From IMG/VR virus record IMGVR_UViG_3300020160_001966, positions 1 to 64,000 of that record: a stretch of 64,000 bases of DNA, one strand, 5' to 3'. The position numbers were made by a program, and so were the translations under genes. The stretch is from a virus. The notes beneath the pieces are model-generated. The model was given only the letters and a program-made list of their open reading frames with translations. It had not been told where the DNA came from and searched no databases. Shown piece by piece: positions 1 through 64,000 of this stretch; the stretch's first letter is position 1, and every line of letters starts with the position of its first letter.

Positions 1-460
1 CATTTTCTGGAGATTCTATGCCATTTAGAAATTCGTTAACTTCCTGCGTGGATTCAGTACCTTGCAATTCTCCACTGATACTATCTGTAGACTCTGAACC
101 ATTTAAAAATTGATTAACACTCTCTGAAGATTCAACACCTTGCAATTCTCCACTAACACCCTCATTAGATTCAGTACCTTGCAATTTGCTATTAACATTT
201 TCTGGAGATTTGGTATCTTGTAATTCTCCACTAACAGTTTTTGGAGATTCAGCACCTTGCAATTCTCCACTAATATTATCTGAAGACTCCACACCATTTA
301 AAAATTCATTAACTTCCTGCGTAGATCCAACACCTTGTAATTTGCTATTAGCATTTTCTGGAGATTTGGTATCTTGTAATTCTCCACTAACACTTTCATT
401 AGATTCAGCACCTCGTAATTCTTCATTAGTACTATCTGTAGATTCGACACCATTTAAAAA
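1..460 (-). repeat. Coding tandem repeat, 39-bp/13-aa unit, about 11-12 degenerate copies
   Basis: Units GELQDTKSPENAN / SKLQGVGSTQEVN / EFLNGVESSDNIS; tgcaattctc recurs at 63 and 141 (2 x 39 bp). Confidence 0.85.
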
Positions 461-1108
461 CTGATCAACTTCTTGTTCTTGCTTAGACTCCGCATTTTTT
501 ACATTTTCAACTTGATCTTCTCTAACTGATAAGTTGTTATTATTTACAGTATCCAATAAAGTATTTTTAACATTTTGATATTTGTTTTCAAAATTAATCA
601 ACTCTTCTTTATTTAAATTTTCTATATTAACATCTGTTTCAGAATTGCTAACAAAATTGTTTACTATACCTTTTATACCGTCTTCTTTTTCTCTTTTTAA
701 AGAATTTAACTCTGCTAATTGTTCCTCTACTTTAGATAACTGTTTTTTAATGGAATCTATATTTCCTTCATTTTTTATTTCTTTATTTTCAACTTTAGAA
801 TAAAAGGTTTCTTTTAATTTTTCAACTTCTTCTATGGATTTATCGATTTCTTTAATATAATTTTTATATTCTACTAATTGAGTGTAATTTTTTTCTATAG
901 TTTCTTTATCAGTCTTATTATTAAAACCATTTTTTTTCAAAAAATCCATTATATCCTGTAATGTAACGTCTTTTTTTACAATACTTTCTAACTCTTGTTC
1001 AGATTCATTAGAATTAGAAGATTCACTTTGATCAACAACATTTTGTAAATTTTGTTGATTTTCACTATCTTCAATTTTAAATGTTTTTTCTGGAGATTCA
1101 GGAGGCAT
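1..1108 (-). CDS. Partial acidic/coiled-coil protein with degenerate 13-aa repeats (runs off the left edge)
   Basis: Hand-translated from ATG at 1108 (MPPESPEKTFKIEDS...) with no stop to position 1; absent from the ORF track because it is truncated. Confidence 0.8.
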   Translation of the reverse strand, partial: MPPESPEKTFKIEDSENQQNLQNVVDQSESSNSNESEQELESIVKKDVTLQDIMDFLKKNGFNNKTDKETIEKNYTQLVEYKNYIKEIDKSIEEVEKLKETFYSKVENKEIKNEGNIDSIKKQLSKVEEQLAELNSLKREKEDGIKGIVNNFVSNSETDVNIENLNKEELINFENKYQNVKNTLLDTVNNNNLSVREDQVENVKNAESKQEQEVDQFLNGVESTDSTNEELRGAESNESVSGELQDTKSPENANSKLQGVGSTQEVNEFLNGVESSDNISGELQGAESPKTVSGELQDTKSPENVNSKLQGTESNEGVSGELQGVESSESVNQFLNGSESTDSISGELQGTESTQEVNEFLNGIESPEN

Positions 1109-1113
1109 AATTT

Positions 1114-3198
1114 TTAAGCATTGGGAAATAATTTTATATTAGATGAAGCCGAATAATAACCGTCTAATTGTAAAAGAAGATTCCATGACGTAGTATTCAA
1201 CGGGCTAGTTCCCCACCGCATTGTTTGTGTATCAGAATATCTGAAGCTTTCGTTCTCTCCAGTTTTTCCACCAGCATACATGTATGCGACAGCAGTCCAA
1301 GTATTATTGGAATTATCTCTTCTCATAATCCAATCTTGATTTAAATAACTATAACCAAATGTATAAGATTTTCCAGTATTAGTGGTAATATTCACAAATC
1401 TATAAGAGGAACTTTGATTCCAGAAATAACTACTATCAGCATAAGAATTTATAGTATTATTTCTTCCACTATCTATTAAATTAGTTGTTAAATAATTATT
1501 AACAATTTGTGAAGTTGAATAATTTGCTATAGTGTTGCTAAAAGATATGGTATTTACTAATATGTTTTGTGTGTTTCCAGTTGGTGTTGGTGTGGGAGTT
1601 GGAGTTTTTGTGGGAGTTTGAGTTTGGGTTATTGTAGGTGTTGGTGTTGGTGTTGGTTGAGCTATTGTAGTGTGGATAAAAATATTAGAAGATGGACTGA
1701 ATATCACACCATCAGTAGCCCTTATTCTTATATTGTAAGTTGTATTATAATTTAAATTCAATATAGAAGCTGGTGATGTAATATCAGATGGCGTGAAAGC
1801 AATCCAATTAATACCATCCATGCTATATTGGTAATTTATAACATTAGGTGTTGGAGTTGAAGCTAAGAAAAACACATTAGCTTTAACATTACTGCTAGAT
1901 TGGTATTCACTCGTAACATTTATAATACTCGGAGCCGTTAATGGTGCTCTTGTTTGCGTGGGTGTGGGAGTTTGAGTTGGAGTTTTGGTCGGAGTTGGTG
2001 TTTGGGTTTTTGTTGGAGTTTGAGTCGGTGTTTGAGTTGGTGTAGGTGTTGGGGTGACAAAAGAAGTTTTTGTGGGTGTGGGGGTTTGTGTGGAAGTTTT
2101 TGTGGGTGTGCATGTTTGTGTAGGTGTTTGTGTTGAAGTTTTTGTGGGGGTTGGAGTTTGTGTTTGTGTTGGAGTTTGCGTAGGTGTAGATGTTTGTGTT
2201 GGAGTTTTCGTGGGCGTGGGAGTTGTTGTAGGTGTGGGGGTTGTCGTGGGGGCTAAACTTAGAGTTGGGGTCGGTGTTGGTGTTTTAGTTTGTGTAGGTG
2301 TTAAAGTGGGTGTTGGGGTTGGGGTTGGGCATATGTCTAAATTTAAAAATATAGCTGGTGAATAATTGAATCCTTGCACACTTACCCAATTATTTGTTGG
2401 AACTTCGGTTGTTGTTGCTGAATTAGTGTAATAATATATAAAATTATTACTATTTATATCGTAATAAAAAGCAACCCAATTACCCCCTTGTGAAGTTGGC
2501 AATTTTCTTATATAGAAATCTTTATCAACTGAATTATTATACGCAAACACATATCCCAAATACCCTAAATTATACAAACCATATACATATGAACCTTTAA
2601 ATCCAGTTATTTGAGGCTCATTATACACGCAAAAATTTTGAGGGACGCTAACAAAGTTTATAGAAATATTGTAATCGTTTATATTGTTATTATTATTTAA
2701 AATTGAATATTGAAATCTGGCTTGATAAGAATCTGCTTGGACATTCCAACCCTCTTCTGGTATAAAAACTGGATTTATAGAGGGAACTTGCCATTTATCC
2801 ACGAATAAATCAACTCCAGCATATTGACTACCCAATAAAGGGATATCTACAGTTTCCATACCAGAATTTCTATTACCCCAAAGTGCTGGAGTTTGAATAT
2901 GAGTGTAGGGATCTTCCCATATAGATCCAGCGTTCATGTCAACCGAAAACTCACAATCTTGATCACTTCTAAATGTGCTTATTCTAGGTAAATCATTTTT
3001 ATTATAAAAAGGATTATATGTGCTGATTGGAACTGTGAGATTATTCCAATTTATCACCAAACGCTTACCCCTTAAAACTGGAGTTATTGTGGGTGTAGGT
3101 GTTGGAGTGGGAGTATTCGGAGTAGCAGGAATGGGAGTTTGCGTAACAATTGTAGATGCGGAGAAAATCCCACTCAATATTTTATTATCGAATAACAT
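1114..3198 (-). CDS. Pro/Thr-rich mucin-like putative virion protein with a fibronectin type III domain
   Basis: Three PT tracts; FN3-like segment (LTAPSI...YQYSMDG...LNYNTTYNIRIRA); downstream end of the tail operon. Confidence 0.7.
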   Translation of the reverse strand: MLFDNKILSGIFSASTIVTQTPIPATPNTPTPTPTPTITPVLRGKRLVINWNNLTVPISTYNPFYNKNDLPRISTFRSDQDCEFSVDMNAGSIWEDPYTHIQTPALWGNRNSGMETVDIPLLGSQYAGVDLFVDKWQVPSINPVFIPEEGWNVQADSYQARFQYSILNNNNNINDYNISINFVSVPQNFCVYNEPQITGFKGSYVYGLYNLGYLGYVFAYNNSVDKDFYIRKLPTSQGGNWVAFYYDINSNNFIYYYTNSATTTEVPTNNWVSVQGFNYSPAIFLNLDICPTPTPTPTLTPTQTKTPTPTPTLSLAPTTTPTPTTTPTPTKTPTQTSTPTQTPTQTQTPTPTKTSTQTPTQTCTPTKTSTQTPTPTKTSFVTPTPTPTQTPTQTPTKTQTPTPTKTPTQTPTPTQTRAPLTAPSIINVTSEYQSSSNVKANVFFLASTPTPNVINYQYSMDGINWIAFTPSDITSPASILNLNYNTTYNIRIRATDGVIFSPSSNIFIHTTIAQPTPTPTPTITQTQTPTKTPTPTPTPTGNTQNILVNTISFSNTIANYSTSQIVNNYLTTNLIDSGRNNTINSYADSSYFWNQSSSYRFVNITTNTGKSYTFGYSYLNQDWIMRRDNSNNTWTAVAYMYAGGKTGENESFRYSDTQTMRWGTSPLNTTSWNLLLQLDGYYSASSNIKLFPNA
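1945..2330 (-). repeat. Coding (PT-x-T)n low-complexity tract
   Basis: [16 protein letters not shown]...; G/T-rich on the + strand. Confidence 0.95.
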
Positions 3199-3207
3199 AT
3201 TATATCA

Positions 3208-5580
3208 TTAACCCCCCAATTTTCCAATAGCATATATATTATTATTATTAACAAAAATATAAGCTGAATCATAAATCTCATAAAGAGTTTTTCCAGAAGA
3301 TTTATAATTGAAAGATGGTGCGGATAGATATAGATAATTAGTACCAACATTCATAATAGCTACATTAAAACCTTGTTTTAAATTAGCTGGAAATATTGCA
3401 GACAAAACACCCAAAGATGTATTAAAATTGAATATTTTAGAATTATCATTGTCAGAAAATATAAAATTATTCGAAAGATCTATAACGCTTACTGGAGTAA
3501 CCGAAGATTCTTGAATTGATATATTTTTGACAATTATTTGATTACCACTTAACGTATTATTTACTTGTGAATTATTAGAAATTATATTTTTTGAGGATAA
3601 TGATTCTGAAAGTATTTGTGGAGAATATAATACATTTGAAACATTTATGTTTGTAATTTTTAAGTCATAACCACTCAATTTTTCAACTATTATATTTTTT
3701 GAACTTAAACTATCAATATTGGAATTTCCAAAAATTCTTACAGAATTTTGATTATCAGAACTTCCCAAATATAAAGTTGAATTTAATTGATCATAATTAA
3801 AATATTTTCCTATTTTAAAATTACCATTTTCATCTGTAGAATTATAAAAAACTTTACCAACTTTATCAACAGCCACTTCGTTATTTTTATTTCCTCTTCC
3901 ACCATCTTCTAGTCTAGAGTTAGAGTAGTTTACACCAGATCCTATCGTATCGAAAGATTGTGAAGATGCCACTATATTGCTTCTTATAAAAAATTTAACT
4001 TTACTACCAGCTTCTAATTCCAGAGGCATTGGATCAACATATGGATTCCCCGCTATGCTTTGATCAGCGTTGCCTAGATAATAATCTTTTAAAATTATAT
4101 CACACGCATAGCCTTCATTTGGTGGCGTTGCTGCTCTAACCTTGGAAGCACTTAAAACTTCAAAATACATTCCAGAATTTGTTGCAGATAGATAATTTAT
4201 TCCAATGTTCGAAAGCACATAACTTTCATCTACAATAGAGAATACTTGACCAATATATGGTTGTATATCGTTTAAAAATACTTGTTCTCCCGATATTGTT
4301 GGAGATCCTAAATTAGTAACTGTTATCTGTTTAATCGGTACTGATAGATCTAAAGGAAATGGTAATTGACCTATTAATGTAGTTTTTGGAGATTTTCCAA
4401 TTGCAACAAGACCGCTTAAACCGTATGAGGAATTGCATCCATTAACAAAGCAAGTTCCTCCAAAATCACTTTTAACACTTTCATTACATAGTAAGAAAAC
4501 ATTGTTTTTGATATTAGCTGAACCATTATTGGTCACATTGACACCAGTACCACCTTGATTAAAATGATTGAATGAGTTTATCGTCATAGACCTAAACGGT
4601 CCATCCACATTATTCCCATCAATTACAACACCACCACCAGCATCCAATGTATCGGCTGAAGTTCCCTTTGTTTTTGAAGAACAAAAAATTATATATGGTG
4701 AATGTAAAACATATGGTTTTTGTATAGAAGATGATAAATTGAAATATTCAGTTTGCCAAAATTCTAATTGTTCAAACTTTTCATCATTTTTATAAAAATA
4801 ATTTTCACTTAAATCTCTATAATATCTTCCCAAAAATGCTATTTCAAATGGATCGAATATTGGATTTCCAGAATCTTTGGAAAAATTCAAAAAACTAGCT
4901 TTAAATTTTTTAGATACTTCATACACAAAAGGTCTAGGATTGTTTACAAATTCGTAGTAATACTTAACGGCTTTAGCACTGGCTTCTAGCAATCTACTAG
5001 AAGGATATGTTGTTTGTTTTTGATTGGTTAGATATCCAAATTCTGGATAAGCTATTCCATACGCTGGACTAAAATAATCTTTGAATTCTATATTTTGTAT
5101 AGAAGTTTGATTGTTAACCCAAAATATATCATAGAACTTATTTTTAGGTACAACAGTTACTGATTTTACGTTGTCTCCAACAACAGTAACACCTGGCGGT
5201 ACATATATCGGATTATCTTCATAATATTCTCCAGCCTTTACATAAACTGTTACTGGATTTGAAGATGTACCCCATCCATATTCATTTTCCAATTCTATTT
5301 GAATTGGATTTAAATTTCTAGATATTTCAAACGCTTTAGCTAACCCTCTTTTAATAGTTCTAAAAGAAAAAGCTTCCGATGTTCCGCTCTCAGAGTCATT
5401 TCCAGATAAAGAAATATATACGTTATTTGGTTCTAAAGGAACTGCCAATTTTTTAAAAATTAAAGTTAAATCTTGAATAGTTGATCTAAATTCACCACCA
5501 AGTTCTCTATAACCCACAAGATAATCACTAACATCTGGTGGATCAAATACTACGAAATCACTGAATTTTTTATAAGCCAT
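3208..5580 (-). CDS. Putative virion structural protein with a pectin-lyase-like beta-helix
   Basis: VYVKAGEYYEDNPIYVPPGVTVVGD motif typical of beta-helix N-termini; tail-module context. Confidence 0.55.
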   Translation of the reverse strand: MAYKKFSDFVVFDPPDVSDYLVGYRELGGEFRSTIQDLTLIFKKLAVPLEPNNVYISLSGNDSESGTSEAFSFRTIKRGLAKAFEISRNLNPIQIELENEYGWGTSSNPVTVYVKAGEYYEDNPIYVPPGVTVVGDNVKSVTVVPKNKFYDIFWVNNQTSIQNIEFKDYFSPAYGIAYPEFGYLTNQKQTTYPSSRLLEASAKAVKYYYEFVNNPRPFVYEVSKKFKASFLNFSKDSGNPIFDPFEIAFLGRYYRDLSENYFYKNDEKFEQLEFWQTEYFNLSSSIQKPYVLHSPYIIFCSSKTKGTSADTLDAGGGVVIDGNNVDGPFRSMTINSFNHFNQGGTGVNVTNNGSANIKNNVFLLCNESVKSDFGGTCFVNGCNSSYGLSGLVAIGKSPKTTLIGQLPFPLDLSVPIKQITVTNLGSPTISGEQVFLNDIQPYIGQVFSIVDESYVLSNIGINYLSATNSGMYFEVLSASKVRAATPPNEGYACDIILKDYYLGNADQSIAGNPYVDPMPLELEAGSKVKFFIRSNIVASSQSFDTIGSGVNYSNSRLEDGGRGNKNNEVAVDKVGKVFYNSTDENGNFKIGKYFNYDQLNSTLYLGSSDNQNSVRIFGNSNIDSLSSKNIIVEKLSGYDLKITNINVSNVLYSPQILSESLSSKNIISNNSQVNNTLSGNQIIVKNISIQESSVTPVSVIDLSNNFIFSDNDNSKIFNFNTSLGVLSAIFPANLKQGFNVAIMNVGTNYLYLSAPSFNYKSSGKTLYEIYDSAYIFVNNNNIYAIGKLGG

Positions 5581-5585
5581 TTCAA

Positions 5586-6242
5586 TTATTTAGCTTTGAG
5601 AAATAGATCTAATTCCTTCGGATTCATATTATAAATTTCATCCAATGAAAAATTAAACTTTTTTTTCAATGCAATTATTTTATTGTATATATTACTTAAA
5701 TTGGAGGAATATAAAGTTTTACAAAAATAAAAAAGAGTGTTATCGAAACAATTTATATAAACTTTAGGTATTCCTTTTATAAAATCAGGCATATCAAACA
5801 TTAATATTTTATTATCGTTTATATGTTTTTTTATTTGTTGAATATTTTGATTATTTTCTTTTAAAATATCTTCAACGTTTTCGTAGTATAAATTTTCTGG
5901 TAATTCAAAATTTTCAAAATTGTAATTTAAACATCTTTTCATTACGTCTTTCAAAAGTACGTCGAATATTACACTCTCTTCTTCATTTTTACCAGAAAGT
6001 CTCAACGAAGGATCGAAGAAAAAATCTTTTAAATGTAGTAAAATATAAAATTTATCTAAATTTTTAATTTTTTTAGGAAATTTTGTAAAATTTTCACATA
6101 TTTCATTAAAAATTTTATTTACAGATTCATAATCAGAATTTTGAATATAGTTGTTAATTTTTACAAAATCTCCAAATTTTATCGAATTGATTCTAATTTC
6201 TTTTTTTAAAGTTGGTATATAGCATTTTGTGTAAAAATCCAT
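5586..6242 (-). CDS. Baseplate hub/assembly chaperone, gp26-like N-terminus plus gp51-like C-terminus
   Basis: N-term YIPTLKKEIRI resembles gp26; C-term FSLDEIYNMNPKELDLFL resembles gp51 YSLTEIENMIPWERDIY. Confidence 0.6.
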   Translation of the reverse strand: MDFYTKCYIPTLKKEIRINSIKFGDFVKINNYIQNSDYESVNKIFNEICENFTKFPKKIKNLDKFYILLHLKDFFFDPSLRLSGKNEEESVIFDVLLKDVMKRCLNYNFENFELPENLYYENVEDILKENNQNIQQIKKHINDNKILMFDMPDFIKGIPKVYINCFDNTLFYFCKTLYSSNLSNIYNKIIALKKKFNFSLDEIYNMNPKELDLFLKAK

Positions 6243-6247
6243 ATAAT

Positions 6248-7183
6248 TTAAAATATTTCTCTAAAATTAGGTGGATTATTTTGTTTACCGCCTTGAAATG
6301 GGCTTACTTTTGGTAAATTTCCTCTAAAAATTCCAGAAACTCTATCAATTATTTCTGGTAATGGAATATATAAAGAATTTGATACCGCATAATTAGTATA
6401 TGTCCATTGTGTTCCTATACTTTGAGTGGAGGTTGGTTCATCATACCCTAAAGTTTGCGCATTTACACTTATAGGAGCGCAATTAAAAAATGTCCAAACT
6501 TTTCTAGGTATCATGGAGACGTTTTGATAAGTTCTAGTATATTGCATTATATAAATTGTGGATTTAACGTTTCTAATATCTCTTCTAATATATGTGTCGT
6601 TATCTCTAGCAACAAAACCAAAATGTTCTCCAGCTATAACCCAAGGTCTAATTACAAAATCGGAAAAGGATGTATTAGTTTCTAAGAAATCTATTGAAAG
6701 ACTGTTTCCGTAGACTTGTCTACCATCACTTAAAACACCTGGCAAAAAACCTCTATTGTTATTAACAGTAGCAACTTTTGTTTTTAAAGTTTCGCTAGGT
6801 ATGGTAACTTTTTGAGCAAAAATACATCCGTTTACTTTCTGAAAAGGATATGATGCTAAAAAACCTTTAGCTTTATCTATATCAAAATTTTTAGAATCTC
6901 CACCAGTTCTTTCCAATCCTTGCATTATATAAGTGTTTAAACATGCTGGAAAGGGGGATATTAATACAATCCATTGAGATTGTAATGGTATACTCGTTAA
7001 CCAAGATTCTAATTGTAATAGAAAATAATCTCTAGTGGATACTAATGGAGCGCCAGGTATATTAAACCCAAATAATTGACCTATTTGTGGTTGAGTTAAA
7101 GGATTTTGTCCATTTAAAACACCAGCTACATTGTTTTTTAAACTAGATATAGCATTGTTTACTGCATTATTTAAAGCACCCAT
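6248..7183 (-). CDS. Tail tube paralogue (gp54/gp48-like baseplate-tube initiator)
   Basis: Tube-fold motifs (LSIDFLET, PWV, WTFFNCAPISV, WTY); adjacent to gp19. Confidence 0.65.
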   Translation of the reverse strand: MGALNNAVNNAISSLKNNVAGVLNGQNPLTQPQIGQLFGFNIPGAPLVSTRDYFLLQLESWLTSIPLQSQWIVLISPFPACLNTYIMQGLERTGGDSKNFDIDKAKGFLASYPFQKVNGCIFAQKVTIPSETLKTKVATVNNNRGFLPGVLSDGRQVYGNSLSIDFLETNTSFSDFVIRPWVIAGEHFGFVARDNDTYIRRDIRNVKSTIYIMQYTRTYQNVSMIPRKVWTFFNCAPISVNAQTLGYDEPTSTQSIGTQWTYTNYAVSNSLYIPLPEIIDRVSGIFRGNLPKVSPFQGGKQNNPPNFREIF

Positions 7184-7212
7184 TTTAATTATTTATGGGT
7201 GAAAAACGATTA

Positions 7213-7761
7213 TTAGTCGTTTTTCTGAGTCCAATAATGATATGCTAATGTCACTGGAAAATTCAACACAGCACCACCCCCATCAGCCATAGCATACGAT
7301 AAAGCACCAACTTGTCTAATACTCACACCAACTAATTGATATTGATTAACCTTCTCAAAGTTATTATCCAATTGAATTAAATCAATTGTTGAATTTTGAT
7401 TAGGGACTAGATAGTTACCTGTGCTATTAGCATCATTAAAAGTATCTCTAGACCATTGTTCAAATTTTCTACGTAATGTTGAGTCTTGAGAACAATAAAA
7501 TTGGATTTCGTAATTTTCCGAATTTGGATATTGTGCCACGCCTGGCAAGTTGAACTGCAATCCCATATATTTAGCTTGAACTGGTGTTATAGCCCTAGCT
7601 GGTAAGGTTGCGCTTCTAGCATATACCAAATCGTCTTCATCGAATCTTATAGTTGTTCCTTGAGGACTGATGCTTAATATTCTAAATTGAACGTCTCTAG
7701 CAAAATCTCTCGCTTGAGCTACTCTGTAGAAGTCTTGTATTGTTTGTTTTGTTGCTGCCAT
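7213..7761 (-). CDS. gp19: Tail tube protein (T4 gp19-like)
   Basis: 182 aa; ATLPAR...YMG...PG, RRKFEQW, FPVTLAYHYW; directly after the sheath gene. Confidence 0.85.
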   Translation of the reverse strand: MAATKQTIQDFYRVAQARDFARDVQFRILSISPQGTTIRFDEDDLVYARSATLPARAITPVQAKYMGLQFNLPGVAQYPNSENYEIQFYCSQDSTLRRKFEQWSRDTFNDANSTGNYLVPNQNSTIDLIQLDNNFEKVNQYQLVGVSIRQVGALSYAMADGGGAVLNFPVTLAYHYWTQKND

Positions 7762-7778
7762 AATATTTTAATTATTTA

Positions 7779-10700
7779 TTAACCTCCTATTAATTCATCG
7801 AAGTTTGCTCCAGTTCTTGTAGCAATAAAGTTAACAAGAATGAATTCTGCTGTTCTTACAGGTTGTATATAAATATCAACTTTAAGTTCATTATTATCTA
7901 TAACATCAGGTGTATTATTAAGCTCAGAACAAACTATTCTGTAGTCATATAAACCTTCTGTGTTTTTAGCGTTTTCAAATATTGGAGTTAATACGTTAAC
8001 AACTTGTGTTCTTGTAAATAATGTATTTGGTTCAAATACGAAGAACTTAGCAGTATTCTTAGTAGCAGTTTCGAGATTTAAGAACAATCTGCGAACATTG
8101 ATACGATCAAATGCTGATGGTTTTTTCAATAATGTCTTTTGACCAAACACTACGAATCCTTCATTTGGGAAAAATGCTACAGGATTTATAGAAATCTTAT
8201 ACAATTGGTCACGTTGTTTTTGTTTCGGATATACACCCAAATCATTAACTCCAGTTACAACACCGCGAGTGAAACCAGCTGGTGCGTACCAAGGTTGGAA
8301 GTTAGAATCTGTGTTAGCCATTAAAGAAGCCGCAATGCCAGAGAATGGTATCCATATCTGTCTATTTGTAAACGGATCTACAACTTGCGCCCATGTGCTA
8401 TATGTTGTGGCATAAGAGCAATTAATTGTTCCGAATTGATGTCTCAATGGCCAATATATATGTTGTGAGAAATTAGTACTCACATAATTTGGAGCATTTA
8501 AGTTTGGTTCAATTCCAGCATTTGGCGACCATATCTTTTTCGTATTTATAACTTTATTATTATCACCTTGTACGAAAATATTTTTTATAGGATCTAAAAT
8601 TACTAAAAAGTCTTTACGTTGTTTCTCAGCTACATTTATGAAAATATTAGCTATGGATGAATAATTACTTCTAAGATCCAAACCTGCCCCATTCAAACCT
8701 TCAAAATTAGTTATGTAAAAAGAAGATATGCCTTTTAATGATGTGTTTGCGGAGTATTCACCAGCAGATAATCCATCTGTGTTGGATTGTTCTAAAGAAT
8801 TAACATATATAGTACCCAAACCTCCTTCTATAGCTATATCTATAGGATAGACATCTGAATTTTCAACCAATTCAAAGGCTCTGTCTAGTTTTTGAGGTAA
8901 AGAACCTATGTTTTTATTCATTACCAAACTATTAGAATAAATTCCAAGAGGAAATAATGCATCGGTTCTACCATATTCTCTACCCAAGGTTTCGGTAACG
9001 GTAGATACGGCTCCAGATCTTGTTGTATATGTATCTATAGTATCAACAAATCCTTTCTTAGAATAAGGAGTTTCTAATTGAGTACCCAAAATTCTAATTC
9101 TTTTAGAAAGTCTACTATTAGTCAATGGAGACACTTCATTGTATCTATCACTCAAATATGGATTCATTAACAATTTAAAACTATTTGAACCTTCAGTAAC
9201 TTTTTCCATGGAAAAAGGTATGGGCCTTCCACCATCCGAACTATTAACAGTCCTGTTATAGTTTATAGAACCAACATAAGATTCTACTAAATTATAAGCT
9301 AAAGAAGTACTGTCAGTATATAAATCTTGTCTCAATTTGAAAACACCTAATGCGAATGTATCATCGAACGATTTGTCTGCTAAATCATAATTTGAGAGGT
9401 TTTCCATCACTTCAGATATGGAATTTCCACTACCAAATTGATCAGCCGATAAAGTGAAAGATAATCTGCTATTCGGTACTATAGTGAAATCTTTACTACT
9501 TACTACTTCAGCTTCTTTTTGTAAGGATTCAACTCTTGTTATTCCATCAAAGTCTGTGGCTGGATTATAATTACTATTATCCAATAAACCTATATAATAT
9601 CCTTCGAATTTATTGTTTATAGTGCTTTGAGCTTTATTTAAAATGATAAAAGCACTCTCACCAATATTATCATAATTAAAAGCTTGGGAACTTACATTTG
9701 GGTAATTTGACCAATTAACATTTCCGTTTAAAACATCTTCATATTGTTCCAGAGTTAACTCAACGTGAGTAGGTTTACCTATAAAACATGTTTTACCATA
9801 ATATTGTGAATTATAACTATCTGGAATATCGAATGGGTCTTTGCCATCATCTGCCAAAGGAGTATTATATTCATTTGAATTTTCATCACCAACTACTATA
9901 TTATTAGTCCATAAATGATCTATTCTTTGAGATCCATCGACTAAACCAAGAGCATTGAAATATGTACCTTCAACTTCTATTTCTGCTGGATTAATTCCTA
10001 TTCTCGTTCCAACTATTTGGACATCTGGAGGATTATCATATCCTGAACCAATATTTGTTAAATTAACACCAGTTATTCCATAAGTTTTTGTAGTATTGCC
10101 ATATATTAAAAATGTTGGATTCGGTATAGTTGAGGATGCATTCTTACCACCACCAAGGAAACATAATGTTGGAGTTTGGGTATATCCAAAACCAGCATCT
10201 ACAATTCTAACAGATGTCACAGTTGAAGTGTTGGTTGTTGGATTATAATAACCCATTTGAGCTTCCAATGTGGCCATTGTGGTCGGATTACCATTTATGG
10301 TAATAACATCTGGTCTACTAGAATATCCACCATTTTGATTTAAAGTTTGAGCGGAATTTGTTATAACTATGTTGGTCAAATTGAATTGACCCACTTTATC
10401 ATCTGCTAATAAATCAGATACAGCTTGGGCCTGAATAACACGCGTTTCTCCAGATTTTGTTATTAAATTAATTACAGGAAGATTTGCAGGATTTCCGTCC
10501 CATATATATCCAGATCCACTATTTGAAACAAAAATACTTTCATTTACAAATGATGTGGTTATTGAAACAGTCGGTATTGTTTGAAAAGTTCCTTTATTTG
10601 TAATTGTAAAACCAGTTATACCACAAGTATTGGTACCTCTACCATCATTTGCTGTTAAGGCTGCTATAACAGTGAGGTTATCGCCTTCTCCACCTATAGC

Positions 10701-11129
10701 TCTAACTTGTGGTAATTTAGCATACCCCGCACCGCTATTTGATACGAATACACTATTTACATTGTAGCTAGATAGAATAAAAAATTGCAATCTTTTAGCT
10801 TCTACTGGATAAACTAAGGCGCTATATTTCCAACTATCAAAACCTTCACCTCTACCGTCACCGTAAGGAAGTCTTGATACAAGAACTTTAGCAGGGGAAG
10901 TATTTAAAACTGAACGAACTGAATGATAAAAATATCTCTCAGCATCGTTTGTAGGTGCTCCATAAATTTGTTCAAATTCTGAAATACTTGTAGGTTGTAA
11001 AACTTCATCTATTGGACCTTGATTGGAAAACCCTGTTATAAAAACTGAAGTACCTTCTTGAGTTAAAGGTCTTAAAGTCAAATCTATTTCGTTTATCTCT
11101 ACGCCTGGTGATTGAATTGTTCTTGCCAT
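7779..11129 (-). CDS. gp18: Tail sheath protein (T4 gp18-like), enlarged to 1116 aa
   Basis: N-term SPGVEINEIDLT; C-term WYAPAGFTRG, GQKTL, AFDRINVRRLF, FEPN, IQPVRTAEFI. Confidence 0.97.
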   Translation of the reverse strand: MARTIQSPGVEINEIDLTLRPLTQEGTSVFITGFSNQGPIDEVLQPTSISEFEQIYGAPTNDAERYFYHSVRSVLNTSPAKVLVSRLPYGDGRGEGFDSWKYSALVYPVEAKRLQFFILSSYNVNSVFVSNSGAGYAKLPQVRAIGGEGDNLTVIAALTANDGRGTNTCGITGFTITNKGTFQTIPTVSITTSFVNESIFVSNSGSGYIWDGNPANLPVINLITKSGETRVIQAQAVSDLLADDKVGQFNLTNIVITNSAQTLNQNGGYSSRPDVITINGNPTTMATLEAQMGYYNPTTNTSTVTSVRIVDAGFGYTQTPTLCFLGGGKNASSTIPNPTFLIYGNTTKTYGITGVNLTNIGSGYDNPPDVQIVGTRIGINPAEIEVEGTYFNALGLVDGSQRIDHLWTNNIVVGDENSNEYNTPLADDGKDPFDIPDSYNSQYYGKTCFIGKPTHVELTLEQYEDVLNGNVNWSNYPNVSSQAFNYDNIGESAFIILNKAQSTINNKFEGYYIGLLDNSNYNPATDFDGITRVESLQKEAEVVSSKDFTIVPNSRLSFTLSADQFGSGNSISEVMENLSNYDLADKSFDDTFALGVFKLRQDLYTDSTSLAYNLVESYVGSINYNRTVNSSDGGRPIPFSMEKVTEGSNSFKLLMNPYLSDRYNEVSPLTNSRLSKRIRILGTQLETPYSKKGFVDTIDTYTTRSGAVSTVTETLGREYGRTDALFPLGIYSNSLVMNKNIGSLPQKLDRAFELVENSDVYPIDIAIEGGLGTIYVNSLEQSNTDGLSAGEYSANTSLKGISSFYITNFEGLNGAGLDLRSNYSSIANIFINVAEKQRKDFLVILDPIKNIFVQGDNNKVINTKKIWSPNAGIEPNLNAPNYVSTNFSQHIYWPLRHQFGTINCSYATTYSTWAQVVDPFTNRQIWIPFSGIAASLMANTDSNFQPWYAPAGFTRGVVTGVNDLGVYPKQKQRDQLYKISINPVAFFPNEGFVVFGQKTLLKKPSAFDRINVRRLFLNLETATKNTAKFFVFEPNTLFTRTQVVNVLTPIFENAKNTEGLYDYRIVCSELNNTPDVIDNNELKVDIYIQPVRTAEFILVNFIATRTGANFDELIGG

Positions 11130-11138
11130 ATATATGAA

Positions 11139-11146
11139 TATTTATA
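11139..11146 (-). promoter_or_regulatory. T4-type late promoter TATAAATA for gp18
   Basis: Exact T4 gp55 consensus 9 nt upstream of the ATG. Confidence 0.75.
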
Positions 11147-11184
11147 TTTTTTCAAGTCATTTTTTAACACAATTTTTTATTTTT

Positions 11185-11781
11185 TTAAATTTCAGGTAAA
11201 AGTTCAACATCAAATTGGTGATATGCGTATTGAAATGATGATTCCATCTCTCCAGCATCTCTATCAGAGTAATTAATACCCCCCAATAGCACTGGAAAAC
11301 AATGATAAAAATTAAATTTTATAACATTTTTATTATATTCATCTCTACCATAAATACTTATTGTTGTTTGATATTCATCCATGAAACCATCTGATTGTAT
11401 AGGAGAATTGAATAAACCAGTTTTACCATCATTAAAACTGTTTAACCATCTATGAATAGCCCAATAATTATTAAACATATTGTCTATAGTAAAATTGACG
11501 TTCATATTATCAAATGAAGGTCTTTTATAACTGGTCAATTTAACAGTTTGACCACCATAAGGAGTTTCAACAGCTGGTATGTTTAGCGATGGTATTACCG
11601 TACCATATATAGAGCATTGTACAGATTCTTGGATAATAGACTTATAAGGTGGTAAACTTTTTTTATCTCTTTCCAATACAGATTTCAATGGTTTCAATAT
11701 TTTAGGCAAGTCAAAAACCATTATGAATTTATCCTTTCTTTGTTTATTGAGAGGAGACTGATAAATTGAAAGATTGGACAT
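11185..11781 (-). CDS. gp3: Tail completion/terminator protein (T4 gp3-like)
   Basis: IPSLNIPAVETPY...FDNMNVNFTIDNMFNNYWAIHRWL resembles gp3. Confidence 0.65.
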   Translation of the reverse strand: MSNLSIYQSPLNKQRKDKFIMVFDLPKILKPLKSVLERDKKSLPPYKSIIQESVQCSIYGTVIPSLNIPAVETPYGGQTVKLTSYKRPSFDNMNVNFTIDNMFNNYWAIHRWLNSFNDGKTGLFNSPIQSDGFMDEYQTTISIYGRDEYNKNVIKFNFYHCFPVLLGGINYSDRDAGEMESSFQYAYHQFDVELLPEI

Positions 11782-11795
11782 AAAAATATTTATTT

Positions 11796-13547
11796 TTACA
11801 TGAAGTTTTTATTAAAAACTTCCCAACCATCTTTCTTCATTATTTCATAGTCGGGTATATTCGATAAGGGATCATTGAATGGTTGATCTATTTCGGTAAA
11901 AGCAACTGGTAGAGGCATAAAAGCTTGAGCTTCTTTTTCGTTTATATATATGTTGCTCGGAGATATTATATCCGTAATACCATAATCTATAGGTTTTATT
12001 TTCAAAGGTCTTTGATTATCATCCATCGATATCATTTCAAAATATCTTTTACATATTTCATTTTGCAAAACAGCTAAAGACCAAACCAAAGACATAACTC
12101 TATCATCTAAAGTATTAGCAGTTCTTCCACTCCAAGTGCCATTAGGATGTTTAATAAAATCTTTAATTTCTTGTAAAGTTTTTACATCTCTTAATCTAAC
12201 AGACCTCATTTCGTTCAAATAATATCTCATATTCGTCACAGCTTCTATTTTTGAATTTTGGTGACTTATGATACCAGCCTTGGCAGCAATTTTAAAATCA
12301 TTAGCTATAGCTCCTTTGGTTCCCCAAGTGACAACGTTTTCATATCCAAAATTCATTTTTAATGAATCTATTACTTGAGCACCGCAACCATTCCTTTCAA
12401 TTAAAACTGGAGGTCTGCCCCATTGTTGTAACAAATCATGTAATTTTTGAGCAAAATTATATGGTGATATTTTTTTAGTATAATATACAGCGTCTTGAGT
12501 TATATTTGTTAAATCTGTGATATTTAATATTTGACATACTGTAGCGTTTTGATTAAGACCTTCCCCAACATCTACACCTACAACGTAAAATTTATCTCTA
12601 CTGGGTTCATCCCATACAACATACTGCCCATCATCAAATATATATTCTGGATCTTTACATCCAGATTGTAATAAATTATAAATGTCTTGATCAATAGGTA
12701 TTTCACCAGAAGCTAAAAAAACATTTTCATATTCTTGCAAAAATGCTTCTCTTGATCCCAATGTTTTTATAGTATCGTTTTTCCATTTTTCATCTCTTGC
12801 TGGAACCTCCCACCAATCAACCTTTTCTGGATGCCACCCATTCCATTCATCACCAGTTTTGTTGGCACCTTCCCATAGTTGATGGAATAAATTGCCTATG
12901 CCATTGGGTGTAGATGCCGCCAATATCTTAGATTTTTTTGAAGATGAAATAATCGGATATACGGATCGCCAGAAATTTTCCAATAAACCAGCATCCAAGA
13001 AAGCAAGCTCGTCCAATATTAAACAATTCACAGATTCGCCACGACCAGCATCGCTACTCGTCGTGGATATACCAATACTCGAACCGTTAGAGAGTGTTAT
13101 ATTAGTCTGACCATATTCTACAGCACCAGCTTTCAAAAAATTGGGCATCATTTCAAATGCTGTTTTAATTCTTTTCAATAACATTTTAGCTGTTTGCTCT
13201 TTGTTAGCGACGATAAGAATTCTTTGATCTTCGTGAAATAAAGCTATCCACAAAGCGTATATCGTCATAAGTGTCGTTTTACCAATTTGGCGGCTTGCCA
13301 ATAGAATATTAAACCTGTTTTCCATCAAAGATTTTAAAATCCTCTTTTGGAAATCGTGTAATTTAATCTTCTGGCGACCACTATCTACATTGATTATATA
13401 AAAATAATTACTAGCAAAATATAAAATAGATTTTTTACATTTTACAATCTCCTTTATCATTTTTGGAGTGTATTCGTATGTAGTCTGAGCAGTTGGTAAA
13501 TTAGTATTTCCTAAATAGAATTTTTCCTTTTTTTCTTTTGTTGGCAT
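11796..13547 (-). CDS. gp17: Terminase large subunit (T4 gp17-like)
   Basis: ASRQIGKTT Walker A, LILDELAF Walker B, STPNG, GVDVGEG nuclease motif, DDRVMSL. Confidence 0.97.
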   Translation of the reverse strand: MPTKEKKEKFYLGNTNLPTAQTTYEYTPKMIKEIVKCKKSILYFASNYFYIINVDSGRQKIKLHDFQKRILKSLMENRFNILLASRQIGKTTLMTIYALWIALFHEDQRILIVANKEQTAKMLLKRIKTAFEMMPNFLKAGAVEYGQTNITLSNGSSIGISTTSSDAGRGESVNCLILDELAFLDAGLLENFWRSVYPIISSSKKSKILAASTPNGIGNLFHQLWEGANKTGDEWNGWHPEKVDWWEVPARDEKWKNDTIKTLGSREAFLQEYENVFLASGEIPIDQDIYNLLQSGCKDPEYIFDDGQYVVWDEPSRDKFYVVGVDVGEGLNQNATVCQILNITDLTNITQDAVYYTKKISPYNFAQKLHDLLQQWGRPPVLIERNGCGAQVIDSLKMNFGYENVVTWGTKGAIANDFKIAAKAGIISHQNSKIEAVTNMRYYLNEMRSVRLRDVKTLQEIKDFIKHPNGTWSGRTANTLDDRVMSLVWSLAVLQNEICKRYFEMISMDDNQRPLKIKPIDYGITDIISPSNIYINEKEAQAFMPLPVAFTEIDQPFNDPLSNIPDYEIMKKDGWEVFNKNFM

Positions 13548-13609
13548 ATAATTATTAATTATTTATGAATAATATTGATTAATTTAATTTTTGATGTAAA
13601 TTATATAAC

Positions 13610-14323
13610 ATGAATATTCTTTCCATAGACATAGACTATATAACATCAAAGTATCAACACGCCATAGTTGGTGATGATTCCAATGCTAAAGAAAAATGGG
13701 AAGATACTTTACAAAATTTAAAAGGAGATGCTAGTTTATTACAAATAGATTATGACAATTTGAGTTTTTTGATGGGTGTTTATATTAAAGCTTTGGAAAA
13801 AAGTAAAAGGATAACTTTTGCAATAAAGCATCACACCATTTTACAAGAATTGGAAAAAGATTCATATAAAAATTTAAATATAATAAATATAGACCATCAT
13901 CATGACATTTTTTACGGCAACGAGGAAGGTTTAGAATATTTTAGAAAATATAATAGTATCGATTGTGGCAATTGGGTTTGGAAATTGCATTCATTGGATA
14001 AAATAAATTCATACTGTTGGATTAAAGATAAAACATCTTCAGCTTTCGATGACGGTGTGACCAAAGGTGAAACTCCTAAAAATTTTAAATTCTATTTGAA
14101 AGAAAATATTGATTTTGATATATCCGATATAGAATATGATTTAATGTTTATCTGTTTATCTCCAGAATATATAGCACCTAAACATTGGATTTATTATGAT
14201 ATGATGATGAAAATTTATGAGGAAAAGACTGGAAATAAAGTTGAATTCATACAAAATATTCCAGAGATAAGAAGCGATATTTTATCATCTTGTAGCGATA
14301 TTTTTGATTATAGATTGAAATAA
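13610..14323 (+). CDS. UPF0489/ureohydrolase-like metalloprotein
   Basis: LSIDIDY, NIDHHHD, CGNWV, FICLSPEY motifs. Confidence 0.55.
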   Translation: MNILSIDIDYITSKYQHAIVGDDSNAKEKWEDTLQNLKGDASLLQIDYDNLSFLMGVYIKALEKSKRITFAIKHHTILQELEKDSYKNLNIINIDHHHDIFYGNEEGLEYFRKYNSIDCGNWVWKLHSLDKINSYCWIKDKTSSAFDDGVTKGETPKNFKFYLKENIDFDISDIEYDLMFICLSPEYIAPKHWIYYDMMMKIYEEKTGNKVEFIQNIPEIRSDILSSCSDIFDYRLK

Positions 14324-14350
14324 TAAATATATTAGAAGTAAATATTATAT

Positions 14351-15220
14351 ATGAATAGAGCTAAATCAATCACAGATATAAGAGACATATATCTTGAAAT
14401 GCAAAGAAGAAATTCAACATCCACTATAGATGAGAGTTTTTTGTATGAATCCAAAGACAATAAAAAAACTCAAAAGGTAAAGGCTAGAGAACCTAAAAAC
14501 ACATTTCCTAAATCAACGGATACTGTTAAAGAACCTTCAACCTTTAAAAAAGGTGGACCTACTAATGTGAAAAATTTAACAAAACCTAAAAAGAATAAAA
14601 AATTCTCACAAAAAAGTAAAAAAGTGAATGAATCAAATATAAATAATTTTATGAGTATATTCGATAAACTATATGAAAACGTAATGAAGAGTGATGAACT
14701 CGACATTGACACTGGGATTGGAACTGGACCAGAAGGTTCTTTTGGAGACACTGATATGGACGTTGAATCCGATACAGAGTCCACTGACAATGGTGGAGAC
14801 GTTACTTTAACACTCAATAAGGATCTTGCTAAAGAACTTCTTGATCTTCTCCAATCTGCTGTTGGTGATGATGAAACAGATTCCGATCTTAAAGATTTAG
14901 GTATCGATTCCGATTCCGATTCCGAATCTGAAGATGAAGATGAAAATGAAAGTTGTGACGATGATGATTACGAAGAATCTGAAGAAGTCAAATACGAAAC
15001 AACCGAGCTTCAAAAACTTCCAGATTCTACTGGTCATAAATTAACAAAAGCTGGAACAGTCGGTAACATTAAAGCTTCTTCTGGTAGAGCAGATAGCAAA
15101 GTTACAGATGAAGTCGGCACAGAAACTGGTAAACATCCATTAGATCATAAGTCTGAATTAACTAACCGTGCTAAAGATAAAGTTGGTAGTTTAAAGACTG
15201 GTAGAGGCTTATTTGATTAA
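14351..15220 (+). CDS. Acidic hypothetical protein, possible prohead core/internal protein; second in-frame start at 14651
   Basis: 289-aa ORF with Asp/Glu-rich centre; convergent with gp23. Confidence 0.7.
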   Translation: MNRAKSITDIRDIYLEMQRRNSTSTIDESFLYESKDNKKTQKVKAREPKNTFPKSTDTVKEPSTFKKGGPTNVKNLTKPKKNKKFSQKSKKVNESNINNFMSIFDKLYENVMKSDELDIDTGIGTGPEGSFGDTDMDVESDTESTDNGGDVTLTLNKDLAKELLDLLQSAVGDDETDSDLKDLGIDSDSDSESEDEDENESCDDDDYEESEEVKYETTELQKLPDSTGHKLTKAGTVGNIKASSGRADSKVTDEVGTETGKHPLDHKSELTNRAKDKVGSLKTGRGLFD

Positions 15221-15248
15221 TAAAATAAGTTAAAAAAAACAATAACAG

Positions 15249-15277
15249 AAAGCCCCGAATTTTTCGGGGTTTTTTTT
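15249..15277 (+). terminator. Intrinsic terminator
   Basis: AAAGCCCCGAA-ttt-TTCGGGGTTTT followed by a T run. Confidence 0.85.
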
Positions 15278-15300
15278 GTCTAAAAATAATTATGTTATTA

Positions 15301-15337
15301 TAAAAAAAAGAATGCCAAGGAAAACCTTGGCATTCTT
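15301..15337 (-). terminator. Intrinsic terminator downstream of gp23
   Basis: AAGAATGCCAAGG-aaaa-CCTTGGCATTCTT perfect stem; T run on the minus strand. Confidence 0.9.
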
Positions 15338-15367
15338 TATGTAACTTCTACCGTTGACCTATATTTC

Positions 15368-16864
15368 TTAGAAATATACGGCGCTACTATTCGGTTCAAA
15401 TGCTTGACCTAATCCTGCTAACAGAATAACGTGGTAGTATAAGTTGGCTCCGAAGATATTGTCAACAACGCCATAGCGGGTCATAAGACCAACTCTTGGG
15501 CTGAAGTCATTCGTGCCAATTGTCCTTTGAATCATCACTGGGATGTAAGGGCAATATATAATACCAGTATCGTAGAACTCTGGTCCTTTGTAACCAAGAA
15601 GGGCATACTCAACACGTTGAGTACGAACTTGTCCTGGTGAAAGGTATGTAGAACTACGACCTTGCTCAAATTGAGCTTCTGTGCGGGTATCGCGGTAAAC
15701 ATTGAATCTACCTCCTAGATTACCAACCTTCGCTACACCTACAGGCTGAGTATTAACATTACCTTGAACGGGTACCCATTGGAATTCGGGTAACATTTCG
15801 AGGATTGCAGCAACGCGAGGTGTGCAAACAATAAAGTTTGCGGCTCCACGGCGGTTGCGAATGGCAATACGGTTAGCTTCGATGATTAAACGTTGATAGA
15901 AATCGCGGTTGCGTTCAACGAGCCAGCGGCCATCGGCTGATGCAGGACTCCATACAGAGTATCCAACACCAAAACCAGCATTGAGAGAAGTTTGAATCAT
16001 ACGCATGATCATTTCACGATCAATCTCAGCTTGCAATTCATAAGACATTGCATTCGTGAGTTCGGTATCAATATCGATACCATTCATATTCTTCAAGTCT
16101 TGCTCCAATTCAACTGACCATCTAGCGGCGAGGCGGCGTGTTCCAGCTTCAACAGCTGTTTTCTCAAAGCTAACTTCGATTTGAGGGATTTTACCTGTCA
16201 ATTCAAAATTTGCTAAGAGTTGCGCAACGCCTTTATCTGCTTCCACAAATGGGAAGAGATTGCCATAGGTGTCATTTGTTCCAGACAATCTAGAACTGGA
16301 AGTTCCAGTGTAGCTAGTGTCAAGATATTGGTAGCCTAGCTCTTTACCGCCAGCAGCAGCTTGAGGGTTGATCATATCAGCATTGGCATTTGTGCCACTG
16401 CCATCAACACCATCATTGCCAAGTTGCTTGGCAAGATACTTATAGCGGAGAGCGAAAGCTAAACCAACGGGACCACCCATGGGTTGTACGCCAACGATTT
16501 CATTGGTAATCAATTCGGGGAATGTGCGGCGAATCATCGGGATGAGGATCTTTGGTAAACGAGCATCACCAGAAGCATATGTATCACCATTAGGGTAACT
16601 ATTGGGGAATCTGCCACCTACGCCACCATATTGGCCAGCATTAACAGTTCCGAAAACGGAACTTGAGCCACCAGCTTGGTTTTGTTCCTCAATGCACCAG
16701 CGTTCTTGGTTCTCAAGAAGCATAGCGGTATTAAGGCGTGTATGATCGTCTTCGATAGCGGCAACCTTATCTGAAGTATAATTCAGAACTGGCTTCCACT
16801 TCTCCAAAAGAGCTTCAGCGCGAGTTTGGTCAATATAGGCTTGTGTTGGTCTAATTGATTTCAT
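15368..16864 (-). CDS. gp23: Major capsid protein (T4 gp23-like)
   Basis: LLEKWKPVL, LIPMIRR, GVQPM.GP.GL.FALR, RRLAARWSVELEQDL, YCPYIP, TRYG. Confidence 0.98.
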   Translation of the reverse strand: MKSIRPTQAYIDQTRAEALLEKWKPVLNYTSDKVAAIEDDHTRLNTAMLLENQERWCIEEQNQAGGSSSVFGTVNAGQYGGVGGRFPNSYPNGDTYASGDARLPKILIPMIRRTFPELITNEIVGVQPMGGPVGLAFALRYKYLAKQLGNDGVDGSGTNANADMINPQAAAGGKELGYQYLDTSYTGTSSSRLSGTNDTYGNLFPFVEADKGVAQLLANFELTGKIPQIEVSFEKTAVEAGTRRLAARWSVELEQDLKNMNGIDIDTELTNAMSYELQAEIDREMIMRMIQTSLNAGFGVGYSVWSPASADGRWLVERNRDFYQRLIIEANRIAIRNRRGAANFIVCTPRVAAILEMLPEFQWVPVQGNVNTQPVGVAKVGNLGGRFNVYRDTRTEAQFEQGRSSTYLSPGQVRTQRVEYALLGYKGPEFYDTGIIYCPYIPVMIQRTIGTNDFSPRVGLMTRYGVVDNIFGANLYYHVILLAGLGQAFEPNSSAVYF

Positions 16865-16937
16865 ATTCGTTTTTTTGTTTCTCCTTTTCGACTTTCGATT
16901 AATTCAGATATTAAACCATTTAATATCTCAGCTAAAA

Positions 16938-17810
16938 TTAGTATTTAGATAATTCTTGAAGGTAAGGGTTCATATTCAAATCATCTTGAACGTTTTCACG
17001 TTTTTCTTCGATGATTTTTGGTACATCAACTCCCTTTGATACAGAATGCTTGATAGCATTCTCCTTCAATTCATGAAGTCTTTCAGATTCATTTTTAAGA
17101 AAAAGATTTAGAGCATAATCAAAATTTTCATTTATAAATTGAGTACTCTTCCCTTTCATTATTCTCTTAATATAATCTCTTTTCTTATCACTAAGACCTT
17201 CCGTTTTCTTTTCCAATATAAGATCGGAAGCAACGGCGTTATATTTTTCTATGAGAACTCTATGTTCTTTCTGAACGACTTCAAGCTTTTTAGTAGCTTC
17301 ATCTATTTGTTTTTTACCGTCTATGATAGCTGATTTAACAGCTTTCTTGGCAACGGCACTATCAACTCCAAGAAATTCTTTAATTTGTTCCAAAACAATT
17401 CTCGCTTTTCTATTTTTAACAGCTTCATTGATTTTAGCTTTTGGTAAAGCTTCTTCAACATAAGCATCTAGATAAGTGGAAACATCATTGATAATAGTAT
17501 CTTTAAAGGAACCAGCTTCATTAACAATAGCTCCTTTATATTTTTCAACTATATTTTTTAATTTTTCACCATGATTGAGATCTATGGCTTTAACAACCTT
17601 TTTTAACTTTTCTGTATGATCTTTGTCAATAACTTCCAACAAATTGGAAAGCTTACTAGCATAATCTTCATCTTGTTTCACTAAAGCAGCCGCGACATTT
17701 AACTTAGCTTTTTCTTCCACAGCCTTTTCAAAAGCTAGTTGAATTTCATTAAGAGCTTCCTCGCTCAATAATTCTTTAGTTACCTTTTTAAGTTGTTTTT
17801 TAATATCCAT
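16938..17810 (-). CDS. gp22: Prohead core scaffold (T4 gp22-like)
   Basis: Coiled-coil, IQLAFEKAV, YLDAYVEE, MNPYLQELSK; immediately upstream of gp23. Confidence 0.85.
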   Translation of the reverse strand: MDIKKQLKKVTKELLSEEALNEIQLAFEKAVEEKAKLNVAAALVKQDEDYASKLSNLLEVIDKDHTEKLKKVVKAIDLNHGEKLKNIVEKYKGAIVNEAGSFKDTIINDVSTYLDAYVEEALPKAKINEAVKNRKARIVLEQIKEFLGVDSAVAKKAVKSAIIDGKKQIDEATKKLEVVQKEHRVLIEKYNAVASDLILEKKTEGLSDKKRDYIKRIMKGKSTQFINENFDYALNLFLKNESERLHELKENAIKHSVSKGVDVPKIIEEKRENVQDDLNMNPYLQELSKY

Positions 17811-17812
17811 AA

Positions 17813-18625
17813 TTAAATTCTTCCAATCTCTCTCATCAAAGCTTTTTGAACTTTATAATCCAAGATTGTCTTCAAGTATTTATGCGATGAGGAATAATTT
17901 TTTTCAGATAATTGCTTTAAAAATTTAGCAATCATATTTTTTTCGTCAACTTTAGTCATATTTTTATATTTTTTATTAGATTTTTCTCCAGATTCTTCAT
18001 TTTCTTCGTAGTCAATATCTACTGGTAAAGTTAATCCATCTTCGTCAATTTCATTTTCGTCTTGGCTTTTAAATTCTTCATCACCAGCAACAACTGGACT
18101 AGATGTTATAGTGGTTCCATTGAAATTTGACGTTCCAGCCGCATTAGCTGGCCTACTTCCAATAAATTGTTTTGTTACTGTTTCTCCTTCGCTTCCCATA
18201 CTGTTTGATTGATCTAAAGAAGGAGATGATGTTGGCTGATATGTTTTAACGGCATTGGGAATTGTTTCTGTCGTAGTTTCAACACTATCCCATGTTTCTC
18301 CCTCATCATCAACAACATTACCAGCTTGAGCTTGTGCTGTTGGAGTAGCTTGTGCTGTTGGAGTAGCTGGTGTGACTGGCGCGGTCTGTGTCTGTCCAGT
18401 GGCAGCTTGTGCATAAGGTGTTTGAGCACTTTTTAATTCATTTTGTCTATCAAACATTATTCTAGCTTGAGGAACTGTCCAACCTTTTTGCTGTCTAATT
18501 TGTTCCTCTTGGGGTGTTAAAGGTCTTTGAGGAGTATTAACCTCTTCAGGTTTAACAGCTTCATTTAAAACAATATTATTCATATAAGATTCAAATATAT
18601 TGTCTAAATCTGATTTCTTTTTCAT
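17813..18625 (-). CDS. Hypothetical head-associated protein
   Basis: 270 aa; TATAAATA at 18633-18640; leader DNIFESY...VLNE. Confidence 0.7.
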   Translation of the reverse strand: MKKKSDLDNIFESYMNNIVLNEAVKPEEVNTPQRPLTPQEEQIRQQKGWTVPQARIMFDRQNELKSAQTPYAQAATGQTQTAPVTPATPTAQATPTAQAQAGNVVDDEGETWDSVETTTETIPNAVKTYQPTSSPSLDQSNSMGSEGETVTKQFIGSRPANAAGTSNFNGTTITSSPVVAGDEEFKSQDENEIDEDGLTLPVDIDYEENEESGEKSNKKYKNMTKVDEKNMIAKFLKQLSEKNYSSSHKYLKTILDYKVQKALMREIGRI

Positions 18626-18653
18626 ATATGAATATTTATAACGACTACGATTA

Positions 18654-19058
18654 TTATTTATTAAAACTGCTTAATATTTTATCAAAATTTGTAGGATTTT
18701 TTAAATTTTGACTATTAGGTTGACTATTAGATTGAACATTTTGTTGAGGTGCCATTTGAGTTATTAGCATTTTTCTTTGAAAGTCTTGCAATTGTGATTG
18801 TTGTTTTTTGAACTCGTCTTCTCTTTTTTTGTTTTCAACCTCAGATTGTTTACCCTCTTCTTCAGTTTTTTTATTTAAATCTTCTACTTGTTTAATTAAG
18901 GCGTTTATTGTTTCTTGTGAATTATTTTTATCATTTATTGCGCCTTTTTGATTAATCTTCATTTTTTCAATATCTGGAACTTGCGTCATATCTCCAGTTT
19001 GTAAACTTTCAATAATGTATCTTCGAATAACTTCATCAAATTTCGAGTTCATTTTCAT
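18654..19058 (-). CDS. Hypothetical Gln-rich coiled-coil protein
   Basis: 134 aa; TATAAATA at 19067-19074. Confidence 0.7.
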   Translation of the reverse strand: MKMNSKFDEVIRRYIIESLQTGDMTQVPDIEKMKINQKGAINDKNNSQETINALIKQVEDLNKKTEEEGKQSEVENKKREDEFKKQQSQLQDFQRKMLITQMAPQQNVQSNSQPNSQNLKNPTNFDKILSSFNK

Positions 19059-19092
19059 TCATTTATTATTTATAATAGAGTTAAATAATTTC

Positions 19093-19521
19093 ATGGACAT
19101 TTTTACAGCATATAAAATAATCAAAGAATCTAAAATAAATCAATTTAGTGGTGCTGGTATTTTATTTTTTGATGGATCTAAAATTCTTTTAGTAAAGAAA
19201 CCCAACGGAAAATGGGGTTTTATTGGAGGTAAACCAATAGAAACAGAAACTCCTTTAGAAACGGCTAAAAGAGAAACACTTGAAGAAATAGGAGTAATAC
19301 ACGGAAAAAATGAAAAGGAATTGAAACTAAGAATTCGTGGTGGAAATTATTATACTTATATTTTTAAAGTAAATGAAGCATTTATGGATATTAAATTATC
19401 CGACGAACATATTGACTTTTCTTGGGTAAAATTGGAAAATTTAGAAAAAATAAAACTATCTAAAATATTCAAATACTGTTTACAAGATATATTAAAAGAA
19501 TTAAAATCTTTGAGTAGATAA
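19093..19521 (+). CDS. NUDIX hydrolase
   Basis: Nudix box GGKPIETETPLETAKRETLEEIG; start revised to ATG 19093 after TAAATA. Confidence 0.9.
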   Translation: MDIFTAYKIIKESKINQFSGAGILFFDGSKILLVKKPNGKWGFIGGKPIETETPLETAKRETLEEIGVIHGKNEKELKLRIRGGNYYTYIFKVNEAFMDIKLSDEHIDFSWVKLENLEKIKLSKIFKYCLQDILKELKSLSR

Positions 19522-20655
19522 TCTACTTATTGTTGGAAACTTACCAAAGGTTCCGTATTGCTTGTCTCCTAGTTTTTTAGTTATTTCTTCCCCATCTTTT
19601 TCCCAATCTTTTAAAGTTTGCGGTATGTTTCCAGATGCCACCACCGTTGCAACCTTTGCACCAGTTGCTCCAACTTTTGCTGCTTTTTTTCCAGCAGACG
19701 CTACTGCTTTTACAGGATTCTTAGCAATATCGACAACTTTTTTACTAGCATTTTTAGTACCAGTAACTACTGCTTTTGCAGCTTTAGGTAAAGTTTTAAC
19801 AGCATTTGCAGCTGGTGTTTTTGCAATTTTCCCAAGGCTTGTGTTTTTAGAAGATGCCTTGGTTACAACACTTGCAGCTTTTTGAATATTTGGAGATGTT
19901 GATATTCTATTTTTTATCGTACCAGCTAAAGATCTAGAAACTTTAGATACTCCAGTAACCCCAAATACTTTGCGAAGAATAAAAGCTGGAGCGCCAAACA
20001 ACAATCTAAAGGGTAGTGTTAATATTCTAAATGGGACTCTAACGCCTGGTATTACGGAAATTTGAGCCGCTAATAAATTTAATTGATATATATCCTCATC
20101 TTCAGTCCCTATACTAGCTTCATAGGCTTCTTTAGCTTTTGCCAAATAAGGCCAAGACATTACACCAGTAGGTTCTAGAACCGCTATAATTTTATATATA
20201 ACATTTTCACTCATGTTATTTTTTATATCATCAACATACTCGTCTCCTATACTTTTTCTTACAATAGAACCCATGTTTTCAACGGCCAAATCCGCTAAAA
20301 AAGTTTGTGTATCTTCAATTTCATCAGCAATAGGCGACCACAACTCTTTGCCTTTATTCTTTAGAAGATCCCATGCATTTGAAGCATCTTTTTTTAAATC
20401 TTCATAAGATTCATTTATAGATTTTTCTATTTGACTTAATTCTTTAACAAAAGAATCTTCTATATTTTGACCAGAATTGTATCTAATTTCGCAATCTCTT
20501 TGAAAAGATTCTGGATCATTTTTAATTCTTTTTTTTATTTCTTCAATAGTTGAATTAACAAAATTATCAGCCTTTTCTATTTCAGAATCACTTTCATTTT
20601 GTTCATGAATCATTTTTTCCAAAATGATATCTATTGCTTTATTAAAACGATGCAT
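19501..20655 (-). CDS. Hypothetical protein with EPTG..SWP motif and Lys/Ala-rich tail
   Basis: 384 aa; TATAAATA at 20661-20668; shares a motif with 57603..58400. Confidence 0.7.
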   Translation of the reverse strand: MHRFNKAIDIILEKMIHEQNESDSEIEKADNFVNSTIEEIKKRIKNDPESFQRDCEIRYNSGQNIEDSFVKELSQIEKSINESYEDLKKDASNAWDLLKNKGKELWSPIADEIEDTQTFLADLAVENMGSIVRKSIGDEYVDDIKNNMSENVIYKIIAVLEPTGVMSWPYLAKAKEAYEASIGTEDEDIYQLNLLAAQISVIPGVRVPFRILTLPFRLLFGAPAFILRKVFGVTGVSKVSRSLAGTIKNRISTSPNIQKAASVVTKASSKNTSLGKIAKTPAANAVKTLPKAAKAVVTGTKNASKKVVDIAKNPVKAVASAGKKAAKVGATGAKVATVVASGNIPQTLKDWEKDGEEITKKLGDKQYGTFGKFPTISRLSTQRF

Positions 20656-20663
20656 AATAATAT

Positions 20664-21398
20664 TTATAATAAAATGTTTTGAAAATCATTTATAGCATTT
20701 TTATAGGATTGTTTAGATTCATCATTGGAATTGGATGTATATTGCCAATTCCAACATATTTTATCAGAAACTTCGAAACCATAATATTTCAAAACCTGCT
20801 TCTGTGTTTCTATAACATTCTCACCATTCCAATTTTGACCTATTAAAATAATTCCAGCAGCAATATCCTTAACTATGTTATTTTCCCTTAAAGTAGTATG
20901 TCTATTCTCTATCCAACACAATCTTTCTATCAATTTTTGATATATAGCGTTTGTTTGCCCCCATCTAACAGATCCGAAAAATAAAACGCAGTCGGATTCG
21001 AATAAAGATTTTGATATTTTCCAAAGCTCATCATCTTTATTATTAAAAGAACACCAACATCTATGATAACCAGAGGGATTTTTATCTTTATCCTTCAATA
21101 AAGCTTCCTTTTTACCACAACCGTTACCTTCAGCACTACTAACATTACCTTCGCAATTATATATTTTCAACTTAGGAACTTCTATAATTTCAATTTTTTT
21201 CATTCCTATCAACTCTTGAATGTAATATGCCAATTGTGTACTTTTAGGAATATCATCGACATTTTTTTCATATCTATTCGATGTTGTTAAAAACAAAACT
21301 TTATTCTTTTTTTCTAAAAAAGATATTGTTTCTTCTATATTTTTTTTCATTTTATTATCAGAAACTGATTCGTTTATAAAGGATGAAAATGATCTCAT
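20664..21398 (-). CDS. Flavodoxin-like NADPH-dependent FMN reductase / iron-sulfur flavoprotein family
   Basis: VLFLTTSNR, IYNCEGNVS, CWCS, DDEL, SDCVLFFGSVRWG; start revised to MRSF at 21398. Confidence 0.8.
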   Translation of the reverse strand: MRSFSSFINESVSDNKMKKNIEETISFLEKKNKVLFLTTSNRYEKNVDDIPKSTQLAYYIQELIGMKKIEIIEVPKLKIYNCEGNVSSAEGNGCGKKEALLKDKDKNPSGYHRCWCSFNNKDDELWKISKSLFESDCVLFFGSVRWGQTNAIYQKLIERLCWIENRHTTLRENNIVKDIAAGIILIGQNWNGENVIETQKQVLKYYGFEVSDKICWNWQYTSNSNDESKQSYKNAINDFQNILL

Positions 21399-21399
21399 A

Positions 21400-23826
21400 T
21401 TATATAGATACTGGTGTAAATTTTTGAGATTTAAGTTGATTATCCAACCCAACCATGGCTTCTTTCGTAGTTCCTTTAACTTCTTTACATTTTAAACCGT
21501 TTTGTATTTTTTGCGATTCCAAGGGAGTTTTAGAATCCACTCCAGAAGCTTTTGTTCTAACCTCTTCATATTTTGTGGCGAGATTTAAAGGTAAGTTTCT
21601 AAACAAATGTTGATGCGGATAAACAAATATACAACCATCATCTGCTATATTCCCAGCATCCATTGAATATATTGGAACCGTTTGTGTTACGGTTATAGTT
21701 CCTGTTCCAGTGGCAGTTCCAGTGACTGGTCCTGAACCCACATTGGGTATAGTGGCTGTTTGTCCTGTTAAATTTAAACTCACACTAACATTTATTACTT
21801 GAGTATTTTTTATAAATCCAACCTTTAATTGTTTGTGTGGATAAGCTGTACCATAAAGCTCTGATTGAAATTCAGTTTCTTGTATTTCCATTGGAGCAGT
21901 AACATGTTGCAAGAACACTTCACCACCAAACATTGCACCACCTCTACAAGCCATATTACCATCAACTCCAACACTACCCTTTATGAATGTTTGATCACCA
22001 GCTTCAAGTGCTATGTTTGGGGCTTTAATGGTAATAACTTCACCAGTTGCTATATTTAATCCACTTTTTGAACTCAAGTTTAATTGTTCCCCAGTTATTT
22101 CAGCGACAGTGCCATATAAACTCAAACATCCTGTACTATTCAAATCTAACCCTCCAGATCCACCTATCAAGTTAATACCATTTTGAGCATCAATTGTAAA
22201 TTGACCGCCAGGAAACTTATCGACGTGAACCTTTTCCACAACAGAACTTGTAACTTGTGAAGGATATAATCCCTTTTCTCCATCTAAATTAACCCTAATA
22301 TCATGCGCTGCACCCTTTTTATTGATCCGTATACTGTCCAAATCATTCGATGCACAACCAACACTTACAAATAAATCTTTCGTGATATTTAAACTCAAAC
22401 TCCCCCCGTTTCCCATTTCATTTTCAGCATCAAAAAAGTCTTTTGCTGAATTTAAATATAAATTTCCAATTTCATCCTTTCTTTTATCGGTTGGAAATTT
22501 ACCACCCATGGTTGATGGAGATGTTCCAGAACCTTTACACACTGGACAGTTTGTTGTTTTTGGATATTGCTCATCTTTAGCATCTTCTATTTTTAACTCT
22601 GTCTTTATACCTAAAAATTTTAAAAAACTTTTTAATAATGTATCTTTAAATGTTGTTTGTCCACTATCAATTTTGCTTTTATTTTTATCATCACCATTAC
22701 CACCCACCAATGTTTTGAATTTTTTACCTTGACTACAAGCTGGACAAGGTGGATTTTTACCACCTTTTTTTGCTAAAGGTGATGAGAAAAAAGATTCATT
22801 ATCAGCATTTTGAGTTTCTGGTAAACTTTTTACAGCATGAATCGAAGAAGACGCATCTTTCCATTTTTGAGCAGCTGCATAATTTGCACCACCTATTTGT
22901 ATCTTCATGTCACCAGCAACTTCAATGGTGCTGTCTTCTCTACAAGAAAGATTATAACTATCTTCAATCGTTACATATTCTGGACCTTTAACCAATTTAT
23001 TATTAAGACCCATCACTAAAGTTTTTTTTCCAGAATGATTCATTTCGCTATAAGAACCACTATCATGAGCTATACTTAAAGACTCTTCATTGTCTGTTCC
23101 ATTAAAAGAAATACTACCACCCTTATAATTTAAAGCGGTTAATTGTCTACGTTTTAAATTTTCTGGATTATCCTCATTTGTTGGGTCATTATTCTCATAA
23201 CCACTAGGATAATTCGTATCATCAAAAATTTGATTATAAGAATCAGCGGATGGACTATATCCAAAAATTACAGGCGTGTTTGGATTCCCATTCAAAAAGA
23301 AAAGCCAAACTTTAGAATTTACTTGAGGTATTCCAAACATGCCTTTAGGTGCATTATAATATGATTGTGTTTGGTAAGACGCTCCTAAAGGATTTGGATT
23401 GTCTGAAGCTGATGCGAATCTATCAGATGGTGGATTTTGTTTTAACTCTGCACCAGCTGGTGCTCCAGTTGACCCATCCTCTTCTGCTTGCTGGTTTAAA
23501 TAATTTGGAGCATCTGAAGTTGTTGCTCTGTTGCTAGGAGAATTGAAAGAACTATACCCTCCACCAGTTATTGGTAGTGATATTTCAGCCCATGGTAATT
23601 TTAATTTTATTTTTTCGATATATTTTGTCATATCGATCATTTTTTTACCTTTTGACTGATAATTTGTACCAAATTCCGCAAAGAAAAATTCACCATCATA
23701 ATCGGATTCCTCCAAATCCAATAAAGACATGTGCAAATGAGGTACAAAAACTTTAACTCTACCCAATCTTTCTGGATCGTTGTTTTGTGCTACTATACCT
23801 CTGTAAAAACCATGTAATTGTTCCAT
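21400..23826 (-). CDS. gp5: Baseplate central spike (T4 gp5/VgrG-like) without a lysozyme domain
   Basis: OB-fold YRGIV..NNDPERLGRVKV, PWA, GMFGIPQVNSKVWLFFLNGNPNTPV; C-terminal beta-repeats. Confidence 0.85.
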   Translation of the reverse strand: MEQLHGFYRGIVAQNNDPERLGRVKVFVPHLHMSLLDLEESDYDGEFFFAEFGTNYQSKGKKMIDMTKYIEKIKLKLPWAEISLPITGGGYSSFNSPSNRATTSDAPNYLNQQAEEDGSTGAPAGAELKQNPPSDRFASASDNPNPLGASYQTQSYYNAPKGMFGIPQVNSKVWLFFLNGNPNTPVIFGYSPSADSYNQIFDDTNYPSGYENNDPTNEDNPENLKRRQLTALNYKGGSISFNGTDNEESLSIAHDSGSYSEMNHSGKKTLVMGLNNKLVKGPEYVTIEDSYNLSCREDSTIEVAGDMKIQIGGANYAAAQKWKDASSSIHAVKSLPETQNADNESFFSSPLAKKGGKNPPCPACSQGKKFKTLVGGNGDDKNKSKIDSGQTTFKDTLLKSFLKFLGIKTELKIEDAKDEQYPKTTNCPVCKGSGTSPSTMGGKFPTDKRKDEIGNLYLNSAKDFFDAENEMGNGGSLSLNITKDLFVSVGCASNDLDSIRINKKGAAHDIRVNLDGEKGLYPSQVTSSVVEKVHVDKFPGGQFTIDAQNGINLIGGSGGLDLNSTGCLSLYGTVAEITGEQLNLSSKSGLNIATGEVITIKAPNIALEAGDQTFIKGSVGVDGNMACRGGAMFGGEVFLQHVTAPMEIQETEFQSELYGTAYPHKQLKVGFIKNTQVINVSVSLNLTGQTATIPNVGSGPVTGTATGTGTITVTQTVPIYSMDAGNIADDGCIFVYPHQHLFRNLPLNLATKYEEVRTKASGVDSKTPLESQKIQNGLKCKEVKGTTKEAMVGLDNQLKSQKFTPVSI

Positions 23827-23881
23827 AAAATATATGTATATTTAAGAGAGAAATCTATTAAGTATATCCTCGTAATGTTAA

Positions 23882-25048
23882 TTATCCTACCGTAGCCTGT
23901 AATTCGGCTAATTTCTTAATAACATCTTCTCCAGTTTGCAGTTTTTCAGCTTTTTTCTCCAATTCTTTATTATTTTTTTTAATTTTAGTAGCTTCTTTTT
24001 TTCTCTGATCTGTTGGTAGTTCCACTATTGCGGTGACAATTTTTTCTGGATATTTTTTAGTATATTCCATAGCTTTTTCTTTATCATCGAAATATATACC
24101 AATTACAGGATACGTACCGCTTGGACTTAAACCTTTAGATGGTGTAGCTGTATCTACAGCTTCTCTTTGTTTACTATCATCTGAAAATTTAACTTTAGCT
24201 CCAATTAAAATATTGGAATTATCCACAGCTAAACTATAATCACTCACTAATTTACTACCACTATTAGATTTTTTTGCAAAAGCTTCTGGAGTAGCTCCTT
24301 CACCTTTCCCCCAATAAACCTTTCGTTCAACTGCAATTTTTTGATTCCCATCCTTTTCATCTACTTTCTTTTTAGAATTTTCTTTAAAACAATCTATATA
24401 TCCAGAACCATCTATTTGATCGTTTAACAAACTTTGTCCAGTAGCTAATAACGCAGCTGTGTTAGTAGCATCTAATGCGGTGTTTAAAGTTGTGTTAACC
24501 ACTTTTTTATAGTATTCTGGATTAGATAAATCTCTCAATTGTTTTGGAGATAATTTAGTAAAACTCTCTATACTATTTGTAGCGGTTTTATAAATTGAGC
24601 CTAAAGCTTGAACATCTAAATTAAGCCCAGTGGCATTATTAAGAGTGGATAACGCTAAATCAGCGACTTTAGAATTGTCTTTTTCAAAAATAGATTTCAT
24701 ATTAGACAATTCTTGATACACAGCTTTACCTTCATTATAAACAGCATCTATTTCACCTTTAACGGTTTCAAATAATCCTAGTATCTCTCCCTCTAAATAA
24801 CCTTTAATATCATTCAATCCAGAATTTAAAGCTTGTTGTAAATCAGTTAATGAGAGTAAACTAACCTTACCATCTTCTCCAAATTTTACTAAATTTTTAG
24901 GTAAAAATTTTTCGGCTAATTGAGAAAATTCGGATAATTCTGGAATCTGAACAAAGCTTTCTATTTCGCTTAATGCGACATCTAAATCCAATTTACCTAA
25001 CATTTTTTTACCATCTTCTTGTATTTCCGATGAATTGAAATTTGCCAT
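23882..25048 (-). CDS. Putative baseplate protein with a degenerate C-terminal 3D (DPBB) domain
   Basis: SNSG...SLAVDNSNILIGAKV...AVDT...IGIYF; upstream of gp5; start revised to 25048. Confidence 0.5.
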   Translation of the reverse strand: MANFNSSEIQEDGKKMLGKLDLDVALSEIESFVQIPELSEFSQLAEKFLPKNLVKFGEDGKVSLLSLTDLQQALNSGLNDIKGYLEGEILGLFETVKGEIDAVYNEGKAVYQELSNMKSIFEKDNSKVADLALSTLNNATGLNLDVQALGSIYKTATNSIESFTKLSPKQLRDLSNPEYYKKVVNTTLNTALDATNTAALLATGQSLLNDQIDGSGYIDCFKENSKKKVDEKDGNQKIAVERKVYWGKGEGATPEAFAKKSNSGSKLVSDYSLAVDNSNILIGAKVKFSDDSKQREAVDTATPSKGLSPSGTYPVIGIYFDDKEKAMEYTKKYPEKIVTAIVELPTDQRKKEATKIKKNNKELEKKAEKLQTGEDVIKKLAELQATVG

Positions 25049-25096
25049 AAAAATATTTACTTGAACTTTATAAAATTGCATATAAACTACGGCAAT

Positions 25097-25453
25097 ATGT
25101 CAAACGCCGAAAAAGATACAATTTCCAATCATATAGAAAAAAAATACCCACAAACTACCGAAGCTTTTAAACAAATACAAAAAAATCAATATGAGATGTT
25201 TTGTAAAAAATTACACGATTATGGTCCATATAACGTAACTTTGGGTAGAGAAATTAAAAACGAAAATGACATCCATACGGCTTTGACTGTAATATTAGTA
25301 AGAATTTCTGACAAATTTCAAAGACTTTTGAATATTTTATTTTATAAAAAAGATGCGGATACGTCAAACGAACCATTGATAGATTCTTTCAAAGATTTAG
25401 GAGTTTATGCAATCATTGCTGAGATTGTAAACGATAATAAATGGAATAAGTAA
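25097..25453 (+). CDS. Nucleotide modification associated domain 1 (Nmad1/DUF1599-like) protein
   Basis: KKLHDYG, VRISDKFQRL, EPLIDSFKDLGVYAII. Confidence 0.75.
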   Translation: MSNAEKDTISNHIEKKYPQTTEAFKQIQKNQYEMFCKKLHDYGPYNVTLGREIKNENDIHTALTVILVRISDKFQRLLNILFYKKDADTSNEPLIDSFKDLGVYAIIAEIVNDNKWNK

Positions 25454-25454
25454 T

Positions 25455-25481
25455 TTTATAACATGTCAATCATGTTATAAA
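25455..25481. promoter_or_regulatory. Perfect 11-bp inverted repeat, possible operator
   Basis: TTTATAACATG-tcaat-CATGTTATAAA upstream of hsp20. Confidence 0.5.
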
Positions 25482-25541
25482 TCTGGTGCTAAAACTAGAC
25501 TAGACAAACATATAACTCGCTTATAATAAAGGAGAAATAAT

Positions 25542-26039
25542 ATGAATACAGAAATAAAAAACTACAAACAACCAACATACACAGTTGGCCACTATGCGGC
25601 TACAGAGCGGTTAATGAATCAGCTACCCGCCCTGTTCAATGATAGCTGGTTTAAAAATATATTGGGAGATGTCGATAAAGCTTTCGATATTCCCAATGCA
25701 GTATACCCATACAATGTTAAAGCAATTCATAATAAAGAGGGTGAAACGGAAAAATATGAAGTTGAAATAGCATTGGCTGGTGTAGGTAAAAATAACATTG
25801 ATGTGAAGGTTAGAGATGGCCATTTACATATTGATGTATTGAAAGATGAAACAAATGAAAATAACAACGTAAAATATGTTAAAAAAGGTATTAGTAGGCG
25901 TAAAGGTGGTATATCATTTGTTTTAAATGAGAATACAGATGCTAAAAGAATATCATCAACATACTTGGACGGTCTTTTGCGAGTTACCGTTCCTGTAAAA
26001 CAACCTGAAATCTATAATATAGATATTAAAGTTGATTAA
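25542..26039 (+). CDS. hsp20: Small heat shock protein Hsp20
   Basis: PYNV, YEVEIALAG, KGISRR, YLDGLLRVTVP; SD AAGGAG. Confidence 0.95.
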   Translation: MNTEIKNYKQPTYTVGHYAATERLMNQLPALFNDSWFKNILGDVDKAFDIPNAVYPYNVKAIHNKEGETEKYEVEIALAGVGKNNIDVKVRDGHLHIDVLKDETNENNNVKYVKKGISRRKGGISFVLNENTDAKRISSTYLDGLLRVTVPVKQPEIYNIDIKVD

Positions 26040-26090
26040 AAAGTTTGTTAGTCTTTTTTAGCACCAGTATCATTTATTCTAAATATATAT

Positions 26091-26501
26091 GTGGAAGATT
26101 GCAATTGTTTAAAAAAAAATAAAGATTATTCGAAACCAACATTTACGGTTTCAATAAAAAATTTATCATCAACATTTATAAAAATGTTTGGTGAGAATTT
26201 TAATTTTAGTACTTTAAATGGGTTATATCTTTCCACCAATAATGTGGAAATGTCATCCATATTATTGAATATTTTCACAAATATAAAATCTATAAGTTCA
26301 AAATTTGCTCCAATTGAAATATTTCCAGTGGAAACTTATACATACGATAACGGTAAAGTTTCTTTTTATCTACCAAGCAATTTATTAATTGGTAATTATG
26401 ACGTAGTATATATTAATAACGCTGGATATTCCAAAGCTTCAAACTCTTTAACCTTTACATATTTCACAGTAACAACATCATTTTCATCACATCATAATTA
26501 A
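26091..26501 (+). CDS. Hypothetical protein, possibly Ig/IPT-like beta-sandwich
   Basis: GTG start 5 nt after TAAATA; GNYDVVYINNAGY. Confidence 0.55.
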   Translation: MEDCNCLKKNKDYSKPTFTVSIKNLSSTFIKMFGENFNFSTLNGLYLSTNNVEMSSILLNIFTNIKSISSKFAPIEIFPVETYTYDNGKVSFYLPSNLLIGNYDVVYINNAGYSKASNSLTFTYFTVTTSFSSHHN

Positions 26502-26528
26502 ATGTAAATAACTATAATAAATATTTTC

Positions 26529-27554
26529 ATGCCAGATACAAATTTCACAGAATTTAATTTAAAAACATCATCCAGTCTAGTAACTGGAGATTATCTGGTA
26601 GGTTATGATAAAAATGGTGTCAATGAAATAAGAACCAACATACATGATGTTTTAAATCTTTTTAGTGATTATCAAGCTTTAACATTTAACGAATCTACTA
26701 GAAAATTAACAATTTCTAAAGGAAACAATGTGTCACTATCGGCAATAGATGCCACTTATAATTCTTCCAGTGGTAGATATGAAAGTGTTTATTCTTCTTT
26801 TAATGGATTAAGTGGCAAATATGAAAATTTAACCACTAACGTATATTCAAGTTCATCTTTATGGGAGGGTACGGTTCCAGTTAATAATAAAAATTTTAAT
26901 GGAATAACAACTTATAACTTATCTCTTTCAGATAAAAGTAGTATATTATCAATAAACAATCACACTTTAACATATGTCACGATATCCAACGATTCGGATA
27001 TAAATTTTCCAATAGGTTCTGAAATAAGAATATTGAGAAACGGATTAGGTTTTGTTGGATTATCCGCATTAGACGGTGTCTCTTTAAAAAGTGTTAATGG
27101 TTTAACATTTCTAGAAGAAACATACACTGTTGTAAATTTATTAAAATTAAACAATAATGATTGGATATTGTATGGCGATTTAATTGTAATCCCAACACCA
27201 ACTCCATCACCAACCCCCACTCAAACTCAAACTCCTACTCAAACTCAAACTCCCACACAAACTCAAACTCCCACTCAAACACAAACTCAAACTCCTACTC
27301 AAACTCAAACTCCCACTCTAACTCCCACTCAAACACAAACAGAGACTCCAACACAAACACCAACTAATACAGAGACTCCTACACCAACACAAACACCAAC
27401 TAATACAGAGACTCCTACACCAACTCCAACACAAACACCAACCAATACAGAGACTCCTACACCAACACAAACACCAACTAATACAGAGACTCCTACACCA
27501 ACTCCAACACCAACTAATACAGAGACTCCTACACCAACTCCAACAAAACCCTAA
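26529..27554 (+). CDS. Putative virion protein with a C-terminal Pro/Thr mucin-like tail
   Basis: N-term DYLVGY motif; about 120 C-terminal residues of PT-x-T repeats. Confidence 0.75.
27190..27551 (+). repeat. Coding (PT-x-T)n tract
   Basis: TQTPTQ and [12 protein letters not shown] units. Confidence 0.95.
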
Positions 27555-27663
27555 ACTATAGAGTTAATCGTGTATTTACTTGATAATTTTAAGTACAAAT
27601 CGCAATTTGCCAATAGAAACTTGTATGAGTATTTATTATAATAAATTTTTAATATTAAATAAA

Positions 27664-29979
27664 TCAAGATTCTTTTCTCAATTCTCTAGAATAGTGATCA
27701 AATCTATTATGATTTATTGGAGTTAATAATAAAATAGCGGATTTTATATTATTTTTAACAGTTTCTTGATATATATAAGACATCCAAGTTTGCTCGAAAG
27801 GGTGCGCCCATTTATCCGTTAAAAACATTTTATTATTTCCAGTTTTAGAAACAATCTGAGGCCAATTACAATAATATATTTCACCATCAACATATGGAAT
27901 TTTTTCAAACGATCCTACATTTTTAAATTTTGTTTTAGGAGGATTTGGATCTAATCCCATAACTGGTAATTTATTTTTATCAGGCCAAAGTTGTTCTCTA
28001 ACATTTTGAGGTACATTGTACCAAGACCATTGGGTTATGTTATCACCATAAAATTCAGAAAAAGATAATTTTAAAAAATCATATGAGTTATTTTTTACTA
28101 TCTTCAATGAATTTTCATATAGATTATCAACGTATGATGAGAAACCATTTTTACACCTATAATCTTTATTGGGATTTAAAAACATATCATCTTCAAAAAA
28201 GAAATAAAAATCAAAATTCATCTCGGATGCATGTTCCGCTATGAATTGCCTACCACCACAAATACCCAAATTGTCCTTTTTAATGTGTTTGAAATTGTAT
28301 TTTACACATAACTCTTCATACTCATTGTAAGTAGATTCATCTGTAGAATTATTCAATAAAAATTTACTAGGTTTATCTATAAAATTTTTATCATATCCCA
28401 ACATTGATGTTATTAATGTTTTAAATTGATTTGGACTGTTAAAGGTTAAAACATATAAAGCCGTATTGTTGATATTTAAATCATTTTTAATAAAATTTTC
28501 AGACTTGTTTATTATATTTTTATTATAATTTTTATTTTTTAAATCTTCGAAGAATGGCCACACCAAACCATTACCTTCAAGCATATATTGTGCGATCATA
28601 TCATCATGATTATGCATCAATATTGTGAATATGCTTTCTTCCGTACCCATTAATCCCTCATTTAGAGAACTATTTAAATAAGAATAATATAAACCATTAA
28701 TTTGATTTATGCATGATTTTTTACCACCAAAAAATCCACCTCTGCAAACGTATTTAACATAATCAACATTACAATATCTAGCCAAAGCGTTTCTCTCAAA
28801 ACCATGAACTTCAGATCCTCCTTCATACGGATATGATAAAAATAAAAAATCTTTATTTGTCCCTATAAAATCTGTAATATTATTAAACACTTTATCATGT
28901 GTAAAATAACCATAATGTACAGTGTTGGTTATGCCAGCATCAATCCAGAAAAAATAATCAGAACTAAAAGGATTCCAAATTGTCACATTGTTAACCATGA
29001 ACATCTTACTCATTACTAATGGATTATAACCATCTAGAGTGGCTTGTGGAGAATTTCTTAACCAAGCAGCTTGAGACAACCATGATTCATTAACCCTTAT
29101 ATCGTTTGTATTTTTCGTAAAATTGAACCATTTTTTAAGTTCATCCAAAGACATCAAGTTTACTACTGTATTTTCTCTGCTTCTGTGTTCCCAAATGAAA
29201 TCTTCATCCTTTGGATCTACAAAAATATACATATTGACATCCGTTTTTAATAATTCTGAAAATTTCTTTTGATAATCCGAATAAGATCTTTTAAAAGAAT
29301 CCTCAATATCACCTCTACCCAAATCCCACAAAGCCGTAACAATCGTTATTGGTGATTTTCTCAATTCAACTGGAGCATCTATTTCAAATATTTTTTTGTC
29401 TAAAAAATCCTTTAATACCTCTTCTTTATTAGGCAAATCTATGGTGTAAATTTTTTGTCTAATGTTTATAGAATTTATATTTAAAAATATACCATAATCA
29501 TATCTAACACAAAAAGGTATATAATTTTTATATGTTTTAATAAAATGATCAAAAGTCAATTTATCTTGTAAATGAGTTTCATGTATATTGCCAAAATGTT
29601 CACCTTGGACGGCATCAAAAGGAACAGCAACTATAACACTAGTTTCATTTTTAATTTTATTCAAAACAGATAACGCATCTTCCTCACTAAGATGTTCTAT
29701 AATATCACCAAATATTACCAAATCATATTGATTAAAATCTATATCAGATTTCGTTATATCTTGATTATATACATTATTATATTTCGCCTTTAAATCATAT
29801 TCGTCAATATAAGGTTGATAAACCTCAACGCAATCCATATTTAAGTAACCTCTAGGTTTCAATAAATCGGAATATGTGCCTATACCAGCCCCAACATCTA
29901 ATATTTTACAATCTGTTGGGTAGTTTTTTACGATATATGATATTGTTTCCTTTTTAAAAAAAGATGTAGATGATGGCAT
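27664..29979 (-). CDS. Three-domain fusion: class I SAM methyltransferase, HtrL/YibB-like, GT-A glycosyltransferase
   Basis: LDVGAGIG; TIVTALWD, WIDAG, GGFFGG; NLGICGGRQ, FFFEDDM. Confidence 0.75.
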   Translation of the reverse strand: MPSSTSFFKKETISYIVKNYPTDCKILDVGAGIGTYSDLLKPRGYLNMDCVEVYQPYIDEYDLKAKYNNVYNQDITKSDIDFNQYDLVIFGDIIEHLSEEDALSVLNKIKNETSVIVAVPFDAVQGEHFGNIHETHLQDKLTFDHFIKTYKNYIPFCVRYDYGIFLNINSINIRQKIYTIDLPNKEEVLKDFLDKKIFEIDAPVELRKSPITIVTALWDLGRGDIEDSFKRSYSDYQKKFSELLKTDVNMYIFVDPKDEDFIWEHRSRENTVVNLMSLDELKKWFNFTKNTNDIRVNESWLSQAAWLRNSPQATLDGYNPLVMSKMFMVNNVTIWNPFSSDYFFWIDAGITNTVHYGYFTHDKVFNNITDFIGTNKDFLFLSYPYEGGSEVHGFERNALARYCNVDYVKYVCRGGFFGGKKSCINQINGLYYSYLNSSLNEGLMGTEESIFTILMHNHDDMIAQYMLEGNGLVWPFFEDLKNKNYNKNIINKSENFIKNDLNINNTALYVLTFNSPNQFKTLITSMLGYDKNFIDKPSKFLLNNSTDESTYNEYEELCVKYNFKHIKKDNLGICGGRQFIAEHASEMNFDFYFFFEDDMFLNPNKDYRCKNGFSSYVDNLYENSLKIVKNNSYDFLKLSFSEFYGDNITQWSWYNVPQNVREQLWPDKNKLPVMGLDPNPPKTKFKNVGSFEKIPYVDGEIYYCNWPQIVSKTGNNKMFLTDKWAHPFEQTWMSYIYQETVKNNIKSAILLLTPINHNRFDHYSRELRKES

Positions 29980-29984
29980 ATTAA

Positions 29985-30581
29985 TTATTCTGTATCTCTC
30001 ACTTTATATATCACATGGTTTACAAATTCATAGTCCATCTGTTGACCAATTTCCTCAAAAAAACAAACATCCCCTAAAACATCTTCTCTGAATTTTGGTA
30101 AATTATGAGTATTGGGTATAGCGCACATACATTTTCCAATATTACCTCTAGAAAAATTTTGAACATTCCAAGCATAAGTGTTTCCCCATTTATGTTTAAA
30201 GATATACAATTTATTTTTAACCTTCAAAGTTTTCTTAATATAATCAAAAGCTCCATCAACATATCTATCATCATCATCAGCAAACATTATGAAATCTCCT
30301 TCCAACCCATTCAAATACATATTCAATAAAGGATGACCATACGCCCCCTTTCTATCACTTTCATTTATAATATGTTGTGTTTTAAATTTAAAATTATATT
30401 TTTTTAAAACATTAGCTACATAATCATGGTTTATATCGGATATTATAGTGAATATATCATTTTCCGATAATTGGTTAATAAAAGATTCAATCAATCTAGG
30501 TAGAGTCTCTCTACCAATTGTTGTACATACAACATTTATACTAAAATTCATAACACTTTTCAGTAAAATATTTGGACTCAT
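29985..30581 (-). CDS. GT2-like glycosyltransferase
   Basis: VVCTTIGRETL, GDFIMFADDDD. Confidence 0.8.
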   Translation of the reverse strand: MSPNILLKSVMNFSINVVCTTIGRETLPRLIESFINQLSENDIFTIISDINHDYVANVLKKYNFKFKTQHIINESDRKGAYGHPLLNMYLNGLEGDFIMFADDDDRYVDGAFDYIKKTLKVKNKLYIFKHKWGNTYAWNVQNFSRGNIGKCMCAIPNTHNLPKFREDVLGDVCFFEEIGQQMDYEFVNHVIYKVRDTE

Positions 30582-31413
30582 CGTACATATCCATAATTTT
30601 CAAAAAAGCTTTTTGTAAATCTATCCAATCATCGAATTCAAAAAATTTAACATTTTTATCGTTTAAAACAACACCTAATACTTCTTGTTCGCTTATCAAT
30701 TCGTCATATTTTTCAATATGTTGTATGAAAGTGTTTTTAAATTCTTTCAAAACCTCCAAATTTTTTTCTTTACTCCCTCCAAATAAACAACCTGGTACTA
30801 ATTTCAAATCAACTCCAGTTAAATTTCTAATTCTATCTTTTAGTTCATAATTTATAACTATACTATTACCTTTCGTAGCTATAAATTCATGTTCTTCAAC
30901 TTTTTCAAAAATTTTGTCTAAAAATATTTCCTTACCGTATATGACACCTCTCATATAATCCCTCCAACCATTATGGCAACTCGTACCAAACAATCCAGCA
31001 TCCAACCAAACAACCAAATCATTACGATCATTCTCACTATGAGAAGAATTTTCCAATAATAATTCGATCTTATTCAAGATAACTTCAATATAATTTTTTA
31101 CAGAATATATTCTGTCATATATGTCACCAGCTTGAAATCTTCTTTCTCTTATAGGATTTACTTTATTCAAATAAAAATCATTATTCAATTCTTTTTGAAT
31201 TATTTTAACATTAGCTCTTTCACCAGTTCTATAAACATCATGTAAACGATGTTTATTTATAGTTTCTTCATTGCTGTATATGATATAATCATACTTATCG
31301 AAAATTAAAGAGTTTAATGTTTCAGCTAAAAGTGCAAAATTTTTATAAACCTCCCCACTCCTAGAAGGTTCGTATCTTAATTCATAGACTGAGCTAATTA
31401 TTGTTTTTTTCAT
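30541..31413 (-). CDS. HtrL/YibB-like protein
   Basis: VVWLDAG, PGCLFGG, SEQEVL parallel the HtrL domain of 27664..29979. Confidence 0.65.
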   Translation of the reverse strand: MKKTIISSVYELRYEPSRSGEVYKNFALLAETLNSLIFDKYDYIIYSNEETINKHRLHDVYRTGERANVKIIQKELNNDFYLNKVNPIRERRFQAGDIYDRIYSVKNYIEVILNKIELLLENSSHSENDRNDLVVWLDAGLFGTSCHNGWRDYMRGVIYGKEIFLDKIFEKVEEHEFIATKGNSIVINYELKDRIRNLTGVDLKLVPGCLFGGSKEKNLEVLKEFKNTFIQHIEKYDELISEQEVLGVVLNDKNVKFFEFDDWIDLQKAFLKIMDMYDESKYFTEKCYEF

Positions 31414-31416
31414 ATT

Positions 31417-32136
31417 TTAATACCACTTATCATGTACAGCTATTAAAGCATTGACAGATTTTGAAGAACTGTTTCTATTATATATATCATTCATTAAACC
31501 AGCAAAACACATTTCATCTATATTTCCAGCTGGAGTATTATGCAAACCATCTTCTTTTTTAATTTTTATCAATTCATTCCAAGTTTTTATAAACTTCACG
31601 GCATTGCCGTTATTTATTGATATAAATTGAATACAATCTTCAACCATTTCGTTTAATAATTCTTTATCAAATTCTTTATTATAAAATTTTTCGTAATGTA
31701 AAAATCTTCTCCCAAGCATACTATTAGTATCAATCTGATCTTTAAAATTATATGTAACTTGACCAGTTATGGAATTTTCTATAAAAGTATTTTTTATAGT
31801 ATCGTGATTATATATCGAAGAATTTGCAACAGCATCAGTGTCTGTTAAAACAACCTTTTCATATCCATTTTCAAATGCAAATAATAAAGAAAATCTTTTT
31901 ACAGAAAAATCGAAAGAATAATAATTATCTTTCTCATAATTCAAATATGACTCATTATATGCTTTTACATTTTTTACATGAATGTTTTCTTTTTTTATAA
32001 TAGATTCTGGAGAATCAGTTACTATAAAAATTTCAGGTTTGATATCTAAGAAATCAAAACTTTCAATCAAACGATTAGTTTGTTTATAATACCTCTCACC
32101 ATAACAAAATGTAGAAATAGCATAATCTAAAATCAT
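31417..32136 (-). CDS. Putative GT-A fold glycosyltransferase
   Basis: VVLTDTD DxD motif, FSVKRF, IDEMCF; cluster context. Confidence 0.5.
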   Translation of the reverse strand: MILDYAISTFCYGERYYKQTNRLIESFDFLDIKPEIFIVTDSPESIIKKENIHVKNVKAYNESYLNYEKDNYYSFDFSVKRFSLLFAFENGYEKVVLTDTDAVANSSIYNHDTIKNTFIENSITGQVTYNFKDQIDTNSMLGRRFLHYEKFYNKEFDKELLNEMVEDCIQFISINNGNAVKFIKTWNELIKIKKEDGLHNTPAGNIDEMCFAGLMNDIYNRNSSSKSVNALIAVHDKWY

Positions 32137-32723
32137 ATTCTAACGTAACAACACCAAGCAGCTTTTTTAAAATCCAACTTTCCATATTCTATTAAATTAT
32201 TTCTTGTTATAGAATCACATATATCCGAGTATTGTATCTCAAACCAATTCCAAATCTTTTTTTCAATATCATTTTTAAAAACAACATCACTTTGAGCATA
32301 GTCATGTGCCATTATAAAATCGTTTCTCTTAATATAATCGGAATAAAAATTAAATTCATTTATTTTAAACCCACCATCACACAACAATAATACTTTACCC
32401 CCATTGTTTATGAGATGTATCACATAATTTTTGAAAGTTTCAGTGGTTTCATCCATCACATGGTAATGAACACCCCTCTCTTTTAATTGAGCCTCAACAT
32501 AATCTTTATGTGAAAAATCAAAAGTGTGAATTTTTTTTGACAGATCGTTTTCGACACATACATCATCTATAATATAAGTTAATCCACCTAAAGAAGTTCC
32601 TAATTCTATTATAGTATCAAAATTTTCTTCCTTTAAAAAAGTTTCAAAAAAAGATTTAATATCCTTTACTTGTTGCGTGGTATGTAAATTTTTATATAAA
32701 AAAAATGAGTCTATAGTTTCCAT
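32133..32723 (-). CDS. Class I SAM O-methyltransferase (CmcI/Methyltransf_24-like)
   Basis: IIELGTSLGG, LLCDGG, IMAHDY. Confidence 0.75.
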   Translation of the reverse strand: METIDSFFLYKNLHTTQQVKDIKSFFETFLKEENFDTIIELGTSLGGLTYIIDDVCVENDLSKKIHTFDFSHKDYVEAQLKERGVHYHVMDETTETFKNYVIHLINNGGKVLLLCDGGFKINEFNFYSDYIKRNDFIMAHDYAQSDVVFKNDIEKKIWNWFEIQYSDICDSITRNNLIEYGKLDFKKAAWCCYVRI

Positions 32724-32726
32724 AAT

Positions 32727-33983
32727 TTAAAAAAGATTTCCTGTAATTTTTTCACACCAACCTTTAGATTTGGAATATGGCCAAACCACCCAATACTTGG
32801 GTTTACTTGATGTTTGAAATTCTCTCCAAACTTTACAATATTTATCTGGATCGTTTAACATTGTATTGATTTCGGATATATCGGCATCTTTTCTGTATAA
32901 AGTTTCATCATTTTCATCGTGGAAAGCAACGCACCAGAATTCATAATCCTTTTCTGGAACTTGATGATAACCCACATCAATACAATGTTTGAACACATTA
33001 GCAAATTGTTTTTTCCAATTTTCTTCTCCACCCAATTCTTCAATAGATGGATTTGGTGGATCTTTCTTATCTAAAGTATATTGCTGAACCGATCTTTCAG
33101 AAAAAAGCAAGCCAGAATATTCTTCATATTCTCTGAGGGTTCTGATTTTACCAAAACCATACTTACCATCGTGACCTTCTTGCTTTTCACCATCCATACC
33201 GAAAAGTTTTCTATTGGTGTGATGAGATATTCTATTCCTTTCACCCCACTGTTTATCATCATCCCACTGTTTCGTTCTACCCTTTCTCGTATATTCGTGC
33301 CAAATTACAGCTTGATGAGGATGAAATAAATCATAACCATAAGTATAAGCTCTAGCCGCTATGGATATTTCTTCTCCATGAAAATAATATTCTGGATTAT
33401 GTTGTACTTCTACACTAAATTCTCCAAGAGTAAAACACATATGAGCAGAATAAAATCTAGCTCTAGTTGGAGATTTTAATTCGGTATGGTTGGGGATATC
33501 TTCTGGAAGGAAGAAGACAGCACCCTCTGGAATAAATCTATCAAACACCATTCTCCAAGGTTTCTGAACTCTTTCTTGTGGATCATTTTCTGGATTAAAT
33601 GATGGAGCGTATGCTGTCAATAAAGGCTTTTTATAACCCATATCTTGCAACTGTTTAACCATTCCTATTAGCGTTTCATCCCAATCTTTATTAAAACGCA
33701 TATGTGAATCTATTTGTAAAGTATATTTTTCATCAGAATATAATTGTTGAACAGCATTTCTAGCCCAACAAACCCCTTTACTATCTTGATAAGGAACGTC
33801 TATTATTTTAAACCTTGTATCATTTTTAAACTCATCCAAATTTTCAGTATCGTCGTGTTGCCAACAGATAGCAAACACCAAATTTTCTGGATTTTTCGCA
33901 TTATTCAAACAATCTTTTATTGTTGGTATTAGTTGAGGATCTCTATAGGATGCTATCTGAATGAATATTTTATTGTTTCGCAT
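32727..33983 (-). CDS. GT60-like (Gnt1/Gnt2) polypeptide N-acetylglucosaminyltransferase
   Basis: IFIQIASYRDP, GVCWAR, LQIDSHMRF..DWD, FHGEE, VIWHEY; ATG at 33983 preferred over TTG at 33998. Confidence 0.85.
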   Translation of the reverse strand: MRNNKIFIQIASYRDPQLIPTIKDCLNNAKNPENLVFAICWQHDDTENLDEFKNDTRFKIIDVPYQDSKGVCWARNAVQQLYSDEKYTLQIDSHMRFNKDWDETLIGMVKQLQDMGYKKPLLTAYAPSFNPENDPQERVQKPWRMVFDRFIPEGAVFFLPEDIPNHTELKSPTRARFYSAHMCFTLGEFSVEVQHNPEYYFHGEEISIAARAYTYGYDLFHPHQAVIWHEYTRKGRTKQWDDDKQWGERNRISHHTNRKLFGMDGEKQEGHDGKYGFGKIRTLREYEEYSGLLFSERSVQQYTLDKKDPPNPSIEELGGEENWKKQFANVFKHCIDVGYHQVPEKDYEFWCVAFHDENDETLYRKDADISEINTMLNDPDKYCKVWREFQTSSKPKYWVVWPYSKSKGWCEKITGNLF

Positions 33984-34095
33984 ATTAAATGATATCAATT
34001 TAGTTTATCACAAAAAAGATATAATTCAATATAATATATTTTCTCGAATTATATAAAAATATTCTTTAAAGTTACTCTTAGATCCAAGATCGACT

Positions 34096-34812
34096 TTATG
34101 TTTTAGGATCTGTTGGAGTTGGTGTAGGAGTTTCTGTAGGTGTAGGAGTTGGTGTTGGAGTCTCGGTTTCTGTCGGTGTAGGTGTAGGAGTCCCTGTTGG
34201 AGTCTGTGTTGGAGTTTCTGTATTGGTTGGTGTCTGTGTTGGAGTAGGAGTCCCTGTTGGAGTAGGAGTCCCTGTTGGAGTCTGTGTTGGAGTTTCTGTA
34301 TTGGTTGGTGTCTGTGTATTGGTTGGTGTCTGTGTTGGAGTAGGAGTTTCTGTTGGAGTCTGTGTATTGGTTGGTGTCTGTGTTGGAGTAGGAGTTTCTG
34401 TTGGTGTCTGTGTATTGGTTGGTGTCTGTGTTGGTGTTGTAGTCGGTGTTGTAGTTGAAGTCTGTGTTTGTGTGGGCGTTTGAGTCACAGTCTGTGTATT
34501 GGTTGGAGTTTGGGTTTGTGTGGGGGTTAAAGTTTGTGTTGGAGTGGGTGTTGGACTTAAAGGAAGTAATGGAGTTGTTAAAATTGCTCCAATATCTGAA
34601 ATTGTTATTTTAAATCTTGAACCGTTATCTGCCAACATGATAACATTGTTTAATTGCACCAAATCGTTTGCCGTAACACTACCATAAATAGTAGTATTTC
34701 CAGAGACAGAATTATTGTAACAAGAATCTATTAAATCTGAAAATTCAGTTCCTATAGGTTTTTTTAAATCACTAAAACGTTCTTTTAAATATTCTGCACT
34801 CTGTATCGCCAT
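34096..34812 (-). CDS. Short anchor domain plus long Pro/Thr mucin-like tail
   Basis: N-term LKERF...P...FSDLIDS..N; about 150 residues of PT-x-T. Confidence 0.75.
34099..34560 (-). repeat. Coding (PT-x-T)n tract
   Basis: [16 protein letters not shown] units. Confidence 0.95.
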
Positions 34813-34813
34813 T

Positions 34814-35065
34814 CTAATATTTAGTCAGAAAACATGGTGTTTTATCACCAACATAAGAACCTAATTGATTAAATTCAAAATACTCTAAAGCCTCTTCATG
34901 AGACATGCCATCGGACTCTAATTTGTTAATAACTTTATCGAGATTGTAACAAACTTTATAATCTTGACCGAATTGTATCGAAACCCCTTCGATACAATCG
35001 TCAAAACCATCCATAATAATCAAATCATCTCCAAAGTCTGATAAAAAATCTTTTACATTAGACAT
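34814..35065 (-). CDS. Conserved phage hypothetical protein
   Basis: [10 protein letters not shown]...[17 protein letters not shown]; start revised to 35065. Confidence 0.7.
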
Positions 35066-36140
35066 AAAACGTTTTTTGCAAAGTAGATACTGTAGCCTTT
35101 GAATCATTAATCATAACAGTTTCAAGTCCAAAATTACCATCATCGGACAATGACACTATACCAAAAGCATTCTGCCAATTTGGAGCAGAACCATATAAAG
35201 GATTCAAATCACACATACATCCCATTTCCCAAGCGTATATCTGCTTATCCTTTCTTTTACCTATTGATGGTATCCTTTGCGCTGTATATCCAACTCTATG
35301 AGTATGCCCCATTATGGAAGATTGGTAATACTTTTCTAAAGTACCTCTAGCGGAATATCCACCATATTTTCTAACAACCTCACCATGCAATACAACCAAA
35401 TCGTCAGTCAATTCAACATAATCGGCCATTTTAACAAATTTTTTATATTCTCCCAAAAAAACATTTTCATAACTCAAAGTTTCTTTAATTTCTGGAAGAC
35501 ATGACAATTCTCCAATTCTTTCACTTAAATACCTCCACCATCTACCAAAAGTAGAATCTCCGCTATGATTACCATGAATTTCAACAATTTCAGCACCGTT
35601 AGATACTGATAAAAGATCTGATAAAAATTTATGATATTCAATTCTTTCTTCTAAAAGATTGAATTTTGTTCTAATATCTTTAGGATATCTGGATATGGCT
35701 AACATATCCAGAGAATCTCCATTTATAATGATAGATTTTGGTTGTAGCTCTGAAACAACTGATAAAAATATATCTATGGAAGTTTTACACTGCATCGGAA
35801 AATGTAGATCATTCAAAATCATTACATTATTCGTGTGTGTGTAATTATTTTTAGAATTTAATTTAAGATTTTGAACGTTTATAGGTGCCAATTGAGATAA
35901 AAAATCACAAATATCAAAATTTTTATCAAATTTACTCATATTCTCATATGATTTTATTGGATAAGTTTTAACAGATTCACATACATTAGTTCTACGCCTA
36001 TCGTTAAACCAATCCCACACTGTAGATTTAGGAATATTTAATTTTTCAGAAGTTTCTGAAACTGAATATCCTTTATGTTTTAGATTTAAAGCTTTATTTT
36101 TTAAATCTGAGAGGTTTTGGTGTTTTTCGTTTTTAATCAT
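35058..36140 (-). CDS. HTH plus calcineurin-like metallophosphoesterase
   Basis: N-term HTH (GYSVSETSEKLNIPKSTVWDW); DLH, GD, GNH, HG, GHTH motifs. Confidence 0.85.
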   Translation of the reverse strand: MIKNEKHQNLSDLKNKALNLKHKGYSVSETSEKLNIPKSTVWDWFNDRRRTNVCESVKTYPIKSYENMSKFDKNFDICDFLSQLAPINVQNLKLNSKNNYTHTNNVMILNDLHFPMQCKTSIDIFLSVVSELQPKSIIINGDSLDMLAISRYPKDIRTKFNLLEERIEYHKFLSDLLSVSNGAEIVEIHGNHSGDSTFGRWWRYLSERIGELSCLPEIKETLSYENVFLGEYKKFVKMADYVELTDDLVVLHGEVVRKYGGYSARGTLEKYYQSSIMGHTHRVGYTAQRIPSIGKRKDKQIYAWEMGCMCDLNPLYGSAPNWQNAFGIVSLSDDGNFGLETVMINDSKATVSTLQKTFYV

Positions 36141-36156
36141 ATATGATTTCCTATCG

Positions 36157-36184
36157 ATATTAACAGATTGAACAAATATGTCAA
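36157..36184 (-). promoter_or_regulatory. Sigma70-like promoter
   Basis: TTGACA-N16-TAATAT with extended TG. Confidence 0.6.
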
Positions 36185-36268
36185 TAAAAATTATTCAAAC
36201 CTTAAACAGTACAACCTCTAATGTTGTCCCGCCAACCCTCCCCTGTTTAAGTATGCTCCTTCAAAATT

Positions 36269-37516
36269 TCAATAATCGTAATATATTCGTTCTCGCAAAT
36301 TATTTATTTCAGGTTCTTGTCTTTTTTTCTGTTTATCTGGTTTAACCCCTCTAACCATGTAAACTATAATAGTATCAACCAATTCCAATAAAGCTGCTAA
36401 AAGAAAACATATAAGTGCTGTAATTTCACCTTTTAATAAAGCATTAAAAGATTGCTGAATTACATTATCATATTCAAATTTTACGTAATCTGGTTTGACT
36501 CCTATTTTTGAAGATACTGTATTGATAGCACTGTTTAATTTTATGGAAACATCGGCTAATTCGGTGAAATCTTTAGCTTTATTAACTTCAAAAATTAGAC
36601 CCTTTTCTCCCAACAGAGCATCTATATTGGCAACTCCCTCTTTTAAGGATTGCATTTTAATATCAGTTTCTTTTTTAATTTTTTCCAACTCTTTAATTTT
36701 ATTTTCTTCTAGAGTTTTTATCTCTAATTCTGATATTTTTTGTTGTTTTTCTATTTCCTTTTGTTTATTAGATTCAATTTCCCCTTTTTCTAAATCAACA
36801 TTGGCTTGTTCTCTTCTTAATTCGGATTCTAATTCTTTAGTTTTTGGACCTGTTCCAGCTACACCAGAACTATACTTACCTTTAACACCTTGAGTTTCGT
36901 CTATTATAGCTTGTTGAGCTTTATTAACTCTATCGTTTAAGGATTTTACTTGAGATACAAATTTTTGTTCTATTTCTGTTTGGATTTTATTATTTCTCTC
37001 ATTTATTTCTTTAATTTTTAAATTGAAAATTTGTTCTTGCTCTGTAGATTTTTCGTTTAATTTTTTCTCTAAATCTAAAATTTGAAAATTTAAAGATTCT
37101 CTAGCATCTTTATCGAAATAATTTACAATTTCTAAAACTTCAAATTTTTTAGTCAATAAAGATTGCCTAATACTGGTTTCAGAATAAAAACCAACAAAAT
37201 CAAATATTGTCGGTAATAAACTTATTAAAATACATAAAACAGCATGTTTATATTCGAAAACTTCCTTACCATACATTATAATTTTAATACAATATGGTAA
37301 TCCAACTACGGATAAAGCAGCTAAAAATATTAAACCAGTGTTCCAATCTGTCAATATTAAACTAAGTGCATGATAAGCAAAAGCGATAGCAACCACCATC
37401 ACTATAATATAAACAAAATTTAAAGTCTTAGAAGCGAATCCATTCTTTGTAGGAAATCCAAACAATGTTGGATGTGAATCATTATCTTCAACTTTATTAT
37501 CTATTAGAACTGGCAT
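36269..37516 (-). CDS. Membrane protein with a long coiled coil (DUF4407-like architecture)
   Basis: Several N-terminal TM helices, coiled coil, one C-terminal TM. Confidence 0.65.
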   Translation of the reverse strand: MPVLIDNKVEDNDSHPTLFGFPTKNGFASKTLNFVYIIVMVVAIAFAYHALSLILTDWNTGLIFLAALSVVGLPYCIKIIMYGKEVFEYKHAVLCILISLLPTIFDFVGFYSETSIRQSLLTKKFEVLEIVNYFDKDARESLNFQILDLEKKLNEKSTEQEQIFNLKIKEINERNNKIQTEIEQKFVSQVKSLNDRVNKAQQAIIDETQGVKGKYSSGVAGTGPKTKELESELRREQANVDLEKGEIESNKQKEIEKQQKISELEIKTLEENKIKELEKIKKETDIKMQSLKEGVANIDALLGEKGLIFEVNKAKDFTELADVSIKLNSAINTVSSKIGVKPDYVKFEYDNVIQQSFNALLKGEITALICFLLAALLELVDTIIVYMVRGVKPDKQKKRQEPEINNLRERIYYDY

Positions 37517-37539
37517 GTTCTAATATTTATCTTTTTTAA

Positions 37540-39207
37540 TCAAGCCTCACATGATTTACAAATCATTATAGATCTAGCTAATTCTTGAGCGGGATTTGCG
37601 CTGCGTTGATAATACAAGGATTTAATTCCCTGTTCCCATGCGAAGATCATAAGTTCATTTACATCTTTTGGTTTCGTATTAGGAGGAATCATAATATTTA
37701 AACTTTGACCCTGATCAATATATTTTTGACGTTGTGCAGCTTGTATAACAATTTCTTTTTGTGAAATTTCACCAAATGTTTTAAACACTTCTTTTTCATT
37801 ATCAGAAAGAAAATCTAAATGTTGAACACTTCCACCCTTAACAAGAATAGATTTCCAAGTTTCATCATCATCTTTACCCTTTTCCTTTAAAAGAGTTTTG
37901 AGATATGGGTTTTTAAATGTAAATTTACCCTTCGCAAGATCTTTTACAAAATAATTACTATTAAGAGGTTCTATACTAGGTGATACCTGTCCAAGAATAA
38001 AACTGGATGAAGTTGTAGGAGCAACCGCAAGAGTTGTTACGTTTCTTCTGTTGTATTCTGACTTATTCTCAGAAAGGGAAAATATTGGGGCGCGACCAAA
38101 AAGTTTCGCTAATTCACATGTTGCATGTTCAGAACGTTGTCTGATGAATCTCCATATCTGATTGTTCAATATTTTCGCCTCCATTGATTCAAATCCAATC
38201 ATCTTGGATTGCAATAAAGAATGCCAACCGAGAACACCTACTCCTAATGCTCTTTGACTAATAGCAAAATTTCTAGGAGCTTCCATGAATTTCATTCCTT
38301 CGGTTTTTTCGATGAACTCTGACATTACCGCATCCAAAAAATAAACCAAAGTTTCTACCGCATCAGTATCTTTCCATTCTTCCCATGTTTCCAAGTTTAA
38401 AGAAGAAAGATCACATACAAACGACTCTTCCTCAGAATTAGAAAGCATAATTTCCGAACACAAGTTGGAATTATTAATTTTAATCCCTTTGTCTTTATAA
38501 ATTTGCGGTGCTTGGTTGTTAGCATTATCACTGAAAAAAATGTAAGGATAACCAGATTCAAATCGTTTCTTGATAACAAGACCCCAAATTTTACGTGCTT
38601 CCTTATCACCCTCTACCATTTTTTTCATCCATTCATCCGACACAGAAACACCAATAGATAGATCTTGAATTTCACAACCTTCTGATTTGATTTTTAGAAA
38701 TTCTTCAATGTCTGGATGATCGATTGGAAGATATGCGGCAAATGATCCTCTACGAACATTTCCTTGCGAAACAACATTCATGAGCTTGTCAAACAATTCC
38801 ATGAAATGTACAGAACCTGTAGATTCTCCACCAGATGAAATTGGAGTTCCTCTTCCTCTTACGTTACCAAAATAAGCAGATGTACCACCTCCATGTTTGG
38901 TCATAACAGCGGTTTCGGAAACTTTCTCCATAATTCCTTCCATTGTGTCTGGTATATATGAACCGAAGCAAGAGATAGGAAGACCTCTTTTACGTCCGAA
39001 ATTGCTCCATATGGGGCTGGATAAGGAATAAAATCCTCTAGCCATATAATCTTCAAATTTATCAGCAAATCCTTCAGAGTTTAAATATTTTTCTGCTGTT
39101 TCTGCAATATCTCTAATTCTTTGTTCTGCTGTTTCTCCCTCTAACAAATAACCTCTTTCCAGAAATTTTCGTGAGTCTTTGTTAAGCCATTCGTATTTGT
39201 TTGTCAT
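37540..39207 (-). CDS. nrdA: Class Ia ribonucleotide reductase alpha subunit (short, no ATP cone)
   Basis: PISCF, GGGTS, SNLCSE, LGVGVLG, VAPT, DQGQS, KSLYY, C-terminal CKSCEA. Confidence 0.97.
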   Translation of the reverse strand: MTNKYEWLNKDSRKFLERGYLLEGETAEQRIRDIAETAEKYLNSEGFADKFEDYMARGFYSLSSPIWSNFGRKRGLPISCFGSYIPDTMEGIMEKVSETAVMTKHGGGTSAYFGNVRGRGTPISSGGESTGSVHFMELFDKLMNVVSQGNVRRGSFAAYLPIDHPDIEEFLKIKSEGCEIQDLSIGVSVSDEWMKKMVEGDKEARKIWGLVIKKRFESGYPYIFFSDNANNQAPQIYKDKGIKINNSNLCSEIMLSNSEEESFVCDLSSLNLETWEEWKDTDAVETLVYFLDAVMSEFIEKTEGMKFMEAPRNFAISQRALGVGVLGWHSLLQSKMIGFESMEAKILNNQIWRFIRQRSEHATCELAKLFGRAPIFSLSENKSEYNRRNVTTLAVAPTTSSSFILGQVSPSIEPLNSNYFVKDLAKGKFTFKNPYLKTLLKEKGKDDDETWKSILVKGGSVQHLDFLSDNEKEVFKTFGEISQKEIVIQAAQRQKYIDQGQSLNIMIPPNTKPKDVNELMIFAWEQGIKSLYYQRSANPAQELARSIMICKSCEA

Positions 39208-39212
39208 ATAAT

Positions 39213-39611
39213 TTAATCTAAAATTGTGCTATCTGGAATATCTTTTTCTGGCACAAGATAAACATCTATTACCTTTTTATGTTCAACATCTCTTGCTTTT
39301 TTTAATCTATTCAATCCATCCGATACCGATAAACCATAACTTTTGTTTTTTATAACCAATAATGGAAAGGAAGTATCAGCCTTCATCATTCTCTTATTTG
39401 ATTTTTCTGGATCATCTTTATTTTGTTTATCCCACCATTTCAACTCATGTTCAAGCTTTGAAATCGAAAAATCTTTTTTAAAGTATTTTTCTTTATTTTT
39501 CTCTGCAAATTTTACAACAGCGTCAACGGATCTTTTAATTCCATTTTCATCTGTCATAATACCTAGATCTTTTTTTTCTAAAATTTGGTTGATAAGTTTA
39601 TCAAATTTCAT
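39213..39611 (-). CDS. ParB/Srx-like small protein
   Basis: KADTSFPLLV...SDGLNRLKKA. Confidence 0.5.
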   Translation of the reverse strand: MKFDKLINQILEKKDLGIMTDENGIKRSVDAVVKFAEKNKEKYFKKDFSISKLEHELKWWDKQNKDDPEKSNKRMMKADTSFPLLVIKNKSYGLSVSDGLNRLKKARDVEHKKVIDVYLVPEKDIPDSTILD

Positions 39612-39614
39612 ATT

Positions 39615-40586
39615 TTAAAATAAATCGTCTTCTGAAAATGATTGGGATTTTTTGGAGTACTCAACTGGTCTGGAATGAAAAAAGTCAGTCATATTATTTC
39701 CCAATAATTCCTCTTCGAACCACATTGTAGAAGAAATAAGTTCTTTGTCAATCTCAAAAGCTGGGGGAAATCCAATCATTTTAAGGGATTCGTTGATTCT
39801 GTTTTTTACAAATTCTTTAAGAATAACGGCACTAAGACCTTCCTCTTTAATTCCATTTATCATCCAGTCGATAATTTTTGCTTCTGATTCATATGCTTCC
39901 TTTGCTTCGGAAACAACTCTTTCTACAAATTCATCATCAAAAAGATCTGGATATTCTTCTCTAATTGTATTGATTATTTTAGCACCAACAAGAGCATGGA
40001 TATTTTCTTCATTGCGAGTATATTTTACTTGTTGATCTGTATCTTTAAGAACGTTCTTAAAACGAGCGAACCAATTGATTACATAGAATTGAGAAAACAA
40101 TGATACGTTTTCAACGAACAATGTAAAAAGAGTCAAGGCGTATACATATTGCTTCTTAGAATCCTTGTAATAACGATGCGTGTATTTCTTTAAATATTTT
40201 ACCCTACCTTCAATCCAATCAAGTTTTAGGTTCTTCTCAAATACATCTTCTAGCCCAAGTGTAGAGATTAGACGTTCATATGCATTATTATGAATAACTT
40301 CTGTGTTAGCCATAACATACCCCAAATCTTGTAATGCAGGATGTGGAAGATTTTCACCAAGCTTTGACCAGAAAGTTTTTACTGCTATTTCAATTTGTCC
40401 AATAGCAGACAAAGTGCGTATGACTATTTCTCTTTCTTGATCGGTTAAATTTACTTTAAATTGTTGAACATCAGACTTAAATGAAAATTCTTTATCTGTC
40501 CAGAATCCATTGTGCATAGCTTCTATAAATTTATCAGTCCATGGATATTTGTTCGGTTTGCGTGAAATTTGTTCTTCGAAAATCAT
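39615..40586 (-). CDS. nrdB: Class Ia ribonucleotide reductase beta subunit
   Basis: FWT, EVIH..AY, ENVSLFSQF, EENIH, DFF. Confidence 0.97.
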   Translation of the reverse strand: MIFEEQISRKPNKYPWTDKFIEAMHNGFWTDKEFSFKSDVQQFKVNLTDQEREIVIRTLSAIGQIEIAVKTFWSKLGENLPHPALQDLGYVMANTEVIHNNAYERLISTLGLEDVFEKNLKLDWIEGRVKYLKKYTHRYYKDSKKQYVYALTLFTLFVENVSLFSQFYVINWFARFKNVLKDTDQQVKYTRNEENIHALVGAKIINTIREEYPDLFDDEFVERVVSEAKEAYESEAKIIDWMINGIKEEGLSAVILKEFVKNRINESLKMIGFPPAFEIDKELISSTMWFEEELLGNNMTDFFHSRPVEYSKKSQSFSEDDLF

Positions 40587-40621
40587 AGTATTATATTTTA
40601 TTTAATATGAACGCTTCTCTA

Positions 40622-41080
40622 TCAGTTTGGAAATAGAAACATCATATTAATAGATTTAATTCTTTGATAACTAGGCAAATTACCATCTTCCGCGAAAAAG
40701 TCATTATATGAAAATTTCGGAAAATATTTTAAAATATGTTTAGAATCAATAGGATATAACCCATAATCTAAATATAAAAAATTATCACCACATGTTAAAT
40801 CGAACTCATTCAATGTTTTATTATAAAAAAACAAATCTATAATTTTATATTTTTCAAATATATTCAATAAACTAGAATGTTCATCCTTTAATGGCAATAA
40901 AGGGCCATAAAAATTTCTATCTAAATGATTTATTCTTATTGGATTGAAAGATTCCTTTATATGTATTCGATTTTCGTCATATTTACTCTTAATATCACAA
41001 CCTATAAATACACCTCTTTTTTCCAAAGGTGAATATTCTAAAATTGGATTTTTTTCAAAAGAATAAAAATCGTGTTCCAT
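40622..41080 (-). CDS. Hypothetical protein
   Basis: ORF; ATG at 41080 preferred over TTG at 41107. Confidence 0.6.
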   Translation of the reverse strand: MEHDFYSFEKNPILEYSPLEKRGVFIGCDIKSKYDENRIHIKESFNPIRINHLDRNFYGPLLPLKDEHSSLLNIFEKYKIIDLFFYNKTLNEFDLTCGDNFLYLDYGLYPIDSKHILKYFPKFSYNDFFAEDGNLPSYQRIKSINMMFLFPN

Positions 41081-41113
41081 ATTAGAGTTATAATAACACA
41101 TCAACACATCTTA

Positions 41114-41329
41114 TCAAGCATTAAATGTGGTGGCAACATTGAAATTTGGCAATTTGTATATTACACCTTTAGAATTATTAAAAATTACAGTGCATCTATC
41201 ACCAACAACCATGGGATTCGTTGTGATTTTATCTTGATAATTCACACTTCCCAAAACATTACCATTAGAAGTATCTATACATTTCAACATATTAGCGTCT
41301 AATATCACACCATAAATTAAAGAATTCAT
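41114..41329 (-). CDS. Small hypothetical protein
   Basis: 71 aa; TAAATA 5 nt before the ATG. Confidence 0.65.
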   Translation of the reverse strand: MNSLIYGVILDANMLKCIDTSNGNVLGSVNYQDKITTNPMVVGDRCTVIFNNSKGVIYKLPNFNVATTFNA

Positions 41330-41361
41330 ATAATTATTTAATTGACAACATAAATAACTCT

Positions 41362-42516
41362 ATGGATGATGAGAATAAATTCATAAAATTTATTATAAGA
41401 AAAGGTGCTGAAGTTAACAGGGATGATGTGGTATACGATGAAGCCGAACCCGTTTATGTAACTGATTATAAAAGATTGTTTATAGGAGACGGAATAACAC
41501 CTGGCGGTGTTTTAACATCAAATAAATTTTTAGGTTTTGCCAATTTTAATTTAATAACTAACCAGTCTGGAGTTATATCGGCGTATAAAGGAGATTATGT
41601 TTACGATAATACTACCAACAATTTATACGCATTGAGTGGAACAATTCCTTCGAATATATTGTCTTATGCTAGAATAACTAGAAATTTTGTAGCAGATAAT
41701 ATCACAACCACATTAACAGAAAGTAGTGCTTTTTCTGTTAAAAAGTTAAGTTTAGACGCTCAATATTTACAAGATTCTTCTATAGGTAGAGGTTTAGAGA
41801 AATATTCTAGTACAGAAATAAGATTAGCCAACCCCTCACAAGAATTATATTTCGATCTAGCCAATAAATTAGCCATAAGTCCAAATGGTATTTCTAATGA
41901 TATGTTAGAAATTATCCAAGGTAATCATATTAAAGGTAATCTTGGAGTGACTGGTAATGTTGAAGATATTCCTTTACAAGACTTGGCTAATGTATTGGCA
42001 CCATTATTAGCAAATTCATCTGGTCAAACTTTAGGGGTACCTGTGGGTACGGTCATAGACTATGCTGGACCAACTCCACCCGAAGGTTATCTTTTCTGTA
42101 ATGGTCAAACTTTATCAGCATCAGAGTATCCCGAATTGTACAATTCTATAGAAAATTACTGGGGAGGTACATATCCTTTATTCAATTTACCAGATTTTAG
42201 AAGAAGAGTATCTGTAGGATCTGGTGGTACATCTACGACAAATTTAGAAAATGCTTTAGGTAGTGTTGGTGGATCAGAAACAGTTATTCTGGAAAAAGAT
42301 GATATACCATCACACATTCACACTTATCAAGGATTTTCCGAAGAGAATGGTAATTACTACATACAAAAATTCGAAAATCCTGATGGTAATTTTTCATTTA
42401 AAGATATTCCAAGTGGAGATGGTTCCATTAACGGTTTAAACATTGGACCTTTGGGAAGACCCGCTAATATTATCCAACCTAGTGTTGTTGTAACAAAATG
42501 TATAAAAGCTTTTTAA
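41362..42516 (+). CDS. Tail-collar domain fibre/baseplate protein (gp12-like C-terminus)
   Basis: PVGTVIDYAG..PPEGYLFCNGQ...YPELY...FNLPDFR. Confidence 0.85.
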   Translation: MDDENKFIKFIIRKGAEVNRDDVVYDEAEPVYVTDYKRLFIGDGITPGGVLTSNKFLGFANFNLITNQSGVISAYKGDYVYDNTTNNLYALSGTIPSNILSYARITRNFVADNITTTLTESSAFSVKKLSLDAQYLQDSSIGRGLEKYSSTEIRLANPSQELYFDLANKLAISPNGISNDMLEIIQGNHIKGNLGVTGNVEDIPLQDLANVLAPLLANSSGQTLGVPVGTVIDYAGPTPPEGYLFCNGQTLSASEYPELYNSIENYWGGTYPLFNLPDFRRRVSVGSGGTSTTNLENALGSVGGSETVILEKDDIPSHIHTYQGFSEENGNYYIQKFENPDGNFSFKDIPSGDGSINGLNIGPLGRPANIIQPSVVVTKCIKAF

Positions 42517-42755
42517 TGAAATTTGATGATGAAATATTGAGAATAATAGAAGCCTTCAATATATACCCAAGATCTAAAAACGTTCAAGGATTGCAAGCTC
42601 CTGTACCTTCAACTAATATTAACACTGTAGGTTCATTACCAGTAGGTTTTAAAGGTTCTGGACCAGCTGGTATAGCACCGTCCAGCATGTCAACAATTTT
42701 AATAAAAAAACCAAAGAAGAAAAAAATTAAAAAGAAGAAAGATTCTTCTCTTTAA
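42516..42755 (+). CDS. Small basic hypothetical protein
   Basis: TAATG coupling to the previous gene; leader MKFDDEILRIIE. Confidence 0.6.
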   Translation: MKFDDEILRIIEAFNIYPRSKNVQGLQAPVPSTNINTVGSLPVGFKGSGPAGIAPSSMSTILIKKPKKKKIKKKKDSSL

Positions 42756-43110
42756 TTTCATTAGAAGCTATTTCCAACATGGATTTTAAATCTGGATTAT
42801 CCATCATTTGAATAATATTTTCGTAAGGATTAACGCCTTTATTATCTTTATCCACTTTAGATAGGTTGTATATATCTTCTAAAATTTGATTGATTTGATC
42901 CTTTAATCTGGAAAATGTCGTTATACCCTTATAACTCTGTTTTAATTTATCAAATTCTTCCTCTTCTTCGGATTTAACAGGTAGTGGGAAATTTGAACCT
43001 CCAGCCATAAAATCTCCAGAAAATTTAGAATTGTTATCCACTGCACTATTATTGGCATCGTTTTCTTTTAAAATCCAATTATCTATAGATGGTTGCCAAA
43101 AGTTTCTCAT
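42727..43110 (-). CDS. Hypothetical protein
   Basis: 127 aa; TAAATA upstream. Confidence 0.65.
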   Translation of the reverse strand: MRNFWQPSIDNWILKENDANNSAVDNNSKFSGDFMAGGSNFPLPVKSEEEEEFDKLKQSYKGITTFSRLKDQINQILEDIYNLSKVDKDNKGVNPYENIIQMMDNPDLKSMLEIASNEIKEKNLSSF

Positions 43111-43133
43111 ATATTTATTTAGTTTTTAATGTA

Positions 43134-44849
43134 TCAACGACTAACTTCTTCCCAATCCATAGAAGCGAAAATTTCGGAACCATTCGCAGTACGCGCAGCG
43201 GCAACCAAAGTTAATTCAAAAGGAGTATTTGTTAGTTTATTTCGTTCTAATTGAAATTTAAACAAAGCTTCTTTGAGAATATCCAAATTCGGAGAACCTT
43301 GATTCGAAGCATTTAAAAATCCACTAGCCAATATTCTACCACCAGCGTAACTAGTTCCACTTATATTATATTCCACAGCACTATCAATTCCTGAATTTAT
43401 CCAAGATCCTCCTGATGTAACTCCGCTTGCTCTAACTTGCCAGTTGTAATCAATTCCATTCCCTCCCGCAAGAATTGATAAAGCCGTTAAAATAACAATC
43501 GCATCCAATCTATCTGGAGAATCTTTTAATCGAATTGAAATAATTGGATAAAACGTACCAGCTACTGCGAAAGTTCTTGGTGTAGTTATTGGAATCGAGA
43601 CTGCTTGTTGTAAGCCTCCTAATTCATAACCGCCTTCGGAAATTACGGTAGAACATATTTGTTTTAGTGTTTTAGATCCACCTGTTGTAGCTGCTTTATT
43701 AGTAATCTCATATCTTAAAGGTAAAGAAGCTGTAGTAATATAAGTTGAATCTATAATATTAGCATGATGGAATGAGTGGCAAACAATAAACTGTCCATTA
43801 ACACAAAAACCAACTCTTACTGTTCCTACGCCCAACCATTCGATATCCATCCAAAGAATTTGTGCTTTGGATGGATCTAAAATTATACCAGAAGAACCAG
43901 TTCCATCTAGCTTATCGCCATTCCAATTGGATCGAGAAACTACACTCTCTACAATGGAACCTGTGACGAGTGATCTTTTGACTATACTAATATTATCATC
44001 ATCTAACTGAAAGTATATTCCATTCTGATCTCCAAAATATCCCACCCTCTGTCTTAAATTGGTAGCAGAAGAAGCCATGACAAATGTATTCATGACAAGC
44101 AAGGACTTGCCAGGTTGATAGGAGAATACTTTTGTTGTTTCTCTTATCGCACTTGCTCCTGTTGTATTAGTAACATTCAAGTCCATCAATCCCTGTGATT
44201 GATTGAATGAAACTGAACCTCCATTCGCGGATAGCGTAGACCATAAATTATTATCCCTGTAACGATGTGAAGAATCAAAAAGTGTTAAAGGATTTGAAAC
44301 TCGCATTCTATTGAATGCATCAAAATTAGGGGAATCGGCAAATGTTATTGGAAATCCTTTTGTTGTATCTACTGTAGCTACTATATTTCCAGAAACTGGA
44401 ATAGTTCTTGAAGCATGAATTGTAAAATCTGTCGTAGATAATGTTCTAAAATTTGAATTTAATTTTAATAATTCACGATAAGTATCATCACAAGCAGATG
44501 CTGTATCAAAAGTGTTACTTTCTAAATCATCTGTGTAAGTTTGGATATAAAATATTTGAGATGATATGGCGTTTAGTAGGGTTTCAACTCTTTGATTGCT
44601 AACCGTAATGTTATTTGCGCTTAAAGATATTTTTATATCCTCTGGATTTACTAAATGCGTTAAAACGGCATATTTCGAATATACATCCACTGATGAAAGT
44701 GGTTTTAGTGCTGAGTTTTGTGGAAATGCATTGCTAGTATCTGGATAGGAGAAACGTGTGACAGAAATTGGGGGAAAAGTGGTATTTTCTCCCAGTTCTA
44801 AGAATTTTCCTTGCTCTGCTGTTTGATAAGATGTGATATAATTAGCCAC
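43134..44849 (-). CDS. Conserved beta-rich phage structural protein
   Basis: DAFNRMRVSNPLTLFDS, YQPGKS, WLGVGTVR motifs; TATAAATA at 44856-44863. Confidence 0.65.
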   Translation of the reverse strand: MANYITSYQTAEQGKFLELGENTTFPPISVTRFSYPDTSNAFPQNSALKPLSSVDVYSKYAVLTHLVNPEDIKISLSANNITVSNQRVETLLNAISSQIFYIQTYTDDLESNTFDTASACDDTYRELLKLNSNFRTLSTTDFTIHASRTIPVSGNIVATVDTTKGFPITFADSPNFDAFNRMRVSNPLTLFDSSHRYRDNNLWSTLSANGGSVSFNQSQGLMDLNVTNTTGASAIRETTKVFSYQPGKSLLVMNTFVMASSATNLRQRVGYFGDQNGIYFQLDDDNISIVKRSLVTGSIVESVVSRSNWNGDKLDGTGSSGIILDPSKAQILWMDIEWLGVGTVRVGFCVNGQFIVCHSFHHANIIDSTYITTASLPLRYEITNKAATTGGSKTLKQICSTVISEGGYELGGLQQAVSIPITTPRTFAVAGTFYPIISIRLKDSPDRLDAIVILTALSILAGGNGIDYNWQVRASGVTSGGSWINSGIDSAVEYNISGTSYAGGRILASGFLNASNQGSPNLDILKEALFKFQLERNKLTNTPFELTLVAAARTANGSEIFASMDWEEVSR

Positions 44850-45025
44850 TTATATTATTTATATCTTCTAGGCGAACCAAGTTTCTTTCTTTTCGATAAT
44901 TTCTCTTCTACAATTTCGCTTAATATTTTTTTATCTTTTTTCGATATAAAATTAACTATTTTATTAAAATTTAAATATATGATAAAAATAAACGATATTG
45001 AAATTAAACATATAACAAATTCCAT

Positions 45026-45628
45026 ATGTTAAATAGTTATATGAACTATATTCTAATTTCAATATTATCTCTATTGATGGTTTCTTGCACGACCACAAAA
45101 TATGTTGAAAAGCAATCGGAAGAATTGAGTAGATCGGTTTATGCTGTTAAAGACTCTTTAGGCTCCGCTCGTTTTGATCTTGCGGAGAAATATTCTAATG
45201 AAAGTACTAGACTGGTAGCTCCCCCAAAACACAGAATAAAAATAGAATCAATCGTAAAAACCAATAGTAATAATCAAACTGAAAGAGTTGCTCTTTTACC
45301 ACAATCCAATAAAAAAGATAAAGTAATTCTAGCCGAATCTCCAGAATATCTCGATTTGTTAAAGGATGAAAGAGTTTTAAATCAATTAAAAATAGATAAT
45401 GACAATTTAAATTTATATTCTAAAGAAGTTGACAAACAATTAACAGAACAATATAAAATACAAAATGACATGGTTGTGAAAATACAAGATTTGGAAAAAC
45501 AAATTCTTCAAAAAGATAAAAAACTTTTGCAAAAGGATTTAGCAATTCTTTGGAGAAACATAACAATAATATCTTTAATAGGTGTTATGGGAGTTGGTGT
45601 ATATCTCAGAATAAAAGGAATTTTATGA
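45026..45628 (+). CDS. Lipoprotein with coiled coil and C-terminal TM, candidate unimolecular spanin
   Basis: Lipobox LLMVS-C; C-terminal hydrophobic helix; first gene of the lysis cassette. Confidence 0.55.
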   Translation: MLNSYMNYILISILSLLMVSCTTTKYVEKQSEELSRSVYAVKDSLGSARFDLAEKYSNESTRLVAPPKHRIKIESIVKTNSNNQTERVALLPQSNKKDKVILAESPEYLDLLKDERVLNQLKIDNDNLNLYSKEVDKQLTEQYKIQNDMVVKIQDLEKQILQKDKKLLQKDLAILWRNITIISLIGVMGVGVYLRIKGIL

Positions 45629-45732
45629 ATATAATAATGTCGATAAAAAAATGGTGTGACGATAATCCTATAAAATCAATATTTATATGTGGTTTTCTAG
45701 TTGGTTTTATATTTGGGGGTATTTTATTATAA
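45625..45732 (+). CDS. 35-aa single-TM protein
   Basis: ATGA and TAATG overlaps with both neighbours. Confidence 0.55.
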   Translation: MNIIMSIKKWCDDNPIKSIFICGFLVGFIFGGILL

Positions 45733-46169
45733 TGTGGGATAAGATTGTAAATATAGCAAAAACAGCAAGTTCTATGTTGCATAGCGGAGAAGTTCCACCA
45801 AACACTCCAGCTAGATACAAAGAGGATTTGAGTAAGGTGAATTTTTTAGCATCTAAAAAATTCTATGTTGTTTTTTGTTCTGTTATAATTTTGGCATTTT
45901 TTTATATTGGTAGTATTTTTGTTTTATTTTTAACTGCTGCTAGTCCAGCATTAACTCTACCATTTGTTTCTATTTTTACAGAAACAATTAAAATTTTAGC
46001 GGTTATAATAGCTAGTTATCTAGGTGTTCAAACTGTTTTAGATTATAGAATGCAGTCTAATTCTTTGATTGATTTAAAAGGTGAACAAAAATTTATTAAA
46101 GAAGAAATTCGTGTAGAAGAATATCTATCTGGACATAAAGAAGATGACTATAAATTAGAAATTGATTAA
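45732..46169 (+). CDS. Holin-like two-TM protein
   Basis: Two TM segments with a charged C-terminus; directly upstream of the muramidase. Confidence 0.6.
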   Translation: MWDKIVNIAKTASSMLHSGEVPPNTPARYKEDLSKVNFLASKKFYVVFCSVIILAFFYIGSIFVLFLTAASPALTLPFVSIFTETIKILAVIIASYLGVQTVLDYRMQSNSLIDLKGEQKFIKEEIRVEEYLSGHKEDDYKLEID

Positions 46170-46171
46170 TT

Positions 46172-46786
46172 ATGGGAAAAGAGAAAACATTTTTAGATTA
46201 TGATTGGACTCCTGTTATAGCTTTTGAAAGTGGTGGCGAAAAGTATTACAATAAATTCTTAAAAAAAATGACTTGGCCAAGGGGGGCTTCAGGAATAACT
46301 ATGGGAATAGGTGCAGATCTTGGATATATGAGTGAAAAGGAATTTGATACTTATTTTTCAAAATATTTCACTGATGATGAAAATAAAAAATTAAAATCAA
46401 CAATAGGATTAAAAGGTGAATTAGCTAAAAACGCATTACATAAAGTTCAAAATATAGAGCTTTCTTGGGAAAATGCTTCAGAGGCATTTGTTGATTGGAC
46501 GTTACCCAAATTTTGGAATTTGACCAATGCTCTATGGTCAAAAATGGATGAATTGTGTGAAAATGCTCAAATCGGATTAGTAAGTATTGTGTTTAACAGG
46601 GGAGCATCAACTAAAGGATTTTCTAGAACAGAAATGCTAAACATAAAACCATTGGTATTAAAAAAAGATTACAAAGGAATAGCTAAAGAGATACGTTCCA
46701 TGAAAAGGCTTTGGGAGGGTAAAAATATGGATGGTCTTATAAAAAGAAGAGAAGAGGAAGCGAGAATGGTAGAAAGTTGCATTTAA
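46172..46786 (+). CDS. Pesticin/T4-lysozyme-like muramidase (endolysin)
   Basis: IAFESGG, WP.GASGITMGIGADLG, SIVFNRG, GLIKRREEEA. Confidence 0.8.
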   Translation: MGKEKTFLDYDWTPVIAFESGGEKYYNKFLKKMTWPRGASGITMGIGADLGYMSEKEFDTYFSKYFTDDENKKLKSTIGLKGELAKNALHKVQNIELSWENASEAFVDWTLPKFWNLTNALWSKMDELCENAQIGLVSIVFNRGASTKGFSRTEMLNIKPLVLKKDYKGIAKEIRSMKRLWEGKNMDGLIKRREEEARMVESCI

Positions 46787-47322
46787 TCGACAACTATGCA
46801 ATACGTGGGGCATCCATCCTCTGTTAAAAAATCTATTTTTAAATTTTTATCTCTGCAAAATTCATCGACAGCATTAACTACGCTTTGAAATATATTTTTA
46901 GAATAATCGTGACCACATATATGTTTACCTTTTTTAATTTTTCTATAAGAAACTTCTAAGTCTTTTTTGACACCCTCATAACTATGATCTCCATCAATAT
47001 AAATCAAATCAAAATATCCGTCTGGAAAATTATTTAATACATTAAAACTACATCCCTTATGTAGATGAATAATGCTGTTATTATCGTATTCGTTTTTAAG
47101 TTTTAAATATTCATCGTTCAAATTTGTCCATACGACATTATTTCCATCTTTATCACCAGAACACATTTCACCATCGAAAATATCTATTAAATGTAATTCT
47201 TTGGGTTCCATTTTCTCATATATTATTTTTGAAAAATCTCCTTTAAAAACTCCAATTTCAGCTACAATTATATTTTTAGGCAATATATCTAAAAGATCGT
47301 TTCGCGTTTTTAATATTTTCAT
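46783..47322 (-). CDS. Class I SAM methyltransferase (Methyltransf_24-like)
   Basis: AEIGVFKG, DLIYIDGDHSYE, CGHDY. Confidence 0.85.
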   Translation of the reverse strand: MKILKTRNDLLDILPKNIIVAEIGVFKGDFSKIIYEKMEPKELHLIDIFDGEMCSGDKDGNNVVWTNLNDEYLKLKNEYDNNSIIHLHKGCSFNVLNNFPDGYFDLIYIDGDHSYEGVKKDLEVSYRKIKKGKHICGHDYSKNIFQSVVNAVDEFCRDKNLKIDFLTEDGCPTYCIVVD

Positions 47323-47963
47323 TTTTTTATAATTTTAATTCCAGTATAATCTATCTTTTCAATAGAAATATTAACATTTTCAAAATATTCATCAAATGCT
47401 TTTTTCGAACCTTGCCAATGACCATAATCATCGACAATTAAAACTCCATCATTTTTTAATTTAGGATATAACACATCTAACTCTTTTTTTGTGGATTTAT
47501 ACCAATCAGTATCTAATCGTAATAAACTTATATCTTTTGGAATATTTTTATCACAATTTAATGTTTCAACTATATCACCAACAATATAATGCACATTATC
47601 TACAGGAAATGTTGATTTGGATAAATTGTTTTTCACATCATTCAAATCAGCATATGCTTTCACAAGTGGCAAATTCATGATATCAATCGCTTTTCTACCA
47701 TCACAATCAATATCAGCATCTTCTGGTTCAGTCATTCCTTCAAATGTGTCATACAGCCAAACGTGTCTATTAAACATTTTGTGATGATTCAAATATTCCA
47801 TTATTCCTAAAATATTACCACCTCTCCATACCCCACATTCAACAAAATCGCCATCTATATTTTGCAATCTAACATATTCTAAAGAATCGAATAAAGATCT
47901 TATTCTTTCCAAAGAAGTCATTGTATATGGGTGTACTATTTCTATAAAATCGTTTATATTCAT
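47319..47963 (-). CDS. TylF/MycF-family sugar O-methyltransferase
   Basis: GDFVECGVWRGG, YDTFEG, LRLDTDWY.ST, IVDDYGHW. Confidence 0.92.
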   Translation of the reverse strand: MNINDFIEIVHPYTMTSLERIRSLFDSLEYVRLQNIDGDFVECGVWRGGNILGIMEYLNHHKMFNRHVWLYDTFEGMTEPEDADIDCDGRKAIDIMNLPLVKAYADLNDVKNNLSKSTFPVDNVHYIVGDIVETLNCDKNIPKDISLLRLDTDWYKSTKKELDVLYPKLKNDGVLIVDDYGHWQGSKKAFDEYFENVNISIEKIDYTGIKIIKK

Positions 47964-48691
47964 AAATTATTATCGTTTTTAAAACTTATCATTTTTTCAA
48001 TTTTTTTATGATAATTTCCAGAATCTGTCGTGAAATGTATCGCGGTGCCGTTAAAATTATTCATATGATAACCTTTAGCTGTCACTTCATCGCTAAAAGA
48101 ATCGTTGTATAAATCTTTTCTATATAAAAACACATTCAAATAAGGTTGTTCCAAACAATTATTGCCCTTATCCATATTATTTAACATATATTCTTCAATA
48201 TCTCTAAACACATCCACCATATTGTTATTGAAACCAAAAATACCAGCATTCATGCCATATATATTTTTTTTAAAAATATCATCCCTTTCATAATCATTTA
48301 TAAGATTACCGCCCCACAATTCATGTGACATCAAATCCGTTTCTTTACACAAATATATTTTATTTTCTCTTATTTTATCAAATAAAATGTCAGGATTTTT
48401 CAAAAAAAGAATATCCGAATCACAAAATAATATTTTGTTGAAATCTTTTATTTTTTCAAACTGATATATTTTGAATTTATTAGCACTAGATTGAAATAGA
48501 TTTTCATTTTTTGAAAAAATAAAATAAGGTTTTTTTTGAAATTCAATCTTTTCCAATATTTCATTTTCAAATTCACTTATAAACAAAAAATCACCATCAT
48601 AACCATTCTTATACAAACTTTCTATGCATAATTTCGTTAAATTTAAATACTCTATATTGTATCCTAAAGTAAAATATATTAATCTAGACAT
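47960..48691 (-). CDS. GT8-like glycosyltransferase
   Basis: KILFCDSDILF, NAGIF, EQPYLN, IHF. Confidence 0.7.
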   Translation of the reverse strand: MSRLIYFTLGYNIEYLNLTKLCIESLYKNGYDGDFLFISEFENEILEKIEFQKKPYFIFSKNENLFQSSANKFKIYQFEKIKDFNKILFCDSDILFLKNPDILFDKIRENKIYLCKETDLMSHELWGGNLINDYERDDIFKKNIYGMNAGIFGFNNNMVDVFRDIEEYMLNNMDKGNNCLEQPYLNVFLYRKDLYNDSFSDEVTAKGYHMNNFNGTAIHFTTDSGNYHKKIEKMISFKNDNNL

Positions 48692-48700
48692 CGACCTAAA

Positions 48701-48757
48701 AATTTAATAAGATAATAACAATAATCAAGTTGATATTTGATCGAAAAAAGATAAAAT
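48701..48757. promoter_or_regulatory. Divergent pair of sigma70-like promoters
   Basis: Plus TTGATA-N16-TAAAAT (48730-48757); minus TTGATT-N16-TAAATT (48728-48701). Confidence 0.55.
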
Positions 48758-48763
48758 ATTATT

Positions 48764-49561
48764 GTGAAAATATGCATAGGTTTTAATCTGCACCATCCTT
48801 TAAATGAAAGAGTTTTAATTTCACAAAAAAGTCTATTGAGACTTAAAGAAAAATTTAATATAGAGTTGGTAAATTTAGATTTTAAGAATAGCGATAAAGT
48901 CAATGATAGTGATGATTTTAAAAATTTATATGTCTTGAAAGAGCATAGTAGTTTTTATACAAATGGTAGCAGTAGAGATTTACCAATGATCCATGATATG
49001 TTTAATTGTTTAAGTGATTACTCAGATGAAAATGGTATAGACATGTTTATATTTGTAAATTCGGACATAATAATATCCGATAGATTCATAAAACATATAT
49101 TAAGCACGAATTTCGACACTTATTGTGCTGCCAGATTAGCTATAGGAAATATTGACTCTTTAGACGAGCAGCCTAAAGAAATTTCACATTATCAAGTTGC
49201 TGGATTTGATGCATATGCTGTAAAAACAAAGTGGTGGAAAGAAAATGGACATAAATTTCCAAAATACATTTATGCTATCAGTGGTTGGGATGTTGATTAT
49301 GCCACTAAGATGAAACGATACGGTAATTGCGATTTTTGTAACAAATGGCCAGCGATGACTTTTCATATAATGCATGAAGAAATATCATCGAAAGATTCTC
49401 CAGAATTAATTTATAATAAAAATCTTTTATGGAATATAAACAAAGAAGATTGTGATATTTGGCATAATTATCTTTACAACGTTTTATTAAAAAGAAAAGG
49501 TGGTAATTATTGGCATCCTTTCGACAATGAAGTTGAATTAGAAAGAATTTATTTTAAATGA
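48764..49561 (+). CDS. Putative GT-A glycosyltransferase-like protein
   Basis: FIFVNSDII, GFDAY, WD motifs; cluster context. Confidence 0.55.
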   Translation: MKICIGFNLHHPLNERVLISQKSLLRLKEKFNIELVNLDFKNSDKVNDSDDFKNLYVLKEHSSFYTNGSSRDLPMIHDMFNCLSDYSDENGIDMFIFVNSDIIISDRFIKHILSTNFDTYCAARLAIGNIDSLDEQPKEISHYQVAGFDAYAVKTKWWKENGHKFPKYIYAISGWDVDYATKMKRYGNCDFCNKWPAMTFHIMHEEISSKDSPELIYNKNLLWNINKEDCDIWHNYLYNVLLKRKGGNYWHPFDNEVELERIYFK

Positions 49562-50469
49562 AATATTACGTCGATAAAAATTATTTGAAATTGGAAGATT
49601 TGGAATTGGTTACAGAATTATTATTTTCTTATCAACTTTTATCAAATGATGCTAAAAATTACATAAACAATAATCGTTTTTGGGAGTCTGGTATATTTTA
49701 TAATTTAAATACGGTAGAATATTCAAACGAAAATGAATGTGATTATTTCGCATTACCTTTCAAATTCAAAAGTTCAAAAGAAGACAGATTTTTAAAAGTT
49801 TTACACAAAGCTAAAGAATTTAATAAAAAATTAATATGTTTGAATAACGATGATTTTGGTGGTGATTACGAAATACCTAGCGATATAATTCTCTTTAGAA
49901 CATCTTTCGATTATAAATCTAAAATGGAAAATGAATACGCTTTTCCAGTTTTTATACCAGATATAATAAAAAACTCTAAAGGATATTCGAATAATTTATC
50001 TATAGGTTTTTGTGGAGATAGTAATAGGCCAGTTAGAAAAGAAGCTTTATTTGAACTCAAAAAAGGAAATATTCCATTGAATCATGATGAAGTGTTTTCT
50101 TTTTTTCAAAACCCAATAATTGATAAAAAAATTGGCAGGGAAAGATTTTTTAAAAATTTAGAGAATAACATTTTTGTATTATGCCCAAGAGGTTGTGGAA
50201 ATTTTTCATATAGATTTTACGAGACAATGTGTTATGGTAGAATACCGATTTTCATAAACACTGATTGTGTTTTACCTTTTGAAAACTTAATAGATTATAA
50301 AAAAGAAATAGTTTTTGTCGAAGAGAGTGAGTTGACAAACATAAACGATATAATTAAAGAATATTGTGACAAAAAAGATTTAATATTACAACAAAAAAAG
50401 TGTAGAGAAATATGGGAAAATTACCTATCACCTAATGGTTTTTTAAAAAATATAGAAAATATATTATGA
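49558..50469 (+). CDS. Exostosin-family (GT47) glycosyltransferase
   Basis: FVLCPRGCGNFSYRFYETMCYGRIPIF. Confidence 0.85.
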   Translation: MKYYVDKNYLKLEDLELVTELLFSYQLLSNDAKNYINNNRFWESGIFYNLNTVEYSNENECDYFALPFKFKSSKEDRFLKVLHKAKEFNKKLICLNNDDFGGDYEIPSDIILFRTSFDYKSKMENEYAFPVFIPDIIKNSKGYSNNLSIGFCGDSNRPVRKEALFELKKGNIPLNHDEVFSFFQNPIIDKKIGRERFFKNLENNIFVLCPRGCGNFSYRFYETMCYGRIPIFINTDCVLPFENLIDYKKEIVFVEESELTNINDIIKEYCDKKDLILQQKKCREIWENYLSPNGFLKNIENIL

Positions 50470-51146
50470 AAATTTATACAACCTTTTCATCTTCTCATAA
50501 AATTCTTTTTGATGAGTACTTTTTACCGTCATATAAGAAAGCGAACGCTAATAAACAATTTTCCCTATATGTTTCAGAAATGGAGCAGATAAGCAAAAAC
50601 GGTTCTTACAGCACCTATGGATTTAGAGAATCGACTTCAGATAAATTGAAGGTTATTATAAAGGCAATATCGGATAATATGGGGGAATGGATAATATTTT
50701 CAGATCCAGATATTCAATTTTTTGAAGGTTTTGCGGATGATGTTTTAAAATATTCTGATAAAAATGTAGATATATATTGTCAATGTGATACTCCAAAATG
50801 TCCAGAAAATGTCATAATGTGTACTGGGTTTATGATTATAAATTGCAATGAGCAAATTAAAAAAACATTCGAATCATCTTTAACATACATTAACAGTTTC
50901 GAGCATGATCAATATGCTTTTAATTATTTCGCAAGAGATAATAAAATTAAGTTTAAGACTTTACCAGAAGACAAATATTATACCATAGCATATAACACAG
51001 GAAATGCTGTTTGGAATGGTGAGACGTATAATAACATTCCTAAAAATATTCTAATGCATCATGCTAACTGGACTGCTGGTATAGAAAATAAAATAAAACT
51101 TTTAAAATATATTAAAGATGAAATTACAGGAAAAGTTACTATTTGA
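50466..51146 (+). CDS. Nucleotide-diphospho-sugar transferase (GT77-like)
   Basis: IIFSDPDIQF, CTGFM, HDQYAFN, HHANW. Confidence 0.8.
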   Translation: MKIYTTFSSSHKILFDEYFLPSYKKANANKQFSLYVSEMEQISKNGSYSTYGFRESTSDKLKVIIKAISDNMGEWIIFSDPDIQFFEGFADDVLKYSDKNVDIYCQCDTPKCPENVIMCTGFMIINCNEQIKKTFESSLTYINSFEHDQYAFNYFARDNKIKFKTLPEDKYYTIAYNTGNAVWNGETYNNIPKNILMHHANWTAGIENKIKLLKYIKDEITGKVTI

Positions 51147-51993
51147 TACCACATATTTAAGGATAAAATATCCTTTAACGCCATATCCTTCTTATCATCA
51201 AGGTTTGTATTTAGAAGAATATTTTTGTGATTATTTTATAAAAAATTGTTTACACGAAGTATATGATAGATATTACCTTCCTATATTTTGGACCAACATA
51301 TATTTAAAAAATTGGTTACACAATTACAGAAACCCAGTGCTGCAATGTTTCTTAGACACTTTGCCAAAAAATCAAAAATATTTCACCGTTTGTCAACACG
51401 ATGACGCTCCTTCTGAAAATATAGATGGTTTTGACATCAAAGTTTTTTCCGCTGGTGGTAATTATTCTAAAGGCATACCAATACCTTTAATATGCGCCCC
51501 GATGAATGTCGATAATATTATAAAGGATAAAAATATTTTTTGCAGTTTTGTCGGATCTTTAACACATGATGTTAGGAAAAAATTTATAGAAACATATAAA
51601 AATGATGAGGAATTTTACATATCTTCCAGAGAATGGAATTATGGAATAAACGCGCAACAATTAGATTTATTCTCAAATATAACATCCAAGTCTCATTTTA
51701 CTATATGTGCGAGAGGTTATGGTAAACAAAGTTTTAGATTTTACGAGACTTTACAATTAAGAAGCATACCAGTATACATTTATGATAATGATCCATATCT
51801 GCCTTTTTCGGACGTTATTGATTATAATTCTTTTTCTATAATACTAAATGTTAAAGATATTGGCAAATTAAAAGATATTTTAAAGTCTATTGATTTTAAT
51901 AAAAGGATTGAAATGATTGAAAAGGGATGGGAAATATATAAAAATTTCTTCACTTTTGAAAAAGTAACAGAAAGAATTTTAAAAAATGTCTAA
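51118..51993 (+). CDS. Exostosin-family (GT47) glycosyltransferase
   Basis: FCSFVGS.THDVR, FTICARGYG..SFRFYE.LQL.SIPVYI. Confidence 0.85.
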   Translation: MKLQEKLLFDTTYLRIKYPLTPYPSYHQGLYLEEYFCDYFIKNCLHEVYDRYYLPIFWTNIYLKNWLHNYRNPVLQCFLDTLPKNQKYFTVCQHDDAPSENIDGFDIKVFSAGGNYSKGIPIPLICAPMNVDNIIKDKNIFCSFVGSLTHDVRKKFIETYKNDEEFYISSREWNYGINAQQLDLFSNITSKSHFTICARGYGKQSFRFYETLQLRSIPVYIYDNDPYLPFSDVIDYNSFSIILNVKDIGKLKDILKSIDFNKRIEMIEKGWEIYKNFFTFEKVTERILKNV

Positions 51994-52759
51994 TACGAAT
52001 GGTGTAATATATTTTGAAGGTGTTGGTAAAAATAAAGGAGGATTATGTGACAGGTTAAAAGGTATGTATTCTTGTTGGATTTTATCCGAAAAATTGAATA
52101 AAGATTTTATATATAATATACCTCATCCAGTAGCTTTAAAAGTTAAAAATTATAAACAAATAAATAGCGAGGCTTTCACGGAATTGAATGTGATAGATTG
52201 GGAAAATTATTTACAATATTCTTCAAAAATAAAAAATTTGGATTTTCCAGAATTAAATTATAAAATACACACAAATATTGATTTCTCTAACGATTTCAAT
52301 CATTATAATAGTTTTCAAATTTTTATAAAACAATTTTTCAATTTAAATCAATTTGAAAAAGAACATAATGTTCAAAAATACGATATAGGTATACATGTAA
52401 GATGTGGTGGAGAAATGGTTGAATGGAACGATTATGATTTTGGTAAAAAAATAATAGAAACGGAATTTAAAAAAAGATTGGAAGAAATAGCAAATTTTAA
52501 AAAAGAAATATTTTTATGCTCAGATTCCAAAAAAGTTTTAGATATGGTTGATAGTTATAATATAAAAAACATATACTTGAGTCCATATGAACCCAATCAT
52601 ATTGATAGAGGTTTCAATGTTACAGAAAATGACTATATTTCAACTTTTTATGATCTATTGACTTTGGCTAATTGTCGATCAATATATGCGACTCTCGGAG
52701 AGTTTGCTAAAACATCTTCTAGAATTTACAACAATGAATTACAATATTTTTACAACTGA
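51986..52759 (+). CDS. Fucosyltransferase-like GT-B protein
   Basis: GGLCDRL, IGIHVRCG, IFLCSDS. Confidence 0.7.
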   Translation: MSNTNGVIYFEGVGKNKGGLCDRLKGMYSCWILSEKLNKDFIYNIPHPVALKVKNYKQINSEAFTELNVIDWENYLQYSSKIKNLDFPELNYKIHTNIDFSNDFNHYNSFQIFIKQFFNLNQFEKEHNVQKYDIGIHVRCGGEMVEWNDYDFGKKIIETEFKKRLEEIANFKKEIFLCSDSKKVLDMVDSYNIKNIYLSPYEPNHIDRGFNVTENDYISTFYDLLTLANCRSIYATLGEFAKTSSRIYNNELQYFYN

Positions 52760-53654
52760 AAAAGAACAATATCTAGTGGGTAATATCGAGTATGGTGGTT
52801 TTGGGGCCATGTATGCTAGAAGAAAACTCATAATGCAAATAGCTCAAGCCTTTAACAGAATACCCATCTTTAGATATTCTAAAGATTATGTATACGATGA
52901 TCCATTTTTAGAATTTAATCCAAATATAAATGATTTAAAAAATAAAGGCATAAAAGAAATTAAAAAATTTGATTTCACTGATAATGATGAGGTAGCGGTT
53001 TTTTTCGATTTCGGTTCGTATTGGAATAGTGAAAACATGCATAAGTATCAATGCTGGAGTCCTGATAAAGAAGATTATGTTCAATATTCTGGATATATGT
53101 ACAATCTTTTAAAGTTAAAGGAAGAATATTCATTAAAGGTAGAAGAAAAGATAGATTTTTTAAAACATAAGTATGATATAAAATCTTTCGATGATTATAT
53201 AGCAATACATTTAAGAAGAGGCGATAAAATAACAGAAACTAATTACATTAACGATGTTACATTGTTTGATTATGTGGAAAATTTAAACATAGGGAATAAA
53301 ATTTTTGTTACTAGCGATGAGTTGGATTATATATATGAAATTGAGCAAAAATATCCAAATTTTGAATTTATTTACGATTCTGAAGAAAAAAGATATGGGA
53401 ATAAAACTATTTCTAATGTTGATATGGTGGCTATGAATCCTTCATTAAAAGAACAAGAGACTTTAACATTTGTAAAAAATGTGGAGATTTTAAAAAGATG
53501 TAAAGTTGTTATTGGACCTCATAGCGCACAAATGACTAAAATAGCAGGTTCTATGAATTCTTATTTAAAAAATAAAAAGACTTTGCTTCTTATAAATACA
53601 GAAAGCGATAAATGGGAATTAGAGACTATGGGTAGCTCTGAGCAAACTGCTTAA
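52734..53654 (+). CDS. Alpha-1,6-fucosyltransferase-like (GT23/NodZ/FUT8-like)
   Basis: GGFG, IAIHLRRGDK, IFVTSDE; start revised to 52734. Confidence 0.75.
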   Translation: MNYNIFTTEKEQYLVGNIEYGGFGAMYARRKLIMQIAQAFNRIPIFRYSKDYVYDDPFLEFNPNINDLKNKGIKEIKKFDFTDNDEVAVFFDFGSYWNSENMHKYQCWSPDKEDYVQYSGYMYNLLKLKEEYSLKVEEKIDFLKHKYDIKSFDDYIAIHLRRGDKITETNYINDVTLFDYVENLNIGNKIFVTSDELDYIYEIEQKYPNFEFIYDSEEKRYGNKTISNVDMVAMNPSLKEQETLTFVKNVEILKRCKVVIGPHSAQMTKIAGSMNSYLKNKKTLLLINTESDKWELETMGSSEQTA

Positions 53655-54432
53655 AAATATTTTTCATAATAGTCTTGACTTGTTGTTCTGATGTATCTGG
53701 AACACAATTATTCCAAGCTGGTAAGACTCCATGTTTTTGTTTGAAATATTCAGCCCCCCTTTGAATATTATCAGACCAGTCTTTTCTAGGTCTAATTGTA
53801 CTGCTATTTTCCGAACATTCTATTTCATCCAAATATTCACAACTATTGGCCAGATCAGGCCAATTCCAATAAGGTGTGGTATAGCCTTCCTTTGAAATTC
53901 TATAAGAATGCTCAACATGCTCAAACGCATTTACAAAATTTTCATCTATAGTTCCACATTTATATAGAACTTCTCTACTATAATAACAGAACGCCCCAAC
54001 ACTGTGAGTATTTATAGACAATTTTATATCCCCATAATCCACTATATATCTAGGACAAGGTTTCCCCTTAGATACCCCATTTTTATTAGCTGGACCATGA
54101 TATGCAAAACAAAAATGTTGTATACCAGTTATTTTTCTAGCACGAATATATTCGTTAAAAACATTCGGGTCTTTTACAATTATATCGTCTTCAATAATAA
54201 AAATATGGTCCGCTCCAGATTTAATAGCATTTTGAAATAAAATATTTTTACTTTTACCCACTCCCAAATTTGTTTTATTTTTTATATAAAAATCATTTCT
54301 TTCAACCTCAACATCGATCTTACCATCATTAACAACTCCAATAAAATCAACATTATTAGATTTTTTAACAGATTGATAACATTTTTTAAAAAAATCTGTT
54401 CTATCGCAAGTAACTATTCCAACAAATACCAT
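53626..54432 (-). CDS. GT2-like glycosyltransferase
   Basis: NLGVGKSKN, IFIIEDDI, DENF, EHVEHSYR. Confidence 0.8.
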   Translation of the reverse strand: MVFVGIVTCDRTDFFKKCYQSVKKSNNVDFIGVVNDGKIDVEVERNDFYIKNKTNLGVGKSKNILFQNAIKSGADHIFIIEDDIIVKDPNVFNEYIRARKITGIQHFCFAYHGPANKNGVSKGKPCPRYIVDYGDIKLSINTHSVGAFCYYSREVLYKCGTIDENFVNAFEHVEHSYRISKEGYTTPYWNWPDLANSCEYLDEIECSENSSTIRPRKDWSDNIQRGAEYFKQKHGVLPAWNNCVPDTSEQQVKTIMKNIFKQFAQSYP

Positions 54433-54440
54433 ACTTGTTT

Positions 54441-54468
54441 AACTTATCTCCAAATATAAATAATTCAA
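54441..54468. promoter_or_regulatory. Nested divergent promoters (sigma70-like on minus, late TATAAATA on plus)
   Basis: Minus TTGAAT-N16-TAAGTT; plus TATAAATA at 54455-54462, 6 nt before ATG 54469. Confidence 0.6.
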
Positions 54469-54804
54469 ATGGCTGATGGAATTAATATTAGAATTTTACC
54501 AAGAACTGAAGTTTTAGATCCTCAAGATCTTTTTATTTTGGACAATAAATTTTTAGGAACACAAACACTGGCTTTCAGTTCTGTGGTTCTTTCTGGTTCT
54601 CAAGTATCCTTTTATTCAGATTTTTTAAAATTATCATCTTATACCACAAGCACTTTACTTAGTGGAGGTATATCACCTTCTGGTAACATAATACCATCAA
54701 AAGAAGGTATTATATATTATTCGTCAAATACAAAAGATTTATTCGTTTCCGTTGGAAGATATTCTGAAAAAGACTGGAAGAGAATATTAACAGTAAATTA
54801 TTAA
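54469..54804 (+). CDS. Small putative structural protein
   Basis: N-term IRILP...D.FILD motif; late promoter. Confidence 0.6.
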   Translation: MADGINIRILPRTEVLDPQDLFILDNKFLGTQTLAFSSVVLSGSQVSFYSDFLKLSSYTTSTLLSGGISPSGNIIPSKEGIIYYSSNTKDLFVSVGRYSEKDWKRILTVNY

Positions 54805-54806
54805 AT

Positions 54807-55376
54807 ATGGCATTATACAATACTAAAAGCGTTAAAGATTTACCACAAGTTGAAGAAGTTATAGATGGCAATTATCTTCTTATTGAAAATGATTTGGGTA
54901 CCAATATTATAGATTTTAAAGATTTTGTAATAGGTCCAAATAATGCATCTTTTTATAACACTATAGTATCATTATGTTCTAGATCCATTTCAATGTCTGC
55001 CACAGTAGACACTAAGTTACAATCAACGAGTGCCAAAATAGTCGAGGAAAATAACACTAAGATAGATGCATTAACAGCAAATTATCCTAGATATTTTGTA
55101 GTTTATCCGAAGAATCAATTAACAGTGGTTCAAGGCTTGAGATATGGTCAAACCATATTTAATAGTGAATTGGCGAGCATTGTTCCAGCCGATGTTAATG
55201 TGATACCAACCAATACATATGCTGCAAACATGAATTGGGTATTATTGTTATCGAGCACACAAAATCCAGGTAATCCTCCAAGCCCAACGCCTTACAGTTA
55301 CACAATAACAATTTCCTCAACGACTACACTTTCTCAAAATGCGGAGTTCGATTTACGAGTTTTAACCTTTTATTAA
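54807..55376 (+). CDS. Putative structural protein
   Basis: N-term VKDLP....DGNYLLIE motif. Confidence 0.6.
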   Translation: MALYNTKSVKDLPQVEEVIDGNYLLIENDLGTNIIDFKDFVIGPNNASFYNTIVSLCSRSISMSATVDTKLQSTSAKIVEENNTKIDALTANYPRYFVVYPKNQLTVVQGLRYGQTIFNSELASIVPADVNVIPTNTYAANMNWVLLLSSTQNPGNPPSPTPYSYTITISSTTTLSQNAEFDLRVLTFY

Positions 55377-55379
55377 TTT

Positions 55380-55589
55380 TTATTTTAAATGAAAATGTAA
55401 GGCTTTTGTAATTTTTCTCAAAATATCTCTATCAGATACCTTCTCGGCCTTTAATCTAGTTACTTCCTTTTTAAACGCATTAACAAATTCAGAAGATAAA
55501 TTAAAATTTCTAGGGTAAAACATCCTAGACTTTGTTAATATTGAACCGTAACTCTCTAAAACTGTATTGACTTTTTTATAAAACTTCAC
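55380..55589 (-). CDS. Small hypothetical protein
   Basis: GTG start 5 nt after TATAAATA; leader MKFYKKVNTVLE. Confidence 0.65.
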   Translation of the reverse strand: MKFYKKVNTVLESYGSILTKSRMFYPRNFNLSSEFVNAFKKEVTRLKAEKVSDRDILRKITKALHFHLK

Positions 55590-55597
55590 ATTATTAT

Positions 55598-56305
55598 TTA
55601 TATCTTAATAATAGGAGTTTTCTCATCGTTCAAAGCTTCTTTTTGTTCATACAAAAGCTTTTGCATTTCTGCCAATTCGTTAATATCTAAAAGAGATTGA
55701 TCCTCACCATACATATTACCATCATCTGTAACATACATGGCTATTTGAGCAATTCTTTCATGCGGTTGACCATATATGTCGATAATAGCTGGTGCATTAT
55801 CTTTTTCAAAGAAAGGTAGTTCTTCAGCACCTTTTTTATACTTCTTTAAGATTGCTTTAAATAAATTATCAATTTCTTCAACGTATTTAGGATCAACTTC
55901 TCTTACACCATTCTTTTCAATAGGAGGCATTAAATCTCTAGTACATATGAAAATGACATCGAAATGCGCCATCGATTTCCTAACTTTAAATAAAGAATTT
56001 TCTATAAATTTATCGTTAAAACCTTTAACTCCATTACCATAACACCACATGGAATATATTAAATTATCTAAAGGACATCTATCAAAAACAACATTTTGAT
56101 GCAATGTGTAGGGTTCAGCTTCAGCGCATAAGATGTCTAAAATTTCTTCCTGCAATTTTGGAGTAGTATTTTTAGAATGATTTTTCTTTTTAATCAATTT
56201 CCTATAATTACTATTAATTAGTTGATATTTAGGCCATTTTTGCAAAAAATGTTGAATTATTGTACTTTTACCAGTACATGCGGCTCCACTAAATGCAATT
56301 CTCAT
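55598..56305 (-). CDS. P-loop nucleotide kinase-like (AAA_28/dNMP kinase)
   Basis: GAACTGKST, FDRCPLD. Confidence 0.75.
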   Translation of the reverse strand: MRIAFSGAACTGKSTIIQHFLQKWPKYQLINSNYRKLIKKKNHSKNTTPKLQEEILDILCAEAEPYTLHQNVVFDRCPLDNLIYSMWCYGNGVKGFNDKFIENSLFKVRKSMAHFDVIFICTRDLMPPIEKNGVREVDPKYVEEIDNLFKAILKKYKKGAEELPFFEKDNAPAIIDIYGQPHERIAQIAMYVTDDGNMYGEDQSLLDINELAEMQKLLYEQKEALNDEKTPIIKI

Positions 56306-56359
56306 AATGATATATTATCTCAAAAATTACAATATTCAACTAAAATATATTACCAAACA

Positions 56360-57595
56360 TTATCTAGATTGTATTCTAGCAGGAGGTCTATCTGCTGTAG
56401 GAGATTGTTGTTGTCTAACAGAAGGTCTATTAGTTGTTTGAGACTCTTGGCTGTTCTTCTCATCTTCCTTTTTACCACCTGAGAAAAAGTTTTTAATCGA
56501 TGTGCCAACATCTCCAGCAAAATTGGAAGCAGAACCAGCGGCACCGCTCATTCCAGATTGTGGTCTAAAATCTTTACCTTCTCTTCTAACCTGAACATAT
56601 TCTGGTTTATTATACTCACCTCTACCTTTTTTTGGATTTCTGATATATAATTGAGTTTTTGGATTATTAACATCTTCCTGTGTTGCTGGTCTATATTTCC
56701 CACCACCCATATCAACATATGATGGAAGAGTGTCTTTTCCAAATTTGATAGGCGTTGGTACTTGATATTTTGGGGTCTGATCCGATGTTGTGGGTGTCGT
56801 TGAAGATCCTTGAACATTTCTTCCTAAAGTAGCTGCATTTTTATAATCAGATGAAGCATATGCCTTGTTTATGATGGGTTGAAACTTTTTAACATCATCT
56901 GGATTGTTTATATCGAATCTTTTACCGTTATTATCGTAAAATTGTTTTAAAGCAGATTTTAATACTTCATTTTTACCTTTATCTAATGAACTTGCTGAAT
57001 CATATTCACCACCCATGTATTTTTTAAACACATTTTTAAGTCTTTCATCAGCGGCTAATTCAGCTTCACTTCCAGTAGCTTGTGTCGTTTTTTCCGCTTC
57101 TGAAGATACTTCATTTCCAGCAGTTTCTTGTGACGGCGCGGCATCTACTCCACCATCTGGTACACTCACAGGTTCAATTTCTTCTATAGATGCATCTTTG
57201 CCAGCAGTGGGAGTTTCACTTTCAACTTCTTCTGGAGTATCACCAGAGTTTATTATCTCTATTACAACTGGTTGAAAATCTGAATTATAAACACTTGGAA
57301 ATACAGTTACTAAATTGTTTTGAAATTCTCTAAAAGCATTTGTGGCTTTTTGATCATTGGAATTTAGATAAGCTTTACCAGCATCTGTATTTGCAGCATC
57401 TTTATATCCATTTAAAAATTCCAAAGCTTTTTCATACATGCTAACGCCGCCAGGTGTTTCGACTTTAGGATTATTTAAAAATTCCTTTTTTTGTTCTTCG
57501 GATAAATTTGAAAAATAATTGTTAAATTTAATTATTTTAGAAATTACATCTTCCATGTTATTTTCATTCTGTTCTCTCAATATTTTATATTTCAT
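56360..57595 (-). CDS. Hypothetical protein
   Basis: Start revised to MKYKILREQ at 57595; the upstream ORF extension overlaps the neighbouring gene. Confidence 0.7.
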   Translation of the reverse strand: MKYKILREQNENNMEDVISKIIKFNNYFSNLSEEQKKEFLNNPKVETPGGVSMYEKALEFLNGYKDAANTDAGKAYLNSNDQKATNAFREFQNNLVTVFPSVYNSDFQPVVIEIINSGDTPEEVESETPTAGKDASIEEIEPVSVPDGGVDAAPSQETAGNEVSSEAEKTTQATGSEAELAADERLKNVFKKYMGGEYDSASSLDKGKNEVLKSALKQFYDNNGKRFDINNPDDVKKFQPIINKAYASSDYKNAATLGRNVQGSSTTPTTSDQTPKYQVPTPIKFGKDTLPSYVDMGGGKYRPATQEDVNNPKTQLYIRNPKKGRGEYNKPEYVQVRREGKDFRPQSGMSGAAGSASNFAGDVGTSIKNFFSGGKKEDEKNSQESQTTNRPSVRQQQSPTADRPPARIQSR

Positions 57596-57602
57596 AATAC
57601 TA

Positions 57603-58400
57603 TTAAAAAGTGGGTTCTGGCAAGTTTGCACTTGAAGATGATCTTTTAGGTTTAGGTGATGGTTTAGGGGATGGGGAAGGCGATGCTTTAGGAGTTGCTT
57701 TTGAAGATGGTGAGGGGGTTGGTTTTGGTGATGGTTTACCATTCTCGGAATCTTGAGGTTGATTTTCATCAGATGATGTAGACATCGCAACATTCGCACC
57801 AACATGTGCCAATAATGTTCTAGCACCAATAGCACCTAAAACTGCAACTAAAATTTCTTGCATATTTTTTGGTGAAGATTTAAATATTGTTTTAAAACCA
57901 TTTATAAATTCTGGTTTTGAAAAAATAATATTTAGTATTTTTTGAATAATAGCCATTATACCTTTAAAAACATAAGCATTTTTGGATGCAGCACTTATAG
58001 CAGAACCGCCTTTCCAAGCCACTTTCAAAACCTTTAATCTACCAATCATTGGTATTGAGAAGAATATACTCAATAAAAGTTCAAATTTATTTTCATCTGA
58101 AGGATCGGATTGGTATTTTTTTAAATTTTTTTCAACATCTGGCCAACTGGTAATGCCTGTTGGATCAAGACATGATAAAAATTCCCCAATTGGATGTTCG
58201 AGTATTCCTTGCAAATCGATCAATCCATCAGTGCTTCTTTTTATGGATTCCATAAAATCTGAAGTTAAACTATATTTTCCAGAAAAATATCCTGCTATCG
58301 GTGCTGCTATAGCGGCTAACAACGCTAACGGCACTGCTTCATTTATAAGTTGTACATTATTTTTATAATTTTCAAAAATTAACTCGCAGTCTTTATTCAT
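57603..58400 (-). CDS. Hypothetical protein with DPTG..SWP motif and Pro/Ser/Lys-rich tail
   Basis: 265 aa; leader MNKDCELIFENY. Confidence 0.7.
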   Translation of the reverse strand: MNKDCELIFENYKNNVQLINEAVPLALLAAIAAPIAGYFSGKYSLTSDFMESIKRSTDGLIDLQGILEHPIGEFLSCLDPTGITSWPDVEKNLKKYQSDPSDENKFELLLSIFFSIPMIGRLKVLKVAWKGGSAISAASKNAYVFKGIMAIIQKILNIIFSKPEFINGFKTIFKSSPKNMQEILVAVLGAIGARTLLAHVGANVAMSTSSDENQPQDSENGKPSPKPTPSPSSKATPKASPSPSPKPSPKPKRSSSSANLPEPTF

Positions 58401-58473
58401 AATATCTTTATTTATTTAGTTTTTTTTTATTTATGATATCAATTTAAGGTTTGAGTTTATAATACAAATATTT

Positions 58474-59067
58474 TTAATTATATACAAGAGCAGGATTCCT
58501 CCAGACACTACCATCCCACCATTCAAAACCTTGAAGATTCTTTTTATAGGACAAAAAATGTACATAGTATTGAGATATGTATAAATACTCGTAACCTTCT
58601 TTGAATAATTTGTCTATCATAAAATAATAAGATAGAGTTCCATAAGAATGTTTTTTACTCGACTCATCCCAAACCATCATTGGAAAGTAAGGTATATTAT
58701 CTCTAAAATATAAAAGTCCGCAAAAACAATCATCGAAAAAGAATTTGAAAGTATTGGGGTCTTCTAGAAGAATAGGTAAAGTTATACTACAGTATTTTTC
58801 TTTATTCGCCATTTGAGCGATTTCCAGTACATCTTTATCATATGTTATATTAATTTTTGAAAGTCTTTTCTGTCTTTTTTTAGATATGGGTTTTAATTTC
58901 AACCTCGAAGATCTAACTTGATACCAAGAATCGCTTTTAGGAAATTCAGGCAACCACCCGTTCTCAAACATATATTCGGATGTTTCATGCTCTTGTTTTG
59001 CTGTAACAGTCAAATAATTGTGTCCATCGGTATACAAGCCGTCATTGTGATCAAAAAAAATTTTCAT
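58474..59067 (-). CDS. ATE/Bpt-like aminoacyl-tRNA-protein transferase
   Basis: ENGW, WYQ.RSSR, SYGTLSYYFMI, GYEYLYI, SYK, FEWWDG. Confidence 0.6.
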   Translation of the reverse strand: MKIFFDHNDGLYTDGHNYLTVTAKQEHETSEYMFENGWLPEFPKSDSWYQVRSSRLKLKPISKKRQKRLSKINITYDKDVLEIAQMANKEKYCSITLPILLEDPNTFKFFFDDCFCGLLYFRDNIPYFPMMVWDESSKKHSYGTLSYYFMIDKLFKEGYEYLYISQYYVHFLSYKKNLQGFEWWDGSVWRNPALVYN

Positions 59068-59812
59068 TTGTTTTTTTAAATTTTAATTCAAAAGGCTCCA
59101 CATAAGGATAACCATCTTCTATATAAAGTTTGTTGTAATTTAAAATTTCATCAGTATGGTACTTTATACTTCTTTCGCCAAATGAAAAATTGACTTCTGG
59201 TAAGTGATTAACGCTTAAACATTCAAAACCATATTTTTCAGCTATTTTTATCACATTAGATACAGTTTGGGGATAGTACTTGAAAAAATTTTCATAATAT
59301 TTCCTATTTTGTGTTTTTTCAAAAGTATCAGAAACATCAAACGTTTCTTTTAGAAATAAAATTCCTCCGTCTGCAAGAACTATATTACAATTTTTTAAAG
59401 TATTTTCTATTTTGGAGTGAAATAAACTCTCTAAAAAAACACAATGGGTCATGTCTTTTCCAGTATAATTTTCCATGTCTTCGACTTTAAATACGCAATT
59501 TGGAAAATTTGTTCTGGCTTGTTTTACACATTCTTCACTATTAGAAATGCCTTCAGCGTAACATATTTTACTTAATTTATCAACCATATAACCTGTACCA
59601 CATCCCATATCAACTACCCTAGAATTTTTGTCGATACCGCTTTGCTTGATAATATGATCCATGAATTCTTTTTCATCTTTACCCACTGCAAAATTGCAAT
59701 AAAAGGGAACCTCTAATGGATGACTAAGCAATCCAATTTGAGCGTTGTAAAATTCTCTAGCGTCTTTCCAAGGAACTTCTATTGTTATATAATTCTCACC
59801 AATTTCGGTCAT
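59051..59812 (-). CDS. Class I SAM methyltransferase
   Basis: VVDMGCGTG, DMENY, FLESLFH, GGILFLKE. Confidence 0.85.
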   Translation of the reverse strand: MTEIGENYITIEVPWKDAREFYNAQIGLLSHPLEVPFYCNFAVGKDEKEFMDHIIKQSGIDKNSRVVDMGCGTGYMVDKLSKICYAEGISNSEECVKQARTNFPNCVFKVEDMENYTGKDMTHCVFLESLFHSKIENTLKNCNIVLADGGILFLKETFDVSDTFEKTQNRKYYENFFKYYPQTVSNVIKIAEKYGFECLSVNHLPEVNFSFGERSIKYHTDEILNYNKLYIEDGYPYVEPFELKFKKTNENFF

Positions 59813-59850
59813 ATGTATTATATACTAATAATAAATAAAATTACAAAATA

Positions 59851-60597
59851 TTATTTATTAATAAAATTTTGTAATTTCTTACCACTCTCAGAATTTGATA
59901 TAGCACCCCATGCTTGAGATAATGTTCCTTGTAAAGCTTTTTGCATTGCAGATGTTGAAAAATCCATAACAGCGTTTCCAGCATTTTGTAAAGTATCTTT
60001 CCAAGAATTATTTTCTGGTGGCGTGGTATTACCATCTTTATCAACATTTTCTTCTTTATCATCTGGAATTGTATTATTCTGTTCTATTCCAACCTTAGAA
60101 GATCTTGCAACTCCAAGATGAACGTGATCATAATGATTACCACCAACATTTGATAACCAAATAATCTGGATTCTAAAACCATCTGGTGTATAATATTTGA
60201 AATCTCTACCCTCATAAGGTTTCCAAGAAGTAACATTTGCTCCACAATTTCTAGCAACAGCTATTGCAAATTGCGTTCCAGCCTCAACGTTTCCATTAAA
60301 TGTCGTATTCAAACCAAAATCTGCTGCATATGCTGTCGTATTTCCAACATAATGATCTGACATATACCCCGATTTCGTATTTTTTGTCCCCCTTTTTAAA
60401 GAATATGCTTTCCAATTACCCATGGGTAAAAGCGATATAAGTTTTGGCATGGAACCTCCCCAATCCCCATTTGAACCTCCAGCACTAGGTTGACCAGATG
60501 CATTTGCAACACCCACCAATGACCCTAAAGGGTTTTTATATGCCTCAAGAATAATATTATATTGTTTTAATATATTATGTGTGTCGGAATTAAACAT
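59851..60597 (-). CDS. M15/Hedgehog-DD-peptidase-like zinc peptidase
   Basis: SDH...AADF and NHYDHVHLG zinc-ligand motifs. Confidence 0.65.
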   Translation of the reverse strand: MFNSDTHNILKQYNIILEAYKNPLGSLVGVANASGQPSAGGSNGDWGGSMPKLISLLPMGNWKAYSLKRGTKNTKSGYMSDHYVGNTTAYAADFGLNTTFNGNVEAGTQFAIAVARNCGANVTSWKPYEGRDFKYYTPDGFRIQIIWLSNVGGNHYDHVHLGVARSSKVGIEQNNTIPDDKEENVDKDGNTTPPENNSWKDTLQNAGNAVMDFSTSAMQKALQGTLSQAWGAISNSESGKKLQNFINK

Positions 60598-60603
60598 ATT
60601 CGA

Positions 60604-61278
60604 TTATTTCATATAGCTACTCATAAAATCTTCGTATTTTTTACCAATAGCCCCCTTTGCTGTATTTAAAACAGAAGATAATGCTTTTTTCATTCCCTCT
60701 TTACTAAAATCCCCACCAGTTAAATCATATACTTGTTGTTTAACATCATCGTATGTACTAGATGCAACATCTCCAATTTTAGACAATGTATCATTTTCTT
60801 CCGAACCATTATCACTTTCATCGTTTGATTTAATATTTGAAACTATTTCTCTTTCGTAATCGGAATTAGGTTTTATATTTAAAGGTGTAACTACCAAGTT
60901 ATTACTATTTTTACCCAAATTTGCAAAATAATTGTACATTTGTTTATCAGATCCAGAGTAAAAATCTATATTGTTTGTGACAGAACCACCACCTTTATCA
61001 TCAACTCTATATATACCTTCAGTATTTCCAAATTCAGAACCTACAGGTCTTCCAGTTCTTTTATCTACTATTTTGACAATAGTACCGTGTGGAAGTTTAT
61101 TATTTGCTACAGAATATCCTGCTATTAATTTGTTGTTTTTATTTCCCATGTATTGCCACTCTGGTTTCAATATACCGTTCCTTATTTCACTTGCAGTTGT
61201 GCTATCAATATCAGCATTTCCATAAGCTGTGGCTCCAAACATATATTTTTCCAAAACAAATTGTTTAAATGTTCTCAC
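60604..61278 (-). CDS. 3D-domain (DPBB) lytic transglycosylase-like protein
   Basis: TAYG, YSVANNKLPHGTIV, YRVDDKGG, NIDFY. Confidence 0.7.
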   Translation of the reverse strand: MRTFKQFVLEKYMFGATAYGNADIDSTTASEIRNGILKPEWQYMGNKNNKLIAGYSVANNKLPHGTIVKIVDKRTGRPVGSEFGNTEGIYRVDDKGGGSVTNNIDFYSGSDKQMYNYFANLGKNSNNLVVTPLNIKPNSDYEREIVSNIKSNDESDNGSEENDTLSKIGDVASSTYDDVKQQVYDLTGGDFSKEGMKKALSSVLNTAKGAIGKKYEDFMSSYMK

Positions 61279-61316
61279 GTTAATATTTATAATAAAGAAA
61301 CACTAAATATTCTTAT

Positions 61317-61841
61317 ATGGTTGGAAAAAAAGATACAGTAATGATATTTGAAAAATATCGCAACGTTTTAGCTGAACAACAACAAAACAATAATATACAG
61401 TCTATAATAAATCAAATAAACACTTCAGCTTTAGCTCCAGAAGTTAAACAAGGTCTAGTTTCTTTATTAAAAAATCCCGAAGTTGCATCTAAATGGCAAA
61501 GTGGTGATGCTGATACTGTGAATGCTGGTGATTCAAATTTTGCTAAAGAATTATCAATGGCAAAATATGGCGCTCCAGATCAAGATTTAGCAAATGCTCC
61601 AGATCCCAATTTTGCTAAAGAAATGGCCGCTGAAAGAGCTAAACAACAAAAGCAATATCCAGAACAAGAAGAAAACGAAGAATCTCCAGTAAATTGTGCA
61701 ACTCTCCCCACACCAGAGGAAAGAAACAATTGTAACGTTAGAAGAAAACAAGTTGCAATCAACAGTTTTTCAAAAATTCAAAATCCAGAGAAAAAAACGG
61801 TTTATAACGATCCTAACACCAGCAATAAAAGCTGGTTTTAA
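61317..61841 (+). CDS. Hypothetical protein
   Basis: 174 aa; TAAATA upstream; leader DTVMIFEKY. Confidence 0.65.
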   Translation: MVGKKDTVMIFEKYRNVLAEQQQNNNIQSIINQINTSALAPEVKQGLVSLLKNPEVASKWQSGDADTVNAGDSNFAKELSMAKYGAPDQDLANAPDPNFAKEMAAERAKQQKQYPEQEENEESPVNCATLPTPEERNNCNVRRKQVAINSFSKIQNPEKKTVYNDPNTSNKSWF

Positions 61842-61850
61842 TATAAAAAA

Positions 61851-62171
61851 TTAAACACCCCAACTTGTACCACCGAAAGGATTGCTCCATCCAGTAGTTG
61901 TTTTTTGTCCTATTTCAGCTGGAATGGGTAAAGGTTTTTGTGGTTGATTATCTGTGATTTTTTGCAAAGGAACTCCAAACAAATTTTGATTATCTTTATT
62001 GTCAAAATGAGTCTCTTTCATTTTTGAATAACTATCTCTTTTATCTATAGTAGCGTAAAAAGTTTCAATACAATTTACAATATAATCACATAGAATGTAA
62101 TCTGGAGTATTACATTTATTGTCTAAAGAAAATTTATTAATTAAATCTGTTAGTTCTTTCTTAAATTCCAT
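61851..62171 (-). CDS. Conserved phage hypothetical protein
   Basis: ELTDLIN.FS.DN..NTPDYIL..Y; sigma70-like promoter at 62177-62204. Confidence 0.65.
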   Translation of the reverse strand: MEFKKELTDLINKFSLDNKCNTPDYILCDYIVNCIETFYATIDKRDSYSKMKETHFDNKDNQNLFGVPLQKITDNQPQKPLPIPAEIGQKTTTGWSNPFGGTSWGV

Positions 62172-62200
62172 ATTAAAATTTAGAAAGATTTTTTAAAAAA

Positions 62201-62563
62201 TCAAACCAAACCGAAAGATTTTTTAACTAATAAATTAATCCATCTATCAAAAGACTCTTTGACTATGGATTTTTTCTTTTTCTTTTTGTCCATGAAAGCT
62301 TTTTTCATAGGTTCTTTTTTATTACCATCTCTATCAACATCCAAATAATCTGGTTTTCTAGATTCTTTTATTTGTTTCTTTTTTGGAATTTTTGCACCAG
62401 ACTCTTTAGCTTTATTTAAAGAAATAGCCACTGCTTGTTTTTGAGCTTTTTTCTTCGTTTTGGGTTTAGAAGTCCCAATTTTACCAGTTTTCTTATATTT
62501 CCCCATTTCAGATTTAATGTTTTTGGAGATTGTTTCTTTAGATTTTCCTTTTTTAAGTGGCAT
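62201..62563 (-). CDS. Small highly basic protein
   Basis: MPLKKGKS...KQAVAISL; DVDRDGN motif. Confidence 0.7.
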   Translation of the reverse strand: MPLKKGKSKETISKNIKSEMGKYKKTGKIGTSKPKTKKKAQKQAVAISLNKAKESGAKIPKKKQIKESRKPDYLDVDRDGNKKEPMKKAFMDKKKKKKSIVKESFDRWINLLVKKSFGLV

Positions 62564-62577
62564 AGTGAAATTATTTA

Positions 62578-63051
62578 TTATTTTTGAAGTGTTTTTCTAT
62601 ACAAATTTAAAATATCCTCATCATTTAAACCCATTTGCTTTAGATAAGTTTCTATGAAAGATATATCATTTGATGTTATTGCTTGTTGAACATCTGCGGA
62701 TTCCAAATCCTTACCAAGTTCTTTCAATTTTTCGACAAGGTGTTTTTTAAATGTTGAAAGTCTTGAGCTATTAATTTTCGTTGCTTTTCCAGTTTCTTGA
62801 GTATTTTCATCTTCAACAGGCTCCAAATTAGACTTAGAGACAGTTTGAATAGGATTAATTCCTGTTGGAGTGTTGATAATGAAAACTTTGAACTCTGTGG
62901 GAGAACCTCCACATTCTTGCAATACATATCCTTCATAATAAGGTGAATTGATTATACCCAACTTCTCAGACCACATAGGATCTACCTTAATGCGGACTTT
63001 TTGAAGTTTTGTTGTTCCAATCGCTTTTTCCAACAGGTTTAAAAATTTCAC
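62578..63051 (-). CDS. Hypothetical protein
   Basis: GTG start 5 nt after TATAAATA; leader MKFLNLLE. Confidence 0.7.
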   Translation of the reverse strand: MKFLNLLEKAIGTTKLQKVRIKVDPMWSEKLGIINSPYYEGYVLQECGGSPTEFKVFIINTPTGINPIQTVSKSNLEPVEDENTQETGKATKINSSRLSTFKKHLVEKLKELGKDLESADVQQAITSNDISFIETYLKQMGLNDEDILNLYRKTLQK

Positions 63052-63086
63052 TTAATTATTTATACAAATGATGTATTAAAATTCAT

Positions 63087-63497
63087 TTAGTCTTTTTTAC
63101 TAACATCAACCAACCCACCATTTATTTTAATAAATGGTTCTCCCAATAACACCTTATATTCATTTTCCGTTCTATCCGCAATTGAAAATGGAACGTTGGA
63201 ATATTTTTTACCATTTATAGAAACATTAAATTCAACCACTGGTCTATTTTCTTTATTGCCAGATCCTATATGTATTTTTATATCGTCTTTAAATGGACAT
63301 GTTATTATTTTCCCATCTATGGTTTCGAACGTAACTTGTCCGTTTTTAGTAGCTTTGACTATACCATGTAAAACATTGTGTGCGGTATTTCCAGTATCTG
63401 TTTTTGCTTTTAAAAATCCAATACCTTCAATTTCAATATCCTCTACAATACCTAGAGCTTTTTCTAAAATAGTTTTATATAGTTTTATAAATTTCAC
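63087..63497 (-). CDS. RimK-associated retropepsin-like protease
   Basis: AKTDTGN catalytic motif, ENRPVV, FSIADRT...Y.VLLG. Confidence 0.8.
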   Translation of the reverse strand: MKFIKLYKTILEKALGIVEDIEIEGIGFLKAKTDTGNTAHNVLHGIVKATKNGQVTFETIDGKIITCPFKDDIKIHIGSGNKENRPVVEFNVSINGKKYSNVPFSIADRTENEYKVLLGEPFIKINGGLVDVSKKD

Positions 63498-63503
63498 TTG
63501 AAT

Positions 63504-63517
63504 TATTTATATAAATA
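63504..63517. promoter_or_regulatory. Palindromic back-to-back late promoters
   Basis: TATTTATATAAATA holds TATAAATA on both strands, 6 and 5 nt from the two GTG starts. Confidence 0.75.
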
Positions 63518-63522
63518 ATAAG

Positions 63523-64000
63523 GTGAATAAAGATTGTTATTTAATTTTTGAACAATATAGATTAATTTCAGAAAATTTAATTCTAGAAAATGTACAAAAG
63601 GCTATAGAAATAAGAAACAAATATTACCCATCTTTAAAATATCAAGGAGAATTGATAGGAGATTATGAAGTTGAGGAAATATACAACGCCTTGGCTAGAC
63701 AGCAAGTGGCGAAAACGATATATTTGAATTGGATATTCCTTTTAATACAAAATCGTGTTCCTAGAATAATGGAAGATTTACAAACAATAGCCAAAAATTT
63801 AAAAGTTTTTAATTCCAAGAGTAGTAAAATAGCAGCAGATGGATACCCAACTCAACTTTTCAAACCAAATAAAGAATTAATATATAAAACACCTCAAGAC
63901 TTATATAAAGTTGTTGAAAATTATATGAATACTGATGATGTTGGTGAAAGAGGATTGTTAAAAACAGCTGAATATTTGAAATCAAAAGGAGAAGTTGGAA
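63523..64000 (+). CDS. Partial hypothetical protein (runs off the right edge)
   Basis: Hand-translated from GTG: MNKDCYLIFEQYRLISENLILE..., no stop to the window end. Confidence 0.75.
   Translation, partial: MNKDCYLIFEQYRLISENLILENVQKAIEIRNKYYPSLKYQGELIGDYEVEEIYNALARQQVAKTIYLNWIFLLIQNRVPRIMEDLQTIAKNLKVFNSKSSKIAADGYPTQLFKPNKELIYKTPQDLYKVVENYMNTDDVGERGLLKTAEYLKSKGEVG

Follow-up and report, generated by a model that had tools for sequence, protein, structure and literature searches.

The question raised by this locus is whether a phage that encodes a relative of the mucin-type initiating glycosyltransferases also encodes the proteins which that enzyme modifies. The window analysed is a stretch of 64,000 nucleotides, positions 1 to 64,000 of the IMG/VR record IMGVR_UViG_3300020160_001966, the source of which is read as a large, uncultured freshwater phage; the whole record comprises 116 kb and is approximately 55 % complete.

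Six minus-strand open reading frames, abutting or overlapping, fill positions 27664-33998 between two genes, PT1 and PT2, with PT-x-T repeats (Table 1). The original prediction described six contiguous glycosyl- and methyltransferase genes between two PT-x-T genes, and all of these ORFs were present. The ORFs on the opposite strand at 26960-27220 and 34223-34483 are shadow ORFs produced by the repeats. A hydrophobic segment is absent from all eight cluster proteins, the GT60 protein included; the cluster also encodes neither a flippase nor a lipid-carrier enzyme, and is therefore read as having no export route. No published description of a GT60 gene paired with PT genes was found in the literature.

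Table 1 Features of the GT60 locus and related genes in the window
Feature	Position	Strand	Remarks
PT0, 694 aa	1114..3198	-	Multi-domain, three PT tracts; further candidate acceptor, adjoins tail-fibre genes
Protein upstream of PT1, 136 aa	26091..26501	+	Homologous to N-termini of cluster-converging PT proteins in close relatives
PT1, 341 aa	26529..27554	+	Candidate acceptor, converges on cluster end
771-aa triple fusion	27664..29979	-	Conserved GT60 partner; SAM methyltransferase and two GT-A domains
771-aa protein, second GT-A domain	27667-28467	-	EDD motif
771-aa protein, HtrL_YibB-type GT-A domain	28513-29367	-	
771-aa protein, SAM methyltransferase domain	29380-29979	-	
GT2-like glycosyltransferase, 198 aa	29985..30581	-	PF00535 E 4.4e-4, under cut-off
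Stand-alone HtrL-like GT-A paralogue, 290 aa	30541..31413	-	
239-aa protein	31417..32136	-	DTD motif; candidate retaining glycosyltransferase, GT6/GT8-like
Small methyltransferase-like protein, 196 aa	32133..32723	-	Weakly similar to CmcI / rhamnosyl O-methyltransferase
GT60-family (PF11397) polypeptide glycosyltransferase, 418 aa	32727..33983	-	Soluble, candidate initiator
GT60 beta-rich C-terminal domain	32730-33005	-	
GT60 catalytic GT-A domain	~33006-33983	-	
GT60 DxH motif	33702-33710	-	
PT2, 238 aa	34096..34812	-	Candidate acceptor directly upstream of GT60
PT2 PT-x-T tract, 160 aa	34099-34578	-	Residues 79-238, to C-terminus
PT2 N-terminal module, 78 aa	34579-34812	-	
Ten sugar-modifying genes	46783..54432		

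The GT60 enzyme

The predicted GT60 protein matched PF11397 (E 1e-63, 216.4 bits; cut-off 21) over profile positions 2-44 and 96-348, and phrog_24687 with E 1.6e-162. Its translation probably starts from the ATG at 33983, which matches public gene calls, and not from the TTG at 33998. The AF2 model had a pLDDT of 95.4, and the best 29 PDB matches of this model were all ppGalNAc-T structures (Z 19.2-22.4, rmsd 3.2-3.9, 258-284 residues), while other GT-A folds scored Z 18.1 or less. The sequence of the protein is only 10-14 % identical to those of the ppGalNAc-T structures, and a search of the PDB by sequence gave no match. The GT60 assignment, proposed originally from the motifs IASYRDP, CWAR, QIDSHMRF and GEE, all of which are found in the translation, was thus confirmed by the profile search, and the fold is nearest to that of the GT27 mucin initiators.

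The GT60 family, related to GT27, consists of pp-alpha-GlcNAc-transferases and includes a soluble cytoplasmic member (PMC8724618; PMC7185993). In GT60 the DxD motif is replaced by DxH (PMC7185993), and the phage protein carries this Mn2+ motif together with a downstream His (D92-S-H94, H229). D92, H94, E204, E205 and H229 were invariant among 46 homologues of 36-83 % identity. The protist GT60 enzymes (Dictyostelium Golgi pp-alphaGlcNAcT and cytoplasmic Skp1 GlcNAcT; Trypanosoma cruzi TcOGNT-2) likewise have PF11397, a GT-A fold and DxH for DxD. The phage-encoded enzyme differs from them in that it would act in a bacterial cytoplasm and has an extra beta-rich C-terminal domain of approximately 90 residues (residues 327-418), confidently modelled and barely covered by the structural matches. 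The animal GT27 ppGalNAc-Ts, the closest solved structures (Z 19-22 over approximately 270 residues), have the same DxH...H metal site and act on disordered Thr/Ser/Pro tracts, but are membrane proteins of the Golgi (type II) that carry a ricin-type lectin domain, whereas the phage enzyme is soluble. The acceptors of GT-A enzymes change readily, which tells against reading the acceptor of the phage enzyme from its family.

The PT-x-T proteins and their linkage to GT60

In PT1 a globular N-terminal region of 220 aa precedes a C-terminal PT-x-T tract of 119 aa (27192-27551, residues 222-341) with 26 PT-x-T units (T 48.7 %, P 25.2 %, Q 14 %, S 0.8 %), and the PT2 tract contains 36 units (T 49.4 %, P 25.0 %, Q 10 %, S 1.2 %). 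Both tracts have the tandem Thr/Ser/Pro-rich repeats expected of acceptor domains in mucin-type O-glycosylation. Periods of 12, 18, 36 and 78 nt were detected with Tandem Repeats Finder at 27192-27545 and 34109-34552; Pro and Thr codons are mixed within the tracts, which indicates that the protein, and not the DNA, is constrained. The acceptors of the protist GT60 enzymes are, as the phage tracts, Thr-rich, Ser-poor and Pro-containing: the mucins whose Thr residues are glycosylated by the T. cruzi enzyme contain 46-54 % Thr and approximately 1 % Ser (PMC3769586), compared with 49 % Thr, 25 % Pro and approximately 1 % Ser in the phage.

Residues 106-219 of PT1 matched phrog_21978 (4e-8), phrog_8780, a minor tail protein (1.4e-6), and phrog_16053, a tail fiber (4.6e-4); weak similarities of this kind are the basis on which PT1 and PT2 are placed, tentatively, in the virion. 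No PT1 homologue was found by tblastn in the 80 related loci. The 136-aa protein encoded upstream of PT1 has 45-56 % identity with ORFs of the related loci L004, L005, L011 and L020, in three of which (L004, residues 150-259; L005; L011) PT tracts were scored. The N-terminal module of PT2, without a match in Pfam, PHROG or NCBIfam, has 34-76 % identity with the N-termini of PT proteins adjoining GT60 in L003, L005, L010, L011, L020 and L034; in L010 the homologue has 669 aa counted from the first Met (673-aa open frame) and its PT-rich region is much longer. PT0 is the only other PT-tract ORF in the whole 116-kb record, and its neighbour (3208-5580) matched tail-fibre PHROGs at E 8e-40.

A PT-rich ORF on the same strand, ending within 400 nt of GT60, was found upstream of the gene in 67 of 79 related viral loci, compared with 26 of 683 control genes (3.8 %). 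PT genes upstream of GT60 are the usual layout in the relatives, often as two to four tandem genes (the longest product being 2894 aa), and PT genes on both sides of the cluster occur in the closest subclade only. The PT genes adjoining the cluster vary in N-terminal domain and orientation. The same pairing was found in deeper viral relatives (L167, L168, L174 and the marine L107, whose PT protein matched a virion structural protein at E 1e-71) and in bacterial loci of Gemmatimonadaceae, Tepidamorphus and Vicinamibacterales; the upstream PT gene was absent in 66 of 74 bacterial homologues. The predicted synteny was thus tight in related phages and extended to some distant phages and bacteria. 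The linkage between the gene for the candidate initiating polypeptide HexNAc-transferase and those of the candidate acceptors is solely genomic.

PF11397 was present in 16 of 48 viral records chosen solely by a TPTxTPTxTPT-coding DNA pattern and in none of 29 controls chosen by the reversed pattern, a comparison confounded by clade and genome size. PT tracts are scattered across these phage genomes, and six of the nine complete PT-bearing viral genomes of the sample have no PF11397, showing that PT tracts do not need GT60. The adjacency of GT60 and PT genes changed approximately 13-15 times on the tree and is largely inherited within one viral clade, so the large linkage counts are not independent events. 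Both computational checks by which the original prediction could have failed, the GT60 match and gene linkage in relatives, were carried out and gave positive results.

Partner enzymes and the second cluster

The 771-aa partner (tandem GT-A, HtrL-like) was kept in 79 of 80 related loci. Its residues 211-457 matched PF09612 (HtrL_YibB; E 2.2e-16, 60.7 bits; cut-off 24.1), but the score of 64.7 against the NCBIfam YibB equivalog cut-off of 264.9 shows that the protein and E. coli YibB are not orthologues. Several weak methyltransferase-family matches (E 1.5e-5 to 8e-4) were all under their cut-offs. Residues 205-771 are modelled by AF2 (pLDDT 90.3) as two GT-A domains resembling known bifunctional glycosyltransferases, the best PDB matches being the tandem GT-A enzymes LH3, mimivirus R699, LARGE1, K4CP and heparosan synthase 2. 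D143 (WIDAG motif) and E392-D393-D394 were invariant in the partner-protein alignment. A soluble GT60 enzyme followed by a bifunctional two-domain glycosyltransferase is also the arrangement of the cytoplasmic Skp1 pathway, although the partners of the protist enzymes belong to GT2, GT74 and GT77, and those of the phage enzyme are HtrL-type GT-A enzymes and methyltransferases.

The 290-aa paralogue was aligned by hhalign with the HtrL-like domain alignment (A1) at E 2.4e-4 and 43 % probability, WLDAG being paired with WIDAG and LFGGSKE with FFGGKK; it is 22 % identical to ORF332 of phage XacN1 (E 7e-8), and a 303-aa HtrL-like gene occupies its position in relatives. The 198-aa protein also matched an NCBIfam PglI-type glucosyltransferase (E 1.6e-6, far under the cut-off). 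No match to Pfam or PHROG was found for the 239-aa protein, which lies near the Glyco_transf_8 and Glyco_transf_6 clusters of a protein atlas (score 0.95), a lead to a possible retaining glycosyltransferase. The 196-aa protein matched PF04989 (E 0.011) and PF13578 (E 0.032), both under cut-off, and had homologues in 11 of the 80 related loci.

The ten genes at 46783-54432 include Methyltransf_24 (PF13578, E 5e-15), a TylF O-methyltransferase (5e-40), GT8 (3e-6), two GT47 (3e-19 and 7e-13) and a GT77-like Nucleotid_trans (PF03407, 6e-11), as well as weakly FUT8-like and GT2-like genes and two unassigned genes. The elongation and methylation genes that had been predicted are borne out by the 771-aa fusion, and this second cluster adds ten further glyco genes. 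The second cluster probably extends or varies the glycans of the first.

The ORF334-ORF330 region of the cultured Xanthomonas phage XacN1 similarly combines a GT60 homologue, an HtrL-like paralogue and an HtrL/GT-A protein (ORF330, 42 % identical to the 771-aa protein) in one operon. The GT60 homologues of XacN1, Xoo-sp13 and the Stenotrophomonas phages RAS14 and CM1 are 46-49 % identical to the enzyme described here. In these phages a giant PT-bearing protein is encoded nearby, adjoining baseplate genes, but its PT stretch is short, forms the C-terminal end of 3,100-3,300 aa and is not encoded directly upstream, and the methyltransferases are replaced by a carbamoyltransferase.

Proposed pathway and alternative explanations

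The GT60 relative of mucin initiators adjoins PT-repeat genes, suggesting that the phage probably sugar-coats its own fibre-like proteins in the host cell. The explanation we consider reasonably likely is that the PT stalks of phage fibre proteins undergo a stepwise O-glycosylation of the mucin type in the cytoplasm, and that their sugars are probably methylated as well. PT2, PT1, PT0 and probably other PT proteins, which have no signal peptides, would be made in the host cytoplasm, where the soluble GT60 enzyme would bind UDP-HexNAc through its Mn2+-binding DxH...H site and place the first sugar on hydroxyls, most likely of Thr, in the disordered (PT-x-T)n tracts. By analogy with the family, the donor may be UDP-GlcNAc and the linkage alpha. 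The chain would then be lengthened directly on the protein by soluble GT-A enzymes, the candidates being the tandem HtrL-type/GT-A protein, the stand-alone HtrL-like paralogue and the GT2-like and GT6/8-like proteins, possibly joined by the ten genes at 46.8-54.4 kb. O-methylation of these sugars, rather than of another substrate, would be the task of the fused methyltransferase and of those encoded beside it. The fibre-like proteins, incorporated into the virion or attached to it, are predicted to end up with a stiff 'bottle-brush' stalk that resists proteases and may serve in shielding or adhesion.

It is unlikely, if worth consideration, that the PT tracts are unmodified flexible linkers and that the cluster glycosylates another protein (capsid, sheath or host), the adjacency arising merely from a shared variable accessory region at the edge of a structural module. 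The presence of PT tracts at many genome sites and in complete genomes without PF11397 is consistent with this, as are the mostly clade-inherited adjacency and the XacN1-type arrangement, in which several kb separate the cluster from the nearest PT stretch, part of a 3,300-aa protein. Mycobacteriophage glycosylation is said to target capsid and tail-tube C-termini. Virion glycosylation in these phages is reported on virion proteins (work cited in PMC12582341), which also agrees with a target other than the PT tracts. However, the adjacency has outlasted rearrangement and replacement of the PT genes and is seen again in distant lineages of phages and bacteria, the Thr-rich, Ser-poor, Pro-spaced tracts match known GT60 acceptors, and the nearest folds are enzymes working on exactly such disordered tracts. 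We regard as distinctly improbable the construction or remodelling by the two clusters of a non-protein glycan (host LPS, capsule, exopolysaccharide or free oligosaccharide) for superinfection exclusion or host takeover. No enzyme of the GT60 cluster has a membrane segment, the cluster lacks a polyprenyl-phosphate priming transferase, flippase and polymerase, and the fold matches to ppGalNAc-T are well separated from those to polysaccharide GT-A enzymes. Where members of GT60 or of the sister family GT27 have been characterised, they start glycans on polypeptides (PMC8724618; PMC7185993), although polysaccharides or small molecules are common substrates of the GT2, GT8, GT47 and TylF families, the name HtrL_YibB derives from the LPS-core region, and similar glycosyltransferase clusters are read as capsular or outer-polysaccharide modification in a review of jumbo phages (PMC7824862).

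Two further explanations are less likely still. There is a slight chance that it is attached, in a variant of the main reading, to hydroxyproline, the PT prolines first being hydroxylated by a 2OG-Fe(II) oxygenase as for Skp1. Hyp on Skp1 is the substrate of one GT60 branch, Pro makes up 25 % of the tracts, and the record has two tandem 2OG-Fe(II) oxygenase-like proteins (three in the complete relative G001); these match the superfamily marginally (27.4-27.5 bits; cut-off 27) and lie approximately 73 kb from the cluster beside an unrelated ATPase/GNAT gene, and, among the relatives examined, the conserved GT60 operon contains no oxygenase. Glycosylation of modified DNA bases, of the T-even glucosyl-hmC or TET-associated glycosyltransferase type, appears extremely improbable: the C-terminal domain of the 771-aa protein matched TAGT (E 0.059, 13.7 bits; cut-off 27.5) and a beta-glucosyl-HMC alpha-glucosyltransferase PHROG (E 3.4e-4), but at fold level only. 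A thymidylate-synthase-like hydroxymethylase (PF00303) was not found in the 116-kb, approximately 55 % complete record, nor was the combination of a significant DNA-base glycosyltransferase family match with a base hydroxymethylase. We know of no GT60 member that acts on nucleic acids.

Glycosylation of the phage's own PT stalks, the preferred reading, would resemble the systems of mimivirus fibrils, the chlorovirus capsid and the mycobacteriophage capsid and tail in having virus-borne, clustered glycosyltransferases and methyltransferases; in those systems the glycans, some with methylated sugars, are carried by surface fibrils or by proteins of the virion (PMC9614988; PMC12582341; PMC5852040). 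The enzyme families and acceptor designs are different, and neither long PT-x-T tracts nor an initiator of the GT60 family is reported for any of them. The authors of the XacN1 study gave neither family nor acceptor for its module, and described at least two Schiff-stained glycoproteins in the virions, the bands of which were not assigned to proteins (PMC5852040), an indirect hint that phages sharing the module may carry glycosylated virion proteins.

The PT-tract genes and their genome setting

All ORFs that had been named from the sequence alone were present in the window, and the predicted cluster of six abutting minus-strand genes (cluster 1) was found to fill the interval between PT1 and PT2, two genes that end in tracts of PT-x-T repeats. 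The tracts of PT1 and PT2 consist of approximately 49 % Thr, 25 % Pro, 10–14 % Gln and about 1 % Ser. The DNA coding for the tracts is periodic, yet the Pro and Thr codons vary, indicating that constraint acts on the PT protein. PT2 is located 97–112 bp upstream of the GT60 gene and on the same strand, the distance being set by the GT60 start codon chosen.

The N-terminal module of PT2 had no match in Pfam, PHROG or NCBIfam, and HMMs built from the flanking domains of PT proteins of relatives did not match the PT proteins of the window. A protein-atlas pointer to T4_gp9_10_N (score 0.87) is a lead only. The module was detected with tblastn in six related loci and is the N-terminus of other PT proteins, one of which ends in a weak match to ConA-like lectins. 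The make-up of these proteins suggests a fibre design of anchor, stalk and head.

The window covers the first 64 kb of an IMG/VR viral record of 116 kb, with a GC content of about 30 % and an estimated completeness of about 55 % (CheckV). PHROG matches at 1–24 kb, including tail fibres, sheath, large terminase, major head protein and baseplate hub, identify a contractile-tailed phage, and the glycosylation and PT region is placed between the structural and nucleotide-metabolism modules. Megablast of this region against cultured phages gave no match. Near-identical DNA was found in three DNA datasets, all freshwater metagenomes of one study, two of which may be the record's own source; no RNA dataset was among the matches listed. 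A scan for sigma-70 promoters and terminators gave no useful information, the DNA being AT-rich. The T4-type late-promoter motif TATAAATA precedes the start codon by a few bases in several genes for structural proteins and wall hydrolases, and was not found upstream of PT1, PT2 or GT60. The first, truncated ORF contains an imperfect tandem array (39/78/156 nt) unrelated to the PT tracts. Beyond the window, a pair of tandem paralogous 2OG-Fe(II) oxygenase-like genes (181 and 176 aa) comes after a fusion of a P-loop ATPase with a GNAT acetyltransferase.

Features of the window and of the 116-kb record, with positions in the window unless stated
Feature	Position	Strand	Description
Truncated first ORF	2-1108	minus	
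Tandem array	51-472		
PT0	1114-3198		adjoins tail-fibre genes; only other such ORF in 116 kb
TATAAATA late motif	11139, 18633, 19067, 20661, 61284, 63057, 63504	minus	
PT1	26529-27554	plus	C-terminal tract of 119 residues, 26 PT-x-T units
Cluster 1	27664-33998	minus	
GT60 gene	32727-33983	minus	418 aa
290-aa gene			stand-alone HtrL-like paralogue
198-aa gene			weakly GT2-like
196-aa gene			weakly CmcI-like
239-aa gene			GT6/8-like lead at best
PT2	34096-34812	minus	C-terminal tract of 160 residues, 36 PT-x-T units
Ribonucleotide reductase	37.5 kb		
Second cluster	46783-54432		ten sugar-modifying genes
2OG-Fe(II) oxygenase-like pair	~106.4-107.5 kb of the full record (L176:1210-2287)		

The candidate GT60 initiator and its partner enzymes

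The assignment of the gene next to PT2 to family GT60, originally proposed from motifs, was borne out by a match to PF11397 at E 1e-63, and the protein also matched a phage glycosyltransferase PHROG at E 1.6e-162. Searches against the PDB at sequence level, with the single protein and with a profile, gave no match, and fold search alone succeeded. With the AlphaFold model built from 46 homologues (pLDDT 95), polypeptide GalNAc-transferases ranked first with both Foldseek and VIA-align; they occupied the top 29 rows, with Z of 19.2–22.4 compared with at most 18.1 for other GT-A enzymes. D92-x-H94, E204/E205 and H229 are invariant in the homologues, and DxH in place of DxD is a mark of GT27 and GT60 (PMC7185993). 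Members of GT60 are protist pp-alpha-GlcNAc-transferases which start mucin-type glycans, one of them being a soluble cytoplasmic enzyme acting on Skp1 (PMC8724618); hydrophobic segments are absent from the phage protein. For the T. cruzi enzyme, the residues glycosylated are Thr of mucins with 46–54 % Thr and about 1 % Ser (PMC3769586), a composition very close to that of the PT tracts of the window. Residues 327–418 form an extra beta-rich domain, modelled with confidence. Some giant proteins in public data (1,300–2,461 aa; P0242, P0243, P0246, P0253 and others) contain GT60-like sequence in two to four separate places.

The 771-aa protein of cluster 1 combines a methyltransferase with an HtrL_YibB domain (PF09612, E 2e-16) and one further domain, and such fusion of a methyltransferase to the HtrL/GT-A protein is widespread. 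Residues 205–771 were modelled as two GT-A domains (pLDDT 90), for which the best PDB matches were tandem GT-A bifunctional enzymes, i.e. LH3, mimivirus R699, LARGE1, chondroitin polymerase and heparosan synthase 2. D143 of a WIDAG motif and E392-D393-D394 are invariant. The second cluster includes TylF and Methyltransf_24 methyltransferases, GT8, two GT47 (exostosin-like) and a GT77-like Nucleotid_trans protein, with FUT8-like and GT2-like proteins as weaker candidates. The glycan enzymes of the two clusters together are unusually numerous for a phage.

GT60 and PT genes in related phages and bacteria

IMG/VR contains 353 confirmed relatives of the GT60 protein, and in public data its family comprises more than 7,000 clusters (90 % identity). 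Among the 80 best loci, 79 have the HtrL/GT-A protein 1.6–6 kb downstream of GT60. The predicted synteny with PT genes was also recovered: in 67 of 79 loci the GT60 gene is preceded, within 400 nt and in the same orientation, by the end of a PT-rich ORF, compared with 26 of 683 control genes, although these loci are not independent events, since the PT-adjacency trait, which changes approximately 13–15 times on the GT60 tree, is concentrated in one viral clade. The usual operon order is PT gene or genes, GT60, a 250-aa gene, an HtrL-like paralogue and the HtrL/GT-A protein. Often two to four PT genes are found in tandem, coding for up to 2,894 aa, with PT tracts alternating with small Cys-containing domains; they represent more than one family, and their flanking domains form several clusters. 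Among the closest relatives, the orientation of the cluster relative to the PT2 homologue is reversed, and each end still adjoins a PT gene.

GT60 homologues with 46–49 % identity are present in the Xanthomonas phages XacN1 and Xoo-sp13 and the Stenotrophomonas phages RAS14 and CM1. The XacN1 operon also contains an HtrL-like paralogue and an HtrL/GT-A protein (42 % identity), and in Xoo-sp13 and RAS14 the corresponding positions are occupied by genes which match, as judged by size and order alone. In XacN1, Xoo-sp13 and RAS14 the GT60 operon converges on a protein of 3,100–3,300 aa which adjoins baseplate genes and carries a PT/PS stretch close to its C-terminus. XacN1 virions contain at least two glycoproteins, seen as Schiff-stained bands, and the authors of that study suggested that the phage glycosyltransferases make them (PMC5852040). 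In the marine locus L107, a PT-linker protein of at least 1,147 aa that matches a virion structural protein (E 1e-71) lies just upstream of GT60 (47 % identity), and the pairing is repeated in the viral loci L167, L168 and L174.

The pairing is weaker in bacterial assemblies, in which a PT gene was upstream of GT60 in 8 of 74 cases compared with 3.2 % of control genes. It was seen in Gemmatimonadaceae, where the PT tail belongs to a PqqD-domain protein, and in Tepidamorphus and Vicinamibacterales, where PT/PS tails come after Tat-like signals. In four Gemmatimonadaceae loci (L098, L099, L100, L103) GT60 and HtrL/GT-A are directly preceded by the gene for a roughly 200-aa protein that combines a PqqD domain of the RiPP-recognition type (PF05402 at E 1.5e-7 in L100) with a hydrophobic stretch and a tail rich in PT. 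The next ORF upstream in L100 has a P-loop motif that may be of the HPr-kinase-like kind. The set may be a peptide-modification cassette. The closest matches outside viral databases (54–70 % identity; L087-L093, L096, L108) are from bins of Saprospiraceae, Lewinellaceae, Cytophagaceae, Chitinophagia or Bacteroidia, with one labelled Melainabacteria. They are probably phage contigs binned with a Bacteroidota host, and these bins may point to the host of the phage.

The co-occurrence expected at genome level was found in viral records chosen solely by a DNA pattern coding for TPTxTPTxTPT: PF11397 was present in 16 of 48 such records and in 0 of 29 chosen with the reversed pattern (Fisher p 2.6e-4), a result that represents co-occurrence and not coupling because genome size and clade are not the same in the two sets.

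Proposed pathway and alternatives

The most likely course is that PT-tract proteins would be made without signal peptides, that GT60 would place a first HexNAc on Thr, that soluble GT-A enzymes would then extend the chain on the protein and that methyltransferases would cap the sugars. The cytoplasmic Skp1 pathway has the same logic, a GT60 enzyme followed by a bifunctional glycosyltransferase. PT linkers of bacterial cellulases are glycosylated, and by analogy protease protection and stiffening would be the most conservative guess for the role. Virus-encoded glycosylation of virion proteins is already known, and that of giant-virus fibrils likewise involves clustered viral enzymes, including methyltransferases (PMC9614988). 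No paper tying GT60/PF11397 to phages or to PT tracts was found in the literature searched; one preprint only lists GT60 among viral CAZymes.

PF11397 is absent from six of nine complete PT-bearing genomes, and PT tracts occur at several sites away from GT60 in a complete 321-kb relative and in XacN1-type genomes; that the tracts are unmodified linkers and the enzymes target another protein is considered unlikely. A non-protein glycan as the product, an explanation weakened by the absence of any membrane or lipid-carrier component in the cluster, appears quite unlikely. Linkage through hydroxyproline, with two marginal 2OG-Fe(II) oxygenase genes about 73 kb away, has very little likelihood. 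DNA modification was rejected as the main reading on the family matches of the cluster enzymes and a search of the 116-kb record (about 55 % complete), and glycosylation of DNA is extremely improbable.

Glycosylation of the PT tracts can be extended, tentatively and as a possibility short of probable, to an abundant freshwater jumbo-phage clade, Xanthomonas and Stenotrophomonas jumbo phages and scattered bacteria. These would have a complete cytoplasmic mucin-type pathway of GT60 initiator, tandem HtrL-type GT-A extenders and sugar methyltransferases (here at least 13 glycosyltransferase domains in two clusters), making PT-x-T fibre stalks into a dense methylated virion glycocalyx, and the pathway would be a prokaryotic or viral counterpart of eukaryotic mucin initiation, possibly a relative of its source. 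If so, very common environmental phages would coat their own appendages with mucin-like glycoproteins, using a relative of the enzyme that starts eukaryotic mucin synthesis, and phage surface glycans would matter for adsorption, host range, protease resistance and particle stability. Production of mucin-type glycoproteins would gain an initiator that is soluble and expressed in bacteria, and the pathway would be relevant to how the GT60 and GT27 families arose. The mucin reading is testable now, since XacN1 and relatives are cultured and stained virion glycoproteins have already been seen.

In loci L083-L086 (XacN1, Xoo-sp13 and RAS14) the place between the GT60 and HtrL-type genes, taken by methyltransferases in the window phage, is occupied by a gene of about 765 aa. 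In RAS14 it has no annotation; in XacN1 and Xoo-sp13 it is labelled a carbamoyltransferase, which hints that the sugars would be carbamoylated rather than methylated.
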